In this document: one piece after another, positions 1 through 64,000 of the stretch | Numbering within the stretch: the stretch's first letter is position 1 | Layout of the letters: each line of letters starts with the position of its first letter | Assembly: GCA_963797555.1 (NCBI GenBank) | Contig: CAWCPV010000004.1 | Span: forward strand, 544,001-608,000 | Source of the DNA: an uncultured Gammaproteobacteria bacterium | Lineage (GTDB): Bacteria; Pseudomonadota; Gammaproteobacteria; CAWCPV01 | Direction of reading: 5' to 3' | Length of the DNA stretch: 64,000 bases | Notes under the pieces: model-generated | What the model saw: the letters and a program-made list of their open reading frames with translations, nothing else | Told to the model about the DNA's origin: nothing | Databases searched by the model: none | Position numbers and translations under genes: made by a program

Positions 1-2533
1 CATGCGGCGGAACAGGGCAGCCGGCCCACGGTGCTCGTATACCGGCGCACCGAGGTGCCGAACGTGAGCCTCGACGATCCCCAACGAGACGAGAAGGTAC
101 GTCAGTACGAGGCCGTGAACGCATTCTTCGCCTCCTTCCGTCACCCCGACGGCTCGATTCGCTGGAGCCACGAGACCTACGAGCACCCCAGCGAATTCGC
201 GGAGCGGCTGGAGCGGGAGCTGCGCGAGCTGGTGGTGTCCCTGCTCCCGAAGCAGCCCGAGCCGCAGTCCTCCGGCCAGGACGACCGGCAGCCGACCTCG
301 GCCGCTGAGCGCGAGGTGATCTGGCAGGGCAACCCGTACCGCGGGCTGGAGCCCTTCCGACTGGAGCACAGCCCCGTGTTCTTCGGCCGCGGCCCCGAGA
401 CCGATGCGTTGCTCCAAACAATCGGCGCGAAAGGGGCTCGCTTCGTCGCCGTGGTCGGCCCCTCCGGCTCGGGGAAGTCCTCCCTGGTCTCGGCCGGGCT
501 CCTGCCGCGGCTCGAAGGCGGCGCGCTGGCGGGAAGCCGGGAGTGGGTCCACGTGCGGTGCACGCCCGCCGAGGCCGGCGGAAACCCGTTCCAGGCGCTG
601 GTGCAGCGCCTCGCGCCGCGCATGGGGGAGCGACCGCAGGAGCCTGGCAAAGACCCGCTCGAGCGGCTGGCGTCCGAGCCGACAGCCATCGCAGAGGTCG
701 CGGATCGGGTGCTCGCCAAGCGGCCGGCTTCGGCGGAGCTGCTGCTGTTCGTCGATCAGTTCGAGGAGCTGTTCGCGCGGGTGCCGGAGCCGTACCGCGG
801 ACCCTTCGTGGCGCTGGTCGACGCCGCCGCGGCATCGGATCGGATACGTGTGGTGCTCACGCTGCGCGCCGATTACTACGAGCACTGTACCCGGTTCGAG
901 CGGTTGGCCGAACGGCTGCGGACCGGGAGCTTCCCCTTGGCGACTCCCGGCGAGCGCGCACTCGCCGCCATGGTCGAACGCCCGGCCCGCGCGGCCGGCC
1001 TCGAGCTGGAGCTGGGGTTGGTGGAGCGCATCCTGAAGGACACCGGTACCGAGCCCGGGGTTCTCGCCCTCATGGAGTTCACCCTCGAACGGCTCTACGA
1101 CGCGGGCGATGACCACCGCCTCACATTGCGTGCCTACGACGCCATCGAGGGCGTCGCCGGGGCCGTGGAGATTCAGGGCGAGCGGGCCGTTCACGACGAA
1201 CAGGGCCAGGTGAACGAGACCGCCCTCGGGCGCGTATTCCGAGCGCTGGCGGAGGTGGACGAGGCGGGCGGCGCGGTCCGCAAGCGCGCCCCGCTCGCGG
1301 CGTTCTCTCCGGTCGAAGGTGCGCTCGTCGAGCGTCTGGTCAAGGCGCGGCTGCTGGTGACGGATACCGACGACAACGGACGAGCGTTCGTCGAGGTGGC
1401 GCACGAGGCGGTCCTGCGGCACTGGCGCAGGTTTCGCGAGTGGCTGAAGGAGAACCGCGGCTTCGAGCTCTGGCGCAAGAAGCTCGAGGTCTGGCGGGAC
1501 AGCGGGACGCCGCTCAGGGACCCGCCTCTCGCAGAAGCCAAGGGGTGGCTCGAACAGCGCAAGGACGACCTGGAGCCGGCCGAGCGGGATTACATCCGGA
1601 AAAGCTCCGACGCCGCCCGGCGCCGATCCCGGGTGCTCCGGTCGGCAGCAGTGGCGATCGTGGTCCTGCTGTCCGCCTTGAGTGTCTGGCAGTATTTCAA
1701 GCTGGAGGCGGAGCGCGAGCGCCGCCGCCCCATCCTTCGGGAAGACGCGTGGGTTCCCATCCAGCCCGGCGAGTTCCAGATGGGCTCTGCAGCGGATGAC
1801 GACGAAGCCGCTACAGACGAGCGACCGCGGCGTCGCGGCCAGGATCGCGAAGCCCTTCAAGCTCTCACGCTACGAGGTCACTTTCGAGGAGTACGACCGA
1901 TTCGCCTATGCCACCGGACGGCGGCCCCCGAGCGACAGCGGGTTCGGCGCGCAGCTCAACGAAGACCAGCGCAAGCGCATGCCCGTGATCAACGTCTCGT
2001 GGAAGGACGCACGGGCCTACGCCGAATGGCTGTCGAAGGAGACCGGCCGGCGGTACCGGCTGCCCACCGAGGCGGAGTGGGAATATGCGGCTCGAGCGGG
2101 TACCACCGGAAGCCGGTTCTGGGGCGACGACCTTTCCGAAGCTTGCAAGTATGCGAACGTCTTCGACAGCCGCAACGCCGCGTATTTGAAGAGCAAGTAT
2201 CCGTCGATCACCTGGGAAAACTTTCCGTGCGGAGATGCCTACCCGGAGACGGCCCCGGTGGGCTCCTTCCACCCCAATCGCTGGGGCCTTGACGACATGC
2301 TGGGCAACGTCTGGGAGTGGGTCGAGGACTGCTATCACGACAGCTACGAAGGCGCGCCAGACGACGGCTCCGCATGGCGGGAGGCGAACGGCGGCAACTG
2401 CGGCCGGCGTGTGGTCCGCGGTGGTTCCTGGTACAACGGACCGAGGAACCTCCGCTCGGCGGGCCGCATCAGGGCCGACGCCGTTGACCGGGACGACAAT
2501 CTCGGTTTTCGTCTCGCCCAGGACCTGCAGTAG
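1..2533 (+). CDS. STAND (nSTAND1-type) NTPase + TM helix + C-terminal FGE-sulfatase/C-type lectin-fold domain; likely 5'-truncated by the window edge, frameshift near 1830
   Basis: NPYRGL..F, FFGR, Walker A GPSGSGKSS, Walker B LLLFVDQFEELF, VEVAHEA; TM AAVAIVVLLSALSVW; second frame (1682..2533) has YEVTFEEY, PVINVSW, RLPTEAEWEYAARAG, DMLGNVWEW, RGGSW, GFRLA. Confidence 0.9.
2411..2533 (+). other. Putative DGR variable region (VR) at the C-terminus of the FGE/CLec domain
   Basis: Codons between RGGSW and GFR are mostly NNC (TAC AAC GGC ATC GCC GAC GCC GAC GAC GAC), as expected from A-mutagenised AAC codons; followed by a pyrimidine tract and GC-rich inverted repeats. Confidence 0.5.
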
Positions 2534-2736
2534 TGCCCCTCTGCTCTTTGCGCTTTTACCCTTTGCCGCGGGCCGCGAGGCACGCGGTCGGCGCGTGAGA
2601 ACGACCGTCGGTACGGCCGCTTTACCGCCAAGAGCAGCCCGAGCCGTCCTGCCTGCCGATTTTCATGGCCTTCCATGCGCGGCTTCTGCGGAAAATGGCA
2701 CTAAACTGAGATAGTATGGGGTTCGGAGGTGCCGTG

Positions 2737-4062
2737 ATGCTTATAGAGTTCCGCGTCGAGAATCACCGTTCCATCCGGGACGAGCAGGCGCTCACCATGG
2801 AAGCGGGGCGAGTCGGTGACGAGATGGATCCCCGGCCGCGAAGCGTCAAAGGGCAGCCGGTGCGCCTGCTCCCGGTCGCCGCGCTGTACGGAGCCAACGC
2901 GAGCGGCAAGAGCAATCTACTCGGGGCACTCAGCTTCATGCGGGATGCGGTCATACAGTCCCACCGCGCTTGGCCACCTGAGGGCGGCGTTCCGCGGGAG
3001 CCGTTCGCCTGGGGCGCCAAGGCGACTGAGCCGTCGCTCTTCGAGGTAACGGTCTTGGTGGACGGCGTACGTTACCAGTACGGATTCGTCGTGGACGACC
3101 AGCGCTTCCTCGAGGAGTGGCTTTACGCGTGGCCCATCGGGCGCAAACAAACTTGGTTCGAACGAGAGAGCGACGACTTCACATTTGGCGAACACCTACT
3201 CGGTGAGAACCGCCTGGTCAAGCAGATTACGCGCTCCAATGCGCTTTTCCTGTCTGCCGCAGTGCAACACCGGCACGAGCAACTCGCCCCACTCTACCGG
3301 TGGTTCCGGACGCTGCATACGGTGAATATTGGCAGAAGGCGTCGCCTAATGCCGGGCATGCCGCCGGACCGCTGGGTCTGGCGAAGTCTCGATGCATCGC
3401 TCGGTTACGGCCCCCAACAGGTTGCTTTGTTCGATGAAGCAGATCCGGACGATCAACGCACCGAACCCCTGCGGGAATCCTTCCGCGAGCTTCTCCGCGC
3501 TGCCGACATTGGGATCGTGGACGTGAAGCTTGAAGAGGACCACGGGGAGACCCGTCGCGCAAGCGGTCTGAGGGGGGATTCTCGGGTCCGGCTGCTGTTG
3601 CGCCACCAGAGCAGCGAAGACGACGCTTGGCTTCCACTCGAGGAAGAGTCGCAAGGAACTCTCCGCCTGTTTCGGATCGGGCCGGTTCTGTTGGATACCC
3701 TCCGTAGTGGAGGTATGCTCCTTATCGATGAACTCGAAGCTAGTCTCCATCCCTTGCTCGCCCTTGAGATCGTTCGTCAGTTCAACGACCCTGCCAGGAA
3801 TCCGCGCAACGCACAGCTTGTCTTTACAACCCACGACACCAACTTACTCGGGACGGTAACTGGCAGTCCGCCGCTGCGGCGCGACCAGATTTGGCTCACC
3901 GAAAAGGACCACGAAGGGGCCACCTGCCTGTACCCTTTGACGGATTACAAACCCCGCAAGGCCGAGAACTTAGAACGCGGTTACCTTCAGGGTCGCTACG
4001 GTGCGATCCCCTTCTTAGGAGATTTGGCGAAGATCGGGGGATTACCGGCTAGTGGCGAGTAA
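2737..4062 (+). CDS. AAA_21/ABC-type ATPase (RloA/AbiLi-like)
   Basis: MLIEFRVENHRSI start, Walker A YGANASGKSN, signature ESQGT, Walker B LIDELEASLHP, QLVFTTH, YLQGRYGAIP; GGAGG RBS at 2725. Confidence 0.9.
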   Translation: MLIEFRVENHRSIRDEQALTMEAGRVGDEMDPRPRSVKGQPVRLLPVAALYGANASGKSNLLGALSFMRDAVIQSHRAWPPEGGVPREPFAWGAKATEPSLFEVTVLVDGVRYQYGFVVDDQRFLEEWLYAWPIGRKQTWFERESDDFTFGEHLLGENRLVKQITRSNALFLSAAVQHRHEQLAPLYRWFRTLHTVNIGRRRRLMPGMPPDRWVWRSLDASLGYGPQQVALFDEADPDDQRTEPLRESFRELLRAADIGIVDVKLEEDHGETRRASGLRGDSRVRLLLRHQSSEDDAWLPLEEESQGTLRLFRIGPVLLDTLRSGGMLLIDELEASLHPLLALEIVRQFNDPARNPRNAQLVFTTHDTNLLGTVTGSPPLRRDQIWLTEKDHEGATCLYPLTDYKPRKAENLERGYLQGRYGAIPFLGDLAKIGGLPASGE

Positions 4063-4689
4063 GCGCCGCAACCGCCCCCGGCGCCGGGCGCGTGCCGCAG
4101 CGCGCAAGCATCCGAACCGCCGCCTGCTGATCGTGTGCGAGGGCAAGGTCACCGAGCCGACCTATTTCCGCGGCTTCGAGCGATGGATGCGGAACACCAC
4201 GGTCGAGATTGAAATCCCCGATGAGCAAGGCGTGCCGCTGACTCTCGTACGCCAAGCCGAGGAGCGGAAGCTGCGGGCGGAGAGCGACGCACAGCGCACT
4301 GGCGACGCTTTTCTCGCCTATGACGAGATCTGGTGCGTGTTCGACGTCGACGAACACCCGAACCTGAACGATGCCTCCCAACTTGCAGCCGCCAGGCACA
4401 TCGAGCTGGCAGTCTCCAACCCCTGTTTCGAGCTGTGGCTACCGCTGCACTTCCGAGAGAGTCCGGGCGCCCTGCACCGCCGCGACCTGCAGCGGATGCT
4501 CGGCAATTCGTTGCTGGGTGCGACAAGCACCTCGAGTTCGATTCGTTCGTGCCCGGCATCCAGGATGCTACGGAAAGAGCCCGGAGGCTGGACGACGAGG
4601 CCAATAATGAAGGCGAGCCCGGCCGCAATCCTACCACTGGCGTTTTCCGGTTGACCGAATCCATCGCATGCAGGGACGACGAGGCATAA
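4052..4689 (+). CDS. RloB-family (TOPRIM-like, AbiLii-like) protein; frameshift near 4505
   Basis: LIVCEGKVTEPTYF, WCVFDVD, SNPCFELW; C-terminal NPTTGVFRL lies in a second frame; overlaps the ATPase stop. Confidence 0.85.
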
Positions 4690-5059
4690 ACGCCTTCGCG
4701 CCGCTGGCCATTCGGCTGCAGACCGGTGTCGGACCGATTGCGTCTCCGCGTAAAGTTGTCTGCCTTTGGGCCGGTGATGCGTCCTAGCCACCAGGGTCCA
4801 ATGTCTCATGTACTGCCTGCGCCGCTCGCGCTCCTGGACCGGCGGCAACCCCGGCGCCTTCTTATGCCGGTTCGGCCCGCCTCGGGCGCTCAAAACCCGC
4901 CCGCGGGCCTGTCCGACTGCGCCCAGTCCCCCGAACCTCCCCCGACGTTGACCGGTCGGCACGCACGGACTACGCTTCCTCTACGCCAGAGGCGGTTGGG
5001 TATCCTGTCCTCTGCTAGAACGAAGACCCTTGAAGGGATTTGAAGGGAGGAAGGAAGAA

Positions 5060-7574
5060 ATGACCGCGAGGAGACTGGGCCTTCCGGTAGTCGTCTTTGG
5101 GTTGGGGGCAATCATCTTTGCGTGCAGCACGCTCGTTCGCCACGGACCGACCTGCGGCAGCGGCGCGGGACTGGTGAAAGACGAGGCCCTGTGCGTCGGG
5201 CGGAAAGCGGAAAGCTTTCCGGCTGCGGACGAGGATTACTTCCGGGACATGGACTACGGGGTGACCCAGCGTCCGGAGCAGGTCGCCGCCGCGCTCGATC
5301 CCAACCTTCCGGGGATCTCACCGCACGACGCGGTGAGTGCGGTCGTCAAGGGGCGCAACAACTGGATCGTCTGGACCGGGGGTGACGACCGTCTGTGGGA
5401 CGTTCCTGACGACCAAGACCGTCGGCAATCTGGACTTCCTGAAGACGCTCTCGAACCACCCCAGTCTCAATTACAGCCGCGACAACCGCTGGCGTTATCT
5501 CGGCCTGGTCAACGAGCCGTGCTTCCGCAAGGCGACGGGACCGCGAAAGGATCGCTACGGTCTCTGGCTCGACGAGCGTGCGGAAGGCTGTGCGCCGGAC
5601 CCGTTCGAGAACGAGCAAAAGTATCCGGGGGTGGGGATCGGCGCCCGGGGCAAGAACATCCCCGTCGGCTCCTATTACGGCTATGCGAGCGGAATCGTGG
5701 GGCTGCGGCTGTTCCCCAACCCCGACTTCGACGAGGCGGCCGAAAAACGCTGGGACCCCGTGCGTTACTACGAGGATCCGAGCTATTACAACGACAAGAG
5801 CCTGGTTCGTCCCTACCGGGTGGGCATGTCCTGCGCCTTCTGCCACGTCGGACCGAATCCGGCCAACCCGCCCAAGGACCCTGAGAACCCCAAGTGGGAG
5901 AACCTCAATTCCAACGTCGGCGCCCAGTATTTCTGGGTGGACCGGATCTTTGTGTGGAACGTCGACGAGTCGAGCTTCCCCTATCAGCTCTTCCACACCT
6001 CCCGCCCGGGCGCCCTGGACACGTCATTCGTCTCCACCGACTACATGAACAACCCGCGGACGATGAACGCGGTTTACGCGCTCGGAGCCCGCATGGCCAT
6101 CGCCAGACGGCTGGGCAAGGAGCGTCTGGCGGGCGGTGAGCTGAACAATGAGCAGCTCAACCCGTACGTCCCCGCGGGCAGCCCGCTCGCCAAGTTCTAC
6201 GAGGCGCCGGATGCGGTCTGGACGCCGCGGGTCCTAAAGGACGGCTCGGATTCCGTCGGGGCGCTCGGGGCGCTGAACCGGGTCTTCGTGAATATCGGCC
6301 TGTTCAGCGAAGAATGGCTGGAGCACTTCATCCCGCTGGTCGGGGGTACCGGTTTTACGCCATTTCCGATCGCCACCGCCGACAAGAACTCGAGCTTCTG
6401 GAGGGCCACCGAGGCGCAGACCCCCGACGTTGCGCTGTTCTTCCTCGCGACCGGTCAGCCGGATTACCTCAGCAACGCGCCTGGCGGACAAGCATACCTG
6501 ACGGCCGACCGCAGAACACTGACCCGCGGAAAGGTGGTCTTCGCGGAGCGCTGCGCCCGCTGCCATTCGAGCAAGCTGCCCGAAAAGGCGTTCCGCTTCT
6601 TCCCGGACGACGGCTGCGTGGGACCCGGCTATCTCAAGTGCTGGAGCGACTACTGGACGTGGACCAAGAGCGCGGACTTCAAGCGCGAGATGCGGAGAAT
6701 CGTGCTCGCGGACGACTTCCTGCACGACAACTTCCTGTCCACCGACCTGCGCGTGCCGGTCACCCTGCTGGAGACGAACGCCTGCTCCTCGCTGGCGACC
6801 AATGCGTTGGCCGGGGACATCTGGGACAACTTCTCCTCCCAGTCCTACAAGGCGCTGCCCTCCGTCGGCAAGATCATGGTGCATCACCCGATCACCGGGG
6901 AGCCGCGCGAATACACCATGCCGGCGGGCGGCCGGGGCTACATCCGTCCCCCATCCCTTATCAGCGTGTGGTCGACCGCGCCGTTTCTCCTCAACAACAG
7001 CCTGGGCGACTTCTACTGGTCGGGGTCGGTCGCGGACCGGATGAAGTCCTTCGACAGCGGCATCGAGCAGCTCCTGTGGCCGGAGCGACGCAAAGGCAGC
7101 CGGCGGTACATGACGGCCTCGGGCAAGACCGTTCCCGGCATCGTCGACGTGACGACCGCAACCAGTTACCTGCGGGTGCCCACCGGCTATCTTCCCGATT
7201 TCCTGCAACCCCTCGTGGGTCCGTTGAGTACCGTCAAGCCCTGGCTGTTCGGACAGGAAGGCATCGAGATCGGCCCGATACCGAAGGGCACGCCGATCAA
7301 TCTCCTGTCCAACATCGATCTGGAGCGCAAGCCCGAAGTCATCGACGTGCTTCTCAAGGCCAAGAGAGAGCTCAAGGCGCTGCCGCGGGACGCCACTGAC
7401 GCGCAGGCGCGCCAGGCCTTCGCCGACCTGGTCGATCCGCTCGTCGCCGTCAGCAAGTGCCCGGACTATGTCGTGAATCGGGGCCACTACTTCGGCACCG
7501 ATTACTTCAAGGAGGAGCCCGGCCTCGGCGACGCGGACAAGCGGGCCTTGATCGAGTTTCTGAAGACGATGTAG
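5060..7574 (+). CDS. Large exported diheme cytochrome c (RoxA/MauG-like superfamily); frameshift near 5400
   Basis: Signal/lipoprotein-like N-terminus; CAFCH and CARCH heme motifs; PPSLISVWSTAPFLLNNS; C-terminal DKRALIEFLKTM similar to the downstream paralogues. Confidence 0.75.
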
Positions 7575-7645
7575 GCGGCTTCCGGCAGCGGAGCACTCGA
7601 TGCCGACGCCTGCCGATTGACTGCACCCGTCCCGTCTTCCGGGCC

Positions 7646-9646
7646 ATGCGCAAGACAACCCTTTCCGCCGACCGTGGAGTGTCCCGACGCCGCTTCCTCG
7701 AAGTCTGCGCCGCGTGCGCCTCGGGGGCGGCCGCGCTGCTCGGCGGATGTGCGCGGCTCCTGACGCCCGACTGGGCTTCGCGGCCGTTCCCCACGTTGAC
7801 CTGCTCCCCTGCCGGGGGTGGGGAGGAATTCGACTACATCGTCGTCGGATCCGGCGCCGGCGGGGGTCCGCTGGCCGCCCGGCTGGCGCTGGCCGGTTTC
7901 CGTGTGCTCCTCCTGGAGGCGGGCGGCGAGGACGAGCCGTACAACTATCAGGTGCCCGCCTTCCATCCCAGGGCCTCGGAAGACAAGCGCCTGGCGTGGA
8001 GCTTCTTCGTGCGCCACTACGCATCCGATGCCCAGCAGGCGCGGGACGAAAAGTTCGTTCCGCAAGAGAACGGAGTGCTCTATCCGCGCGCGGCCACGGT
8101 GGGGGGATGCACGGCGCACAATGCCATGATCATCATCTATCCCCACAACAGCGATTGGGACTACATCGCCGAGATAACCGGGGACGCCTCCTGGAGCGCG
8201 GACAACATGCGGCCGTATTTCGAGCGCCTCGAGCGTTGCGAGTACGTGGCCAGCAGCGACACGGAGAGCCGTCACGGCTTCAAGGGGTGGCTGGCGACCA
8301 ACGTGGCAGATCCGTACCTCATGGTCCGCGACAAGTTCCTGCTGACGCTGGTGGGGGCGGCGCTGAAGGAATCGTTCGTCACCCTGGGCCGACCGGTCAC
8401 CCAGGTGTGGATGAAGCTGCGCAGCCACTTCGACCCCAACGATTGGCGGCTCGTCGAGGAAAGCGCCGAGGGCGTCTGCCTGACGCCCCTGTCCACCGAC
8501 GGGGGCAAGCGCACGGGGAGCCGGGAATTCCTCCGCCATGCTCGGCAGGCGTGCCCCGATAGCCTGGTAATCCGGACCCATGCCCTCGCCACCCGGGTCC
8601 TGCTGGACGACGACAACCGTGCGAAGGGGGTGGAGTACCTCGCAGGCGCCCATCTGTACGCGGCCGACCCCAGCTTCACGCAAGGCGCATCCGCCGGGAC
8701 CGAGACCGCAGCGGCGCGGCGGGAGGTTATCCTGTGCGGCGGGGCATTCAATACCCCGCAACTATTGAAGCTCTCCGGAATAGGACCCAGGGCCGAGCTG
8801 ACGGCCCAGGGCATCGTGCCGCGCGTCGACCTGCCCGGCGTCGGGGAGAATCTCCAGGACCGTTACGAGGTGTCCGTCGTCACCAAGATGAAGGGCAAGT
8901 TCTCCTCCATCGAGGGCATGACGTTTCGAGCCCCGGAAGCCGGGGAGGAGCCCGACCCGCAGTTTCGCGAGTGGCTCCAAGGCAAGGGTCCCTATACGAC
9001 GAACGGAGCGGTCGTGTCCCTGATCAAGCGCTCCTTCCCGGACCGCCCGGAGCCGGACCTCTTCATCTTCGGGCTGACCGGGTTCTTCAAGGGCTACTAT
9101 CCGGGCTACTCGGAAGCGATCGCGAGGGGTCAGGACTACTTTACGTGGGCGGTGCTCAAGGCCCACACCAACAACAGGGCGGGACGGGTCACCTTGCGCT
9201 CCAATGACCCGCGGCAGGTGCCGGACATCGACTTCCACTATTTCGATGAAGGCATGGACCCCTCGGAGGACCTGGACTCCGTCGTCGCCGGGGTGCAGAC
9301 GGTGCGCCGTATCACCGAGCGCTGCCGGGAGGTCATCGAGGAGGAGATCCTGCCCGGGCCGAGCGTCGAGACCCCCGAAGCGATCCGCAAGTTCGTCCGA
9401 GACAACGCCTGGGGCCACCATGCGTCTTGCACTTGCAAGATGGGGCCGGCCACGGACCCTCTGGCGGTCGTGGACAGCCGCTTTCGCGTGTATGGGACAC
9501 GGAACCTGCGGGTGGTGGATGCCTCGGTCTTCCCCAAGATTCCCGGATTCTTCATCGTGTCTGCGGTGTACATGATCAGCGAGAAGGCCAGCGACGTGAT
9601 CATCGAGGACGCAAGGGCGCGCTCCGGCGCCCAAGCGCACACGTGA
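7646..9646 (+). CDS. GMC family FAD oxidoreductase with Tat signal
   Basis: SRRRFL twin-arginine motif, DYIVVGSGAGG FAD motif, GGCTAHNAM, GGAFNTPQLLKLSGIG, GVGENLQDR, HHASCTCKMG, VVDASVFP. Confidence 0.93.
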   Translation: MRKTTLSADRGVSRRRFLEVCAACASGAAALLGGCARLLTPDWASRPFPTLTCSPAGGGEEFDYIVVGSGAGGGPLAARLALAGFRVLLLEAGGEDEPYNYQVPAFHPRASEDKRLAWSFFVRHYASDAQQARDEKFVPQENGVLYPRAATVGGCTAHNAMIIIYPHNSDWDYIAEITGDASWSADNMRPYFERLERCEYVASSDTESRHGFKGWLATNVADPYLMVRDKFLLTLVGAALKESFVTLGRPVTQVWMKLRSHFDPNDWRLVEESAEGVCLTPLSTDGGKRTGSREFLRHARQACPDSLVIRTHALATRVLLDDDNRAKGVEYLAGAHLYAADPSFTQGASAGTETAAARREVILCGGAFNTPQLLKLSGIGPRAELTAQGIVPRVDLPGVGENLQDRYEVSVVTKMKGKFSSIEGMTFRAPEAGEEPDPQFREWLQGKGPYTTNGAVVSLIKRSFPDRPEPDLFIFGLTGFFKGYYPGYSEAIARGQDYFTWAVLKAHTNNRAGRVTLRSNDPRQVPDIDFHYFDEGMDPSEDLDSVVAGVQTVRRITERCREVIEEEILPGPSVETPEAIRKFVRDNAWGHHASCTCKMGPATDPLAVVDSRFRVYGTRNLRVVDASVFPKIPGFFIVSAVYMISEKASDVIIEDARARSGAQAHT

Positions 9647-9737
9647 CTGGGCGCCAGTCGAAAACCCGGCCGTTTCTCCGAGGCGAGACACGGAGAGACG
9701 GCACCAGTCGGCCCCAACGGCCGCGGAGGCGTAAGCC

Positions 9738-10337
9738 ATGAGCACGATTCCCACGGCGGGTAGCGGCCCGGCCGAGTCGGTCGATCCGGTCCGTGCGGCG
9801 AGGGATCTCGTCGGACGAGACCGCAGCGCCGGTCTTGCGGCCCTGAACCGGCTGTTCCGGGGCGGGCGGGTCCCGGATCCGCCGCCGGACGGCCCTTACG
9901 ACGGCCAGCTCGTGGCGGTCGACCTTGCGCCGGGACTCAGCCAGCTCGTGGAGTGGCTCGCCTCGCTCTGGATGCCCTGGAAAGGCAAGTTCCTGATCCA
10001 GGCGCAGAGCAAGGGGGACAACATCTTCGCCCGCAGCTCACGGACGGCGCTGCGCATCCTGTTTCCCTTCTACCGGGGGATGGCCGACTACGAGCCGGAG
10101 ACGTTCCGCGCCTTCGTCTTCCAGACCTCGGTCGATGCCGGCATGGCGGATCGGGACCGTCAGGTGTTCAGGATCGATTACGACCGCCCGGACAATCCGG
10201 GCCTTTCGATCCGGCGCATCGTCGACGAGATCGTCCAGGTGGAGGACGGCCTGTATCTCGGCAAGATCCACTTCAGGTGGTGGTGCGGCCGCTGGGGGAT
10301 GATCGGCTACTTCGTCCTGCGCCGACGCCCCATCTGA
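9738..10337 (+). CDS. Conserved hypothetical protein of the GMC/cytochrome operon
   Basis: GGAGG RBS, operon position, PWKGK and IDYD..DNP..IRRIVDEIVQV..GLYLGK motifs. Confidence 0.65.
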   Translation: MSTIPTAGSGPAESVDPVRAARDLVGRDRSAGLAALNRLFRGGRVPDPPPDGPYDGQLVAVDLAPGLSQLVEWLASLWMPWKGKFLIQAQSKGDNIFARSSRTALRILFPFYRGMADYEPETFRAFVFQTSVDAGMADRDRQVFRIDYDRPDNPGLSIRRIVDEIVQVEDGLYLGKIHFRWWCGRWGMIGYFVLRRRPI

Positions 10338-10461
10338 GTGGACTGCGGCTCTTCTGGGCGAAGGCGTTGGGAATTGGGCGGGATGGGCGCGGCCCTGCGG
10401 ATGAGCGCCGCAGGCGTTCGAGCACCCGCCCTGTTGCGCGGTGTCGTGAAGGAGACTAGCG

Positions 10462-12117
10462 ATGGCAGGTGACGCCCGACAGACTGACGGTGCCTCTCAC
10501 AACCGTGGCTGGGGCACCAAGTTGTTTCGATGGTGGACGGTGCTCTCGGCGCTGGTCGTCGGCATCGTTCTGATGGTCGTGGTCTACGCCGCGGTGCGGT
10601 TTCTGCCGAACCGGGCGGTGAGCTATGCGGATATCCAAGAGCACTTCAAGTACGGCTCCACGGGCGGTGAGGTCAATTTCGGGTTCCCCTACTGGATCTG
10701 GCAGGAGTTGCCGCTGCTCTGCGCCGACTTTCTGCCGGCGGACCGATTGCCCCCGGACTACGGTGCGCGGGTGTCGAGCTACCGCCGGGGAGAGACCACC
10801 GCGGACCGACTCGCCCTGTCGCGGGAAGGGTACAAGGCGCTGGGCATGCTCTACGAGACCGGGCCGAATGGGCGAGAGAAGGATCTGCCGGTGGGTGTAT
10901 CCAAACGCCGCAACCTCGGCCTGGATCGCGTGTTTGTCAACTGCGCCGTCTGCCATACCAGCACCGTGCGCGATAGCCCGGCTGACGGCCCGCGCCTGGT
11001 GCTCGGGATGCCGGCCAACCTGTTCGACCTCTACGATTTCGAGCGCTTCTTTTTCCAGTGCGCGAACGACGAGCGCTTCAACAAGCACAACATCATCCCG
11101 GCAGTCGATGCGCTGGGGGCCGATGTCGGCGTGGTGGACCGTTACCTGGTCTACCCGGTCGCGATCTGGATCATGCGCGACCAGGTGAAGCAGCTCGAGA
11201 GCCGGCTCGGCTTCGCCGCCAAGCAGCCCCCGTGGGGTCCCGGCCGCGTGGACACCTTCAGCGCCGCCAAGGCCATCTTCGACTGGCCGTGGAAGGAGCT
11301 GCCCGACTGGCACAAGGACGGGCGTGTCGACAGCGAGTCGATCGGCACTGCCGACTTTCCGTCCATCTGGCTGCAGGCGCCGCGCAAGAGCCGGGCGGAC
11401 GGCAAGCAGATGCAGCTCCACTGGGACGGCAACAACGACAAGGTGGAAGAGCGCAATCTGAGTGCCGCCTTCGGCACCGGCGCCTTGCCGCCCATCATCG
11501 ATCACGCGGCGATCGGCCGCATCGAAAACTGGCTGCTGACTCTGGAGCCGCCCCCCTATCCCTATCCCATCGACCGGCAACTCGCGGCGCAAGGGAAACA
11601 GGTCTATGCGACCTATTGTGCCGCCTGTCACGGTGCCTCCGGGAGGGATTTCACGGGGGCGCGAGTCGGCTTCGTTACGCCCATCGAGGAGATCGGCACC
11701 GACCGGTATCGGCTCGACAATTACGTCTACGATCTGGCCGTCAACCAGGCGACACTGTACGCGGGCACACCCTATCGGTTCACGCATTTTCGGAAGACCT
11801 TCGGCTACGCCAACATGCCGCTCGACGGTATCTGGCTGCGGGCGCCCTATCTGCACAATGGGTCCGTCCCCAATCTGCGCGCCCTGCTGGAGCCGGCGAG
11901 CGCGCGGCCCCGGGTCTTTTACCGCGGCGACAACGTTTACGACCCGAAGGACATCGGCTTCGTGTCGGACGTGGCAGATGCACAGGGGCGGCGGTTTTTT
12001 CAGTACGACACGACCGTCCCCGGCAACGGCAATGCAGGTCACGAAGGACCGGCGTTCGGTACGCAGCTTCCGGAGCGGGACAAGGCGGCGCTCCTGGAAT
12101 ATATGAAGACCTTTTGA
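10462..12117 (+). CDS. Membrane-anchored diheme cytochrome c (RoxA-like)
   Basis: N-terminal TM, CAVCH and CAACH, WGPGRVDTF, LDGIWLRAPYLHNGSVP, GNGNAGH; AAGGAG RBS. Confidence 0.85.
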   Translation: MAGDARQTDGASHNRGWGTKLFRWWTVLSALVVGIVLMVVVYAAVRFLPNRAVSYADIQEHFKYGSTGGEVNFGFPYWIWQELPLLCADFLPADRLPPDYGARVSSYRRGETTADRLALSREGYKALGMLYETGPNGREKDLPVGVSKRRNLGLDRVFVNCAVCHTSTVRDSPADGPRLVLGMPANLFDLYDFERFFFQCANDERFNKHNIIPAVDALGADVGVVDRYLVYPVAIWIMRDQVKQLESRLGFAAKQPPWGPGRVDTFSAAKAIFDWPWKELPDWHKDGRVDSESIGTADFPSIWLQAPRKSRADGKQMQLHWDGNNDKVEERNLSAAFGTGALPPIIDHAAIGRIENWLLTLEPPPYPYPIDRQLAAQGKQVYATYCAACHGASGRDFTGARVGFVTPIEEIGTDRYRLDNYVYDLAVNQATLYAGTPYRFTHFRKTFGYANMPLDGIWLRAPYLHNGSVPNLRALLEPASARPRVFYRGDNVYDPKDIGFVSDVADAQGRRFFQYDTTVPGNGNAGHEGPAFGTQLPERDKAALLEYMKTF

Positions 12118-12131
12118 GGAGGTAAAGTGTC

Positions 12132-13607
12132 ATGACCGGGATAGCCGAGGGATTCAAGAAGAGGCCGATTCTGATAGCGACGGCTGCCGTCATCTTGGTG
12201 CTGATCGCGGGCGTCGCCTTCGTTGGGTGGTACAAGTTCTTCCGCGAGGAGCCCCAGCCGGCCTGGGTGACCGCGGATCCCGATACCCGCTTCAAATACG
12301 GCTCCATCGGGGCCGAATGGGATGCCGGCATTCCCTATTGGATCTTCTACGTGCTGCCCAGGATGTTTCCCGAGAAGCTGCCGGGGCCGGGCGGCTACGC
12401 CTCGTTCGGGGTCCCCTGGGAGGAAGGTCAGGAGCTGCCGGTGGGGTTCACCAAGAAGGTTATCGGCTTCCCCCGGGTTGCCAACAACTGCGCGGTCTGC
12501 CACGCGGCGCGCTACCGCACCAAGGCGGCCGAGATTCCTACGGTCGTCACCGCGGCGCCAGGCAACACGACCAACGTGGAGGCGTTCTTCCGGTTCTTCG
12601 TGGATTGCGCCAAGGACCCGCGCTTCAACGGCGACAACGTCCTCTGGGAGATCATGAACGTCACCCAGCTCTCGTGGCTGGACAAGCTGCTCTACAAGTA
12701 CCTCATCATCCCAATCACCAAGCAGCGGCTGGTGGAACGGGAAACGCAGTTTGCGTGGGTCTACCGGCCCGACTTTCCTGACTGGGGTCGTGGCCGCGAC
12801 GATGCCATGAATCTCACCAAGTACTTCATGCTGAAGCTGCCGATGGACGATACCTTCGGACCCACGGACATGCCCTCCATCTGGAACCTCAAGAAGGACG
12901 ACGCACCCAACAACCGAATGAATTGGGCGGGCGACAGTTACGACGCCTATTCCGTCATCGTCGACTCGGCGCTGGGGCTGCTCGGTTCCCAGAACGGACC
13001 CAAGCACAAGAACGAGTTCCTGGCGCAGATCGATTGGCTGAAGAACTATTTGCGAAACAAGCGCGCCCCGGCCTATCCGTTCCCTGTCGACGAGGCAAAG
13101 GCCGCGAGGGGTAAGGCGGTCTTCGGTCAGGCCTGTGCGTCCTGCCACGCGAGCGACAGGACCGGGACGCCCATTCCTTTGGCCGAGGTCGGCACGAACC
13201 CGGACCGTATCGCAACCTGGGGCAAGGAGTACGCCGTGGCGTCCAACAAGGTGGTGAGCGCCATGGGCATCGAGAGGAAGGGCCTGGTGGAGGCGCCGCT
13301 TATCGGCTACGTCGCTCAATATCTGGACGGCATCTGGTTGAGGGCGCCGTATCTTCACAACGGCTCGGTGCCCACCTTGCGCGACCTGTTGCGCCCCGTT
13401 GCCCAGCGGCCCGCCGCGTTCTATCGGGGTTACGACCTCTATGACCCAGCGAATGTGGGCTTCGTCTCGTCGGGGCCCGAAGCCGAGAAGGTAGGTACCA
13501 AACTGGACGTCACCAAACGGGGAAACGGCAACGAGGGGCACACTTTCGGTACCGATCTGCCCGAAGCCGACAAAGACGCACTCGTGGAGTACCTGAAGAC
13601 GCTCTGA
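12132..13607 (+). CDS. Membrane-anchored diheme cytochrome c (RoxA-like), paralogue of 10462..12117
   Basis: N-terminal TM, CAVCH and CASCH, LDGIWLRAPYLHNGSVP, GNGNEGH; GAGGAGG RBS. Confidence 0.85.
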   Translation: MTGIAEGFKKRPILIATAAVILVLIAGVAFVGWYKFFREEPQPAWVTADPDTRFKYGSIGAEWDAGIPYWIFYVLPRMFPEKLPGPGGYASFGVPWEEGQELPVGFTKKVIGFPRVANNCAVCHAARYRTKAAEIPTVVTAAPGNTTNVEAFFRFFVDCAKDPRFNGDNVLWEIMNVTQLSWLDKLLYKYLIIPITKQRLVERETQFAWVYRPDFPDWGRGRDDAMNLTKYFMLKLPMDDTFGPTDMPSIWNLKKDDAPNNRMNWAGDSYDAYSVIVDSALGLLGSQNGPKHKNEFLAQIDWLKNYLRNKRAPAYPFPVDEAKAARGKAVFGQACASCHASDRTGTPIPLAEVGTNPDRIATWGKEYAVASNKVVSAMGIERKGLVEAPLIGYVAQYLDGIWLRAPYLHNGSVPTLRDLLRPVAQRPAAFYRGYDLYDPANVGFVSSGPEAEKVGTKLDVTKRGNGNEGHTFGTDLPEADKDALVEYLKTL

Positions 13608-13629
13608 GCAAGCGGCCCAGTGGATTGCG

Positions 13630-13870
13630 ATGGGCAAGCCAAAACACCAATCCTTGAAGCCGTCCACGGCGCGGGGACTGCACAAGGCGGGCGTGATGGA
13701 TCAGCTTCACGCTGCGTGAATTCGACCGGCTGTGCCTGCCGCCGGTCGCGCCGCTGAAGCCGGAGCAAATCAAGCAAATCCGCGAGGCCTCGCGGGTCAG
13801 CCTGGCGGCGTTCGCCCGTCTGCTGAACACCAACGTCTCGACGGTGGAGAAGTGGGAGGTCGGCTGCCGG
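13630..13870 (+). pseudogene. Xre/HigA-like (YiaG-type) HTH antitoxin remnant
   Basis: Manual translation across frameshifts: ILEAVH..GLHKAGVMD..TLREFDRLCLPPVAPLKPEQIKQIREASRVSLAAFARLLNTNVSTVEKWEVG, then truncated. Confidence 0.7.
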
Positions 13871-14114
13871 GTCAGGCGCGGCACGGAGATGTCGAGGGCG
13901 TCGATGTTCTTATCCGGCGATGCTTTTGGCAATGCGCGCTAGGTCGCCTCCGGTTAGACCAGATGCGGATAGGGTTGGCGTTTCTGGCGGCCGATCAGCG
14001 CCTTCGTGGTCCACATCGAACTCGGCCAGGAGGCTGCCTTCAACCTCCGCAAGGAGAAGTATGGCTTCTAATTTTGCCGATTCATGGCACTCCGCGGTTA
14101 CATGACCGTACCCT

Positions 14115-14537
14115 TCACTGCCACGGGTTGAACAACGAAACCCGCGCTTTCGCGTAATCGTCGGTGTTCCGCGTCACCACGGTCAGGCCATGTTGCAACC
14201 CCGTCGCAGCAATGATGAGATCAGGCTGTGAGAAGGTATGGCCCGTCTTTCGACCCTCCTCGACCAGCAGCCGCCACTTGAACATGATGTCCTCGGTGAC
14301 CGGCAGCACGCGCTGCTCGAACATCGGCCTCACCTTGAGGGTCAGCCAGTCCGTGAGCTCCGCGCGCCGGGTGGCGTCGGTGACGAGCTCGATGCCGAAC
14401 CTGAGCTCGGCAAGCGTGACCGCGCTAATGAACAGTCGATCGAGCGGCTGCGCGGCAACAAAGGCCAGCACCTTGGAGGAGGGCCGCGGACGCCGCAGTT
14501 CGGAGAGGACGTTTGTATCGAGGAGCCACCCCGTCAC
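14115..14537 (-). CDS. vapC: VapC PIN-domain toxin
   Basis: WLLDTNVLSE, ISAVTLAEL, DLIIAAT, VVTRN..D. Confidence 0.92.
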   Translation of the reverse strand: MTGWLLDTNVLSELRRPRPSSKVLAFVAAQPLDRLFISAVTLAELRFGIELVTDATRRAELTDWLTLKVRPMFEQRVLPVTEDIMFKWRLLVEEGRKTGHTFSQPDLIIAATGLQHGLTVVTRNTDDYAKARVSLFNPWQ

Positions 14538-14860
14538 AGGCTCACATCCCGCACCGGCATCGGCATACGCTGAGGTTCGATCTCAATGTCACGGTGCGGC
14601 GAGGCTTGCATGGCGTCGATGAGCGCCTGGCCCGTCTGTTCACCCCGCAGACGCCGGAACTCCTCGGCCGCGATGACGACCACTTCCTCACGTCCGTGCA
14701 CGGTGACGTGCTGGGGTCCCTCGCTGCGGGCGCGGCGCACGAGCTCGCTGAAACGCGCCTTGGCGTCTTGCAACAGCCAATGGCCAGGGAGTAAGGGGGA
14801 ACGCGACTTGGCGGGTTTGCCCATCGGGTCTGTAAAGCTGTCGTCATTAGATCTAGTCAT
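14534..14860 (-). CDS. Phd/YefM family antitoxin
   Basis: WLLQDAKARFSELVRRA..EGPQHVTVHGREEVVV; 4-bp overlap with vapC. Confidence 0.9.
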   Translation of the reverse strand: MTRSNDDSFTDPMGKPAKSRSPLLPGHWLLQDAKARFSELVRRARSEGPQHVTVHGREEVVVIAAEEFRRLRGEQTGQALIDAMQASPHRDIEIEPQRMPMPVRDVSL

Positions 14861-14871
14861 GCTGACCAGAT
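14851..14871. promoter_or_regulatory. Imperfect palindrome, probable TA autoregulatory operator
   Basis: atctagtca-tgc-tgaccagat (8/9 inverted match) at the antitoxin 5' end. Confidence 0.4.
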
Positions 14872-15019
14872 TAGCATGTGCCTTCGAAGTGGCTCAAGGG
14901 AAAACGAGGCGCGGGTTGCCGTAACCGTCTGTTTCTCTAGCGGGTTTAAGTCCCGCGAAGGAGTTGTCCGTGCACCTTTCTAGCGCCGGGAAGCAGCGCC
15001 TGAGCACGGTGGAGCCCGA

Positions 15020-15734
15020 CTCGTGCGTTATGCCGATGATCTCCTCACTCGTATGTGCACGGGGGGTGGAGCCACCGATGCGGGTGCTGCGCAGCGTATT
15101 GAAGCGGCTGGGTCTCAGCCTCAACGAGGCCAAGACGCGGGTGGTGGATGCCCGAGAACAGTCCTTCGACTTTCTCGGCTTCAGCTTCCATCTGCGGCCC
15201 GAGTGGCCACAGTGGCAAACGCTACCCGCATGTCGAGCCGTCGAAGCGTTCGGTGCAGCGTATCAAAGACAGTACCAAGCAGTTGACCCATCGACGGCGG
15301 ACCCCGGTGCCGATGCCCCGGATCATCGGGGAGCTGAACCGGAGCCTGCGGGGCTGGAGCCACTACTTTCACCACCGCAACTGCAGTCAGGCACTGTCCA
15401 AGGTGAAGCTGCACGTGGAAGAGCGGGTACGTACCCATCTGCGTCGGCGCCACAAGCTCCTCAGCCGGGCGCAGGCGTACCGGCGCTTTCCCGGGCAGGT
15501 GCTCTACGGACGTTATGGACTCTTCAAGCTGCCGACGACGGCACCCTGGCGCACGGCGCATGCCCTGGCGTGAAGAGCATCGGAAAGCCGTGTACGGGAA
15601 AACCGTATGCACGGTTTGATGAGAGGGGGCTGGCTACTGCGGCTACGGATGGGCTATTGAGGCACCGCCAGCCGAAAGGGGCGGCAACAGATAGGCCCAG
15701 CCTACGGTCTCGGGACACCTGGCATCTACTCGAC
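15020..15734 (+). mobile_element. Group II intron 3' fragment: partial RT (YADD) and maturase, RNA domains V and VI
   Basis: RYADDL at ~15026; LGLSLNEAKTRVV, FDFLGF, LNRSLRGWSHYF maturase (stop 15573); DV aagccgtgtacgggaaaaccgtatgcacggtttg at ~15585; long DVI ending ctactcgac; 5' part missing. Confidence 0.85.
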
Positions 15735-15785
15735 CCATTGACCCCTTTGCCTTGCCTTATTCGAAAGAACTGAACGGAGCAATGC

Positions 15786-18458
15786 ATGGGCGACTTGCAT
15801 CATCTTTCATCGCAGGAAGCGCTGGCTGCCGTTGATTCGACCGCGCACGGTTTGAGCCAAACCGAAGCGGCGCGGCGCCTCGCGCAATATGGCCCGAATC
15901 GCCTGACGCCCGCCAACCAGCGAGGCAGCCTGATGCGGTTCCTGCTGCAATTCCACAATGTGCTGATCTACGTGCTGCTCGCCGCGGCAAGCGTCACCGC
16001 ATTACTCGCGCATTGGGTGGACACCAGCGTGATCATCGGCGTCGTGTTCATCAATGCCGTCATCGGCTTCATTCAGGAAGGCAAGGCCGAGAAGGCGATG
16101 GATGCCATCCGCCGCATGCTTTCACCTGAAGCCACCGCGTTGCGCGACAGCCGGCGCGAAGTGATCGCGGCCGAAGAGCTGGTCCCAGGTGACATCGTAC
16201 TGCTGCAATCCGGCGACAAGGTGCCTGCCGATCTGCGCCTGCTGTCGGTGAAGAACCTGCGCATCGAAGAAGCCGCTCTCACTGGCGAATCCAGCGCGGT
16301 GGAAAAAAATATCGCCGCAGTGGACGACAATGCCCTTCTGGGCGACCGATTCTGTATGGCCTATTCGGGTACGCTGGTCGTGTATGGACAGGGCACGGGC
16401 GTGGTGATCGCCACTGCCGACAATACCGAGATCGGGCGTATCAGCGCCATGCTGGATGAAGTACAGACTTTGACCACCCCGCTATTGCGCCAGATGGATA
16501 TCTTCGGGCGCTGGCTGACGATCGCGATCACGGTGCTGGCGGTCTTTGCATTCTTCGTCGGCTGGCTGATACACCAGTTCGATCTCGGCGATATGTTCAT
16601 TGCCGCCGTGAGCATCGCAGTGGCGGCGATCCCCGAAGGTCTTCCAGCGGTGCTGACCATCACACTGGCACTGGGTGTGCGGCGTATGGCCAAACGCAAC
16701 GCCATCATCCGCCGCCTGCCTGCGGTGGAAGCCCTGGGTTCGGTAACCGTGATCTGTACCGACAAGACCGGTACCCTGACGCGCAATGAAATGACAGTGC
16801 AACGCGTTCTTACCGCCGACCGCGTGCTCGAGGTGAGCGGCGGCGGGTATGCACCGCATGGCGGATTCACCCTGGCCGGCAAGGATACGGATATCGCCGG
16901 CGACACCGAAGTACTCGATCTGTTGCGCGCCGGAATGCTATGTAACGATGCGGTGCTGCGTGAGAACGGCGGGACATGGCACGTAGCGGGCGATCCCACC
17001 GAGGGGGCGCTCATCACGCTGGCCATGAAAGGCGGTTTTGACCCGGTACGCGAACATGAATCGCTGCCACGCATCGATCTCATCCCTTTTGAATCGGAAC
17101 ACCGTTTCATGGCGACATTGCACCACGACCATGCGGGACATGCCTTTATCGTTGTGAAAGGTGCGGCCGAGCAGCTCCTGGCGATGTGCGACCGGCAGCG
17201 CCAGACGAATGCAGACGCACCCCTCGATCTGCAGCAGTGGCACGACAGAATGGCCGGGGCCGGCGCACTCGGCCTGCGTGTACTGGCTCTGGCGACAAAG
17301 TCTGTGGGCGCCGGGAAGCGCGAACTGAATTTTGCTGACATGCAGGGCGGTTTCTCGCTGCTCGGCCTGGTAGGCATCACCGATCCGCCGCGCGAAGAAG
17401 CCATCGCTGCCGTGCGCGACTGTCATGCGGCGAGCATCCGCGTCATGATGATCACGGGCGACCACGCCGGAACGGCGGGCGCGATCGCCACACAATTAGG
17501 CATCGGCAACGGCCGCACGCTCGGCGGAAGCGAACTGGATGCGATGGATGAGGCCGCATTGTTGCAGGCCGTGCGCGATGTGGACGTGTTTGCACGCGCC
17601 AGCCCAGAACACAAGCTACGCCTAGTCCGGGCGCTACAGGCCAACGGCGAGGTGGTTGCCATGACCGGAGATGGCGTGAACGACGCGCCGGCCCTGAAAC
17701 GGGCCGACATCGGCCTGGCCATGGGCATGAAAGGAACCGAGGTGGCCAAAGAAGCCTCGGGGATCGTGCTGGCAGATGACAACTTCTCCACTATCGCGCA
17801 CGCCGTGGAAGAAGGCCGCACCGTTTACGACAATCTCAAGAAGGCCATCGTGTTCATCATCCCGACCAATGGCGGCGAAGCAGGCATGGTGCTGGTCGCC
17901 ATCCTCTTCGGCATGACATTGCCGATCACCCCGGTGCAGATCCTGTGGGTCAACATGGTCACGGCGGTCACACTTGCGCTGGCACTTTCATTCGAAAAAG
18001 CAGAGCCGGATGTGATGCGGCGCCCGCCGCGTTCGGTCGGCGAACCGTTACTGTCCGGCTTCATGATCTGGCGCATCGTGTTCGTGTCTGTGCTGCTCAC
18101 GGCAGGCCCCATATTCCTGTTCACCTGGGAAAGCGCGCGCGGCGTCAGTGTGGAAATGGCCCGCACCGCCGCGATCAATGCATTGGTCGCCGGTGAAATT
18201 GCCTACCTGTTCAATTGTCGCTACCTGCTGGCACCGGTACGCACCTGGAAAGATTTCACCGGCAATTTCTACATACTGCTTACTGTTGTCATCCTGGCCA
18301 TCATCCAGGCCGTATTCACTTACACGCCATTCATGCATACGCTGTTCGGCGTCGTCGATATCGACTTCGCGGCATGGGTACGCATTCCGTTCTTCGGGGT
18401 GTCTCTGTTTGTGGCAGTGGAATTGGAGAAGATGCTGATCCGACGCATCAAAGGATAG
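15786..18458 (+). CDS. Cation-transporting P-type ATPase (type II, Ca2+-like)
   Basis: TGES, PEGL, DKTGTLT, KGA, MITGD, GDGVNDAPAL, QILWVNMVT. Confidence 0.95.
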   Translation: MGDLHHLSSQEALAAVDSTAHGLSQTEAARRLAQYGPNRLTPANQRGSLMRFLLQFHNVLIYVLLAAASVTALLAHWVDTSVIIGVVFINAVIGFIQEGKAEKAMDAIRRMLSPEATALRDSRREVIAAEELVPGDIVLLQSGDKVPADLRLLSVKNLRIEEAALTGESSAVEKNIAAVDDNALLGDRFCMAYSGTLVVYGQGTGVVIATADNTEIGRISAMLDEVQTLTTPLLRQMDIFGRWLTIAITVLAVFAFFVGWLIHQFDLGDMFIAAVSIAVAAIPEGLPAVLTITLALGVRRMAKRNAIIRRLPAVEALGSVTVICTDKTGTLTRNEMTVQRVLTADRVLEVSGGGYAPHGGFTLAGKDTDIAGDTEVLDLLRAGMLCNDAVLRENGGTWHVAGDPTEGALITLAMKGGFDPVREHESLPRIDLIPFESEHRFMATLHHDHAGHAFIVVKGAAEQLLAMCDRQRQTNADAPLDLQQWHDRMAGAGALGLRVLALATKSVGAGKRELNFADMQGGFSLLGLVGITDPPREEAIAAVRDCHAASIRVMMITGDHAGTAGAIATQLGIGNGRTLGGSELDAMDEAALLQAVRDVDVFARASPEHKLRLVRALQANGEVVAMTGDGVNDAPALKRADIGLAMGMKGTEVAKEASGIVLADDNFSTIAHAVEEGRTVYDNLKKAIVFIIPTNGGEAGMVLVAILFGMTLPITPVQILWVNMVTAVTLALALSFEKAEPDVMRRPPRSVGEPLLSGFMIWRIVFVSVLLTAGPIFLFTWESARGVSVEMARTAAINALVAGEIAYLFNCRYLLAPVRTWKDFTGNFYILLTVVILAIIQAVFTYTPFMHTLFGVVDIDFAAWVRIPFFGVSLFVAVELEKMLIRRIKG

Positions 18459-18510
18459 AAATTCAACCGAGCGCCATTCGGGTCTGAGCCCATTTCCATT
18501 TCGCGTGTGA

Positions 18511-19093
18511 TCACCGCCTCGAGCCTAACGCCATGGGCGATGCCAGGCTCCGAAGGCTGTCGCGCAGCAGCTTCCCTACCGAGCTCCTGGGCAGGCGGTC
18601 GACGAAGGTCACCGCCGTGGGCGCTTGGTAGGGGGGAAGGTGCGCTCGGCCGAACGCGACGATGTCCTCCTCGGTCGCCGGCGCGCCAGCGGCACGCACG
18701 ACGATGGCGACCGTGACCTCGCCGCGACCGTCGGCGTCGACATGCACGACGCCGACGTTGGCGATCGAGGGGTGTTCGAGCAAGACCCGCTCCACGTCGC
18801 CGGGGTAGACCGCGCGCCCTTCCGAGAGGAAACGGTCCGCCACCCGGTCGACGATCCAGACGTACCCGTCGTCGTCGGTGCGCGCGGCGTCCCCGGTTCG
18901 CAGCCATCCGTCGGATGACAGCACCGCCGACGTGGCCTCGGGATCGTTCCAGTATCCGGCCATCACGTTCGGGCCGCGCACCAGCAGCTCACCCGTCTCC
19001 CCCGACGCGACCGGTGCGCCGTCAGGGCCAACGATCTGCACGTCGACCAAGAGCGGCGGCCGTCCGGCGGACCCGATCTTCGCGAGCATGGCC
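18511..19093 (-). pseudogene. Acyl-CoA synthetase (AMP-binding) C-terminal fragment
   Basis: GSAGRP, GELLVRGPNVMAGYW, DGWLRTGD, VYPGDVE, LPRSSVGK; N-terminal part absent, cut at the RAYT inverted repeat. Confidence 0.85.
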
Positions 19094-19910
19094 AAAGGGG
19101 CCAGGCTCGGATATCCTGTTGCACAAAGTGGATTCATACCGCCAGTGCTCCCTGGCCTGGGTCATGTGCGACGGAGTCGTCTCGCCTGGCACGCGGCCTG
19201 CCTCGCGGCTTCGGTTCCCGCCGCTGGCCCGTCACTGCCTCAATCTTGGCATAAAAACCGTGCATTGCCCAAAGGCTGATTCTGATTCAGCGCCAGCCGT
19301 AGGTCGTTGATCGCTTCTTGGTCCAGTTGCGCCCGGAACAGGCTCCGGTAGGCAGCCTGCCTTTCCTTCGCCTCCCTGCCCAGCGACAGATACAGAGGAT
19401 GCGGGGTGAAATACGGGTTGACCTGCCCCAGGGCATTGTGACGGTAGCTCGTCCAGCGGTAATGCGCAGGATCATCGATCATGGCTGCCCATGTAGGGGG
19501 TTGAGCTCGATGTATCGCTGGCAGGCAAGCAGGTAGGTTTCGGCTTGGATCAGCGAGGATTTGTAACGGCTATCCCATAGGGTGCGGTCCGGCGGTAGGT
19601 GGTGTTGATGTACTGCACGTAGCGCCGCCCCAAGGCAATGATCAGCCGGGGGACGGCTCCGGCATGCTCGGGGCTCAGAAGCAGGTGGACATGGTTGGTC
19701 ATCAACGCGTAGGCGTGAAGCGCGCACCGCTCTTTCTTCAACGCCTCGCCCAACCAGTGGAGGTAGGCCTGATAATCTCTTCGCCAAAGAAGCACGGTTC
19801 GCGGTTGTGCCCGCGTTGCACGATGTGCAGCGGTACGCCATCAAGATGGATGCGGGGGCGGCGGGGCACATTGAAGTATCATAAGCAAATACTTCGACCC
19901 TGGCCCCTTT
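19094..19910 (-). mobile_element. RAYT (REP-associated tyrosine transposase, Y1 HUH) element with 16-bp inverted ends; ORF ~19134..19869 frameshifted
   Basis: PRRPRIHLDGVPLHIVQRGHNREPCF, AYALMTNHVHLL, RYIELNP, YRWTSY; ends aaaggggccaggctcg / cgaccctggccccttt (15/16 inverted match). Confidence 0.85.
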
Positions 19911-19930
19911 GGCCCCTCCTTTGGCCCCCT

Positions 19931-20316
19931 AGGATGGCCTTGTCGCGCTCCAGCGCCTCGATCCGCCGGTCCTTGGCATCCTTGAGCGTCTTGCGACCAG
20001 GCTTCTTAGGTGCAAGCCCGGCCTCGCCTTCACGCTCGAGCTGCACACGCCAGGCTGCTAACTGGGAGCTGTACAGTCGCTCTCGACGCAGCAGCGCCGC
20101 CAGTGCTCCGCGTTCACTGCAAACCTCGGCCTCGGCCAAGATACGTTGCTTGTCCTCGGCCGAGAAGCGCCGGCGCAACCGCCGATCATGCTCAGGGTTG
20201 GCTACCACCTCAGTACCGCTTCCAACTGAAACAGGCTTGGGCATGACATCCTCCAGTGCGCCCTCGAATCATACTGACATTTCAAGAAACCCGTGTCTCA
20301 GTCATTATTGGCACAG
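19931..20316 (-). pseudogene. IS3-family orfA fragment with probable left end
   Basis: RRRFSAEDKQRILAEA..LLRRERLYSSQLAAWR; truncated at tggcccc repeats; TG-starting end tgtgccaataatgactgagacac. Confidence 0.75.
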
Positions 20317-20320
20317 AGGG

Positions 20321-20698
20321 GATGTATCGCTGGCAGGCAAGCACATGTCCACCTGCTTCTGACGCCCGAGCCGTCCCCCGGCTGATCATTGCCTTGGGGC
20401 GGCGCTATGTGCAGTACATCAACACCACCTACCGCCGGACGGGCACCCTATGGGATAGCCGTTACAAATCCTCGCTGATCCAAGTTTGGCGAAGAAGATT
20501 ATCAGGCCTACCTCCACTGGTTGGGCGAGGCGTTGAAGAAAGAGCGGTGCGCGCTTCACGCCTACGCGTTGATGACCAACCGAAGCACGGTTCGCGGTTG
20601 TGCCCGCGTTGCACGATGTGCAGCGGTACGCCATCAAGATGGATGCGGGGGCGGCGGGGCATTGACGTATATAGAAATAATTCGACCCTGGCCCCTTT
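20321..20698 (-). pseudogene. Second, scrambled RAYT copy (5' half with two internal segments inverted)
   Basis: Near-identical to 19509..19869 but 20344..20484 and 20485..20581 are reverse-complemented; same cgaccctggccccttt end at 20683..20698. Confidence 0.8.
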
Positions 20699-20726
20699 AA
20701 CCTATCCCTGGCCCCTTTAACCTATC
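20687..20726. repeat. 20-bp tandem repeat cctggcccctttaacctatc x2 at the RAYT end
   Basis: Seen directly in the sequence. Confidence 0.9.
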
Positions 20727-20735
20727 CATCCGGTC

Positions 20736-22043
20736 CTACAGTTCCGCATTAATGACCCGGCGGCGATACGGGCGCAGGATTCTGTGCAACACTGCGAGCC
20801 GCTCGACGTCGTCCTCGTATGTCGGCATTTGGAGAGCCCGGAGCATGAACGGCGGCCTACGGGACTTGCCTCGTGCAACAAGCTCCACATTCGTGCCCAC
20901 GGCGAGTCCCATGCCGGCTTCGATGCAAGTGTTCAGATTGTCGTCAGTGATATCAGCAAGTACCACGAACGCGTCGCATACCTTCTTCATGATGGCCGAC
21001 TGCAGGTTGTCCTCATGGATCTCGCTGCCGACAATTGTGGCCATGCCCGTTATCCGTTCAATCAGGTGTCGTATCGACCCGCCGGCCCGGGCCAGGTCGG
21101 AGTCCAGATCCATTGCACAGAAGACGTACTGGGGGGCAGGGGGCTCCCGCCACTGTTCCCACAGCCCGCTGAGGTTGACAGACACCGAAGTCGGGCATTG
21201 CGCCGCCGCAGTTTCCATCCGAAGCCAGCTAGCGTCGGAGCCATCGACGCGGCGGACCCGAGGGTCGGCGACTATCACGGTCGGGAGGTCGAGCCGGCCG
21301 GCTACGTCCATTTCATGAACGAAATAGTTGTATGGCCTCTCGCCAGCAGAGGCAGACTCAACTTCGCGAAAAGGGAGAATGCCGACAAAGGCTCCGCAGC
21401 TGGCGATGATGCGCTCGACCCTCTCGCCCATTCCGAAGCCCTTCTGGTCGCGAGCGTCTCCAATCAAGCGGAAGCCCTGTTGTACAAGAGCGCGGCACAC
21501 GGCACGCGCACTGTCGCTATCGTCAGGTTGCCAGGAACAGCTAATGAAGATGTCACGAGCAGTTGCTGGGTTCGGGCGCTTCTCGCCCGGGTAAAACGCT
21601 TGAATGATTGCGAGCGCGCTGTCGGGGTCGAGGCAAGGTCCGGGAAGGTCAATCCAGGTGGTGCCTCTGAGCAATTCTTCGACGTTCGCGTTAGGGAGGC
21701 GAAGTGCCACAACACGAAAGGCATCGTGGTTCGCGCGCTCGTCCATCGCCGAGTTGTATTCCGCCTTCACCCAACCCCGTGCGAGTGACTTGTCAGACGC
21801 CACCAGCAGTATCCCACGACATCGCTCTATAGCCGCTTGGAGATCGGTGGCGAGCAGCGCACCGCCAGCCAACTCTCGTGCGTCGTACCAGACGCGCAGG
21901 CCGGCATTCGTCAACCAGCGATCAAGCTGCGACACAAAAGCTGCGTCCTGATGCGCATGGCTCAGGAAGACGTTGAAGTCTCGCCTCTGTATCGGGAGAG
22001 TCATCGGGTCACCCGAGTACGCGGCACGAATTGCGTGGTCCAT
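20736..22043 (-). CDS. TIR-domain protein with a second TIR-like domain and a C-terminal nucleoside-deoxyribosyltransferase-like domain (gene cassette)
   Basis: FNVFLSHAHQD..WYD..WVKAEY; DIFISCSW; VLADITDDNLNTCIEAGMGLA; lies directly downstream of attC 22088..22145; start codon uncertain. Confidence 0.8.
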   Translation of the reverse strand: MDHAIRAAYSGDPMTLPIQRRDFNVFLSHAHQDAAFVSQLDRWLTNAGLRVWYDARELAGGALLATDLQAAIERCRGILLVASDKSLARGWVKAEYNSAMDERANHDAFRVVALRLPNANVEELLRGTTWIDLPGPCLDPDSALAIIQAFYPGEKRPNPATARDIFISCSWQPDDSDSARAVCRALVQQGFRLIGDARDQKGFGMGERVERIIASCGAFVGILPFREVESASAGERPYNYFVHEMDVAGRLDLPTVIVADPRVRRVDGSDASWLRMETAAAQCPTSVSVNLSGLWEQWREPPAPQYVFCAMDLDSDLARAGGSIRHLIERITGMATIVGSEIHEDNLQSAIMKKVCDAFVVLADITDDNLNTCIEAGMGLAVGTNVELVARGKSRRPPFMLRALQMPTYEDDVERLAVLHRILRPYRRRVINAEL

Positions 22044-22087
22044 TTGCGCATTGTCGGAGCTGATACGAGATCATACCTCCAGGTGCG

Positions 22088-22145
22088 GCATAACGTTGCG
22101 CTTAGCGGCGCGCTTCAGCGCGTCCGCTGAAGCAGCAAGTTAGGC
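22088..22145 (-). other. attC site
   Basis: Minus strand GCCTAAC-ttgct-gcttcagcggacgcgc-tgaa-gcgcgccgctaagc-gcaac-GTTATGC; 58-bp imperfect hairpin just after a stop codon. Confidence 0.9.
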
Positions 22146-22301
22146 GCGGCCTAGAATACCTCAATATCGTCACGGCTGAATCCGGCTAAATTTGCGATGA
22201 TCTGCTCGAGTCCCCACGTCGGCGAAACAAACGCCGCATCCAATCGGAAGCGATGGTTGTACAAGGTTCCGAAAGCGTTCAATCTCATCCTCGGGGCAGA
22301 T

Positions 22302-22353
22302 AACGAATAGCATTTTATCCGTCGTGCAACGAATAGCATTTTATCCGTCGTGC
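22302..22353. repeat. 26-bp tandem duplication aacgaatagcattttatccgtcgtgc x2 (half of the attC-like hairpin)
   Basis: Seen directly; present in copy 1 only. Confidence 0.9.
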
Positions 22354-22634
22354 GGCAGCATGATGGATAAAATGTGTTGAACTGAACCGCTGGATTCAGG
22401 CGACCGGCCTATGGGGATTGTATGGGGGCAGTCCCGCGTTGGGGCCGCTTGGGGTGTGGCTGGTCGGGTGGTTATGTGGTGCATGGACCGCTCGCTGGGC
22501 CTCGGTCTGGTGTGATGTCCCCCGCAGGGCACTATGGCAAAGGTGTGGTGGGCGGGTCAAGGGCTGGGGAAGGCCAAAGGGGACTGTGGCCGGCTTGCGG
22601 GGAAGCGGTCGGGGGCTTCGGCGGGTGATGGTCG

Positions 22635-23853
22635 TCATGAGAGCGGTGGGGGTCCGGTCGCTTTCGGGGTGGGGGGTGCAGCCCTGAGCGGCACCACGAG
22701 AACGATCCGCTGCAGGTGCCCTTCTCCGCAGTAGGGGCAGCGCTGGATATCGATGCCCGTCAGGCGCAGCATTGCCGCCCCCACCGACTCGGGTTCTCGT
22801 GGCGCTGGCGCTGGCTGGCCGAGCAGCGCCCGGCAACGGGCTAGGCGCTCGGTACGGTGGCGGTTGGCCAAGAGCCCGACATGGCGGATACGCATCAAGC
22901 CAGGTGGGAGCACATGGAGCAGGAAGCGGCGGATGAACTCCTCGGTCTCCAGACGCATCACTTTGATCCGATTGCCCCGGGCATAGTCCCGGTAGCGAAA
23001 GCGCACGGTGCCATCGTTGAGATCGAGGAGCCGCTCGTGGCTGATCGCCACCCGGTGGGTGTAGCGTCCCAGGTAGGCCAGCACCTGCTCGGGACCCGCA
23101 AATGGGGGCTTGGAGTAGACTACCCAGTCCTGGGAGTGCAGCTCGGTGAGAAAACGGTCAAAGCCCGCTGGCTCGGCGAGCCCCGCCAGCTCGCCGGCGA
23201 AATGCAGCTCACCGCGCCCGCGGGCCTGTTGCAGGATCTCCAGGTACTTGCCGCGGAACACCCGGGACAATGCCCGGACCGGAAACAGGAAGCCGCGCTT
23301 GGCGGGAATCCAGCGGCCGGCGTCGACGGAGAGCGCACCGCCGGTCACCACGCAGTGCACGTGGATATGCTGGCCGAGGTTCTGGCCCCAGGTGTGCAGC
23401 ACCAGGGTCGCGCCGAGTTCCCCACCGAGCCAGCGGGGATTGCGCCCAAAGTCCTGCAGTGTCTCGGAGGCGGCCCGGAACAGAGCATCGTAGATCTGCT
23501 TGGGATTGCCCTGCGCCAGCGCATTGAGAGCATGCGGCAGGGTGAACACCACGTGGAAGTACTCCACAGGGAGGAGCTCCCGCGCAGCGCGCCTGCAGCC
23601 AGTGCTCCTTGGCCAGCGTCTGGCACTTGGGGCAATGGCGGTTGCGGCAGGAGTGGTAGCGCAACTCGATGCGCCCGCAGCGGTCGCACTGCACCGCTTG
23701 AGCCCCCAGCAGGAGCGTGCGGCAGGCCTCGATGGCCCGCATCACCCGGTGCTGCTGAGCGCACAGCCGATGGGTTGCCCGGAAGTGCTCCCCGTGGGCC
23801 CGGAAGATATCCGCCAGCTCCAGCCGCCCCGCTCCCGCGGGACGGGTACACAC
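22635..23853 (-). CDS. IS91-family (Y2 HUH) transposase, copy 1, +1 frameshift near 23581
   Basis: SCRNRHCPKCQ zinc finger, YFHVVFTLP, LHTWG..HIHVH, YLGRYTHRVAIS, RIRHVGLLAN. Confidence 0.92.
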
Positions 23854-23856
23854 CGC

Positions 23857-24715
23857 CTAGAACTGCGTGGGGCTCTCAGGGATCTCCAGCAGGTCGAGCG
23901 GCGAGGCGGTGCCGGTCAGGCGCGGCCTCGCCAGGTGAAAGTAGCGCAGGGTGGTGCTGAGGTGCCCATGGCCCAACAGGCGCTGGATGGTGTGGAGAAT
24001 CCACTGCCGCCTCCAGCAGGTGGGTGGCGAAGGCATGCCTCAGCCCGTGGATGCCGCAGCGCTTGGTGATGCCCGCCCTGCGCTTGGCTGCATAATAAAT
24101 CTTCTGGGCCGAGCGGGGCTCGATGGGATGTTCCCCGTCGCGCAGAGGAAAGAGCCAGCGCTTGGGGCGGTAGGCCATCCAGTAACGGCGAAGCTCAAGG
24201 AGCAAGCGCTTGGAGAGCAGCGTGTAGCGGTCCTTCGCCCCCTTGGCCTGCTCCACCCGAAGGGCCATGCGCTCGCTGTCGATGTCCGAGACCTTGAGGT
24301 GCGCCACCTCGCTCACCCGCAGCCCCGCGCTGTAGGTGGCCATCAACAGCGCCCGGTGCTTGAGGTTCAAGGTCGCCTCGAACAGCCGCTTGATCTCCTC
24401 GCGGCTCAGGATCTCGGGCAGCCTGGAGGGCTGTCGGGGGCTCGGCAGACAGAACTCGGCCTCGGAGCGGCCCAAGCTGACTCGGTAGAAGAACCGCAGG
24501 CCATTGGCGATGATGTTACAGGTGCTGCTGGAAAGTCCCCGCTCCGGAAGCCCGTGCAGCAGGTAGCTCTGCACCTCGGGCTCGGAGATCTCGTCGGGCC
24601 TGTGTCGGTAGAACCTGGCCAGACCCCGTACCGCATCGAGATAAGCCTCGCGGGTGCGCACCGCCATCCCGCGCAGCACCATGTCGTCGTCCATCTTCGC
24701 GCGCAGCTCGCTCAT
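23857..24715 (-). CDS. Tyrosine recombinase with IntI-like N-terminal SAM domain, copy 1; frameshift at ~23999 puts LGH/catalytic Tyr out of frame
   Basis: LRG..RTREAY, LPEILSREEI, YSAGLRVSE, KGAKDR, HGLRHAFATHLLE; shifted frame reads DLHTIQRLLGHGHLSTTLRYFHL. Confidence 0.9.
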
Positions 24716-25148
24716 GACAGCCTCCTTTCAAGCAGAGAGTGGGAAAGACCCACGCAAAGCTTGGCAGAGCAGTCATGAGAGATCGCAAAACGTCAGGCGA
24801 AGATGAGGATCCGGCATAGCCGGTCGCATTACAGCGCCAAAATAGCGGAGCAGTTCAGCCAGAAACAATGCGAAAACGCCAAAAAAACCAAACCATCGCG
24901 TAAGCGGTTTAGTTCAACAATGAATGGGTGTGGAAGACTGAAGTTTCCCTTCTTTCGCCACCCACGTTCCCACCAGAATTCATTTCGGTAACGGCGACCG
25001 CCACCCGCACCATCGTTAGAACCCATCTGCTCGATAAAAGGTGTGATCTTCGAAATGGGCTGATCGTCGAAATGGCCGGCGTTATATCGAGATACCAGAC
25101 GGGATTTGCGCCTCCACCTCGACCTTGTTTCTTTGTTATCGCTATACC

Positions 25149-25852
25149 CATCCCATTACACACAACTTGAGGACACTCGTGTAACATCCTGACACAATGC
25201 TACAAGAGGGAGGGTGTCGGGATGAGCTGGGCAGCGGAGGAGTTCCAGGGCATTGACTTGGGCGACAAGCGGCTGGACAAGCGAGCGGTGTTGCTGGCCG
25301 AGCGGCTGGCGGAGAAGCCGACGGCGAGCATTCCAGGAGCGTGTGGGGGCTGGGCCGAGACCCAGGGGGCTTAACCGTGAGGCCGCCAGCTTCGAGCCAG
25401 CGGCCGAGATCATCGACTGGTATCGCGCCCGCTGGGAGATTGAACTCTTCTTCCACGTGCTGAAGAACGCCTGCCGCGTGGAGGCATTGCAGCTCAGCAC
25501 CATGGAACGCCTGGAACGGGCGCTGGCGCTATTCATGGTGGTCGCCTGGCGCATCGCCCGGCTGATGCGCCTGGGGCGCACCTGTCCGGACTTGGAGGCC
25601 GAGTGGTTGTTCGAGCGCGAGGAGTGGGAGGCAGCCTTCCTCCTGAACAAGAAACGCCCACCGAAGACGCCACCCCGACTGAACCAAGTGGTGCGTCTCA
25701 TCGCCAGGCTCGGCGGCTTCCTGGGGCGCAAGGGCGACGGCGAGCCCGGTGTGAAAACCCTCTGGCAAGGGCTGCAGCGGGTTATGGACTTCGCGGCAGG
25801 ACTGCACTACGCGCGTGAGGCCCAAGCCCTTTGACTTGTGTGTAACGAGATG
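25149..25852 (+). mobile_element. Internally deleted IS4-family (IS50/Tn5-like) element with terminal inverted repeats and a 9-bp target duplication
   Basis: Ends catcccattacacacaa / ttgtgtgtaacgagatg; TSD cgctatacc at 25140..25148 and 25853..25861; MSWAAEEF..LGDKRL N-terminus joined to YRARWEIE..FHVLK and LGGFLGRKGDGEPG C-terminus. Confidence 0.9.
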
Positions 25853-26153
25853 CGCTATACCATAGGGGGCAAATTCAAACTGACGCCCTTCGATCTCCCC
25901 TAGCAGCAAACATAGATGCTCGAGCGGCGTTTCCGTGAAACAGACGCACTTCTGAGACTCGGTCGCCTGGTGCGCCTCTTCGAGTCTTGTGACCGCTGGC
26001 CCGAACGGTGTTCGCGCCTCTACTCGCGTTGACTCGAGAATAGACTCAAGGCGCTCGCGCGCCGTCTGGTTTTCACCATCTCTCGTAAGGTGCACGAGAA
26101 AAGTGCCAAGGTCGGTTCTGCGCGCGATAACTTCGCGAATGTTCATGCGTGGT

Positions 26154-26216
26154 ACCTAACGTGCCAAGCTCAGGGGCCGCGACGTAGGAGCGGTCCCCTG
26201 GAGCGCAGAGTTAGGC
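26154..26216 (-). other. attC site
   Basis: Minus strand GCCTAAC...gctccaggggaccgc-tcctacgtc-gcggcccctgagc...GTTAGGT; includes the hicB stop codon. Confidence 0.88.
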
Positions 26217-26423
26217 CATGACCTCGACGTACTCCACATGGCTAGCCGGCTGCGGAATCGGCAGCCCGTCCTCGTGCATCCCCGCCAGGTGAAACTCAAT
26301 GGCTTCCCGGATGGCGACTTCAGTCTCCTCCACCGTGGCCCCAGTAGCCACACAACCGGGCAGGTCTGGAACGTAGGCCGAGTAGTTGCTCTCCGCCTTC
26401 TCAATCACGACCGCATAACGCAT
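26211..26423 (-). CDS. hicB: HicB antitoxin
   Basis: MRYAVVIEKAESNYSAYVPDLPGCVATGATVEE..IREAIEFHL. Confidence 0.92.
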   Translation of the reverse strand: MRYAVVIEKAESNYSAYVPDLPGCVATGATVEETEVAIREAIEFHLAGMHEDGLPIPQPASHVEYVEVMA

Positions 26424-26431
26424 GGCCACAC

Positions 26432-26620
26432 CTACTTTTTCCAACCCGCTTGCTTGAAGACACTGTTGAGCGTCCCAGGCGCCAGATCGTCGCTGGGCTT
26501 GCCCGCAACCGTCACGCGACCGGGCTTGGTCGGATGTTTCAACTGCCGATGGCTGCCCCGCGTTGCCACCACGTACCAGCCATCCTCCCGCAACTTCTCT
26601 AGCACCTCGCTGACCTTCAT
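26432..26620 (-). CDS. hicA: HicA toxin
   Basis: MKVSEVLEKLREDGW..RGSHRQLKHPTKPGRVTVAG..DLAPGTLNSVFKQAG. Confidence 0.92.
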   Translation of the reverse strand: MKVSEVLEKLREDGWYVVATRGSHRQLKHPTKPGRVTVAGKPSDDLAPGTLNSVFKQAGWKK

Positions 26621-26626
26621 CAAGCA

Positions 26627-26655
26627 AGCATACTGCCCCACTGAGAGGTGGTCAA
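26627..26655 (-). promoter_or_regulatory. Sigma70-type promoter inside the hicAB cassette
   Basis: TTGACC-17 bp-TATGCT, 6 bp upstream of the hicA ATG. Confidence 0.65.
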
Positions 26656-26675
26656 AACGGGCTGGATAGCGAGCG

Positions 26676-26753
26676 GCCCAACGCCGGTGCTCACCCGCGA
26701 CGACGGCGGCCGTCAGGCCGCCGGAGGCGTCGTGGTGGAGCGGCTGGTTAGGC
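26676..26753 (-). other. attC site
   Basis: Minus strand GCCTAAC..gctccaccacgacgcctccggcggcc-tgac-ggccgccgtcgtcgcgggtgagc..GTTGGGC; includes the upstream gene stop. Confidence 0.85.
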
Positions 26754-27236
26754 AGCGGAGCCAATTCCAGCATGCTCATTGATTTTCTCGAACCATATTT
26801 GAGCCATCTCTTTCGACATTGTGATGCCCCGTGGTAGAGGTTGCTCTGCTTCGATGTGGAGGTACAACGCGTGAGAAATCTCCGTGTACTCCTCGAAGAG
26901 TTCTGGGACGTTCGGTGCCCGCAGAATCAAACGCATGATTCGGAGCCAGCTATGAATCTGGTGTCGTCCGTCGCGGCTCTCAGTCTCTAGTAAGAGATAG
27001 ACGGACTGGTTGACCAGCGCTGGCAGAAGCGATCGAAGGTATGGAAAGTCCTTCTCCCAAAGTCCTTCAATCAACGCGATACCTACGCTTCGCTTTTGAG
27101 AACCGCCGGTCAGGTATTCCAGAGCCTGAATTAGAACCCGATGCCGCTGCTCGCCCCGACGCTCGAGGTACGCAGTGACGGCCAGGAGCCCAGCAACTAA
27201 CCAACCACCAACGGCAGCGATAACGGCTTCGGTCAC
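26748..27236 (-). CDS. Hypothetical cassette protein with an N-terminal TM helix
   Basis: GTG start after GTTAGGC and a GGAG RBS; stop inside the attC core; lower GC than the host genes. Confidence 0.7.
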   Translation of the reverse strand: MTEAVIAAVGGWLVAGLLAVTAYLERRGEQRHRVLIQALEYLTGGSQKRSVGIALIEGLWEKDFPYLRSLLPALVNQSVYLLLETESRDGRHQIHSWLRIMRLILRAPNVPELFEEYTEISHALYLHIEAEQPLPRGITMSKEMAQIWFEKINEHAGIGSAA

Positions 27237-27250
27237 GTCGAGTCTCCGCT

Positions 27251-27309
27251 GCCTAACGAATAGCATTTTATCCGTCGTGCGGCAGCATGATGGATAAAAT
27301 GTGTTGAAC
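27251..27309 (-). other. attC-like 59-bp hairpin terminating the Int/IS91 element (also at 22324..22382)
   Basis: Minus strand GTTCAAC-a-cattttatccatcatgc-tgcc-gcacgacggataaaatg-ctattc-GTTAGGC; RYYYAAC/GTTRRRY cores present, spacer register atypical. Confidence 0.7.
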
Positions 27310-27561
27310 TGAACCGCTGGATTCAGGCGACCGGCCTATGGGGATTGTATGGGGGCAGTCCCGCGTTGGGGCCGCTTGGGGTGTGGCTGGTCGGGTGGTT
27401 ATGTGGTGCATGGACCGCTCGCTGGGCCTCGGTCTGGTGTGATGTCCCCCGCAGGGCACTATGGCAAAGGTGTGGTGGGCGGGTCAAGGGCTGGGGAAGG
27501 CCAAAGGGGACTGTGGCCGGCTTGCGGGGAAGCGGTCGGGGGCTTCGGCGGGTGATGGTCG

Positions 27562-28779
27562 TCATGAGAGCGGTGGGGGTCCGGTCGCTTTCGGGGTGGG
27601 GGGTGCAGCCCTGAGCGGCACCACGAGAACGATCCGCTGCAGGTGCCCTTCTCCGCAGTAGGGGCAGCGCTGGATATCGATGCCCGTCAGGCGCAGCATT
27701 GCCGCCCCCACCGACTCGGGTTCTCGTGGCGCTGGCGCTGGCTGGCCGAGCAGCGCCCGGCAACGGGCTAGGCGCTCGGTACGGTGGCGGTTGGCCAAGA
27801 GCCCGACATGGCGGATACGCATCAAGCCAGGTGGGAGCACATGGAGCAGGAAGCGGCGGATGAACTCCTCGGTCTCCAGACGCATCACTTTGATCCGATT
27901 GCCCCGGGCATAGTCCCGGTAGCGAAAGCGCACGGTGCCATCGTTGAGATCGAGGAGCCGCTCGTGGCTGATCGCCACCCGGTGGGTGTAGCGTCCCAGG
28001 TAGGCCAGCACCTGCTCGGGACCCGCAAATGGGGGCTTGGAGTAGACTACCCAGTCCTGGGAGTGCAGCTCGGTGAGAAAACGGTCAAAGCCCGCTGGCT
28101 CGGCGAGCCCCGCCAGCTCGCCGGCGAAATGCAGCTCACCGCGCCCGCGGGCCTGTTGCAGGGTCTCCAGGTACTTGCCGCGGAACACCCGGGACAATGC
28201 CCGGACCGGAAACAGGAAGCCGCGCTTGGCGGGAATCCAGCGGCCGGCGTCGACGGAGAGCGCACCGCCGGTCACCACGCAGTGCACGTGGATATGCTGG
28301 CCGAGGTTCTGGCCCCAGGTGTGCAGCACCAGGGTCGCGCCGAGTTCCCCACCGAGCCAGCGGGGATTGCGCCCAAAGTCCTGCAGTGTCTCGGAGGCGG
28401 CCCGGAACAGAGCAGCGTAGATCTGCTTGGGATTGCCCTGCGCCAGCGCATTGAGAGCATGCGGCAGGGTGAACACCACGTGGAAGTACTCCACAGGGAG
28501 GAGCTCCGCGCAGCGCGCCTGCAGCCAGTGCTCCTTGGCCAGCGTCTGGCACTTGGGGCAATGGCGGTTGCGGCAGGAGTGGTAGCGCAACTCGATGCGC
28601 CCGCAGCGGTCGCACTGCACCGCTTGAGCCCCCAGCAGGAGCGTGCGGCAGGCCTCGATGGCCCGCATCACCCGGTGCTGCTGAGCGCACAGCCGATGGG
28701 TTGCCCGGAAGTGCTCCCCGTGGGCCCGGAAGATATCCGCCAGCTCCAGCCGCCCCGCTCCCGCGGGACGGGTACACAC
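27562..28779 (-). CDS. IS91-family (Y2 HUH) transposase, intact, 405 aa
   Basis: Zinc finger CRNRHCPKC, HUH motif HIHVH, YLGRY two-tyrosine motif. Confidence 0.95.
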   Translation of the reverse strand: MCTRPAGAGRLELADIFRAHGEHFRATHRLCAQQHRVMRAIEACRTLLLGAQAVQCDRCGRIELRYHSCRNRHCPKCQTLAKEHWLQARCAELLPVEYFHVVFTLPHALNALAQGNPKQIYAALFRAASETLQDFGRNPRWLGGELGATLVLHTWGQNLGQHIHVHCVVTGGALSVDAGRWIPAKRGFLFPVRALSRVFRGKYLETLQQARGRGELHFAGELAGLAEPAGFDRFLTELHSQDWVVYSKPPFAGPEQVLAYLGRYTHRVAISHERLLDLNDGTVRFRYRDYARGNRIKVMRLETEEFIRRFLLHVLPPGLMRIRHVGLLANRHRTERLARCRALLGQPAPAPREPESVGAAMLRLTGIDIQRCPYCGEGHLQRIVLVVPLRAAPPTPKATGPPPLS

Positions 28780-28782
28780 CGC

Positions 28783-29641
28783 CTAGAACTGCGTGGGGCT
28801 CTCAGGGATCTCCAGCAGGTCGAGCGGCGAGGCGGTGCCGGTCAGGCGCGGCCTCGCCAGGTGAAAGTAGCGCAGGGTGGTGCTGAGGTGCCCATGGCCC
28901 AACAGGCGCTGGATGGTGTGGAGAATCCACTGCCGCCTCCAGCAGGTGGGTGGCGAAGGCATGCCTCAGCCCGTGGATGCCGCAGCGCTTGGTGATGCCC
29001 GCCCTGCGCTTGGCTGCATAATAAATCTTCTGGGCCGAGCGGGGCTCGATGGGATGTTCCCCGTCGCGCAGAGGAAAGAGCCAGCGCTTGGGGCGGTAGG
29101 CCATCCAGTAACGGCGAAGCTCAAGGAGCAAGCGCTTGGAGAGCAGCGTGTAGCGGTCCTTCGCCCCCTTGGCCTGCTCCACCCGAAGGGCCATGCGCTC
29201 GCTGTCGATGTCCGAGACCTTGAGGTGCGCCACCTCGCTCACCCGCAGCCCCGCGCTGTAGGTGGCCATCAACAGCGCCCGGTGCTTGAGGTTCAAGGTC
29301 GCCTCGAACAGCCGCTTGATCTCCTCGCGGCTCAGGATCTCGGGCAGCCTGGAGGGCTGTCGGGGGCTCGGCAGACAGAACTCGGCCTCGGAGCGGCCCA
29401 AGCTGACTCGGTAGAAGAACCGCAGGCCATTGGCGATGATGTTACAGGTGCTGCTGGAAAGTCCCCGCTCCGGAAGCCCGTGCAGCAGGTAGCTCTGCAC
29501 CTCGGGCTCGGAGATCTCGTCGGGCCTGTGTCGGTAGAACCTGGCCAGACCCCGTACCGCATCGAGATAAGCCTCGCGGGTGCGCACCGCCATCCCGCGC
29601 AGCACCATGTCGTCGTCCATCTTCGCGCGCAGCTCGCTCAT
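28783..29641 (-). CDS. Tyrosine recombinase, copy 2, same frameshift (~28925)
   Basis: Translation identical to copy 1. Confidence 0.9.
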
Positions 29642-30022
29642 GACAGCCTCCTTTCAAGCAGAGAGTGGGAAAGACCCACGCAAAGCTTGGCAGAGCAGTC
29701 ATGAGAGATCGCAAAACGTCAGGCGAAGATGAGGATCCGGCATAGCCGGTCGCATTACAGCGCCAAAATAGCGGAGCAGTTCAGCCAGAAACAATGCGAA
29801 AACGCCAAAAAAACCAAACCACCGCGTAAGCGGTTTAGTTCAACAGTGAGTGGACCTTAAAGTGCGGTGGTTAAACACGGACATTGGTCCGTCTATCCCG
29901 CAGACCGTGCCCCGGCCGCCAGACCCTCCGGTTTGCTTCCAACGGAGTGATGTGCTTGGACGAACAAGCGGTTGCATGACACTCGATCACTGACGAGGCC
30001 CGGCAAAGCAGGCGTCCCTTCC

Positions 30023-30053
30023 GGGGATAGGCGGACATTGTCCGTCTATCCTC
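30023..30053. repeat. Near-perfect palindrome, with a partial direct copy at 29878..29902
   Basis: ggataggcggaca-t-tgtccgtctatcc; cggacattggtccgtctatcccgca upstream. Confidence 0.7.
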
Positions 30054-30608
30054 GCACGCGTCCACGGGGAAGGTTGTTCCGCTCAGGACACGGCCTCCCA
30101 GCGCGGCCTGATGTCGTCGACCGCCTGGACGGTGCCGGGTCCTCTCATGGCCTCCCATGTGCCTCCCGGTGGTCTGGTCCGCCACCTTTTCGGCCGCCCT
30201 CCCCCGAGGAGGACCGGCTTGCCCGTGCAACCCCCCGGAGGGAGCGCTTGGCGCTCTAACGAAGTCTGACGAGCGCGAGACGGGCTGTCAAGGCGGGCGC
30301 GCGGTTTACCGGGCGGCCGACGCCCGGGCCATCGGGCACCGGCGGGCGCACCTCGCTGGCAACGGCGCGCGGCGGCCGAGCAGGATGTCGACGCGGCTCA
30401 TGCCGGTAAAGCACATTGACGTCGGCCCCCAGCCGCGGCGCAAGGGCCAGGTCGGGCCGTTCGGGTCCCTTGTGCGCCGCCGAGGACGCGCAGCCTCACG
30501 GGCGAGCGTCGGCGCCCAGCACTGTCTGAGCCCGGCGTCCCGCCGGATCGGCGGATGGCAGGTCAGCGAGCGCTGGCGCAGGCAGAAGCCGGCCCTCGCT
30601 AGGCCCTG

Positions 30609-33600
30609 TCACGCCGCCGCGCGCACCTGCGGGTGGGCGACCGGTTTGGCGTGCCTGTGGGCGATCCAGGTCTGGAACCTCTCCAGATACAGATAGATGA
30701 CCGGGGTGATGTAGAGGGTCAGCACCTGGGAGAACAGCAGCCCGCCCACCACCGCGAGACCCAGCGAGCGGCGCGTGTCTCGCTCCCGCCCCCAGGCCGA
30801 GCGCGATGGGCAGGCTGCCCATGAGGGCGGCCATGGTGGTCATCATGATGGGGCGGAAGCGGATCAGGCAGGCGTGGTAGATGGCCTGCAGCGGCGTCAT
30901 GCCTTCCCGGCGCTGTGCCTCGAGCGCGAAGTCGATCATCATGATGGCGTTCTTCTTGACGATGCCGACCAGCATGATGATGCCGACGAAGCCGTACATG
31001 TTGAGATCCAGGTGAAACAGACAGCGTCAACAGGGCGCCGAGGCCCGCGGAAGGCAGGCCGGAGAGCATGGTGAGGGGGTGCATGAAGCTCTCGTAGAGG
31101 ATGCCGAGCACCAGATAGATGACCAGGATGGCGATGAGCAGCAGCAGGCCCAGCCCTGGAGGGAGGCTTGGAAAGCCTGGGCGGCGCCCTGGAAGCTCGC
31201 GGTGAGCGTGGCGGGCAGGTTCAGTTCGCTCTTCGACCCGTTCGATCTGGTCGATGGCCTCGCCCAGGGACACGCCGGGCCTGAGGTTGAAGGAGAGCGT
31301 CACCGCGGGCAGTTGCCCGAGGTGGTTGACGGTCAGCGGGCCGGCGCCGCGGGTCATGCGCGCCACGGTGCTGAGGGGCACCAGCGCGCCGTTCGAGGAG
31401 CGCACGTAGAGCGGGACAGGGCCGAGGCATCGCGCTGGTATTCCGGCGCCAGCTCCAGGATCACCCAGTACTCGTTGCTCGGCGCGTAGATGGTGGACAC
31501 CTGGCGTGACCCGTAGGCGCTCTACAGCGCATTCTCGATCTGGCCGGGCGTGACGCCCAGCGCTGCGGCCTTGTCGCGGTCGATGTCCAGCGTTCACCTG
31601 CGGGTTGTTGATCTGCAGATCGGTGGTGACGTCCTGAAAGCCCGGCAGGGTGCGCAGCTTCGCCTCCAGGATCGGTGCCCATTCGGTACAGCTCGTCGGG
31701 GTCGGCGTCCTGCAGGGTGTACTGATACTGGCTCTTGGTGAGCTGGCCGCCGATGCGGATGGGCGGCAGGTTCTGCGAGATAGGCCTTGATGCCCGGCAC
31801 GGCGGCCAGCTTGGGGCGCAGCTCCTGGATAATCTCGTCGGCCGTCAGCTGCGCTCCCCGACACGGCTTGAGGCGGATGAAGAGCGGGCCGGTGTTGGCC
31901 GTGGCCGCGAGCCGCCGGCGCCGACCGACGGACATGAAGCCATGCACATTCGGGTCCGCGCGCGATGATCTCGGCCAGCGCCGCTGGTTTTTGCACCATG
32001 GCGTCGAAGGAGATGTCCTGCGCGCCCTCGGTGAAGACGACGATGTGCCCGGTGTCCTCGTTGGGCAGGAAGCCCTTGGGGATCGTCGCGAACAGGTACG
32101 CGGTCGGCGGCCACGATGCACGAGGAAGACTGACCATGGTGCGAGCGGCGATGGCGCAGCACCCAGCGCAGCGTCGATGTCATAGCCGCGCAGCATGCCG
32201 TCGAAGAAGCGCTTCGCTGGCGCGGTAAAGCCGGCCGTGGCGCACTCCGTGCTCGGGGCCGCAGGAAGCGGCTGCACAGCATGGGCGTGAGGGTCAGGGA
32301 CACGAAGCCGGAGATCAGGATCGCGGCGCATGATGGTGACGGCGAACTCGTGCAGCAGCCGGCCGAGGATGCCGCCCATGAACAGCACCGGGATGAACAC
32401 CGCCGCCAGCGACAGGGTCATGGACACGATGGTGAAGCCGACCTCGCGGGCGCCGTTCAGCGCGGCATGCGAGGCGGCGGCTCGCCGGCCTCCATGTGGC
32501 GCACGATGTTTTCCAGCATGACGATGGCGTCGTCCACCACGAAGCCGACGGACAGGGTCAGGGCCATCAGCGAAAGGTTGTCCAGGCTGAATCCGAGCAG
32601 GTACATGACGGCGAAGGTGCCGATGACCGACATGGGCAGCGCCAGGCTGGGGATGACGGTGGCGGAGAGCGTTGCGCAGGAACAGGAAGATGACCAGCAC
32701 CACCAGCGCCAGCGGCGAGCAGCAGGGTGAACTGCACGTCGTCCACGGATTCGCGGATGGACGCGGAGCGGTCGTAGAGAATGTTCAGGTCCACCGCCGC
32801 CGGGAGCTGCGGCGCGGAACGTGGGCAGCAGCTTCTTGATGGCGTCCACGACCTCGATGGTGTTGGTGCCGGGCTGGCGCTGGATGGCGAGCACGATGCC
32901 GCGCTCGTCGTTGTACCAGGCTGGCCACCTTGTTGTTCTCCACGCTGTCGATGACCCGTGCCGAGGTCGTCCAGGCGCACCGGGGCGCCGTTGCGGTAGG
33001 CGACGATGAGCGGGCGGTAGGCGGCGGCGTCCAGAGCTGGCCCTTGGCCTGGACGGTCGAAGGCTCGCTGCGGCCCGTCCAGGGTGCCGGTGGGCAGGTT
33101 GACGTTGTGCTGGTCGATGGCGTCGCTGCACCTCGTCGATGCCGATGCCGCGGGCGGCCAGCTGGTTGGGGTCGACCTGGATGCGCACCGCGTATTTCTG
33201 CGCGCCGAACACCTGCACCTGCGCCACGCCCGCTGATCATGGAGATGCGCTGGGCCAGCAGGGTTTCGGCATACTCGTCGACCGCCGACAGCGGCAGGGT
33301 GGGCGAGGTCAGCGCGAGGTAGAAGATCGGCAGGTCGGCGGGGTTGACCTTGCGGAAGGACGGCGGCGTCGGCATGGTCGGCGGCAGCTGCGCGCTGGGC
33401 CGGCGCGATGGCCGACTGCACGTCCTGGGCGGCGGCGTCGATGTTGCGGTCGAGGGTGAACTGCAGGGTGATCTGCGTGCTGCCCAGGGCGCTGGTCGAG
33501 GTCATGGAGTCCAGGCCGGCGATGGTCGAGAACTGCTTCTCCAGCGGCGTGGCCACCGCCGAGGCCATGGTTTCCGGGCTCGGCGCCGGGCAGGTGGCGG

Positions 33601-33743
33601 TGCACCTGGATGGTGGGGAAGTCCACGTTGGGCAGGTCGCTGACCGGCAGCGCGCGGTAGGCGATGACGCCGAACAGCAGGATCGCCGCCATGACCAGCG
33701 TGGTCATGACCGGACGGCGGATGAACAGCTCGGCGATGCTCAT
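30609..33743 (-). CDS. RND efflux permease (MdtB/MdtC/AcrB family), heavily frameshifted in this consensus
   Basis: [71 protein letters not shown]. Confidence 0.9.
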
Positions 33744-34880
33744 GAAACCCCCTGGCCCTCTTTGACGACCACCTTCGCCCCCGGCACCAGCCGGGATTGG
33801 CCGGTGGTGACCACGGTCTCGCCCGGATGCAGACCCTCGGCGATGACGGTCTCCTCGCCCTGGCTGCGGTCCACCCGCACATCGCGCATCTCGGCCGTGA
33901 GGTCGGGCTTGACGATGAACACGTACTGGCCCTTGGGGCCGGTCTGCACCGCCGCGGATGGAACGACCACGGCGTCGGGCTGCTCCTTCAGGGTGAGCGC
34001 CACGGCGGCGAACTGGCCCGGCCACAGCACGCGCCGAGTGTTGTCGAACAGGGCCTTGAGCCGGACTGTCCCGGTGCTGGAGTCCACGGCGTTGTCCACG
34101 AAGGCCAGCGTACCCGCGACGGGCGGAATCAGGGTGTTGGGAAGCGTGGCCTGGACCTTCAGCGCTCCAGCCGCTTGGCGGGTGCGCAGCTCGTCCAGGA
34201 AGTGCTCGGGGACCGAGAAGGTGACGTAGATGGGGTCGATCTGGTTGATCACGACCAGCGCGTTGGTGTCGTTCGCCTTCACCAGGTTGCCGAGCTGGAT
34301 GAGGATGCGGCCGGTGCGCCCGTCGATGGGCGAGCGGATGGTGGTGTAACCGAGCTGCACCTTGGCGTTCTCGACCGCCGCCTCTCCAGCGTGCACCGTG
34401 GCACCGGCGACCTCCACAGCAGTGCGCACCTGGTCGTACTGGTCCTGGGTCACCGCGTTTTTCTTGAGCAGGCCGAGATAGCGGCGCTCCTCGAATCCGG
34501 GCCTGGTCGAGCTGGGCCTTGTCGCGCAGCAGCTCGGCTTCGGCTTGGTGCAGCACTGCGGCGAAGGGTTTGGGGTCGATGTCGAACAACGGGTCGCCCT
34601 GGTGGACATCCTGCCCCTCGCGGAAGTGCACGGCGATGATCTGACCGTCGATCCGCGCCTTGATACCTACTGTGGCGTAGGCCTCGACATTTCCGAAGGC
34701 GCGGATCTCTACAGGCATGACCCTACGCTCCACGGCGGCGACGAGGATGGGGACGGGCGGGGCCGCCGCGTCCTTCTGGGGAGGCTCGGCCGAGCCTCCG
34801 GAGCAGGCGGTCAAGACGGTGAGGAGCGCGAGGGTGAGAAGGGGTACCGAACGCGGGCGGAAGTGGAGGACACTTCTCAA
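33740..34880 (-). CDS. RND membrane fusion protein (MdtA-like lipoprotein), frameshift near 34500
   Basis: LTAC lipobox, [37 protein letters not shown]. Confidence 0.9.
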
Positions 34881-35456
34881 TTGGGCGGGACCTTCCCGAG
34901 CCGAATGGCGTTTGTCGTCGTACCCATAGGGATGCTCGGGTCTTTCATCCGGTCATGCCGCGAGGCGTTCTGACAGGCGGTGCGCCGCGCGCATCCAGCC
35001 GCTCGACCGCACCCATGCGGTAGCGGCTCACACGCTTTGACTGGTTGGGCGTCGATTCATTCCCTGGCGGCAGTTTTGCCGCCAGGTCACGATATCCTAC
35101 GCTTTGCCATGGGCCGGCGGTGGAGCGTGTCTCGAGGGGCTTCGCGGACTGGCCCGTGGCGGGGTCGGACAAGGCTCCGAGGGGGTGCGGTAGGCGCGGG
35201 ATCTGCAGCGGGATGGACATCGAGCTGGCGACCGCAGGCCGAGGTCTCCGCGCCTTAGCATCGGAGGAGCAGAAAGCTTCCGCCGGCAGGCAGCGAGCAG
35301 CGGGTCGCGATGGTGCGAAACGCCATGAAGCAGTGCGAGGTGAGGCAAGAATCCCCGGCAGCCTGGCTCGGGTCGCTCCATGCCGGTCCGTCCGGTGCAG
35401 CGCCAATCCCGAAACGGCCCTCAGACAGGGAGATTCCGATGGCTGCAAGGAACGGC

Positions 35457-36491
35457 TTAGAGCGGCGGCGCCTCCGGCTCGACCCTGCGCCGGCGCCGCT
35501 GCTGTTCCAGATACATCACCAGCCACAGGGCGGTGCCGCCGGCCACGAGCAGGGTGAGGGTCGGTCCCAGGTGGCTGGCGATGTGCCAGAAGAACAGCGT
35601 GTAGCCCTGTATGATCAGGAACGTGACCCCGTAGGCACGCACCATGCGCAGGTCGAACACCGTCCCCAGGTAAACGAGAAGCGCGTTCCCGCCTGCCCAG
35701 AGCAGATTGAACAGCCACAGCTCCTCCGTTCCGGCGTGGTGTCCCCAGTCGCGCATATCGCCGAAGTTGCCGAACAGGGACATCAGCCATAGGGCCATTT
35801 CCCCGAAGAATAGACCCGCTGACAGCCACACCTTGAAGAACCCTCGATAGCGAGCGAGCGGACCGCCCTCCGCCAGGCGGTGCAGGAGCGCGATGGCGAC
35901 GATGACCAGGGCCGCCAGCAGGAAGCGCAGCGGGTAATTCATCCCGAACCAGTACGCACCCCAGCCTGACACGTAGCCGGTCTCACCCCCAAACCAAGTG
36001 AAGAATACGGCCGCGGACAGAACCAGCAGCAGGGCGTTATCGAGCAGGTAGGCGAGCGGCAGCAGGAGAAACAGGTCGACGAGCAGCAGTGCGGGCCAGT
36101 TGCCCGAGCCCGTAGAGTAGATCGCGCCCACGGTGAAGGTGAGCCCGATGAGAGCGAGGGCGCCCAGCAGTTCCAGCGCTCGCGGTGTCCAGACCGCACC
36201 GCGCCGCTTGGTCCACTGCCCGACGGCGAACAGCCCGAGCATCGCCACGGTGAGCGCGAACGCCAGCTTCGTCAGGGTGAAGTGGAAGATGTCGTGCAGG
36301 AAAATCGCTGCGCCCCCGGCAACGCTCAGGGCGCCGAACACCAGGAACCAACGCCCCAGGGAGCGCCAGTCCCAGCGGCGAGTGACGTAGCGGGCGCTGA
36401 GGGCCTCGTACGCAGCCGCGTCCAGCATGCCCTCCCGCAGGAGCTTGTCCAGCTCCCGACGCACCACGCGGTGGAAATAGGCCGGGCTCAC
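35457..36491 (-). CDS. DUF2157-like membrane protein
   Basis: N-terminal EL..L..EG.LD..AYEALSARY followed by many TM helices. Confidence 0.7.
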   Translation of the reverse strand: MSPAYFHRVVRRELDKLLREGMLDAAAYEALSARYVTRRWDWRSLGRWFLVFGALSVAGGAAIFLHDIFHFTLTKLAFALTVAMLGLFAVGQWTKRRGAVWTPRALELLGALALIGLTFTVGAIYSTGSGNWPALLLVDLFLLLPLAYLLDNALLLVLSAAVFFTWFGGETGYVSGWGAYWFGMNYPLRFLLAALVIVAIALLHRLAEGGPLARYRGFFKVWLSAGLFFGEMALWLMSLFGNFGDMRDWGHHAGTEELWLFNLLWAGGNALLVYLGTVFDLRMVRAYGVTFLIIQGYTLFFWHIASHLGPTLTLLVAGGTALWLVMYLEQQRRRRRVEPEAPPL

Positions 36492-37534
36492 AGGCCGTTT
36501 CCCGTGGCGGCCAGGCCGCTACGCTCGCGCCGTGCAAGCCGCTCGAAGACATAGCCCAGGGCCATGCCGATAGCACCGGCGACGACCAGGAAGGTCGCAG
36601 CGGAGACGCGGTCCCAGAAGTGCTCGAACAGCCGCGTATAGAGGTCGATGGCGAGGAAGATGACGCCGAAGCCGGTGAACCGGGCGTCTTTCAGCCGGGC
36701 ACCGGCCACGATCTGGGCGATTCCGGCCGCGGTGAAGGTGAGCACCCAGCCGAGCGCGCCCCGCGGCAGGGTGAGGATCCACAGCGAGAGGTCGAGATAC
36801 AGCAGGCCGAAGATTAGATACAGGTGCCCGAACCCGGCGTGGCGGCGCAAGCTTCCGGCCTCCAGCACCTCCTCGTGCCAGCGCCCCAGAAGGATGGTGA
36901 GCAGCGCCAGCACCGCCATGGCCCGCGCGTCCTGGATGGCGAACACGTACGTACCATGGCCGGCGTAGGCGTGCCATCTGCCGGCCCCGTGGAAGAAGAG
37001 CAGCAGGGCGAGCAGCAGCGGCCAGCGCAGACGGTAGCGGTAAGCGGTCGCCAGGGCCAGGATCCCGGTCGCGATCAGGAACCCCGGAAAGGCATCGGAG
37101 TACCGGGAGCCCCCGGCAGCGATGTAAAACACCGAGAGGGCGCCGTAGACGCCAATCAGCCCGACGGTGAGCAGCACCGAGCCGGCCACCGGAAACCTCC
37201 GGTTCGGGTCCGTGGCCATCTTCACCCCCGGCACCCACAGTGCCCCGGCCAGGACCGCCAGGAGCAGGCCGCCCAGGAAGGGCGATACGCTGGCGACGGC
37301 CAGCCCGACGGCGCTGAGCACGCCGGCTCCGAGCATGAAAAGGGCAAAGAATCCGAGCCACTTGAGCAGCAGCCGCTGGCGACCGCCGGGGACCGCGTAG
37401 CGCCCTGCGAGTGTCCGCGCCAGGTCGTCGCCGATTAATCCCTGGTGCGCCCACTCCGCCACCTCGCGGGCCAGGCGCTCGCATGTCTGCCGTCTCACGG
37501 GTTCATCCCCCCACTGGGCCGGCTTGCGAGGCAA
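36488..37534 (-). CDS. DUF2157-like membrane protein (paralogue)
   Basis: LAREVAEWAHQGLI..LAGRY, multi-TM; overlaps the next gene. Confidence 0.7.
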   Translation of the reverse strand: MPRKPAQWGDEPVRRQTCERLAREVAEWAHQGLIGDDLARTLAGRYAVPGGRQRLLLKWLGFFALFMLGAGVLSAVGLAVASVSPFLGGLLLAVLAGALWVPGVKMATDPNRRFPVAGSVLLTVGLIGVYGALSVFYIAAGGSRYSDAFPGFLIATGILALATAYRYRLRWPLLLALLLFFHGAGRWHAYAGHGTYVFAIQDARAMAVLALLTILLGRWHEEVLEAGSLRRHAGFGHLYLIFGLLYLDLSLWILTLPRGALGWVLTFTAAGIAQIVAGARLKDARFTGFGVIFLAIDLYTRLFEHFWDRVSAATFLVVAGAIGMALGYVFERLARRERSGLAATGNGL

Positions 37535-37804
37535 TGACCGTCCCGCCGGCTGCCCGACGCCGGCAGTATACGACCCCTGGTCTTGCGGGCAAGGCTTTTT
37601 CGGGCGCTCTTAGCCTCTGCAGGCGCCTGCGTCGGCCGTTCCCACGCCGAGGTGTGGCGCGTCGGGTCAACGGTACACGAGGAGCCGGCTCCTACCCGAG
37701 AGTCCCTGCCCCGGCTATCGTCGATGTGGCGTACCGAGTACGCGGCTGTTATAGTGCGCGCCGCTGTCAAGCCCCAGAAACACTAGATAGAGGAAGGAAC
37801 GACC

Positions 37805-37948
37805 ATGACCCTGCATTTCGGATTGGCACCGATAGTGGCCCTAGTAGCGGGCATTCTGATCCTGGTTCAGCCCAGGCTGTTGAACTACATCGTAGCGATC
37901 TACCTGATCGTCATCGGCGTCTTGGGCCTGGTGGGGCATTCCGTCTGA
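37805..37948 (+). CDS. DUF3096-family small membrane protein (47 aa, not in the ORF track)
   Basis: MTLHFGLAPIVALVAGILILVQPRLLNYIVAIYLIVIGVLGL; AGGAAGG RBS. Confidence 0.8.
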   Translation: MTLHFGLAPIVALVAGILILVQPRLLNYIVAIYLIVIGVLGLVGHSV

Positions 37949-38131
37949 CGGGATCCTCCGGGCACGCGGGCCGGCTTCGGGACGGAGCCGGCCAAACCCG
38001 ATTCTTGCGGCTCGGCCTGAGGTACGGGCGGGCTGCTCGCTGTACCGAAACCACTGCCCCGTTTGGCGCCGCGACCTGGCAGTCTGTGCCTCCTCCGTTC
38101 GGGAGCGCCGGGATCCCGGCGCGCGTCTCGC

Positions 38132-38963
38132 TCAGAGGATGGCTCCCCGCTCCGCCAAGGCATATTGCGCCAGGCGACCGGTAATGAACTCGTAAGCGTC
38201 GTCCACCGAGTCCGTGCGGTGGAACAGATCGAACGTCCTGCGGGTCTATGGTGCCGTGGCGGATCAGCGCGTCGAAATCGATCACCTCGTTCCAATAGGC
38301 GGTGCCGAACAGCACCACCGGCAGGTGCTTGCGGATCTTGCGGGTCTGGAGCAGCGTCAGGATCTCGAACAGCTCGTCCAGGGTGCCGAAGCCGCCGGGG
38401 AAGACGATCACCGCCTTCGCCAGGTAGGCGAACCAGAACTTGCGCATGAAGAAGTAGTGGAAGTGGAAGGACAGCTCGCGCGTGACATAGCGGTTGTCGA
38501 ACTTCTCGACCGGGATGGAGATGGTTAGCCCGACGTTCATGCCGCGGGCCTCGGACGCGCCGCGGTTCGCGGCTTCCATGATGCCAGGTCCGCCGCCGGT
38601 GCACACCACGAAGCGGCGCTCCTCGTCGTTCAGTTGCTTGGACCATTCGGTGAAGCGCCGAGCCAGTTCGCGGGCGGCCTCGTAGTGATGCGCCAGCTCG
38701 AGTCGCTGACGGGCTCGCGTGAGATCGCCTTCGCCCGCCTCGGCGGCTGTCAGCTCCTTCTCCGCCTGCTCCCGCGAGACGAGGCGCGCGGAGCCCATGA
38801 ACACGATAGTGTCGTCGACCCGATAGTGCTCGAACCGGCTTTGCGGCTCCAGGTACTCCGACAGGATGCGCAGGGCCCGCGCGCTGGCGCTGTTCAGGAA
38901 GCTCTCGTTCCGGTAGGCCTCGATGGCTCGTCGCCGTAGCTGTTCAGTATCGTTCTTGTCCAA
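38132..38963 (-). CDS. LOG-family nucleotide monophosphate nucleosidase; frameshift near the C-terminus
   Basis: VFMGSAR, CTGGGPGIMEAANRGA, FHYFFMRK, FPGGFGTLDELFE. Confidence 0.9.
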
Positions 38964-39291
38964 TCCTCGCTCCTCGATGGGTGCTCTAGGGGCCTGCGCG
39001 GCCGGCAACGTGCCCTCGCGGATCGACCCACGGACAGGCCGCTCAGCCGGGGGAGGGCATGGCCAGAACTTGGGCGTGCTGCACAGTGTAGACCGTTGTC
39101 CTCCCCGAACGGCAAGCGCTTCGGGGCTGTGCCCGCGAGCGGCCGGTCGCGGGGAGCCCGGCCGGTCGGCCTGCGGGCGTGACTGTCGGCGCATGGTGTC
39201 CTCAAAGGGCCGCCGCAGGCGAGTCGCCTGCGGCGGGTCGAAGGCCGTCCCAGACCTTGCGGTGTCCCTTAAGTCCTGATGATTTCGAGCG

Positions 39292-42061
39292 ATGAACCAC
39301 CGATACCCCTGCGCCGCGACCATTATGCCGTTCCACACCCGGCCCGCATTGCCGCCCTGCATAGGGTATGGGCCACTGCCGCACGCGGGGCGGCGTTGGG
39401 CGATCCTCGGCCTGCTGGTGGCGTTCTTGGGCGTGCCGGCGGGGGTTCGGGCCGCAGAGTCCTCCCTGGGGCCGGACGGCGACGTGCTGCGCGCGACGCT
39501 GAAGAACGGGCTCCGCGTCGTCGTCGTCCGTAGTCCCCTCGCCCCCGTCGCTGCCGTCGAGGTGAACTATCTGGCAGGCTCCAACGAGGCGCCCAAGGGG
39601 TTTCCCGGCATGGCCCACGCGCAGGAGCACATGATGTTCCGCGGCAGCCCCGGGCTTTCTTCGGCCCAGCTCGCCTATCTGAACGCCGTCATGGGGGGCA
39701 TGGCGAATGCCGACACCCAGCAGACTGTGACGCAGTACTTCAATACAGTTCCCGCGAAGGACTTGGAGGCCGCGCTGCGCATCGAGGCTATCCGCATGCG
39801 AGGCGTGTCGGACAGCGAGCACTCCTGGGACCAGGAGCGGGGCGCGATCGAGCAGGAGGTCGCCCAGGACCTGTCCAGTCCAGACTACGTCCTGTACACG
39901 AAGCTGCTGGCGGCCCTGTTCAGGGGCACGCCCTACGCCCATGACGCCCTTGGCACGCGCAAGTCCTTCGATAAGACCAGCGGGGCCATGCTCAAGGCTT
40001 TCCATGAACGGTGGTATGCGCCCAACAATGCCATCCTGGTGATCGTTGGGGACGTGGATTCCCACAACGTCCTTCGCCAGGTGCAGGAGCTGTTCGGATC
40101 GATCCCGGCAAAGAAAATCCGCGAACGGCCTTCGGTGCGGCTCCAGCCGGTGCGACCGGAGACCTTCCGTCTCAAGACCGACCGCGCCAATGGGATGGTC
40201 GTCGTTGCCTTCCGGCTGCCGGGCTACGACAGTCCGGACTACCCAGCCGCCAGGCTGCTCGCCGACGTGCTGGACAGCCAGCGCGGCGACCTCTATGCGC
40301 TGGTTGCAGACGGCAAGGCGCTGTCCAGCAGCGTCGAGGCCGATTTCCTCCCGCACGCCGGGTTGGGGTACGCGGCGGTCGAGTTCCCCAAGGGCGGAGA
40401 CCCAGCCCCGTTGCTCAAGCAGGTCGAGGGCATCCTGGCCCGCTACGCCGAACAGGGCTTGCCGCAGGATTTGGTGCTGGCCGCCAAACGCCGTGAGGTG
40501 ACGGAGCTGGAGCTGCAGAGGAACTCGATTCCCGACCTGGCCATGGCCTGGTCCCAGGCCCTCGCGGTGGAAGGCCGCCAGTCGCCGCAGGACGACATCG
40601 ACCTCATGAGCCGGGTTTCGGTGAAAGACGTGGATCGCGTGGCGCGCAAATACGTGGATCTTAGCGCCGCGGTACGGGCCATCCTCACCCCGGAGCCTTC
40701 GGGCAAGGCGGTCGCGGGCCAGGGGTTCGGCGGCGCGGAGTCGTTCACGCCGGAAGAGACCAAGGCCGTCGAGCTGCCGGCGTGGGCCAAGAACGTACTG
40801 GGGTCTCTCTCGGTGCCTGCCAGCAACGTGCACCCGGTGCAGGAGACATTGCCCAACGGGTTGCGGCTCATTATCCAGTCCGAATCCACGAGCGACACGG
40901 TGAGCGTTTACGGACGGGTACGGAACGAGCCTGCCCTCCAGACGCCGCCCGGCCAGGAAGGCGTCAGCGAGGTGCTGAGTGGCATGTTTAGCTACGGCAC
41001 CACGACGTTGGACCGGCTGGCCTTTCAGCGGGCCTTGGACGAGATCGGGGTGGACGAGTCCGCCGGTACGAGTTTCTCCGTGCTGGCACTGAGCGGCCAC
41101 TTCGAGCGCGCCGTCGAGCTGTTGGCTGACAACGAGCTGCATCCCGCCCTCCAGGAGAGCGCCTTCCGGATCGTGCGCAAGCAGGTGGCGGATCGGGTGG
41201 CCGGAGAGCCTCCAGAGTCCCCGCTACCTCACCAAGCGGGCGCTGACCAAGGCCCTGTACCCTCAGGGCGATCCCAAGATGCGCCAGGCAACCCCGAAAA
41301 CGGTCAAAGGGCTCAGCCTGGAGGACATGAGGCGCTACTATGGCCACGTGTACCGGCCGGACATGACCACCATCGTCGTTATCGGAAAGATCGACCCGGA
41401 TCGGGCCAAGAGCGTGTTGGCGAAGTACTTCGGCGACTGGAAGGCCAAGGGCCCCAAGCCGCAGACGGATCTGCCACCGGTGCCTCCCAACCAGCCGTCC
41501 GTGACGGCAGTGCCGGACAAGAGCCGAGTGCAGGATCGGGTGATTCTGGCGCAGACGCTAGGCATGAACCGATTCGATCCCGACTACTACGCCCTGCAGC
41601 TCGGGGACCACGTGCTGGGCGGCGGCTTCTATGCCACCAGGCTCTACCAGGACCTGCGCGAGCGCAAGGGGCTGGTCTACAGCGTGGGCACCGCCGTGGA
41701 TGCCGGCAGGACTCGCGCCCTGTACCTGGTGGAGTATGCCTGTGATCCGAAGAACGTTTCGCGGGCGCGCGCCATCGTCGAGCGTGACCTGAGGGACATG
41801 CAGAGCGCGCCGGTCTCCGCACATATGCTGCGGCAGGCCAAGGGGCTGCTGCTCACCGAGATCGCTCTCGCCGAGGCCAGCCTGGCGGAGATTGCGGACA
41901 GGCTGCTGTCCCGCGCCACCGTGGGCCTGCCCCTGGATGAGCCCACGGTGGCCGCCCGGCGCTACGTGGGCCTCACTTCGCAGGAGGTGAAAGCGGTCTT
42001 CGCCCGGCGGGTGCGCGTGACCAATCTGGTCCAGGTCACGCAGGGGCCGACCCCGCACTAG
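39292..42061 (+). CDS. M16 family zinc peptidase (two-module); frameshift near 41210
   Basis: TLKNGLRV, GMAHAQEHMMFRGS (HxxEH), WYAPNNA, second module TLPNGL, RERKGLVY; start uncertain. Confidence 0.9.
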
Positions 42062-42167
42062 CCGGGGCGCGGAGCAGCGGCGGGCGGAGGTCGGCGATTA
42101 AAGTGGGCCAGCCCCCTCCATTTCGAGGCGGAGGGAGCCAGCCCGATAGGGATGAGGGAGAGGCTTA

Positions 42168-42422
42168 CTAGTTCAGGCCGCAGAAGCCGCCCCCACAGCA
42201 GCTTCCCGTGTCGCACGCCGGGGCCTCCTTGCGGCCGCTGGAGCCCGTGATGACGTAGCCCCCGGTGATGAGCTGCTGGACGGGGCTATCTGCTGGCGTA
42301 TCACCCGGGTCGATGCCCGTGCGCCGACACAGCTCGCCCCAGCTCGCCACGGCCTCGTTCATGCCGTGCCTGACCTCCACGACGCGCCCGTTGGCTTCAC
42401 ACCGATAATCGTAACTGGGCAT
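42168..42422 (-). CDS. FmdB-family zinc-ribbon protein
   Basis: MPSYDYRC, Cys-rich tail CDTGSCCGGGFC; GGAGG RBS. Confidence 0.8.
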   Translation of the reverse strand: MPSYDYRCEANGRVVEVRHGMNEAVASWGELCRRTGIDPGDTPADSPVQQLITGGYVITGSSGRKEAPACDTGSCCGGGFCGLN

Positions 42423-42819
42423 AGCTTCCTCCGCACATCGGAAACTCTGATAAGAACCGACGGCCACTCCCTGTGCACGTCCTTGCGCATCGAGCGCTGG
42501 CTCCGGTCACAGGGGTATCGCCTCAATCACCGTCTTCGTCGCAACCCGACCCCTGCCGACAGCGAGCGCGGCGAATCAGCGCCCTATATTAGTAGGTTCT
42601 GATACGCCAAGCAAATGGGAGGCATATCCGCAGTGCCTTCCCATCTCGCCGGCCAGGACCCACGCCATGCCGAAGCCACGTGTCCGCACTGCACGGCAGC
42701 GCATCCTCCCTCAGCTTGCGAGATCGCCCAGAGGCCGCCCAACCAATGTCCTCCAATCAGCCGGGACGCGCCCTGTCATGATCCTGACGCATTTCCGTCC
42801 GTAGACTTCAAAGTTACCC

Positions 42820-43722
42820 TTGCTGCTACGACGACTTCTACCTTCTTTGGCCGACGAAGCCTCGCGAGTCCGACCGCTTCAGCCGGTGACCGGAGAACGC
42901 CCGAGCGCGGTGTTCTTCCTCACCGTCGCCTACTTCTTCGTCGAACTCATCGGCGGTCTTCATTACCACAGCTTGGCCCTGGTCACGGACGCCGCCTTCA
43001 TGGCAATCAACGTGACGGGTCAGTTGATCGCGCTCGCTGCGTTGCGTCTCAGCGAGAAGCCGGCGGACGCAAGGCACACGTTCGGGCACGAGCGCGTCAA
43101 GGTGCTGTCGGGTCTGTTCAACGGTATCCTGGTGGGATTCGTGGTGTTCTATGTGTTCGCGGACGCGTACCAAAAGATCCGACAGCTGCAGCCGATCGCC
43201 GCCGACAAGGTGCTGTTCATCGCCGTGTTGGGCTTGGCGGTCAACGGCTTCGGGCTCACCGCACTGCGGCCCGCATGCGAAGGACATCAACGTGCGCGGG
43301 GCGTTCCTGCTCATCCTCAACGATGCCTTGGGATCGGTGGGCGTGATCACCTCCTCGGTGGTCATCCGCTATACGGGGCTGTATGTGGTGGATGCCCTCA
43401 CCGGCGTCCTTATCAGCCTACTGGTGGCCTATCCCACCTACTTCCTGGTGCGCGACACGTTGCATATCCTGATGGAGGGGAATCCCTCCGGTACCACCGT
43501 GGACAGCGTGGAAAGCTACATCCGGAGCCGGTTCCCGCACATCCACCAAGTGAAAGACCTGCGCATCTGGGCATCACGCCCGACAAGGTTCTGCTCGCGG
43601 TGCGTGTCCGGACCGACGGAGAGGTGGCCAGCCGCGCCAGGGTCAGGGCGATGAAGGAGCATCTCAAACAACAGTTCGGGCTCTATGACGTCTATGTAGA
43701 GGCATACGAAGACGAAGCGTGA
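42820..43722 (+). CDS. Cation diffusion facilitator (CzcD/ZitB-like), frameshifted
   Basis: ELIGG..SLALVTDA, HTFGHER, DINVRGAFL..LNDALGS, ILMEG.P. Confidence 0.8.
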   Translation: MLLRRLLPSLADEASRVRPLQPVTGERPSAVFFLTVAYFFVELIGGLHYHSLALVTDAAFMAINVTGQLIALAALRLSEKPADARHTFGHERVKVLSGLFNGILVGFVVFYVFADAYQKIRQLQPIAADKVLFIAVLGLAVNGFGLTALRPACEGHQRARGVPAHPQRCLGIGGRDHLLGGHPLYGAVCGGCPHRRPYQPTGGLSHLLPGARHVAYPDGGESLRYHRGQRGKLHPEPVPAHPPSERPAHLGITPDKVLLAVRVRTDGEVASRARVRAMKEHLKQQFGLYDVYVEAYEDEA

Positions 43723-43774
43723 GCGGTCCGGTCTCCATTTCGGCTGCCGCGACACTGCGGCGCGCATTCCTGTC

Positions 43775-44217
43775 TTGATAGTCCAGAGGATAGCTGCGTT
43801 GGCGGCGGACGTTGATCTCCCACTGAACGTCCATTCGCGCTCGGCCGGATACCAGAGCAGCGATCTCTTTCTCCAAGGGGATGCCCGGCGCGTGCTCATG
43901 AACGCTTTCGACGGCAAGGTCGGACCCGCGATCCTAACTGCCGAGGCGGGGTACGTCTTTTCCTTCCCGCCTCGGTGGTGCGCTCTGAGCAGAAGTAGCG
44001 GCTCGTGTGCCGCCCTTGGACAGGGACTCCGGTGCTGGGCCCAGAACGCGGCGTGCGCAACGAGCCCGCCAACGTCGGACTTGTGCTTGACTTCATCGCC
44101 AAGGCTCATGACGTATCGCCGGAACGCGCAGCGCAGGTGATCCGGGACGCGGCGACGCATCTGTTCCCGATGGCGCGGACCGTGCTGCAGGGAAGGCTAA
44201 CCGGCGCTCCCGACTGA
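43775..44217 (+). pseudogene. TatD-family hydrolase remnant
   Basis: DLPLNVHSRSAG, VL..FDGK, GYVFSFPP, PVLGP..RNEPANV across frames; N-terminus missing. Confidence 0.6.
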
Positions 44218-44643
44218 AGCAATGGCAATTTGGCGTCCTTACAGGCCTGCAACCTCCGTCTGATTCTCCCGATGATTCCATCGGGTCGAAGTGGTTACTT
44301 AAATTAGGCCCGGGAAGATTCGTCTGAGGGGTCTGTTGGCTCCTCGACTGGACCGGACTCCCGGTCCTGTACCCCCAAAGGCCGGGCCTCCGGTATAGTG
44401 ATTCATTCGGGGATGGGCGTGAGGCTCGTGCGCAAGCTATGCAGTCGCGCTGCGCCACCCATTGAATCGCCTGGCAACGGCCGTCCGGATGATCGAGAGG
44501 GAGCGAACGACCAACCTTGTCTGAGGACGCGCGGTACTGGGCCGAGCCGCAGCAAATGAGATCCCCGCTTTGGTCTGCGGCTCCTTGGGGGATGCCCCGC
44601 CTGGGCAGCAGTGAGGTGACCGCCTCGTCACAGGGACCCAAGA

Positions 44644-45036
44644 GTGGCTGAGCTCCATCACATCGATGAGCTGCGCCGCGCCAAGACGGCGGGTGCGGTC
44701 ATGCAGGTGCTGGATGCGTGGGGCGTCCAGCCCGAGCATCAGATGTTGCTCCTGGGCTTTCCGGACGACACCAAGCTGCGCACCCTCAACCGCTTCCGCA
44801 GAGGAATGGCTCTTCCGAAACAGGGGGAGACGGCGGAGCGAGTAAGCTATCTTCTCATCATCGACAGAGCCGCTCACTCGATGTATCCGCACAGCGCCGT
44901 TGCGGCGAACTGCTGGGTTACCACCGCCAACCCCTATTTCAACGGCAGAAGTCCCCTGGAAATCATGCTCCTCTCCGGCCTAGCCGGGATGCGCTGGGTC
45001 GTCGAGCACCTGGAAGGGTCGAGCCCTTGGGGCTGA
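44644..45036 (+). CDS. Xre/MbcA/ParS (DUF2384-like) antitoxin-domain protein
   Basis: VLDAWGV..Q..LLG HTH-like region; W...NPYFNGRSPLEIML C-terminal motif. Confidence 0.7.
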   Translation: MAELHHIDELRRAKTAGAVMQVLDAWGVQPEHQMLLLGFPDDTKLRTLNRFRRGMALPKQGETAERVSYLLIIDRAAHSMYPHSAVAANCWVTTANPYFNGRSPLEIMLLSGLAGMRWVVEHLEGSSPWG

Positions 45037-45267
45037 AGGCACGCGTGCGGGTAAGGAAGCCATACCGGGAATCGGCACGCGCGCGGCGAAGGGTCGATGT
45101 GGTCGTAGACAGCCGATGCCTACGGCGAAGAAGCGGTGAATGCTGTTGAGCATATCTGCTGCGCGTCCGGATCGCCGTGTTGCGCGGTGGTCATGGCGTA
45201 CTTCCCTGTACACCACCCCTTTGGGGTCTCCCGAGGACCCCGGACCGTCGCCCCCAAGGCGGGCGCT

Positions 45268-45660
45268 TCAAAACTTGGCGCTGTGCGCGGTGCGGTCGAT
45301 GGCGTCCCGGATCCGCTGCAGCAACTCGTCGGGGTCGAACGGCTTCTCCATCATGTGTAGGACCGCGTCCGACAGGGCGCGCGAGGTCGACCCAATGTCT
45401 CCGTGCCCAGTCAAGATGATGATGGGGATCCTGCGGCCCTCCCGGGCCAGATGCGCCTGCAGCTCCAACCCACTCATGCCAGGCATGCGCAGGTCGAGCA
45501 GCAGGCATCCGGGCCGATCGTTGCGATAGCTGTCCAGGAATGCCTCCGCGGAGCCGTAGGTCTCGACGCGCAGGCCCTTGGATTCGATCAGGTAGCGCAG
45601 AGAATCCCGGACCGGCTCTTCGTCGTCCACGACGAACACGGTGGGCTCAACTGCTGCCAC
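45268..45660 (-). CDS. FixJ-like response regulator receiver domain
   Basis: VFVVDDE, CLLLDLRMPGMSGLEL, ILTGHGD, KPF. Confidence 0.85.
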   Translation of the reverse strand: MAAVEPTVFVVDDEEPVRDSLRYLIESKGLRVETYGSAEAFLDSYRNDRPGCLLLDLRMPGMSGLELQAHLAREGRRIPIIILTGHGDIGSTSRALSDAVLHMMEKPFDPDELLQRIRDAIDRTAHSAKF

Positions 45661-47776
45661 TGTCGGTACCCTCTTTCGCGGGCAAGACGAAAGAGAATGT
45701 GGCTCCGCCGCTCGGGTTCGGCGCTGGCGAAAGCTGCCCCTCGTGGGCCTCGATGATCGAACGGCTGATGGACAGTCCCATGCCCATGCCGCTCGACTTC
45801 GTGGTAAAGAAGGGTTGAAACAGATGCTGCTGGACCTCGGGTGCCAGACCTGGACCGGTGTCGGCCACGGCCACCTCGATAAATCCGCCTTCCCCGACCG
45901 CAGTGCGCAAGGTGATCTGGCGGCGAGGACCCTGCATGGCCTCGATGGCATTGCGCACGAGGTTCACCATGACTTGCTCGATCTGAATCGCATCCGCCAT
46001 GACCGGTGGCAGTGAGCTATCCAGGACTATGTCGACGCTTACTAGATGATGCCTGGCAGGGGTTGATTGAGCTCGTGCGCGATGTCGCTGGCCATCTGTC
46101 CCATGAGGCTGAGGCGGGCGACGTGGGCTAGGGCGGCGCGGTGCTGCCTCGACACCTCTTCGGCGCGAACGCGCTGTGTCACATCGAGCGCGATTCCCAC
46201 CACACTGGCCGCCAGCTCACCGGCCTCGCCGAGCTTGACCTTAACGATATCCAGCTCGTGCATGTCGCCGTCCGCAAAGGTCAACCCCCGTCGGGCGTGA
46301 CAGGGGACGTTCTCGTGCAAACAGTCCGTGCCCGAATCTCGCCAAGAGGCGAAGCTGTTGTCGTACCGCCCAGGCTGCCCCGCAGATTCCACCAGCCAGG
46401 ACTCCGGTAGCCCCAGCCAATCACACAAGGTGGCATTGGCAAACCGGAGGTTGCCTTGCGGTCCCACCATCCAGATGCCGATAGGAGCGTTGTCCAAGAC
46501 CGCGCGCAGTGTGGTTCGTTCGCGCAACAGCTCCCTCTCGATGTGCTCGCGTCGGGACACCTCTTCCTCGAGGCGCGCCTTGGCCGCAGTCAACCCCGCC
46601 GTCCGCTCCTTCACGCGCAGCTCCAGCTCGTCGCGCGCCTTGCGCAGGGTGTCCTCCGCGCGCTTACGCTCGACCGCGGCCCCCAGCACGTGGGCGACGG
46701 ACTGCATGAAGTTCACGTCGTCCGTGCTGAACGATCGCCGTTCTGCGCTATGAGCACCGAGCACCCCAAAAGGCCGGTCGGGGCCGCGGATGGCGACGCT
46801 GACTCCGCTCACGATCCCGTGGTCATGGAGCAGGGCTGGACCGTGGAAACGCGTCTCTGCGCTCAGATCCTCCACAACGACGGCATCGTCCGACATGAGT
46901 GTGAAGCCTGCCTGAGACTCCCGGCCGGCAATGACCGTCGCCTGCTCGACATATCCCTCCTTCCAGCCCGTTCCGGCGCGCAGCAGCAGGTTCTCGCCGT
47001 CCGGCAGGAGCTCCAGCACCTTGGCGTAGGGTGTTTGAAGCCCTTCGGCCACCGCCTCCACGGCGGCCGAAAACAGCGTGTCCAGCCTCATTCCAGTGAG
47101 TGCGATCTGCCCGAGGCGGGCCACGGCCGCTTGCTGCCGGGCGCGGGCCGCCAAGGTCTCTGCTGCCCTCTTGCTCTCCGTCATGTCCGCCACGATGGCG
47201 AAGACGCCCTGGACCATGTCGCCTTTGGTGCGGTGCGGCACGCAGTTGGCGTGTATATAGCGTCTGACGCCGTCGGGGTAAGGCGCCCAGCACTCGAAGG
47301 TTACCTCCTCTCCGGCCAGGGCCGCTTGCAGGTGACCGCCGACGGCTGCGTAGCCTTCCTCGCCCAAGGTTTCCCTCACCCGCCTCCCGTAGAGGTCATC
47401 GAGTGGACGCTGAAACCGAGATCTCGTACTGCCGGTTGTTGAAACGGTAGCGCTCTTGGGCGTCGATGTAGCTGATGAGGACAGGCAGGGAGTCCGTCGC
47501 CAGGCGCAGCATCTCCTCCGCCTCTCGCCGCTCCGTCACGTCCATGAGAGCGCTGTGGACCACCGCGGCGTTGCGCCGACGGTCCCATGCGGAAAGGCTT
47601 TCCACCCGCACCCTGAGCGGCTTGGCTGGCAGCCCTCCGATGTTGACCTCCACGACGTGTTGACCGCCCGTGCCGCAGGTCTCCTTCAGGTGTCTGGCAA
47701 AATCAGGTTGGTCCTCTTTGGCGAGAAACCGGGAGAACGTGCCCCCTCGCAGCAGGGAGGGGTCGGTTCCGAGCAT
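45647..47776 (-). pseudogene. PAS/GAF sensor histidine kinase, fragmented
   Basis: PAS (SYIDAQERYRFNN), GAF, H-box IAHELNQPL then stop; separate ATPase part (NLVRNAIEAM, DTGPG, FFTTK, GMGLSI). Confidence 0.8.
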
Positions 47777-47936
47777 GCTGTGCGTTCTCTGCTCAACGTG
47801 ATGGAGGGGGCGTTACGGTGCGGCCGAGAGCAAGCCGCACGGAGCGCAGCGACGAGAGATATCCCAGTGGACTGGCGAGGAGCGAGCCGCGCTCGACGCC
47901 GCTATCAGGACGCGCAGCAGATTTGTTCACAAGCTG

Positions 47937-48551
47937 TTACTGCTCACCGGCGAGCCGCCGAAGGTCGCCGGAGATCGTGTCGACGGAGTCGGTGGGCTGG
48001 GCAAGGAGGCGGACGTTCCCTTTGCGGTCGAAGATGAACACCGCGCTGCTATGAGATACGGCGTAGTCGCCGTGGGTATCCGGCTTGTCGAGGCTATAGG
48101 CCACCCGATAGCGCTTGGTGAGCGTCCGCAGCGCGCCCTCGCTGCCCTTCAATCCCACGAACTGGGGTCCGAACGCCTTGACATACTTCCTAAGTAGCTC
48201 CGGGGTGTCGCGGTCCGGGTCCACCGTCACGAACAGGACCCGTACCGCGTCGGCGGTCGGCCCGAGTTGCTTGAGTACCATGGACAACTTGGCGAGGGTC
48301 GTGGGGCAAACGTCAGGGCAATGCGTGTAGCCGAAGTACAGCAGCACGACCCGGCCGCGGAAGTCGGCGGCCTTTACCGTCTGGTCGTGCTCGGTGGTCA
48401 GGTCGAACTGCAAAGGTGGCATCAATCCGGAGATATTCGTCAGGCCCCAGGGTTCTTCGTGGGTGCAGCCCGCGGCCGCGGCGAGCAGCGCCAAGACTGC
48501 TGCCCGCCAAGCCGGGCGCAGATCAGGACTGTTCATGGACTGCTCTCTCAC
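47937..48551 (-). CDS. SCO1/SenC family copper chaperone
   Basis: YFGYTHCPDVCP, TVDPDRD, HSS. Confidence 0.93.
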   Translation of the reverse strand: MREQSMNSPDLRPAWRAAVLALLAAAAGCTHEEPWGLTNISGLMPPLQFDLTTEHDQTVKAADFRGRVVLLYFGYTHCPDVCPTTLAKLSMVLKQLGPTADAVRVLFVTVDPDRDTPELLRKYVKAFGPQFVGLKGSEGALRTLTKRYRVAYSLDKPDTHGDYAVSHSSAVFIFDRKGNVRLLAQPTDSVDTISGDLRRLAGEQ

Positions 48552-48991
48552 TGCGCCCCCGGGCGCTCGACTGTGAACTCGATCACCACCGACTGGCCGG
48601 CGTCAAAACGGAGCCTGATCGGCACGTGTTCGCCGACTTCAAGCTCCTTCCGGCGCCCAACGAGCATCAGATGATAGCCGCCAGGGCGAAACTGGACGGT
48701 GGTCCCCGGCTCGACCTCGACCTCCCCGACCGGCAGCATCCGCGCCATGTGGTGGTCCTCTACGCTGCGGTGCATGTGAATGCGCGCGAAGGCTGGACTG
48801 TCCGCACCGAGCAGGCGCAGGGGCTGTGCGCCCGCGTCGGTCAGATCAAAATAGCCCGCCAGCGGCAGGTCTCCCGGCAGCAGGGAGATCCGAGGGTGCG
48901 CGACTGTCACTTCTAGTCCGGCCGCGTGGGCAGCAGCTATCGCCACCGCGAGCAGCGTGACTAGCGCGTAGCGCAGCGGAGGCTGCTTCAC
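48548..48991 (-). CDS. PCu(A)C copper chaperone
   Basis: Signal peptide, HMH...M, PGGYHLML. Confidence 0.88.
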   Translation of the reverse strand: MKQPPLRYALVTLLAVAIAAAHAAGLEVTVAHPRISLLPGDLPLAGYFDLTDAGAQPLRLLGADSPAFARIHMHRSVEDHHMARMLPVGEVEVEPGTTVQFRPGGYHLMLVGRRKELEVGEHVPIRLRFDAGQSVVIEFTVERPGAQ

Positions 48992-49057
48992 GGCTGGTTC
49001 GAGACCAGAGGGCGACCAGAGCGATGCGGCTCCTCCGCGGCTGCTCCGACGACCGCT

Positions 49058-49937
49058 TTACGGGGCACTTTGCTGTGCGGCGCACGCGGGCATGCGCATC
49101 GCGTCTGCGCTGTCCCTGCTTCGTGTCTCGTGAATCCACAGCCGAAGCACCACCAACCCGGCTATGACGCTCATCATGCTGGAGGGGATCCAGGTAATGA
49201 GGCCGCCGATCTCCTGGTCGACCAGAGGGCTGATTGGCCACGCTCGGCCGCACACGTTATAGACATCGTACAGTGGAGCGTTGCGGAACGTGATGTACGC
49301 CCCGAGCGCGATCTGAGAGAGCATCGCTGCCCACAGGATGAGGATCCGCGTACCGTATCCCATGACCCCCGGAGTGTCGGGCGAGCGGCGATCGAGCATC
49401 ACCCACCAGAACAGCAACCCGTCGATGACCATGCTCCAGTTCATGGCCTGATAGCGGTCCAGGCTCAGCATTGCCGCGAAGTGGATCGAGGGAGACAGCC
49501 AAAAGTAGATCAGGCCCACGAACAGCAAGGGGGCGACCACCGGCCCCTGCACAAAACGGTAGAGGTGCTGCGTCAAGGAGTTGCGCCACAGCGGGACGAA
49601 TACGCGGTCCTTCACGGGCAGCGGTACCCCGCGTGACATCACCGCCTGGGGCTGGGAGACCGCCACCAGGAAAGGACCCATGTGGTGAAGCACCAGGTGC
49701 TGGGCCCGATGGACCCAGAACATGTGCTGGGACACATAGTCGAGGTAAGACTGGAGCGCCAGGTAGACTAGCGCCAAACCCAGCGTGAATGCCGCCGCCG
49801 GCCACGTTCCGACCGCCTGACCCTCGCTCCGCAAGCGTGCCGCCCCGCGCATGTATACTGCGCCTGCTAGCAGGCAGGAACGTCAGCACGATGGGGGAGA
49901 ACTCCCACGGCGTGAGAACGTCAGCGACAGATGGCAT
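49058..49937 (-). CDS. Cytochrome c oxidase assembly factor, CtaG (caa3) family; frameshift near 49865
   Basis: HMFWVHRAQHLVLHH, GLLFWW, DQEIGGLITWIP. Confidence 0.85.
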
Positions 49938-50795
49938 AAGCCGTGACTCCGTCGCGGCGAGCGCGACCGCCGTCGTTAGCAGTATAGACGTCCCTGCCGG
50001 GCCGTCGATCTCTTCGATCTCTCCACTGGCCGAGGGCGCCGATTAACCGGGGCGCCGCGCAATACGGCGAAGGGAGCGCTGGCCCGCGAGCAGCCCACGG
50101 ACTGGCTTGTGCTCCCGTTTCGGCCGAGACTGGGCGCCACGGCGGCATAGCCGCAGGCCAGCGTTGCATCAAGAGCAGGTCGAAAAACCCGCTCTTCCTC
50201 ACGGAGAGGGCAGGAGAGAGGGAAATCGCAAACATCTAGCCTGTCGATATGTTCGGCTGCGCGTCTGGCTGTCTGCCTTAACGGAGAGGCGACGTCTCGG
50301 ATTCTCGAAATGTCCTCAAGACATCTGGCGCAGGCTCAGGCAGGACGGGCCGCGACATTGCAACAATTGTAACATCGGCAGCATGAAGTCAACGTCAAGG
50401 GCGCCCCCTGCGGGGAGGACATTCCCCAGGGTTCCCTAAGAGGGGCCAAAGACGGCGCGCCGGTTGCGGGAGCGCTTCGACTCCGTGGAGGAGATGTACG
50501 CGCGACCGCACCAGGCATCCGCCGGAGCCGTACACGTGGCCGTGTTGCCAGAGACGACCGGGCTGCTCGATCCCGAGCGGTGGTCGTCTACTTGCGGCGC
50601 CTCGGCTTGCTCCATGATGGAAGAGGGAGTTGGGGGGCTGCCCGACGTTTTTCTTTCGGATGATGAAGCTCGCCTCGACGCGAAGCCGTTCCCTGGGAAC
50701 GCCGACCTTCAGCCACTCTAGTTGGCGGGCGAATACCGCGAGACCGGGTGCCTCGGCTTGGTGGGCCCCTGGCCTACCGAGAGCGAGCACACACG

Positions 50796-50828
50796 AAAAG
50801 GCCCCTGATCCAGGCCAGGACCAGGGGC
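50796..50828 (-). terminator. Rho-independent terminator downstream of hsp20
   Basis: Minus strand gcccctggtc-loop-gatcaggggc followed by CTTTT. Confidence 0.6.
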
Positions 50829-50884
50829 GCTGGCTGCAGGCGCTAAGCGAACCTCAGCACCGCACAGTGGCGACGGGTGTTACC

Positions 50885-51416
50885 TCAGCCCTCCTCGATT
50901 GCGATACGGCGGGGCTTGGCGCCCTCGACCTTCGGCAGCCGGATCTCGAGGATGCCGTCCTTGTAAAGGACCTTGCACTTCTCCACGTCGACTGCCACCG
51001 GCAGCGGGATAGTGCGCGAGAACCCGCCGTAAGTCATCTCACGGTGCACGTACTCGCCCTTTTCCTGTTCGGTTGCCTCGTGGTGCAGTGCACCGCGGAT
51101 GGTTACCGTATCCTCGGTCACAGGAGACGTTGAGATCGTCCTTCTTCACGCCCGGCACCTCGGCCCGGAGATATATCTCGTCCTCGCGGTCGACCATATC
51201 GACACGAGGCATTCGGATTTCGAATGGCGTCAGCGCCAAGTCGCCGAGGGACGGCAACTCGAAGCGCCACGGACGCAGCCAACTGCGTGGCAACAACCGT
51301 TCGAACGTCCGCTCCATTTCCTCGAAGGGACTCAGCATCTGGCCCCAGTGCCTCTGTAGGCCGCGACCCTTTTCTTCCTTCGTTTCCGGAGTGTGAAGCT
51401 TCTCTTGCGTAGCCAT
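50885..51416 (-). CDS. Hsp20 small heat-shock protein; frameshift near 51120
   Basis: PRVDMVD..AEVPGV.KDDL; RE..YGGFSRTIPLP..V..YKDGILEIRLPK. Confidence 0.9.
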
Positions 51417-51767
51417 ATGCCCGCTCCTCTCGTTTCCGCAACGAGTCCTTGCTTAACTCCTCTCTCTATAATGTTAGACCACGCAGAGGCCCAAGATTCC
51501 CTCCCCACCACCGGCCGCTGTGCGACCATTTTCGCCTTAAACCAAAGGCTTGTCTTCCGGAGCTCCAGCTGACTCTCCGCTCAGGCGGCGAACGCTAAAC
51601 GGAAGCCGCACCGGTCGCGAGGGTTCCGAACGGCGCCCCGGTGAAGGGGTTCTCAAACTACTCATGGGCTAGCGGGAACCTGTCTGCAGAGGATGTCGGC
51701 GACGCATGGCCCGCCCTGTCGCGCGGTGTGTGCCTGGCACGGCTGGGGCGTAACGCCGGGACGAACG

Positions 51768-52016
51768 TCATGTCTGCTCTAGCCACTCCACCAAATAGTA
51801 CAGGTACTGGCCTTCTGAGGACTTGGAGGGCCCGATAACGCGCGCCGCATAGAAATGGCTCGCCGGATCGGCCCCAGCGAGGGCGGCCTCCGCGGAGTCC
51901 ACCACCCGCACACACCCCGCCGGAAAGCGATGACGGACGCGCCGCGGCGCGTAGATCACGGCACAACGTTCATCCGAGACATTGGTCTCCGGGTCCGGGG
52001 GGACTAACCCGCGCAT
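51768..52016 (-). CDS. Small conserved hypothetical protein
   Basis: VIYAPRR.R.RFP..CV, A.VIGPSKSSEG..YYLVEWL looks like a real protein; start inferred. Confidence 0.55.
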   Translation of the reverse strand: MRGLVPPDPETNVSDERCAVIYAPRRVRHRFPAGCVRVVDSAEAALAGADPASHFYAARVIGPSKSSEGQYLYYLVEWLEQT

Positions 52017-52420
52017 AGGTGCGCGCCCGCTCGCGTCAGACTGTATGGCCGCCCGGCAACCGGTCGCAGAGGTCGACAGGCTGACGGAAGAGCACGAAGC
52101 GCCCGTGCTCCAGGTCGACCCTTCGGAGTGGCGCCGTGACGGAGACCATCGTCGACGTGGCCCGGCACTGCGCTCTCTTGGTAGCACTCGCTCTTGTTCG
52201 CGTGGGTGACACAGCAGACGTCTCTGGGCGGTCGGTCGCGGGCAAACCGCCCCTTCCGGCACCTCCCGCCGGGACCGGGGGCCTGACTTCGTGTAGCAGG
52301 TATCGCTGGACATGGGGACACGGCGTCGGCTTGGCTTTCCCATTGTAGCCGAGACGGTGCGGCGCACCCACCCCGTGAGCCGGGCCCCGATGGTCTTAGG
52401 CTCTCCGAACTTGGCGGTCG

Positions 52421-53371
52421 CTACCTCAGGCCGTGGACCTCCCGCAGCCAACTGTAGACGAGGTCGGAAGTGCTGCGGATCGCATTCCCGCGGGAACTCA
52501 TCCACGTCCCATAGTCGCTCGCGCTCCCGTCTTTCTGGACGATGCCGATGAAGGTGTACGGATAGTTCCGACCGTCTCGTCCCTGAGGCACGAGGATACC
52601 CATGTTACCGCACAGCCGGGCGGTGGTCCCGGTCTTGTCGTAAACCAGGGTGCCTCGGGGAAGCTTTCGCGTACCGGTGTAAATGCGGTCGCGGTTCGGC
52701 AGGTGCATGAGGCGCTTGATCTCCGCGCAGTGAGGCAGCGCGTCGGTCCAAAGGGCGTAAAGGAAGCGGCTGTAGTCGTGGGCGGAGGCGAGGTTGCGGT
52801 ACGACCGTCCGTCAGGCGGAATGCGCTCCACAATGCGCGTTTGCCGAAAGATGCCCGGCGCGTGCCGCTTGAGGATGCGCTCCACCCGCGCCGGTCCGCC
52901 CAAGAGATGGATGATGCGATCGGTCGCCGCGTTGTCGCTGTCGCGGATCATCGCCTCCATGCGCCGCCGAATCTGTCGCGTGTAGCGCACGCGTGTGCTC
53001 TTTGAGTGCACCTGGTAGAAGAAAGCCAGGACCACGAAGGGCTTGATCATGCTGGCCGCCTGCAGCGGGTCGTCTTCGTTGATCGAGACGAGCTTGTGGC
53101 GGGTCGTGAAGTCGTAGACCGACCAGGCCGTAGCCTCGTCCGGCTCGATCACCCCTTGTCTGCGAAACGTCTGGATATGGGCGGCTACGCGCTCCGCCAG
53201 ACCCGGCGAGCGGCGCGGGGATGACTTCTTGGCGGGGGCTGGGGCGCCAGGCAGCCCGAGCACCGCAGTGCCGCCCGCAAGCGCGAACGTGGCCAGGAAG
53301 CGGCGCCGCGAAGGGTCTGGCAAGACCGACACCGGTGTCGATTCGCAAGGCGTATGGCTGGGGCGTCGCAC
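52421..53371 (-). CDS. Class A beta-lactamase-like serine hydrolase with Tat signal
   Basis: SRRRFL, SMIK (SxxK), SDN, KTGT. Confidence 0.85.
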   Translation of the reverse strand: MRRPSHTPCESTPVSVLPDPSRRRFLATFALAGGTAVLGLPGAPAPAKKSSPRRSPGLAERVAAHIQTFRRQGVIEPDEATAWSVYDFTTRHKLVSINEDDPLQAASMIKPFVVLAFFYQVHSKSTRVRYTRQIRRRMEAMIRDSDNAATDRIIHLLGGPARVERILKRHAPGIFRQTRIVERIPPDGRSYRNLASAHDYSRFLYALWTDALPHCAEIKRLMHLPNRDRIYTGTRKLPRGTLVYDKTGTTARLCGNMGILVPQGRDGRNYPYTFIGIVQKDGSASDYGTWMSSRGNAIRSTSDLVYSWLREVHGLR

Positions 53372-54070
53372 GTCGTCGGTTCTGGTGGCGGATGGCGGTG
53401 GCGTTCGTGGTTAAGCGTGCGCACGGATACCCTAACGGCCTGCTGCCGCCGGGTCAACCGCGGCGGGCTTGGAGTGCCGCCCCCCGCTATGATCCGCGAG
53501 ACGCCGTCTCCTGGGCGTCTCTCGTGCTGTGACGGATGGCCGGTGCCAGAAGTCCCGTACTCGCAGTCGATCCTCCATCACAAGCTAGAGACCGCGGAGG
53601 CTCAGGCTCGCTTCTGGTTTTGGATTTCGGGGGCACCATGAAGCGATCCCGCGCTCGGCTGCAAAGGTAGGACCTCTTGGTCCACCGTGGGGAAGCCCGG
53701 CTTTGCCGGAGGGATTCAATGAGGTTCGACCTCGGCCGCAGTCAATAGCTCGCTGGGGGCAGCCCGGCGGCTGGATGCTCTGTTGTGTGGCGAGGGCGAG
53801 GAGAACGTAATCCAACAGAAGGGCGCCCTGTGCGCTACCCTGTGGGTGTCCTCGGCTGCCGGCCGCGTGGGGCGGCTGAGGCTGTGGGAGCCGCTTTTAC
53901 GGGCTCGCCCAACAAGCCCGCCGTAGGCGGGATCCAGCTAGTTGAAGGCTTCAGAGTTGGTGAATTTTCGGTGTGGCGATGTCAGGCGAGTGTATAGTAG
54001 CAGTATAATCAACGGCTTGTAGGAGCGAAGCGTAGTTTCTTACAGGCTCTCAGACTGACGTCGGCCCGAG

Positions 54071-54913
54071 ATGCTTGCCTATCGCCATCTATTCCACGCG
54101 GGCAACTTCGCGGACGTGTTCAAGCATGCGCTGCTTACCCGTCTGCTGCTCTTGCTGGTGCGCAAGGACAAGCCGTTCTGCTATCTCGACACTCACGCCG
54201 GCATCGGGCTGTACGATCTTCATCATCCGTGGGCGCAGAAGAACGTCGAGCACGAGGGCGGTATTGCCCGCCTGTGGGATCGCACGGACATACCCGAAGT
54301 GCTCGCCCCATACCTGGAAGCGGTGCGTGGCGAGAACCTCGACGGGAGGCTGCGCTTGTACCCCGGCTCTCCCCGCATCGCACGCCGTTTCATGCGCCCC
54401 CGTGACCGTATGGTCCTGATCGAGCTGAACACGCGCGACTGCACCCGGTTGCGCGAGCTATTCGCAGCCGATAGGCGCGTAGCGGTGAGTCACATGGACG
54501 GCTATCAGGCGCTCAAGGCTTTCCTGCCGCCATGGGAGCGACGTGGACTCACGCTGGTAGACTCCTCCTTCGACCGAGCGGCCGAGTTTGCGCGGCTTAT
54601 CGAAGCCCTGGTTTACGCCCACAAACGCTTCGCCACCGGCGTCTTGGCGCTCTGGTACCCGCTCATGGAGCCCAGCGTGGTACGTGCCTTCGAGCGCGGT
54701 GCGCTCGCGACGGGTATCCGCAAGATCCTGAAGCTGGACTTGGCCGTGCAGCCCGAGAGCTGGCGGATGAGTTTACGCGGTTGCGGCATGCTCGTGGTCA
54801 ATCCCCCCTTTCCGTTCGTGGAGGAGGCCGGGCGGCTGCTGGCCTGGCTGTGGCGGGCGCTCTCGCCCGAAGGCGGAGGAGGGTGGGGTGTGCGCTGGCT
54901 GGTGCCGGAATAA
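54071..54913 (+). CDS. rlmJ: 23S rRNA m6A2030 methyltransferase
   Basis: YRHLFHAGNFADVFKH, YLDTHAG.G.Y, YPGSP, DGY, WYP, VVNPP. Confidence 0.95.
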   Translation: MLAYRHLFHAGNFADVFKHALLTRLLLLLVRKDKPFCYLDTHAGIGLYDLHHPWAQKNVEHEGGIARLWDRTDIPEVLAPYLEAVRGENLDGRLRLYPGSPRIARRFMRPRDRMVLIELNTRDCTRLRELFAADRRVAVSHMDGYQALKAFLPPWERRGLTLVDSSFDRAAEFARLIEALVYAHKRFATGVLALWYPLMEPSVVRAFERGALATGIRKILKLDLAVQPESWRMSLRGCGMLVVNPPFPFVEEAGRLLAWLWRALSPEGGGGWGVRWLVPE

Positions 54914-55667
54914 CGCGGCTGGCGAGGATCGTTGGGCGCCTGAAACGGGCCATCCTCCGATGGGGGCTCGGCTAGCCAGCGTGCGGAGTGCACGCGTGCC
55001 TCCCCGAGCAGCACCACGGCCAGCGCCCCGTCGTGCTGCCGCCCCGTCAAAGTGGTCACGGCGCAGCCCGTGGTCCCGTGCGGCGGGTGTGCAGGCGTTG
55101 TCGGCAACGGCGACCGGCGTGCGCCAGCTTTCCTGCCATCGCCCGGCGTGAGCGCAACGCGCCTTAATCGACCGCCGGCGGGCTGGAGGACAAACAGCGA
55201 CGGGCCGCCTGAGATGCCATCGCGCCGTTCGGACTGCACCGCATCCCGGCGGCTCGCGCCTTCAGGCAGCATCGACTGTCCCTGCCGGACGTAAGGTTTC
55301 CGCACCGCGCTATTTCCCTCAGCCGCAAGCGATTTTCGGCAACTGGGCACACTACAGCCACTCCCACGCAACGCCCCATCCCCTTCGGTACCCGCCGACG
55401 GCAGAGGAGGGAGTGTTTGGGCGGGTAGGCAGGCACTGTGACATCCTTTTACAATTTCCGACAGAGCGGTGATTTCGTTTCTCGGGGGTAACGGCTAGAT
55501 TACCCACTGGTACCGGATGGTACGAACTGGACGGTGCCGCAAACCCGACGCCAGGGGCTGTCTTGGCGGCCTCGCGCTGAGGCCGGCGTTAAGACCGATG
55601 AGCTAATCTGGTCGAGGGAAATCGTTTCGACTGGTCCAAACGCCAGCTAATTGAGGAGATACCTCTC

Positions 55668-55949
55668 ATGAAGAAGACTGTCCTCGCCGCGACCGCGCTG
55701 AGCGTGTTTTTCGCCGCCTCCTTGCCGCTGATGGCGGCAACGAAGCACAAGACTCCGGACGAAACTTGCCATGCGTTGGCGAAGAAGCACCACGTCCCGG
55801 AAGACAAGATCGACGCCTATATGAAGACGTGTGTGGAGAAGCACACCAAGACCGCACACAAGACACACAAGAAGGCGCAGGCCGCACCGCCTGCCGCCCC
55901 TGCTCCGGCCGCTCCGAGCGGAGAGGCCCCCGCGGAGCCGGCTAAGTAG
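55668..55949 (+). CDS. Small secreted His/Lys-rich protein
   Basis: GAGGAG RBS, signal peptide, two Cys, Pro/Ala tail. Confidence 0.7.
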   Translation: MKKTVLAATALSVFFAASLPLMAATKHKTPDETCHALAKKHHVPEDKIDAYMKTCVEKHTKTAHKTHKKAQAAPPAAPAPAAPSGEAPAEPAK

Positions 55950-55970
55950 CCGAACGGCATCTGACCTCTG

Positions 55971-55995
55971 ACCCCGCCTGTACGGCGGGGTTTTT
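55971..55995 (+). terminator. Rho-independent terminator
   Basis: accccgcc-tgtac-ggcggggt followed by TTTT. Confidence 0.75.
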
Positions 55996-56139
55996 GGTCC
56001 TGACTCCGCAGGAAACTGCAGGCGATGAGAGCGGGCGCTCCGCCAGCCCCCAATCGTGCACGCTGATCTCGGGCGTGCTTGGTGGAGACGGGTGAGGCGG
56101 AGCTGAGATCATTGGCCGTGGAACTTTAAGGAGTGCTCT

Positions 56140-56475
56140 ATGCGCATTCGGAATAGCTTGCTGGTCGGCGCCCTGCTGCTGGGTGCCGCGCCCCTGTGCT
56201 GGGCCGCCGACACGTGCTTTATCGCGGCGAAGAAACTGACCGAGGATGCCCAGGACATCCGGCTCAAGGCACTGGACATGGGCTGGACGGTGGGCAAGAC
56301 GGCCTCGCTCTCCGCTGCCAGCGTCATCGAGACCAAAGCGAGCGTTTACCCCAAGGACGAGGTGGAGGTTTGCCTGCGCGTGGCGGGAGAGAAGCTGCAG
56401 GTCAAGGTGCAATCGAAGGCCAAGGACGCAGGACAGGCCGAGTGGCACGGACTGCCGGCAACGAAAAAGCCGTGA
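56140..56475 (+). CDS. Small secreted hypothetical protein
   Basis: AAGGAG RBS, signal peptide. Confidence 0.65.
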   Translation: MRIRNSLLVGALLLGAAPLCWAADTCFIAAKKLTEDAQDIRLKALDMGWTVGKTASLSAASVIETKASVYPKDEVEVCLRVAGEKLQVKVQSKAKDAGQAEWHGLPATKKP

Positions 56476-56962
56476 CGGGTTGACGGTCGCCAGCCTGGCG
56501 GTCGGTTCATCCTCTCTTGATCGATGGCCCCTCGGCGGTGGCGCGAAGAGCGCTGACTGCAAGTGGTACGTTTTGGCGGAAGCGGCACGGGCCACGAGCG
56601 GGCCATTGGCGGTGGTGCAGGACTGCTTACTGCTTTCAGTCGTTTGGGGCGCTCCTGGCTTCTGAGCAGGGAAGGCTTGGGGGGGTCGCTCTGTTACCCT
56701 GCCACCACCCGAGGAACTGAGAGCTTGCGAAAAAACTGTTGCGCGTCCTGATGGACTACCGGCATATCCGCAAGCTGCAGGTGGGGACGGGCTGAAGAAA
56801 ACCGCCCCCCGGGTTGAGCCTGGACCGGGGGCGCCGGTGCATCGAGCCCGATGAGCGTGCGCCCGTGCGAGCTGATCGGCCTGTCCAGGGCGAGCGACCA
56901 CCGCGCAGATCCTCCAGGGGGAAGAAAGTGCGGCCACTCTGGCGCTGATGCGCTGCATTCGG

Positions 56963-59900
56963 TCAGGGCCGGGTCTGATAGCGGAAGAGCGTGGTCTCTG
57001 CCCTCTCGTCCATCAAGCGGTCGATCCCTCCGCTCAGATCGTACCGGTGGATCGTCTCGAGCCCCCTCTGATCAATGATTTTCAAGTCTATCGAGCGATC
57101 GTGGAAACTCCGGCTCCTGGCAAACGCATGTACGTGGACCATTATCGGCTCGCTGGAAGGAAATGCGCTTTTCAGCAGACCCGAGAGTTCCTGCTGGACT
57201 TTGTAGGCCGGCTGGTAGCGATCGTCAGTCTTCTTAAGCTCGCGGCAATGCACGGTCAGTTTCTTTACCGCGGCCGCGCGCTGGGAAATGATACGCAGCA
57301 GGTCGACGAGAGCCTTGCGCTGGAATCCCTCGACGCCGCAATAGGGGTCCCGGATGACGATCTCTTCGACGTGCGCTCCTTGCGTGGGCGCAAAGTAGGC
57401 GGAGAAATTACGCGCCGCGCCAGCCTTGACTTCCCAGCGTTCGATCGGGACGGTGTCCAGGAAGTGGTCAGCCGGATAGTGGCTCGCGACTGCTTCGAGG
57501 TGCTTCAGCCGTTCCGCAATTACTGCGTCCAGGCTGGTCTGGTAGACAGGCTCCGGTAACAAGCTGTCGAGGACAGAGACGAGCGGCTGGGCGCTGATCC
57601 AAGCCCGCGCTCCCTCCTCTGTCCCCGCCCATATCCGGGGGACTTGCGGAAGGTCGGCCTCGCCCAACCCAATAATGTGTGCGATCTGCAGGCGCCCATC
57701 TTTGAGGTAGGGATAAAGATATCGAAGCGTCTGCCTCAGACGGGCCGACGACTGAATCATTCCGACCTCGAGAGGCTCTGTCAGCAGTATCGATGCCCGC
57801 CCGCCCTTGTTAAGCCAGTCCAGCAGCCATTGGCGAGGGCCCTCTTGCTCGCTCGTCCGGGTATCGAGAGCCGGTGCCAGCAGATGCAACTCCCGGCACC
57901 CCACCACCCGCTCCGTGAGCCCCGCGAGGCTTGGTTGCAACCAGCGTGCAGCGCCCCGCTCGACGTATGGATCGCGCTCTAAACTAGCGAGCAGCTCCCC
58001 GAGCCAGGTCACTACCGGACGGCGGTCGAAATAGTCCCAGGCTTGCTGGTTCGAGTAGTCGTAGAGGCAGGCACTGCACGCGCTGGCACAGCTCCGCGGG
58101 CAGTCGAGGCGGGCCGCCGCGCGTCGCAGCAAATCCTCGATCGCCGCATCCTCGTGTATCCGCACGCAGTACCCGGCCCCGCCTGCAACCGCGTCGTACA
58201 GTATCGCCTCGATCATCTGGCCTCGGCGGCGGTACGTGGCTCGCAGCTCGTTGGAATGGATGCCAAGCACTTCCGCTGCCGCGAAGCGCAGAGCCTCGCT
58301 AAGTGTCCGCGCAAAGGACTCGTCGAAACGCTGTAGGTTGCCGACTCCCTCGGGGGCCGGAGGCAACGGCGCAAGGAACCGGAGAAGCAGCACGTCGGTC
58401 TCGAATTCGTGGGCCATGTCCTGCGGAAAGGACAGGCGTTGATTCCGGCAGGTCTCACCGGTAAGAGGGTCTTTGTGCGATCGGTCGAGTGCCCTCATCT
58501 GCTTTGCGGCGTCGGCATAGTTGCAGAGGCTGCAAATGTGATAACCGACCCCGCGAGGCCCGCGGTTCACTATGAACAGTCGTCCCGGCTGGTCCTCCGG
58601 ATCGGCAGGCTGCGCCCTCAACAGGGCAATCCTGGCTAACCCAGGCACCGAATCAAGGAACTGCTCCGGGCGTGGAATCGTAATCAGCCTCGCCTCGTCC
58701 GCCTGCCGCTCGCGGCGTCGGTGGCTTCCCGGGTCCTGTCCGTAGCGCTCGTCGTAGCCGGTGACGAAGCCGAGCGGTTTGAGGAATGGGCGCGGTATAC
58801 GCCGCTCCCTGCTTCCGCAGTTGGTGCACTCTACGGCAACGTCGGATTTCTCGATTCCCACGTCTACATGGTGGCAGCTAGGGCAGGCGGCGTACCACTC
58901 CGTCGGCATAAACATCTTGGGGTAGCGGGCCAAGCCAGCGCTCCGCCATATCCTGCCGTTGGCGACGACCTCGGCACCGGGGGCATACTCGCTGATACCC
59001 ATGGTCGCGTCACGCGTCAGCGCGATGTCGCTGTTCTGCCCGAACCTGCTCGCCTGCCCGTAGTCACGAATGACCTCGAGCGAAAGACTGTGTACAGGAA
59101 AGCTGTACGTCGGGATCAGGCTCCGCTGAGAGAGTTGGTTTACCAGGAACTGGTCGAGGTAACGCTCGCGCAAATGTATCCAATGCGCCAGGCGCCCGGC
59201 GGCCCTCCTATCGGTTCCGGCCAACTGATACGCTTCATCGACCCTCGTGGTATAAAGCTGCCACCGCTCATGCACTTCCTGCGCGAATCGGAGCATCTGC
59301 TCGCGGAAGTGGGCGGCGAGCGCATACCCTCGAAGCGCGACGTTTGGTGCCAAGGATTCCGGCAGAAACCGAGCCAGGCGCTCGGCTTCCCCGAGGGCCG
59401 CCTTGCCGCCGGTTCCGTCGAGCCAAGCGTCCAGGTCGTCCCGCCATTTGTCGAACTCTGCGGAGCCGAACGAAACCCCAAAAAGATCCGCGAGGGTGGG
59501 GGCGTTTCGGGTGAAGTCCCTGATCCGATGGCGCAGGAACCAAGAGAGCACGATCCCGTTCTGATGCCGTTGAAACAGGCGCGGGCTATCGAGCAGCACG
59601 AATGGAACCGGAGCACGCTCCCCCAAGTACTCCCGAAAGCGTCGGAATCCCGCCTGATCATACTGGCTCGTCCGAGCGATCGTCACGCAGAAGGGTGCCG
59701 CCTGCCCGCGGCGTCCCGCCCGTCCGGTACGCTGTTGGTAGTTGGCGATCCCGGGCGGCAGGTTGAGGTTAACCACGGCATCCAGGTCGCCCAGGTCCAC
59801 GCCCAGCTCCATCGTCGTCGTGCAGCTCAGGACATTGACCCTCCCCTCGGCGAACTCCCGCTCAATCTCCTCCCGAAGCTCGGTGGAGAGCGAGGCCGTG

Positions 59901-62863
59901 TGCTCGCGAGCTCGCGGGGTCAAGCCCGGGCTATTGACGTAGGTGTAGAGGTAGTGGTTGACCTCTCGCATTCGGGCCCGTTCCACGGCATCCAATGGGG
60001 TTGCGGAGCCTCGGCACCCGAACGCGCTGCACTTCCCGCTCACAGCGTCCATCTGCAATAATCCACAGGCGTCGCAAACGAGGAGTCCCACCGAGTCAGC
60101 GTTCGCGAACCGCAGAAGTCGGGCGTCGAGCCCGAATCCCGGCTGAACGGGGACGAGGAGATTACCCTTCAGCAAACCTTCCCACACGATCCCAAGAAAA
60201 TCTCGCGTGGCAGTCCAGCTCCAGCCAAGCTGCCCTACGAGGTACCGGGTCCGACGGTTGTGGCGGCGCCCCCCTTCTGGCGGCAGCCAGGCGAAACGCA
60301 CTTTCGGGTTGGTCCTGTAGAGCTCGAACGAGCGGTGCCCGGCGTATATGGGTCCCCAGATGAACGGATCTTTCATCGGGACATCGTAGAGTTCTCCGAT
60401 CGCGCGCTCCCGCCGGATCGTTTCCAGCAGGAAGCGTAGCAGCCGGTCGAGTTCCGGCTGTTCCGTCTCGGGCACCTGGCTCCTTACGGCATCTCGAAGC
60501 CTTCTAAACTTGTTCGCCTGATAGTCGACTCGCACGAGTCCCAGCGACTCCAACGAGTTGCGGCGCCCCCCTGGAGTGCAGAATTCGGCGGCAATGCGCC
60601 CCAAGAGCAGGTCTCGCATCCTCTGCATGGTGCTGATCACCCGGCCCTCCCGGTCCAACATCACGGGGAGGCCACGCCTATTCCAGAACTGGAATACCTT
60701 GTCGGCGAGGATCTCCAGGTCCATGGGCTCGTCATCCCCGCACAGGACTGCGTAAATCGCCCGCCGCAGGGCAAGGTCCCCTGCGGTGACCTGAAAGTAG
60801 GGGGCGAAGAAAGCAGCGTCCTGGCGGTTGTCCGAGAAGGTCAGCAGGCTGCGTCCGCCCATCGGTAGCTGCTCGTCCTCCTGCGGGGCCTGTGGCAACG
60901 ACTCCAGCACCTTCTGCACCACCACGGTGGCCAGGGCCTCGTTGCCTGGATGCATGCGCGTCACGACCTCGGCGTCGGCTGCCGCCGCTGTCCCACCGCA
61001 GGCTGGGCAGCGCCGAACGTAGATGGCGTTTTCTTCGTCGTCCTTCTGCATCGCCACCTCATACAGGGTGACAGCTTCCGGACCCTGAACCAAGAGTCGA
61101 CCCGTCTTGGGGTCCAGCGCGGTTGTTGTGGCCGTGGCCGAGTCTTGCTCAGCCCCACCTTCTTCGTCTTCGTCGTCCGACTCGTCGCGAGTGCGACTCG
61201 CCGGGGGGACACCGAGCCAGAAGACACGGCGAACGGCTCTTCCTTCCTCAACCAGAGGCCTGCGGTTATACAGCGTGGTGGCGTACTCGAAGCCCTCGAT
61301 ATACGGCTGACCACACTTGCGGCAGACGAGGAGCGGGTAGTAAAGCCCTGACTCGTCCTCCCCCTGGCGTAGGGCTTGGGCGGCCGCCCAGCCCTCCGGC
61401 GAACCGTCGGGACGCACCGCGACTCCCTCGATGCTATTGGTGGCGATGTGGTATCGCGCCGGCAGCAGCGGAAACTCATCAGGATGGGCCCGGGCCAACG
61501 TGCCGACCAGGACTACGGCGCTGAGCGCGGCCCCGAGGTCCCTCTCCGGCGCGCCGGGGCGACCTTCAAAGGTGCGCTCCGCGACCCACTGGAAATCCAT
61601 GACGCCCCCCTCGTCCAGGATGGACGAGACCCTTCGCACCTCCCGGTTTGCCGCGAACAACGCCTCCAAGGCTACCCCGAGCGAAGAGCCACGTGCCAAC
61701 GGGGGTAACCTTCCTTGCAACTCCGCGCGGCGTGTGACCTTGTCCCATGTGTCCCGGTCGAGTTGACCGTCGGCGACCTCTTTTAGCTCACGACCCAAGT
61801 TTACCCAGCCGTCGACGCTCAAGCTCCACAGATCGTCGCGTGCCTCCCGCAAGCGCACGTGCGGAACCCGTCTGCCCCGTATTACCTGCCCGATGGGCTC
61901 CCCGAAGAGGTCAGAGGCGAAGCGACAAATCCGCGCGTCCGCCCCCTCGTACTCCGGCAGGCTCGCGCTGGTGCCGAAGACCTGCAGCGGCTGACCGAGA
62001 TCGAGTCGGTTCTTGAGTTTGCGCAACAGGAACGCCACCTCGGTGGCCTGCGCCCCGCTGTATGTGTGAATCTCGTCGAGTACCACGACCAGTAAGGTAC
62101 GATGCACGAAGAGGGGCGCGTTGCGGGGGAGGAGCAGAAGGTGCTCCAACATGGCGTAGTTGGTGATGAGGATCTTCGGGGGCTGCTGCAGCATCTCCTC
62201 GCGAGTGAGCAGCCAGTTCGAGGGGATGTCCCTAACGCCCAACGCCTTCATCAACTTCGGGTTTTTCCGCAGCCGCTGCTCCTCCTCACCCCGCGCTGCG
62301 TTGGCACGTATCTGAGAGGTGAAACGCCCGAGGGTGATGCCGGCCGCACGCAGGTAGACCCCGAATAGAGGGGCGATGCGGTAATAGAGCTGGTCGTTGG
62401 CGAGGGCATTCATCGGGTAGACGATAAGGCAACGCACGCCCGGCGTATCTGGGCGCAAGTCCTCCAGCAGGCGATGGGCGATGGGGTAGAGGAACGTCTC
62501 GGTTTTGCCGCTGCCCGTGCCGGTTGCAACCAGCAGGTTTTCGCGATCCCGGCAGGCGAGGGTCAGCGCCGTCTCCTGATGGAGGTGCAGTCGCCGTGCC
62601 TGGAGGTGCTCCGGTAGCGCCAAGAGACCATCGTGCAGAAATCCCCCGTTTGTCCTCAACAGAGCATCAAGCGATCTGCCTTTCTCAAAGTCTGGCAGCC
62701 CCTCCACGAAGGGGCCGCGCAGAAGTTCCTGCTCCGCCAACAGCCGCCGAAACTCCTGCCGAAGCTTTGGATAACGGCGGCTGATGGGCAGCGCCGTCGG
62801 GATATAGCGGCGCAAAGTGTCGGAGAGGGTCTCGACCAATCGGAGGGGGTTGGTCTCTGTCAT
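56963..62863 (-). CDS. Giant SF2 DEAD/DEAH helicase with DUF1998 and a PLD-like C-terminus (Druantia DruE-like)
   Basis: [65 protein letters not shown]1998 CxxxCxxxCxxC, IRDPY/FHDR; 1966 aa. Confidence 0.85.
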
Positions 62864-62878
62864 CCTGCTCTTCTCCGT

Positions 62879-64000
62879 CTAATTCTCCGACGCGAAAGCG
62901 AGCTCCCACAGCAGAAGGTAGTAGCCGAGGACCTCTTCTCCGAGGTGCAGAAGGTAGGCCACTACGCTGTGAAGATCATCTTCACTGAATCCCGCGGCTC
63001 GGCGAAGAGCGGCTTGGAACTGGTCCAGGGTACCCGCCGCTCGGACCTCCCAGCGACAGACCTGGGCCATCAACGAAAGGAAGCTTACCATCGCATGTAG
63101 ATTCTCCTGCTGCTGAAGTTCCTCGTCCGTCAGCAGGCTGGGACCGGCATCCGCGAGCAATCCGAGGGTAGCGTGCTGCCCACAAAGGTGGGCTGGATAG
63201 CCCTCCCCGAAGTCGTCCAGGGCGCAGTGATTGAGCCGATTTAGCAGATACAGGCTGCGCGTGCGCCTCAGCTCGTTGCCCTCAAGGCTATTCTGGTAAC
63301 GCTCCCGCAGGTGTGCGAGGGCGAAATGGTAATGTAGCGCCCCCAGGTAGTCCCCCCTCCCTGGTTGCCAGTCCTCCTGGCGTAACAGACGCCACCGACC
63401 CGAGAGATCCGACACCTTCAGCGCGTCGTGGAGGGCCTGTACACGAAATCCCTGCGGTTTTTCACCTCTCGCCATGCCGGCGAGGTTTGAGAAAGCGCCC
63501 GCGAAAATGCTGTCGAGTATGCCGTCCGTGAACAGACGAAGGAGGTCTCCACTGAACGCCGGAAGCAGGCCAAGGCTGCGGGTGAGTCCACTTTGACCAC
63601 TTGTGGGCCGGGTTGGGGCGTCGGCGAGCACGCTGTAGGACGATGAGCTTTGGGCCAGCAGCCAGGGCAGGGCCACCGGGATCGACAGGAGCGGCACCCA
63701 GCTCAAAGACGCGGTCTCAGGCGGGTGTTGCCCGCTGAGACGCCCAAGCTCCTGAAGCACCGACCCTCCTTGAGGGCCGAACCGGCCGACGAGCCGTCTC
63801 CAGAAGTCCCCGACCCACCCCATCTGTGACCAGGCCTCCTGCGCGTGGCAGACGAGGACGAAGGAGTGCACGCGGGTGAGGACCTCCAATGCCTGGTCGT
63901 CGTTGAGCCCGTCAAGCCAGGCATCGGCCTCCATTCGGCTTCCTGAGCGACCTCCAGCACCCAGCAGGAACCCCGCCGAGTACGTGTCACCCCTAGCGTT
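62879..64000 (-). CDS. Partial protein directly upstream of the helicase (candidate DruH-like partner)
   Basis: ORF appears to extend toward the window end; 15 bp from the helicase start; identity inferred from context only. Confidence 0.45.
   Translation of the reverse strand, partial: NARGDTYSAGFLLGAGGRSGSRMEADAWLDGLNDDQALEVLTRVHSFVLVCHAQEAWSQMGWVGDFWRRLVGRFGPQGGSVLQELGRLSGQHPPETASLSWVPLLSIPVALPWLLAQSSSSYSVLADAPTRPTSGQSGLTRSLGLLPAFSGDLLRLFTDGILDSIFAGAFSNLAGMARGEKPQGFRVQALHDALKVSDLSGRWRLLRQEDWQPGRGDYLGALHYHFALAHLRERYQNSLEGNELRRTRSLYLLNRLNHCALDDFGEGYPAHLCGQHATLGLLADAGPSLLTDEELQQQENLHAMVSFLSLMAQVCRWEVRAAGTLDQFQAALRRAAGFSEDDLHSVVAYLLHLGEEVLGYYLLLWELAFASEN

Follow-up and report, generated by a model that had tools for sequence, protein, structure and literature searches.

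ISfinder lists several IS91 elements that carry a tyrosine recombinase gene upstream of tnpA. ISAzo26, from plasmid 2 of Aromatoleum aromaticum EbN1 (NC_006824), has the same gene order as the element described here, namely a tyrosine recombinase gene followed by an IS91-type transposase gene. No paper naming ISAzo26 was found in the literature searched, and its mechanism appears unstudied as far as the searches reach; a paper explaining the role of the recombinase in IS91-type pairs was not found in that literature either. The portion of PMC9208149 that deals with such pairs counts 245 IS91–XerD couples over 15 phyla.

For IS91-type elements in general, a rolling-circle model has been put forward, and two conserved tyrosines of the transposase are essential, as stated in the part of PMC5714925 devoted to these elements. 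The part of PMC13181058 on the ends and targets of the IS91 family describes insertion without target duplication at a target tetranucleotide that lies beside oriIS and has T at position 2. According to the same part of PMC13181058, the word at the ter cleavage site resembles the target word (in IS801 and IS1294, each of the two is GTTC), subterminal palindromes are found at both ends, the ends of canonical IS91 are not inverted repeats, and IS91 inserts by way of a bottom-strand single-stranded circle only.

We analyzed a stretch of 64,000 nucleotides from an uncultured gammaproteobacterium (hereafter the window), which holds two copies of an ISAzo26-like IS91-family element. Copy 2 interrupts an AbiGi-family gene. 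By its sequence, this copy falls into the ISAzo26 group within the IS91 family, a known kind of element, and its presence here is an ordinary event.

The interrupted AbiGi gene and its empty site

The AbiGi-family gene is a pseudogene on the minus strand, of which three pieces are present. Piece A (25853..26146) covers aa 1–98 of an intact orthologue, piece B (24919..25148) covers aa 96–191, and piece C (22151..22304) covers aa 192–242 and the stop codon. Besides copy 2, the gene has three lesions. The remains of an IS4/Tn5-type transposase gene, 704 bp in length (25149..25852, plus strand; DDE_Tnp_1 and Dimer_Tnp_Tn5 in Pfam), are flanked by a 9-bp target duplication (direct repeats 25140..25148 and 25853..25861), a ∼60-nt internal deletion affects piece B near 25081–25084, and a 2-nt deletion affects piece C at 22260/22261. 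Because Pfam is silent on the window pieces (no match to the AbiGi family PF10899, even at E up to 10), the name AbiGi is taken from homologues. With PF10899 (gathering score 22.4), the intact orthologue P0001 reaches 19.4 bits, the homologues P0003 and P0015 pass the threshold with 27.6 and 27.9 bits, and by hand count PF10899 is present in 71 of the 115 homologues.

P0001 is an uninterrupted protein of 242 aa (94% identity over the first 98 aa) and is encoded by L030, a contig that came from a scan of metagenome contigs. Its sequence reads ...PHPFIVICPEDEIE..., with a single V, and contains PHPFIVICPE. In a tblastn alignment of P0001 to the window, aa 138–192 map to 25080..24916 and aa 192–206 to 22304..22260. 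The corresponding stretch of L030 is CCACACCCGTTCATTGTTATCTGCCCCGAGG, with one GTT versus GTT-element-GTT in the window. The flanks in the window and L030 are 88–95% identical, and alignment of the nucleotide sequences with L030 as the reference places nt 573 at window position 24919 and nt 574 at 22304. No base is lost or gained at the empty site, and GTT alone is doubled.

On the minus strand, the 5′ (ter-side) junction reads cccattcatt-GTT-gaactaaac, with GTT at 24918..24916, and the 3′ (ori-side) junction reads gctattc-GTT-atctgcccc, with GTT at 22304..22302; the latter GTT is codon V192 of the orthologue. We read the G of the 5′ GTT as target and its TT as bases 1–2 of the element, and the G of the 3′ GTT as the last base of the element and its TT as target. 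Much of the initial annotation is borne out by these comparisons. It had located GTT at both junctions and predicted that removal of the element would restore PFIVICPE, as is seen in P0001 and in the single GTT of L030. It had also assigned both flanking pieces to one gene, which P0001 indeed spans and in which the flanks are adjacent in L030, and it had seen nothing longer than GTT common to both junctions, in agreement with the neighboring positions nt 573 and nt 574.

Anatomy and relatives of the element

In the best joint model, copy 2 occupies 22304..24917 on the minus strand, including an extra 26-bp terminal repeat. Copy 1 of the same 2.6-kb element lies at 27257..29844, also on the minus strand (27255..29845 in the comparison of the two copies). 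Inside the element, the copies differ by three SNPs (28163 G/A, 28415 G/T, and 29822 C/T), two of which lead to I/T and D/A changes, and by one extra C at 23579 in copy 2; outside, the flanks diverge right next to AAC/GTT. The I/T and D/A differences had been taken from the start as signs of a real duplication, which the two copies indeed are. The 26-bp repeat is a tandem duplication on the minus strand (22302..22353, in which 22302..22327 equals 22328..22353) that is found in copy 2 only and comprises the 3′ arm of the hairpin, the tail, and GTT. A 23-bp duplication occupies the equivalent place in the unrelated locus L133.

The two ends of the element are unlike. The 3′ end has a strong hairpin and the 5′ end a small palindrome, and relatives conserve both structures. 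The subterminal ori-side hairpin (22336..22375, plus strand; 27263..27302 in copy 1) forms 18 pairs, including G·T, when the plus (bottom) strand is folded, and its fold contains no extrahelical bases. For the sequence of copy 1, the plus strand folds with −14.5 kcal/mol (z −5.95) and the minus strand with −10.2 kcal/mol (z −3.9). Inboard of the hairpin lies a subterminal inverted repeat, TTGAACTGAACCGC (22377..22390, plus strand), which is conserved family-wide. Its counterpart is the terminal inverted repeat GCGGTTTAGTTCAA (24904..24917, plus strand), which reads TTGAACTAAACCGC on the gene strand and represents the first 14 bases of the element. The small ter-side palindrome (24895..24908, plus strand) is ACCGC-GTAA-GCGGT in copy 1, and the SNP at 24896 in copy 2 changes one of its pairs to T·G on the plus strand. 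A search of 21900..30000 against Rfam gave no match at E up to 0.1.

The transposase gene of copy 2 (22635..23853, minus strand; Zn_Tnp_IS91 and Y2_Tnp) is broken by the extra C at 23579, and that of copy 1 (27562..28779, minus strand) is intact and encodes 405 aa; in this genome, three of four copies have an intact transposase. The protein scores 446.3 bits with the model NF033538 (transpos_IS91, cut-off 125), and 211 and 104 bits with Y2_Tnp and Zn_Tnp_IS91 of Pfam. Its closest named relative is an “IS91-like element ISAzo26 family transposase” with 54% identity. The 405-aa translation contains an HUH-type histidine motif (...QHIHVHCVV...) and two tyrosines (...AYLGRYTHRV...). By the likeness of these motifs, rather than by alignment to IS91, the catalytic residues are probably those within QHIHVHCVV and AYLGRYTHRV. 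No DDE transposase was found within the element by Pfam.

The second gene of copy 2 is a tyrosine recombinase (Xer/IntI-like) pseudogene (23857..24715, minus strand; Phage_integrase and SAM_4), in which an extra base at 23998–23999 causes a +1 frameshift ahead of the LHTIQRLLGH...Y segment. The frameshift is identical in copies 1 and 2 and therefore is probably older than their separation; it could also have been spread by gene conversion. The other two copies of this genome carry different internal deletions in the integrase gene. Among solved structures, an integron integrase, VchIntIA (2a3v; E 5e-41), is the best match to this integrase and ranks above Xer proteins. In NCBIfam, the models “tyrosine recombinase/integron integrase” and TIGR02249 fit it best, with scores under both curated cut-offs. 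For TIGR02249 (cut-off 265), the window integrase reaches 129, and those of the related loci L122 and L135 reach 174 and 218. The integrase of L135 aligns to 2a3v as two stretches, with 22 residues in place of 64 (residues 180–243 of 2a3v), and thus lacks the IntI-specific insertion. The relatives inspected have an integrase with catalytic-looking motifs, and this genome also contains a distant integrase–transposase pair at C7:145032-147016 (37% and 48% identity).

Across many phyla, the integrase gene is adjacent to and upstream of the transposase gene in 70 of 78 related loci, with ends alike. The remaining eight comprise three with too little upstream sequence and five with room but without an adjacent integrase. 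Four of these five (L139, L170, L180, and L183), in which the integrase is nowhere in the locus, were searched in their genomes, and the fifth (L121) was left out. Each of the four genomes holds at most two long copies and fragments and for this reason is silent on whether the integrase is dispensable; an actively multiplying integrase-less element was found in none of the four. The 5′ end of the relatives carries the terminal 14-nt repeat, followed in most of them by a GCGGT/ACCGC stem-loop. At their 3′ end, the 14-nt repeat in inverted orientation is followed by a hairpin, and this by a tail of 6 nt and a single final base. The earlier view that the hairpin travels with the element is right.

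Tandem arrays among the relatives read ...TTTTTCA|TTGAAC and ...TATACA|TTGAAC, with a single triplet between units. Within each of five multi-copy groups (19 3′ junctions in all), the same base always precedes the joint, and the flank varies. Since tandem arrays and multi-copy genomes place the joint after the last base, the best joint model has the element as 5′ TTGAAC...CTATTCG 3′, sitting between G and TT of the target. The boundaries were drawn from multi-copy comparisons only because automatic calling of the hairpin end jittered by 1–3 nt. The genomes G001 and G003 have 11 5′ junctions in a non-tandem context, of which a fixed cut after the last base fits seven, and the other four depart from the base seen at tandem junctions; a fixed cut one base further on fits fewer of the 11, and neither model fits all. 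The ends proposed initially (22302..24918) are therefore right to within the triplet, but include the target TT at one end and the target G at the other.

The triplets also bear on target duplication. In this genome, the junction at the integrase end is GTT|GAAC in five of five cases, and the junction at the hairpin end has GTT in five and GGT in two of seven. The ends disagree in two copies (C17 and C18), one end having GTT and the opposite end GGT, and the middle base of the triplet differs between the ends in 8 of 10 relatives with both ends in a non-tandem context. From these differences in the relatives and in the two copies of this genome, it follows that the element inserts without target duplication. 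In the window genome, the joint is followed by TTAT, TTAG, or GTAG as the target word and the element starts with TTGA; the T of the target word is invariant in four of five multi-copy groups, G003_second being the one that deviates.

The mismatches in the paired regions of the element are strand-biased. Among 36 distinct 3′ hairpins, stem mismatches are A·C on the gene strand, and thus G·T on the bottom strand, in 22 cases and the reverse in one. In 27 pairs of 14-nt repeats, the mismatches run 23 to 3 in the same direction, or 19 to 0 without the doubtful pairs L125 and L183. Hairpin and repeat mismatches strongly favor folding of the bottom strand. Because of this bias, and because the joint lies between the last base and TT, the putative working substrate is a single-stranded junction in folded form. 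Joining the integrase-end and hairpin-end words of the window genome would give GTTCAAC...hairpin...G|TTGAAC as the circular junction, a layout like that of attC. We keep such an attC-like fold in consideration because the nearest solved relative of the integrase is IntI and because the mismatches favor the bottom strand.

The route of insertion

On balance, we favor a simple insertion of an ISAzo26-group IS91 element, without target duplication, into one GTT codon of the AbiGi-family gene by an HUH/Y2 rolling-circle route. The HUH/Y2 transposase would move the bottom strand (plus strand of the window) as a single strand, with a nick next to the 3′ hairpin (ori) and termination next to the 5′ repeat and the small palindrome (ter). 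This would yield a circle of single-stranded DNA, with its two 14-nt repeats paired to each other, and the circle would be joined into a target similar to its own junction, a word of the form N|TT or N|GT. In this way, the first two bases and the last base of the element would rebuild GTT at both junctions. The enzyme that makes the joint is probably the HUH/Y2 transposase, and the integrase, which is broken here, would be accessory.

The IS91 mechanism alone leads to one short word in the empty site that is repeated at both junctions, and integron chemistry is not needed since integrase-less canonical IS91 elements have a like anatomy. The initial annotation had interpreted the GTT junctions as a footprint of integron-type chemistry. 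We hold this interpretation to be less probable, because an IS91-family HUH/Y2 transposase can account for the junctions and none of the four copies has an unbroken integrase. Several points argue against the rolling-circle explanation. The 14-nt repeats go beyond the plain IS91 model, the first base of the element should be inherited under a fixed cut but deviates at four of the 11 non-tandem 5′ junctions of G001 and G003, the invariant T is not kept in G003_second, and the four loci without an integrase gave no sign of an actively multiplying element. The integrase must also serve the element somehow, because it is kept beside the transposase across many phyla; in this genome, an intact integrase could have been supplied in trans by the pair at C7:145032-147016 or by a lost copy.

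A possible, albeit less probable, alternative is that the integrase inserts the element and the transposase only makes the single-stranded circle, whose attC-like junction would be recombined between G and TT at a GTT or GGT secondary site. The junction might fold into a repeat stem (GTTCAAC/GTTGAAC), an unpaired spacer of 6–7 nt, and another stem whose tip varies, and a Xer/IntI-like recombinase might exchange one strand, after which replication would complete the insertion. Tyrosine recombinases cut at the inner end of a stem beside an unpaired spacer, where cassette boundaries are also found. The joint G|TT, which reads AA|C in the bottom strand, has the same position, at the inner boundary of the repeat stem and next to the unpaired 6–7 nt, but the same junction features are all expected from an integrase-free IS91 mechanism as well, and the window hairpin is devoid of the extrahelical bases. 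VchIntIA as the best solved relative and the integron-type NCBIfam models are consistent with such an activity, whereas the absence of the IntI-specific insertion and the scores below both curated cut-offs are not.

The repeats themselves lie 2.5 kb apart and yet are selected for pairing on the bottom strand, which makes most sense in a circle, and they are missing from the description of integrase-less canonical IS91. Insertion by the integrase would also agree with its retention in 70 of 78 loci, with its presence in all multi-copy elements checked (L155, L160, L164, and L165), and with the existence of tandem arrays. An IS91-like element, ISShvi3, directly adjoins an attC site in the case presented in the relevant part of PMC9229058. 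However, the element of this genome was duplicated although its integrase gene is damaged throughout, by the frameshift in the two window copies and by deletions in the remaining two, and the transposase, which appears to keep the HUH-like histidines and both tyrosines, may be able to cut and join alone. A division of work, in which the HUH transposase would roll off a bottom-strand circle and an IntI-like recombinase would insert its attC-like fold at sites of the G|TT type, is likewise a less probable proposal.

It is very unlikely that copy 2 is an assembly artefact, either a misplaced repeat or a collapsed or chimeric join, even if the genome assembly consists of 20 contigs and is estimated to be 84.6% complete. 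A 151-nt Logan contig from run X3 matches 22213..22363 exactly and bridges the hairpin-end junction and the 26-bp repeat, the flanks are adjacent to the base in the independent orthologous contig L030, and the copies differ by SNPs and the terminal repeat. The runs used (X1–X4) provide low-depth Logan contigs, none of which covers 24750..25091, including the integrase-end junction, and these contigs do not count as independent support because the runs may share the source sample of the window. The frameshifted stretch of the integrase matches a 221-nt contig of run X2 exactly, for which either copy could be the source. The extra C at 23579 is absent from the two Logan contigs over that position, which may derive from copy 1.

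An ordinary 3-bp duplication from staggered cuts, with the element ending just inside the GTTs, would account for the one triplet at both ends of copies 1 and 2 and for the single triplet of the empty site, but is barely credible, as it is contradicted by the unequal end triplets of C17, C18, and 8 of 10 relatives and by the constant triplets at unrelated sites (GTT at five of five integrase ends, GTT or GGT at seven of seven hairpin ends), and as tandem units have one triplet between them and the element has no DDE transposase.

In the window, an insertion sequence of a known kind has broken an already decayed phage-defense gene, which was also damaged by a further insertion and two deletions. 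IS91-type transposases paired with an Xer/IntI-like recombinase are widespread, and the wider interest lies in this family. The joint between the last base and TT and the bottom-strand bias, both in the hairpin and between the distant repeats, are concrete and testable results. If the proposed division of work were true, these elements would be self-mobilizing, cassette-like insertion sequences and a living link between rolling-circle transposons and single-strand recombination of the integron or CTX type.

Comparison with known systems

IS91, IS801, and IS1294 resemble the window element in the transposase family, the absence of a duplication, the target word with T at position 2 at ori, the similar word at ter, the subterminal palindromes, and the active bottom strand, as far as these elements are covered by the relevant parts of PMC13181058 and PMC5714925. 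They do not have an integrase gene, IS91 having orf121 instead. Unlike canonical IS91, the window element carries two 14-nt repeats, one at its 5′ tip and the other inboard of the 3′ hairpin, and their pairing is biased toward the bottom strand.

Elements of the IS200/IS605 group, which move by “peel and paste” with a Y1 HUH transposase, have subterminal hairpins at both ends, are strand-specific, make no duplication, and are flanked by a tetranucleotide at one end. Part of this description is found in PMC7923331. In contrast to the window element, IS200/IS605 elements have a transposase of another family and size, no proposed rolling-circle copy step, and no integrase.

Integron cassettes and CTX phage both use a folded single-stranded site at which one strand is exchanged and replication finishes the process. 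In CTX phage, an HUH protein of the rolling-circle type produces the single-stranded circles, the recombination site arises by pairing of inverted half-sites, and tandem arrays often occur. CTX integration is also mentioned, as one case, in a part of PMC9345347. Unlike in the CTX/XerCD system, the recombinase of the window element is element-encoded, its target is a short degenerate word and not dif, and the action of the integrase on the fold is putative.

IntI recombines attC with attI or with secondary GNT sites. The attC site of integron cassettes is composed of paired R boxes (RYYYAAC/GTTRRRY), an unpaired spacer, a second paired box, and a variable tip, and it is the bottom strand that folds. 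The window element is similar in that the joint lies between G and TT, its start (TT-GAAC) fits TTRRRY, and it ends with G. Its putative circular junction, GTTCAAC...GTTGAAC, would fit RYYYAAC...GTTRRRY and would likewise contain an unpaired spacer and a variable stem-loop. In addition, the bottom strand is favored, and IntI is the closest solved relative of the integrase. Unlike IntI, the integrase is without the IntI-specific insertion and stays under the family cut-offs. Unlike a promoterless integron cassette, the window element brings along a recombinase and an HUH transposase of its own, and its hairpin has no extrahelical bases. The stretch 19000..30300 showed nothing like an integron platform with an attI site, a promoter, and a cassette array.

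ISAzo26 differs from the window copies in its integrase, which is broken in the latter, in the hairpin, which has another sequence and is longer than that of the window element, and in the last base, which is A in ISAzo26 and G in the window element. The transposases are 54% identical. The 5′ end of ISAzo26, G|TTGGACTAAACCGC, matches that of the window element, and its 3′ end, composed of GCGGTTCAGTCCAA, a long hairpin, a ctctgc tail, and A|TT, matches as well.

The AbiGi gene with and without copy 2

Self-comparison of the window placed copy 1 of the element at 27255..29845 and copy 2 at 22302..24918, both on the minus strand, 2.6 kb in size and 4.9 kb apart. Each copy encodes a tyrosine recombinase (Phage_integrase and Phage_int_SAM_4; the integrase) and then a protein with Zn_Tnp_IS91 and Y2_Tnp domains (the transposase). 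Three SNPs and one extra C separate the copies within the element, and two of the SNPs yield, on translation, the I/T and D/A changes listed in the initial annotation. The flanks of the two copies show no relationship beyond the terminal AAC/GTT.

Copy 2 splits an AbiGi pseudogene. With the N-terminal 98 residues (encoded at 26146..25853) as query, we matched 115 proteins longer than the query, 71 of which carry Pfam AbiGi (hand count). The best match, P0001, is an intact protein of 242 amino acids with 94% identity, encoded on the metagenome contig L030; it scores slightly below the AbiGi Pfam cut-off, with two homologues above it, and a Pfam search of the window AbiGi pieces gave no match. 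In tblastn, P0001 residues 138–192 fall on 25080..24916 and residues 192–206 on 22304..22260, and in the nucleotide alignment reference base 573 corresponds to window position 24919 and base 574 to 22304. Across the insertion site P0001 reads PHPFIVICPEDEIE, with a single V, and L030 reads ...CCGTTCATTGTTATCTGCCCC... Because both run through the site unbroken, the pieces flanking copy 2 belong to one gene. The uninterrupted site is one GTT, with no other gain or loss; the empty site proposed initially, a single GTT in an AbiGi gene that is restored in frame, is correct.

The gene is otherwise damaged too. A 704-bp IS4/Tn5-type remnant (25149..25852; DDE_Tnp_1 and Dimer_Tnp_Tn5), comprising only the N- and C-terminal parts of a transposase, is bracketed by a 9-bp direct repeat (25140..25148 and 25853..25861) that is single in L030. 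Relative to L030, frameshifting deletions removed ∼60 nt at 25081..25084 (orthologue residues 117–137) and 2 nt at 22260/22261 (residues 206–207). Directly downstream of the pseudogene, 20736..22043 (minus strand) encodes a 435-amino acid protein whose N terminus carries a TIR_2 domain and which weakly matches TIR defence proteins in PADLOC. A HicA-like ORF at 26211..26779 (minus strand; PADLOC, E 1e-4) is overlapped by a small ORF that, by eye, resembles its HicB partner. With AbiGi and the TIR protein, these ORFs give the region the look of a defence/toxin-antitoxin islet with many insertion sequences. At 19240..20720, several ORF fragments, rearranged and in part repeated, e.g. ...YRWTSYRHNALGQ... 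and ...YINTTYRRTGTLWDSRYKSSLIQ..., look by eye like putative pieces of a Y1/REP-associated transposase.

In the best sequencing runs, 14–31% of the sampled words were present, in short contigs only. A single contig from run X3 spans the hairpin-end junction together with an adjoining 26-bp repeat, with zero differences, and the integrase-end junction lies outside contig coverage. Two contigs across 23579 lack the extra C and may derive from copy 1. This support is not independent because the runs may represent the source sample.

The 26-bp repeat is a tandem duplication of the outermost bases of copy 2 (22302..22327 repeats 22328..22353). The same region was duplicated independently, over 23 bp, in an unrelated relative (L133, about 2625..2670), so that in these two cases the last 21–24 bases of the element plus TT are doubled. 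This recurrence at the ori tip suggests a by-product of the mechanism, e.g. an abortive product or re-insertion where the element itself is nicked.

Element ends and the position of the joint

The family set comprises 78 loci from many phyla, each encoding a relative at 44–59% identity (best segment). Across the family, the 5' tip on the gene strand reads N|TTGAACTAAACCGC, and a small GCGGT/ACCGC palindrome comes next. At the 3' end, GCGGTTTAGTTCAA is separated by one to a few bases from a hairpin (36 to about 100 nt) that keeps its pairing despite a variable sequence; a 6-nt tail (CTATTC, CTATAC, CTCTGC, and TTTTTC among others) and one last base complete the element, usually with TT after it. 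The window genome holds four long copies (two in the window, one each on contigs C17 and C18) and fragments on C7, C8, and C13. Its integrase-end junctions read GTT|GAAC in five of five cases, and its hairpin-end junctions GTT in five of seven and GGT in two. The C18 copy (G000:C18:42943-45395; L003, L005, L015) carries a 64-nt hairpin module at both ends, inverted, the second of which abuts an integrase-end repeat that is there a 3'-type variant.

A target duplication of GTT is ruled out, since one end reads GTT and the other GGT in both C17 and C18, and of the 10 relatives whose two ends have a non-tandem context, 8 differ in the middle base of the two junctions. In one acidobacterial genome (G001) and in L165, two or three units are arrayed head to tail. 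Array junctions read ...TTTTTCA|TTGAAC... (L160/L208), ...TATACA|TTGAAC... (L165), and ...CTCTCTCA|GTGAAC... (L199/L202), with only one triplet between units. The base preceding the joint is fixed within each of five multi-copy groups (A, A, A, and G; CG-T in the fifth), and the 5' flank base varies in them. On the simplest reading of these junctions, the element would extend from TT (or GT) GAAC to the last base and be inserted between the last-base position and the next N-T. Copy 2 (TTGAAC...CTATTCG) would then follow the G of the codon and precede its TT, rebuilding GTT on both sides. Were the cut fixed after the last base, the first base would be inherited, but 4 of 11 non-tandem 5' junctions deviate from this; the G003_second group has a different register.

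The two window sites are also alike past the GTT, with CCATTCATTG|TTA and CCACTCACTG|TTA identical at 11 of 13 positions on the gene strand (24919..24928 and 29846..29855, plus the bases that follow each hairpin end). This likeness, absent from the C17 and C7 sites, could be chance or an extended target preference. The L158 relative is inserted at G|TT between 37-bp inverted copies (2769..2805 and 5552..5588; GGTTCGAGTCC...) of a sequence resembling the 3' portion of a tRNA gene. In two acidobacterial genomes (L192–L215 in G001, L196–L210 in G003), 11 of 13 non-tandem 3' flanks start with [G/T]TCAC, several continuing with a common ...CGAAA(T/A)AT..., and there is no relationship among the 5' flanks. 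The target of these elements is apparently the edge of a host repeat.

A bias toward pairing on the bottom strand

Walking the stems of 36 distinct 3' hairpins inward, we counted 467 Watson-Crick pairs and, among the mismatches, 22 A.C on the gene strand (equivalent to G.T on the bottom strand, the window + strand), 1 of the reverse type, and 15 others. Likewise, 27 distinct pairs of 5' repeat and inverted 3' repeat are biased toward bottom-strand G.T by 23 to 3, or by 19 to 0 after leaving out L125 and L183, whose repeat calls are doubtful. All these counts come from related sequences and are hence non-independent. Folding energies for the window hairpin are −14.5 kcal/mol (+ strand) and −10.2 (− strand), and in the ter palindrome a copy 2 SNP likewise creates a + strand T.G pair. 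If the bottom strand is exposed, strand-biased deamination could contribute to the bias; under pairing selection or deamination alike, the bottom strand would be single-stranded for part of the time. In the integrated element 2.5 kb separates the two repeats, but in a circle they flank the hairpin, so that their pairing would make most sense in a circle.

The inserting enzyme and the IS91 family

The transposase scores 446 bits on the NCBIfam IS91 model (cut-off 125). In the plasmid collection its closest named relative, 54% identical, bears the annotation of an ISAzo26-family IS91-like transposase; ISAzo26 likewise has a tyrosine recombinase gene directly upstream and ends built like those of the window element. 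An integrase gene is adjacent upstream in 70 of the 78 loci; three leave no room for one, and five have room but none. Because of these data and the 245 IS91-XerD couples in 15 phyla that an independent report counts in the part drawn on here (PMC9208149), the gene pair is an already known, widespread arrangement, of which the window element is a new member.

We lean toward a transposase-driven route. The histidine motif and both tyrosines are kept on translation, and in the window genome the transposase is intact in three of four copies, whereas the integrase is broken in all four. The lesions are one extra base common to the two window copies, covered by an exact 221-nt contig of run X2, and differing internal deletions in C17 and C18. 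Moreover, the entire junction anatomy is that of integrase-free IS91 elements.

Insertion by the integrase is rather unlikely, although the gene is kept beside the transposase across phyla, and the genomes of the four integrase-less loci searched contain just one or two long copies each. Among solved structures the integrase is most similar to the integron integrase VchIntIA (E 5e-41), with Xer proteins ranking lower, and its top NCBIfam models are integron-type. Also in its favour, the inferred joint falls where the repeat stem ends on its inner side, adjoining a 6–7-nt unpaired stretch, and the linear element starts with TT-GAAC and ends with G, as an integron cassette does. Against it, the protein falls below both curated cut-offs and lacks the IntI-specific insertion. 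A second, distant integrase-transposase pair of the same family (G000:C7:145032-147016; 37% and 48% identity) gives long, open matches and could be an active relative; from it, or from a lost copy, integrase might possibly be supplied in trans.

The insertion at a GTT with a reconstructable site, noted in the initial annotation, is thus confirmed in full and extended. Its reading as an integron-type footprint is supported in part: the ends and the single-GTT target were right, but the simplest account of the chemistry is that of the IS91 family, of which the element is a member. As an insertion the event is ordinary; worth follow-up are the IntI-like recombinase of this IS91 branch and the evidence for a folded bottom-strand junction.

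According to the passages of PMC13181058 drawn on here, IS91-family elements insert without target duplication, as bottom-strand single-stranded circles only, next to a tetranucleotide beside oriIS (CTTG, GTTC, or GTCC; position 2 always T). The terIS cleavage word is CTCG in IS91 and GTTC in IS801, IS1294, and IS1294b, and subterminal palindromes lie at both ends; the portion of PMC5714925 drawn on gives the same rolling-circle outline. The window element has the layout of IS91, its ter side with a small palindrome upstream of the genes and its ori side with a strong hairpin downstream. Its flanking word is N-T-x-x and a like word starts the element, as in the IS91 family, and IS801 and IS1294 show GTTC at both junctions for the same reason that the window element shows GTT. 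This layout is shared with the IS91 family, and integron chemistry is therefore unnecessary to account for the observation.

Follow-up and report, generated by a model that had tools for sequence, protein, structure and literature searches.

What kind of mobile element adjoins the cassette array described here, and how did it come to lie there? In the 64-kb stretch of DNA analysed (the window), an earlier note had described a unit with genes for a tyrosine recombinase and an IS91-type Y2 HUH transposase, and had proposed it as a self-contained integron cassette for which the HUH enzyme supplies single-stranded DNA and the recombinase integrates it in the manner of attC. The gene content and the described features proved correct. 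On balance, we hold with moderate confidence that the element is an ordinary rolling-circle insertion sequence (IS) of the IS91 type whose target, GTTA(G/T), matches attC cores.

Ends and genes of the element

The boundaries of the unit beside the array (copy B) were set by comparison of five to seven copies in the genome, and head-to-tail junctions in two related loci, L060 and L089, agree with them (Table 1). On the minus strand the unit opens with GTTGAAC (29844 to 29838), and GTTCAAC stands near the other end (27309 to 27303), 1 nt before the stem of a hairpin. The two heptamers are mutually complementary and form the tips of 15-bp inverted repeats. Among 80 related loci, and allowing three mismatches at most, 52 have the left repeat upstream of the genes and 31 have the right repeat. 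In the earlier note, an excised circle would reconstitute a paired attC core from the heptamers; R'' and R' pair at 7/7 positions only when the two ends are joined, and at 4/7 in situ (GTTCAAC and GTTAGGC). By the other attC criteria, the spacers of the tail are 1 nt and 6 nt long, and the stems are mostly perfect.

Only the 3' end bears the hairpin tail, and past the left repeat lies a palindrome, so that the element has the two distinct ends with subterminal palindromes that are a criterion of the IS91 family. Across loci the tail structure is kept with compensatory changes in the stem. A stem of at least 9 nt, beginning 0–3 nt past the right repeat, occurs in 25 of the 30 scorable loci (those whose right repeat can be recognised and whose tail has at least 60 nt), against 77 of 1500 shuffled tails. 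The terminal hairpin architecture exceeds chance, and the conservation that the earlier note had named as support is real. In the modelled circle junction the bottom strand folds strongly, at −29.7 kcal/mol (z −10), and a 5-nt bulge on one side is bordered by the presumed nick site. Rfam gave no match within the element.

The flanks of the copies part ways after GTTA; at the same place other loci have GTTA, ATTA, GTTT, or similar. In this genome, GTTN lies inside the left end (5/5 left ends) and GTTA or GGTA beside the right end (7/7 right ends), and no target duplication is seen. GTT at both junctions without duplication, which the earlier note had named as support, is borne out; the flanks have only GTT(A) in common. 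The junctions also obey the IS91 tetranucleotide rule, which the earlier note had listed among refuting outcomes: GTTG starts the element and GTTA is the target beside the hairpin end, much like GTTC/GTTC in IS801 and IS1294 (PMC13181058). GTT junctions fit this rule as well as they fit attC recombination at G/TT.

The transposase matches Pfam Y2_Tnp (211.1 bits) and Zn_Tnp_IS91 (103.7 bits) and NCBIfam NF033538 (446.3 bits, cut-off 125), and by these profiles it is predicted to be a Y2 HUH enzyme with an N-terminal zinc-binding domain, as expected of the IS91 family. The recombinase matches Phage_integrase (90.4 bits) and SAM_4 (59.7 bits) in Pfam. Its frameshift falls shortly before the C-terminal segment with the catalytic Tyr; intact homologues are single ORFs of about 277–326 aa.

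Table 1. Features of the two IS copies and the neighbouring cassettes, in coordinates of the window
Feature	Position	Strand	Remarks
Copy B of the IS	27258..29844	minus	2587 bp by the IS91 rule, from the first base G of GTTGAAC to the last base C of CTATTC
Left inverted repeat / terIS end	29830..29844	minus	gene strand GTTGAACTAAACCGC; subterminal palindrome next
Right inverted repeat	27303..27317	minus	gene strand GCGGTTCAGTTCAAC; contains the R''-like GTTCAAC of the earlier note
3' tail / presumed oriIS	27258..27302	minus	10-bp stem (arms 27301 to 27292 and 27273 to 27264), 18-nt loop (27274–27291), 6-nt spacer CTATTC (27263 to 27258)
Target tetranucleotide GTTA	27254..27257	minus	adjoins the hairpin end; start of GTTAGGC (27257 to 27251) and of the next cassette
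Tyrosine recombinase pseudogene	28783..29641	minus	main frame 29641 to 28802; catalytic-Tyr segment in another frame, 28962 to 28783
IS91-family Y2 HUH transposase	27562..28779	minus	405 aa; intact in copy B
First cassette ORF after copy B	26748..27236	minus	no family match
attC-like site	26676..26753	minus	GCCTAAC...GTTGGGC, 78 nt; own scanner
HicB-like antitoxin cassette ORF	26211..26627	minus	Pfam HicB_lk_antitox, 47.2 bits
attC-like site	26154..26216	minus	GCCTAAC...GTTAGGT, 63 nt; own scanner
Copy A of the IS	22331..24918	minus	same recombinase frameshift; transposase also broken by a 1-bp indel at 23579
Extra repeat of the copy A 3' terminus	22301..22330	minus	26-nt tandem of half loop, stem, spacer, and GTT; outer GTTA at 22301–22304
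attC-like site	22088..22145	minus	GCCTAAC...GTTATGC, 58 nt; downstream of copy A; own scanner
TIR-domain protein cassette ORF	20736..22043	minus	Pfam TIR_2, 93.2 bits; downstream of the third attC

Copies elsewhere in the genome

Copy A lies 4.9 kb from copy B in direct orientation and differs from it at four positions. The flanks of the two are unlike on both sides, and further copies, again with different flanks, are found on four other contigs. Neither copy A nor the diverged copies elsewhere had been mentioned in the earlier note. The flanks of the copies in this genome resemble cassette starts, and the copies on contigs C17 and C18 both have GGTA at the right junction. A terminal duplication similar to that of copy A is present in another locus, L055. 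Solo tails on contigs C13 and C16 were considered as non-autonomous cassettes and set aside, because they seem to be nothing more than truncated 3' ends.

The draft genome has 20 contigs, and its completeness is estimated at 84.6%. Eleven public sequencing runs were listed, the best with 0.30 of the sampled words (contigs only, no RNA), and four soil runs were compared. They contain short contigs identical to parts of the element; one contig of run X2 equals 28855–29075 without differences, and this run possibly stems from the genome's own sample and hence lends no independent support. No circle junction, empty site, or spanning piece was found in the four soil runs, whose contigs are short and have no bearing on circles or expression. 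Forty other genomes, which are relatives at class level and have only the neighbouring efflux gene in common, yielded no empty site.

A widespread subgroup of IS91-like elements

About 600 related stretches were found, 80 of which were kept as related loci. The recombinase gene lies upstream of the transposase gene in 76 of them, with an ORF of at least 270 aa in 61. Element DNA is matched at 60–90% identity by 343 plasmid records, and most of the 25 matches listed fall on such a pair of recombinase and transposase genes. On a plasmid of Aromatoleum EbN1 the same pair is annotated as 'IS91-like element ISAzo26 family transposase' and tyrosine recombinase. Judged by these matches, the element is a member of a widespread, catalogued ISAzo26-like subgroup of IS91 elements present in many phyla. 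In the published literature (IS databases were outside the search), no account was found of the ends or the mechanism of recombinase-bearing IS91 elements.

Circle formation had been part of the earlier proposal, and in two loci, L060 and L089, (G/A)TTGAAC comes after the hairpin, a junction of the head-to-tail or circle type. The proposed enrichment in attC arrays fared less evenly. Within 5 kb of a verified intI and in cassette orientation we found two of the 80 loci. One, L093, is inserted exactly at the R' box of an attC, with the junctions attC...|GTT and ...CTATTC|GTTAGAC, and its R''-like GTCCAAC is complementary to the flank at 6/7 positions. The other, L089, consists of two tandem copies about 470 bp from intI, in the position nearest to it. 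Most loci are without attC context or a detectable integron: a strict attC scan of 82 loci (631 kb) returned the tails of two elements themselves (L022 and L093) and only one other match. The 3' flank consensus GTTA(G/T) is also found in copies without integron context.

By eye, many 5' flanks appeared to terminate in hairpins, and targeting of upstream hairpins was rejected when 46 insertions were ranked against control windows. The median rank was 0.57 in 50-nt windows (KS p = 0.63, 6 below 0.1) and 0.58 in 100-nt windows (p = 0.24, 3 below 0.1), in a test that has little power for long attC sites.

Kinship of the recombinase with integron integrases

On the IntI profile TIGR02249 (cut-off 265), the window protein scores 128.9 bits and five intact homologues 173–212, against 502.5, 449.7, and 334 bits for true IntI proteins. 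Scores on the IntI model exceed those on the XerC and XerD models in 5/5 intact homologues. A quick tree of small sampling (two IntI and two Xer sequences, with a careful search unfinished) places 60 IS recombinases and the two IntI apart from the genome's own XerC and XerD (SH-aLRT 94). These comparisons suggest that the recombinase falls with IntI and not with XerC/XerD, yet it is no IntI itself. The description of it as IntI-like is accordingly right as to kinship, and it is qualified by the scores below the IntI cut-off and by the frameshift in both window copies. Matches to the IntI model are split in two and skip positions of about 178–233, so that the IntI-specific helical insertion is missing, as the earlier note had suspected. 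In IntI, this insertion reads the extrahelical bases of folded attC. Both the absence of the insertion and the kinship with IntI have been described in a preprint (10.1101/542381). Neither the gene pairing nor this kinship is new.

The cassette array

Copy B adjoins GTTAGGC, and three attC-like sites follow downstream on the same strand. The scanner that called them uses a simple pattern and fold, is not IntegronFinder, and has a sensitivity that is not known. The array was said to have no intI, and indeed none was detected in the 64-kb window with the TIGR02249 profile; the sole match above the cut-off in the genome is a complete intI on another contig, C7. With at least two attC sites, called by our own scanner only, and no intI nearby, the array would be classed as a CALIN. 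Directly upstream of copy B, neither the scanner nor the flank comparison revealed a recognisable attC or attI. The first cassette ORF likely starts at GTG (27236) behind GGAG, as the listed ATG at 27266 sits in the tail of the IS.

Rolling-circle transposition as the preferred explanation

From the observed gene identities, ends, conservation, junction rule, and copy number, a route of transposition can be proposed in which the catalytic steps and the strand follow the analogy of IS91, IS801, and IS1294. The HUH transposase would nick the bottom strand where the hairpin end (oriIS, made up of the stem-loop and CTATTC) meets the target tetranucleotide. Rolling-circle replication would displace the bottom strand up to the left end (terIS), with the element's own first bases, GTTG, as the second cleavage site, and the single-stranded circle would be reinserted 5' of a new GTTA(G/T). 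The attC-like look would be due to the oriIS hairpin and the inverted repeats of the element itself. Its position at cassette starts would follow from the preferred target being part of attC R' cores (GTTAGGC, GTTAGAC). In the subgroup the recombinase is an integral, conserved accessory; in this window it is a pseudogene.

Several lines of evidence argue for a plain IS. The transposase belongs to the IS91 family, the gene pair is already annotated as an IS, and the recombinase accompanies it in nearly all loci. There is no target duplication, the junction rule is IS91-like, head-to-tail junctions occur, and the circle junction is predicted to fold strongly. An attC context is mostly lacking and upstream structure is not enriched. 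Copies A and B share the recombinase frameshift, yet they have only four differences.

Other points speak against it. A recombinase that is nearly universal in the subgroup and spread over many phyla should act on some site of the element, and the model gives it no step; its apparent grouping with IntI rather than XerC/XerD also counts against the model. The two integron loci among 80, this array, and a Shewanella case in the literature (PMC9229058) seem to be more than would be expected from a preference for a 5-nt target alone. The GGTA common to the C17 and C18 junctions is awkward if the tetranucleotide is purely derived from the target, and gene conversion, as opposed to the transposition of an element with a dead recombinase, could account for the frameshift in copies A and B. 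PMC13181058 names no more than four active members of the IS91 family, and no member of the ISAzo26-like subgroup is known to transpose.

Alternative explanations

The strongest competitor, which we regard as unlikely, is a self-mobilising cassette: the HUH enzyme makes the single-stranded circle, the junction folds into an attC-like two-arm structure, and the element's own IntI-like recombinase joins it to a GTT target. In the model, the junction folds into an arm of 15–16 bp, a bulge of 5 nt on one side, and another arm whose loop is variable. This geometry is similar to that of an attC with its R box, spacer, L box, and variable structure, and the architecture is kept in the 25 of 30 loci. 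The recombinase present in 76/80 loci is the nearest kin of IntI (10.1101/542381), L093 sits exactly at the attC crossover, L089 has its tandem copies beside intI, and the flanks in this genome look like cassette starts. Against these stand the missing IntI-specific insertion, tail stems without consistent extrahelical bases, the asymmetry of the spacers (1 nt versus 6 nt), a junction rule that is equally that of IS91, targets that are generally neither hairpins nor attC arrays, and a recombinase that is broken in both window copies. Still less likely is a broader proposal, that the subgroup consists of autonomous 'proto-cassettes', in which the ends of an HUH-made single-stranded circle fold into a two-arm site and the IntI-like recombinase, the nearest relative of integron integrases, recombines it at GTT; in that case the IntI/attC system would descend from, or share an ancestor with, the recombination module of such an IS.

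We rate lower again the possibility that a host integron captured the element. The circular intermediate of an otherwise ordinary IS91-type element would mimic an attC-bearing cassette, a resident IntI would occasionally insert it at attI or attC, and the window copies would be relics in an array that later lost intI. IntI inserts new cassettes at the position nearest intI, which is where the L089 copies lie; the exact junctions of L093 with its 6/7 complementary GTCCAAC, the two tails that the strict scanner calls attC-like, and the complete intI on contig C7 also fit. Most copies, however, are outside detectable integrons, the sequence just upstream of copy B shows no recognisable attC or attI, and the GTTA(G/T) flank occurs in copies without integron context as well. 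Coincidental likeness and placement, with two copies that arose by segmental duplication or assembly error, is very improbable: a draft genome and direct copies 4.9 kb apart would allow it, but the flanks of the two differ on both sides, four other contigs carry copies with other flanks, and public soil runs include short contigs identical to stretches of the element.

Under the preferred reading of a plain IS, two copies of a catalogued IS type interrupt a small cassette array, which is a matter of ordinary annotation. The pattern of a hairpin end conserved across phyla, inverted repeats that would pair in a single-stranded circle, GTT junctions, and a recombinase closest in kin to IntI, repeatedly placed at integron cassette positions, offers a concrete hypothesis for an unstudied IS subgroup that occurs in many phyla and on hundreds of plasmids, and bears on the origin of integron integrases and attC sites. 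IS91-family elements can take along neighbouring DNA when termination fails (PMC13181058), and for this reason cassettes that lie between two direct copies might be mobilised jointly.

Comparison with known systems

The closest likeness is with ISAzo26 of Aromatoleum aromaticum EbN1 plasmid 2. The gene order, with the recombinase upstream of the transposase, is the same, as are the left end (GTTGGACTAAACCGC; in the window, GTTGAACTAAACCGC) and the right repeat (GCGGTTCAGTCCAAC), and in both a hairpin tail is followed by a spacer of 6–7 nt and then (A/G)TTA. The two have about 65% DNA identity and differ in stem sequence, in loop length (63 nt versus 18 nt in the window), and in the tetranucleotide (ATTA versus GTTA), and the recombinase is broken in the window copies, unlike in ISAzo26.

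With IS91, IS801, and IS1294 the element has in common an HUH Y2 transposase, the absence of target duplication, a tetranucleotide beside oriIS with a similar one where terIS is cleaved, subterminal palindromes, and junctions of circle type (PMC13181058). According to the same source, the family has its target tetranucleotide beside oriIS, subterminal palindromes lie at both ends, the terIS cleavage site is GTTC in IS801 and IS1294, circle junctions join oriIS to terIS, and the bottom single strand is inserted. These elements differ from ours in that they lack a tyrosine recombinase, in place of which IS91 has orf121, and in their targets, GTTC/CTTG as opposed to GTTA. The family is described in PMC13181058 as without classical terminal inverted repeats, unlike the ISAzo26-like subgroup with its repeats of 15 bp.

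Integron cassettes and their attC sites are similar in having GTT at both junctions without duplication and a folded two-arm site with a variable loop, and L093, L089, and this array occupy cassette positions. In integrons, the bottom strand is the active strand, as in IS91. ISShvi3 presumably belongs to the same recombinase-bearing subgroup. It has been reported as an IS91-like element in a Shewanella integron (PMC9229058). The present element differs from a cassette in its size of 2.6 kb and two genes, in an R''/R' pairing that exists in the circle form only, in its asymmetric spacer, in a recombinase without the IntI insertion and with an IntI score below the cut-off, and in the location of most copies outside arrays.

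IS1111-attC elements encode a DEDD transposase, and group IIC-attC introns depend on a reverse transcriptase and ribozyme. Both groups, which are mentioned in PMC9229058, are likewise mobile, and they are specific to attC sites. They differ from it in their enzymes and in that its own association with attC is occasional and not the rule.

Two copies of the element in a cassette array

The 2.59-kb element is present twice in the window on the minus strand, as the nearly identical copies A and B, of which copy B is the unit of the earlier note. Two genes make up the coding content of each copy: one for a tyrosine recombinase with Phage_integrase and SAM_4 domains, and after it one for an IS91-family Y2 HUH transposase (NF033538, 446 bits; Y2_Tnp and Zn_Tnp_IS91 present). 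These domain matches bear out the gene content that had been read from the DNA. Four positions distinguish the copies. Two are substitutions within the transposase gene, a third lies near the left end, and the fourth, a 1-bp indel at 23579, disrupts the transposase of copy A; this reading frame is intact in copy B only. A 26-nt tandem repeat of the 3' terminus is found on copy A. Both recombinase genes carry the same frameshift just ahead of the catalytic-tyrosine segment. Because the copies are nearly identical and yet share this frameshift, they hint that the recombinase is not needed in cis for copying. Gene conversion may be another source of the common frameshift, and related recombinases elsewhere in the genome, such as that at C5:279346-280104 (contig C5), may help in trans.

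Features of the cassette region and ends of the element (window coordinates)
Feature	Position or structure	Strand	Basis or remark
Copy B	27258-29844	minus	extent set by a boundary rule from the junction argument
Small membrane-protein ORF	downstream of copy B	minus	
First attC-like site	26753 to 26676	minus	pattern-and-fold scanner
HicB-like ORF	between first and second attC-like sites	minus	
Second attC-like site	26216 to 26154	minus	pattern-and-fold scanner
ORF interrupted by Tn5/IS4-type transposase fragment	between second attC-like site and copy A (fragment 25253-25834)		
Copy A	22331-24918	minus	near-identical to copy B
Short ORF	downstream of copy A, before third attC-like site	minus	
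Third attC-like site	22145 to 22088	minus	pattern-and-fold scanner
TIR-domain ORF	downstream of third attC-like site	minus	
Left end of element	N, then GTTGAACTAAACCGC	gene strand	flank alignment of genome copies
Right end of element	GCGGTTCAGTTCAAC, 1 nt, 10-bp stem, 18-nt loop, stem complement, CTATTC, GTTA	gene strand	flank alignment

Since a TIGR02249 profile search of the genome found no integron integrase in the window, the array is a small, IS-ridden attC cluster without an integrase, as the earlier note had it. The sole match above the TIGR02249 cut-off lies on contig C7; C3 carries a fragment. The attC-like sites were called by our own pattern-and-fold scanner, which found no attC to the right of copy B, where a repeat of ~710 bp (29867-30576) is followed by an efflux-pump gene.

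This repeat, of high GC and directly upstream of copy B, recurs at 78-85% identity at no fewer than five other genome sites (C16, C7 and three on C4, the contig that holds the window at 544001-608000), two of them near other IS copies or fragments. It holds a GGACATTGGTCCGTCTATCC-like palindromic motif twice, at about 29881 and 30035, and its longest ORF has no family match. The transposase fragment in the third cassette (plus strand) is the C-terminal part of a DDE enzyme of Tn5/IS4 type. Short inverted sequences lie on either side of it, and it adds another type of IS remnant to the array. In the interval 19544-20581, about 700 nt are enclosed by long perfect inverted repeats, whose arms measure 86, 77 and 42 nt and are 97-100% complementary; 80-nt direct repeats are also present. 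Pfam gave no match for the enclosed ORFs. Lying at the left edge of the cassette region, the structure may represent an unknown element or an inverted duplication. A short way upstream of a P-type ATPase gene (15786-18458), an Rfam hit (15583-15734, plus strand; 46 bits, gathering score 40) points to the catalytic domain of a group II intron.

Ends of the element and conservation of the hairpin

The ends were defined by aligning the flanks of the copies in this genome, read on the gene strand. Other copies lie on C17 and C18 (88-93% identity), and fragments on C7, C8, C13 and C16. The base before the left end is T, T, A, T or C; the right junction reads GGTA in place of GTTA in the C17 and C18 copies, and beyond GTTA/GGTA the flanks part ways. 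The 15-mers of the two ends are inverted repeats of each other. The aligned flanks revealed no target duplication beyond the common GTT. Among 40 other genomes compared, related at class level only, no empty site came to light. Because the alignment gives the same ends, the earlier description (GTTGAAC, GTTCAAC, a hairpin unit of ~59 nt and GTTAGGC) is correct, and GTT junctions without duplication were found as anticipated, only GTT being common to both sides.

In a diverged copy (C18:42945-45395), each end bears a hairpin tail; that on the left is inverted and directly adjoins the left repeat, which would fit a tail module able to occupy either of the inverted repeats. Tandem duplications of the last 10-26 nt (stem arm, spacer and GTT) were seen in independent elements (related locus L055, about 2620-2665; the 3' ends of L082 and L084; window 22301-22353). 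They yield two successive presumed nick sites, and their recurrence may record faulty initiation or termination.

The element DNA matches 343 plasmid records at 60-90% identity, and in most of the 25 listed the match covers an 'IS91 family transposase' that has a 'tyrosine-type recombinase/integrase' as its neighbour; the match in Aromatoleum EbN1 is annotated 'IS91-like element ISAzo26'. Judging by these matches, the element is of a known kind, with ISAzo26-like IS91 relatives already annotated. When one genome per species was scanned, 597 relatives came up. For the counts 80 were kept, which represent Pseudomonadota, Bacillota, Acidobacteriota, Planctomycetota, Nitrospirota, Bacteroidota and others. 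The recombinase lies upstream of the transposase in 76 of the 80 loci, the remaining four being short contigs or deletion derivatives, and its ORF has at least 270 aa in 61. With up to 3 mismatches, the left repeat was found in 52/80 and the right repeat in 31/80.

Among the 30 loci having a right repeat and enough sequence to score, 25 show a stem (9 nt or longer) beginning 0-3 nt past the repeat, against 77 of 1500 shuffled tails. From clade to clade the stem sequence differs, and the changes in its two arms compensate each other (TTTTATCC/GGATAAAA, ATTGTATCC/GGATACAAT, TTTTTAGCC/GGCTAAAAA), the loop ranges from about 12 to more than 90 nt, and a spacer of 6-7 nt (CTATTC, CTATAC, CTCTGC) leads to (G/A)TTA. 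Because the stem is kept in this way, the hairpin is evidently a conserved part of the element, as the earlier note required of its homologues, and its conservation across related loci rules out a captured flank. The alphaproteobacterial clade of L063 and L064 appears to terminate in plain inverted repeats without a tail. In the ISAzo26 clade (L019, the ISAzo26 locus; also L029, L043 and L053), copies of a locus-specific motif of ~10 nt, such as TTATGGAAAG in L019, occur in both flanks in direct and inverted orientation, which suggests a structured target or a true element that is slightly larger.

Kinship of the recombinase

On the integron-integrase model (cut-off 265 bits), the window recombinase scores 128.9 bits and five intact homologues 173-212 bits. 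All these matches fall into two stretches that skip the IntI-specific region, in keeping with the apparent absence of the insertion remarked on earlier. The intact homologues score higher on this model than on XerC/XerD (139-179 bits) and similarly on XerA. A quick tree of small sampling (two true IntI, with Xer proteins from this genome) placed 60 IS recombinases with the IntI, apart from XerC/XerD (SH-aLRT 94), the grouping that the earlier note had wished to see examined. Tree and scores agree with a preprint (10.1101/542381) that describes the recombinases of IS91 and IS3 elements as an 'Integron-like' subgroup without IntI's insertion. The kinship with IntI is therefore real, and it is already published.

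Association with integrons and choice of target

Strict scanning for attC over 82 loci (631 kb) gave three hits: an unrelated site, and the tails of the L022 and L093 elements themselves. True integrases, searched for with this genome's IntI, lie beside 2 of the 80 loci (449.7 and 334 bits). By a rough estimate rather than a test, using an integron prevalence of ~10% (the figure given in PMC3575428), 2/80 within 5 kb of intI is far above random placement. Of the enrichment in attC arrays that the earlier note predicted, the two integrase-linked loci speak in favour, and the strict scan, with a single hit other than a tail, speaks against.

The L093 element, some 2.2 kb away from intI and in cassette orientation, interrupts an attC (GTCTAAC ... 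CAGAC) precisely at the point where its terminal GTTAGAC is expected; this GTTAGAC now comes directly after the element's CTATTC, and a further attC lies downstream. This integron may be inactive, because its integrase (L093 891-2000, minus strand) seems to shift frame just before the catalytic tyrosine segment. L089 has a tandem pair of copies that begins some 470 bp away from intI.

The 3' flanks have in common GTTA followed by G or T, a motif that frequent attC cores, GTTAGGC and GTTAGAC among them, contain. Upstream of 46 insertions, neither 50-nt nor 100-nt stretches showed more structure than control windows did (median ranks 0.57 and 0.58; KS p 0.63 and 0.24), which counts against a general attC or hairpin target. 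We lean towards the reading that the element is an ordinary member of an ISAzo26-like IS91 subgroup. It would move by rolling-circle transposition into sites between N and GTTA(G/T), and it would land at cassette starts because attC cores offer this target.

Junctions and comparison with the IS91 family

The tail is directly joined to the left end of a next copy in two loci (CTATAC to ATTGAAC in L060, CTAAAC to GTTGAAC in L089), with a single GTT between the head-to-tail units. Such junctions would be the expected look of the circle proposed earlier, made as ssDNA by the HUH enzyme and integrated in folded form by the element's own recombinase, and equally of IS91-family behaviour; we consider integration by that recombinase unlikely. 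Contigs from four public soil sequencing runs, all short, showed no circle junction. Modelled with DNA parameters, the junction forms a single long helix in which the presumed nick site borders a 5-nt bulge on one side only (bottom strand -29.7 kcal/mol, z -10; top strand -21.9 kcal/mol, z -6). This predicted shape would be as fitting for an HUH nickase as for a recombinase site with two arms. If a resident IntI captured the circle, the integron cases would be better accounted for but the bulk of copies less well, and this reading seems to us more doubtful still than integration by the element's recombinase. Segmental duplication or assembly error is a very improbable source of the copies. These readings, like that of plain rolling-circle transposition, are not mutually exclusive.

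In the account of PMC13181058, IS91-family elements make no target duplication, have subterminal palindromes at both ends, form circles in which oriIS (here presumably the hairpin, 3' end) is joined to terIS (here presumably the left end), and insert the bottom single strand only. The target tetranucleotide, GTTC in IS801 and IS1294, adjoins oriIS, and terIS is cleaved at a similar tetranucleotide, GTTC. The GTT junctions are thus present as the earlier note described them but fit this tetranucleotide rule equally well, an outcome it had set against its own proposal. The attC and IS91 junction rules coincide to within one base, inseparable from sequence: in the window element GTTG forms the first bases and GTTA adjoins the hairpin end, the same rule as in the IS91 family.
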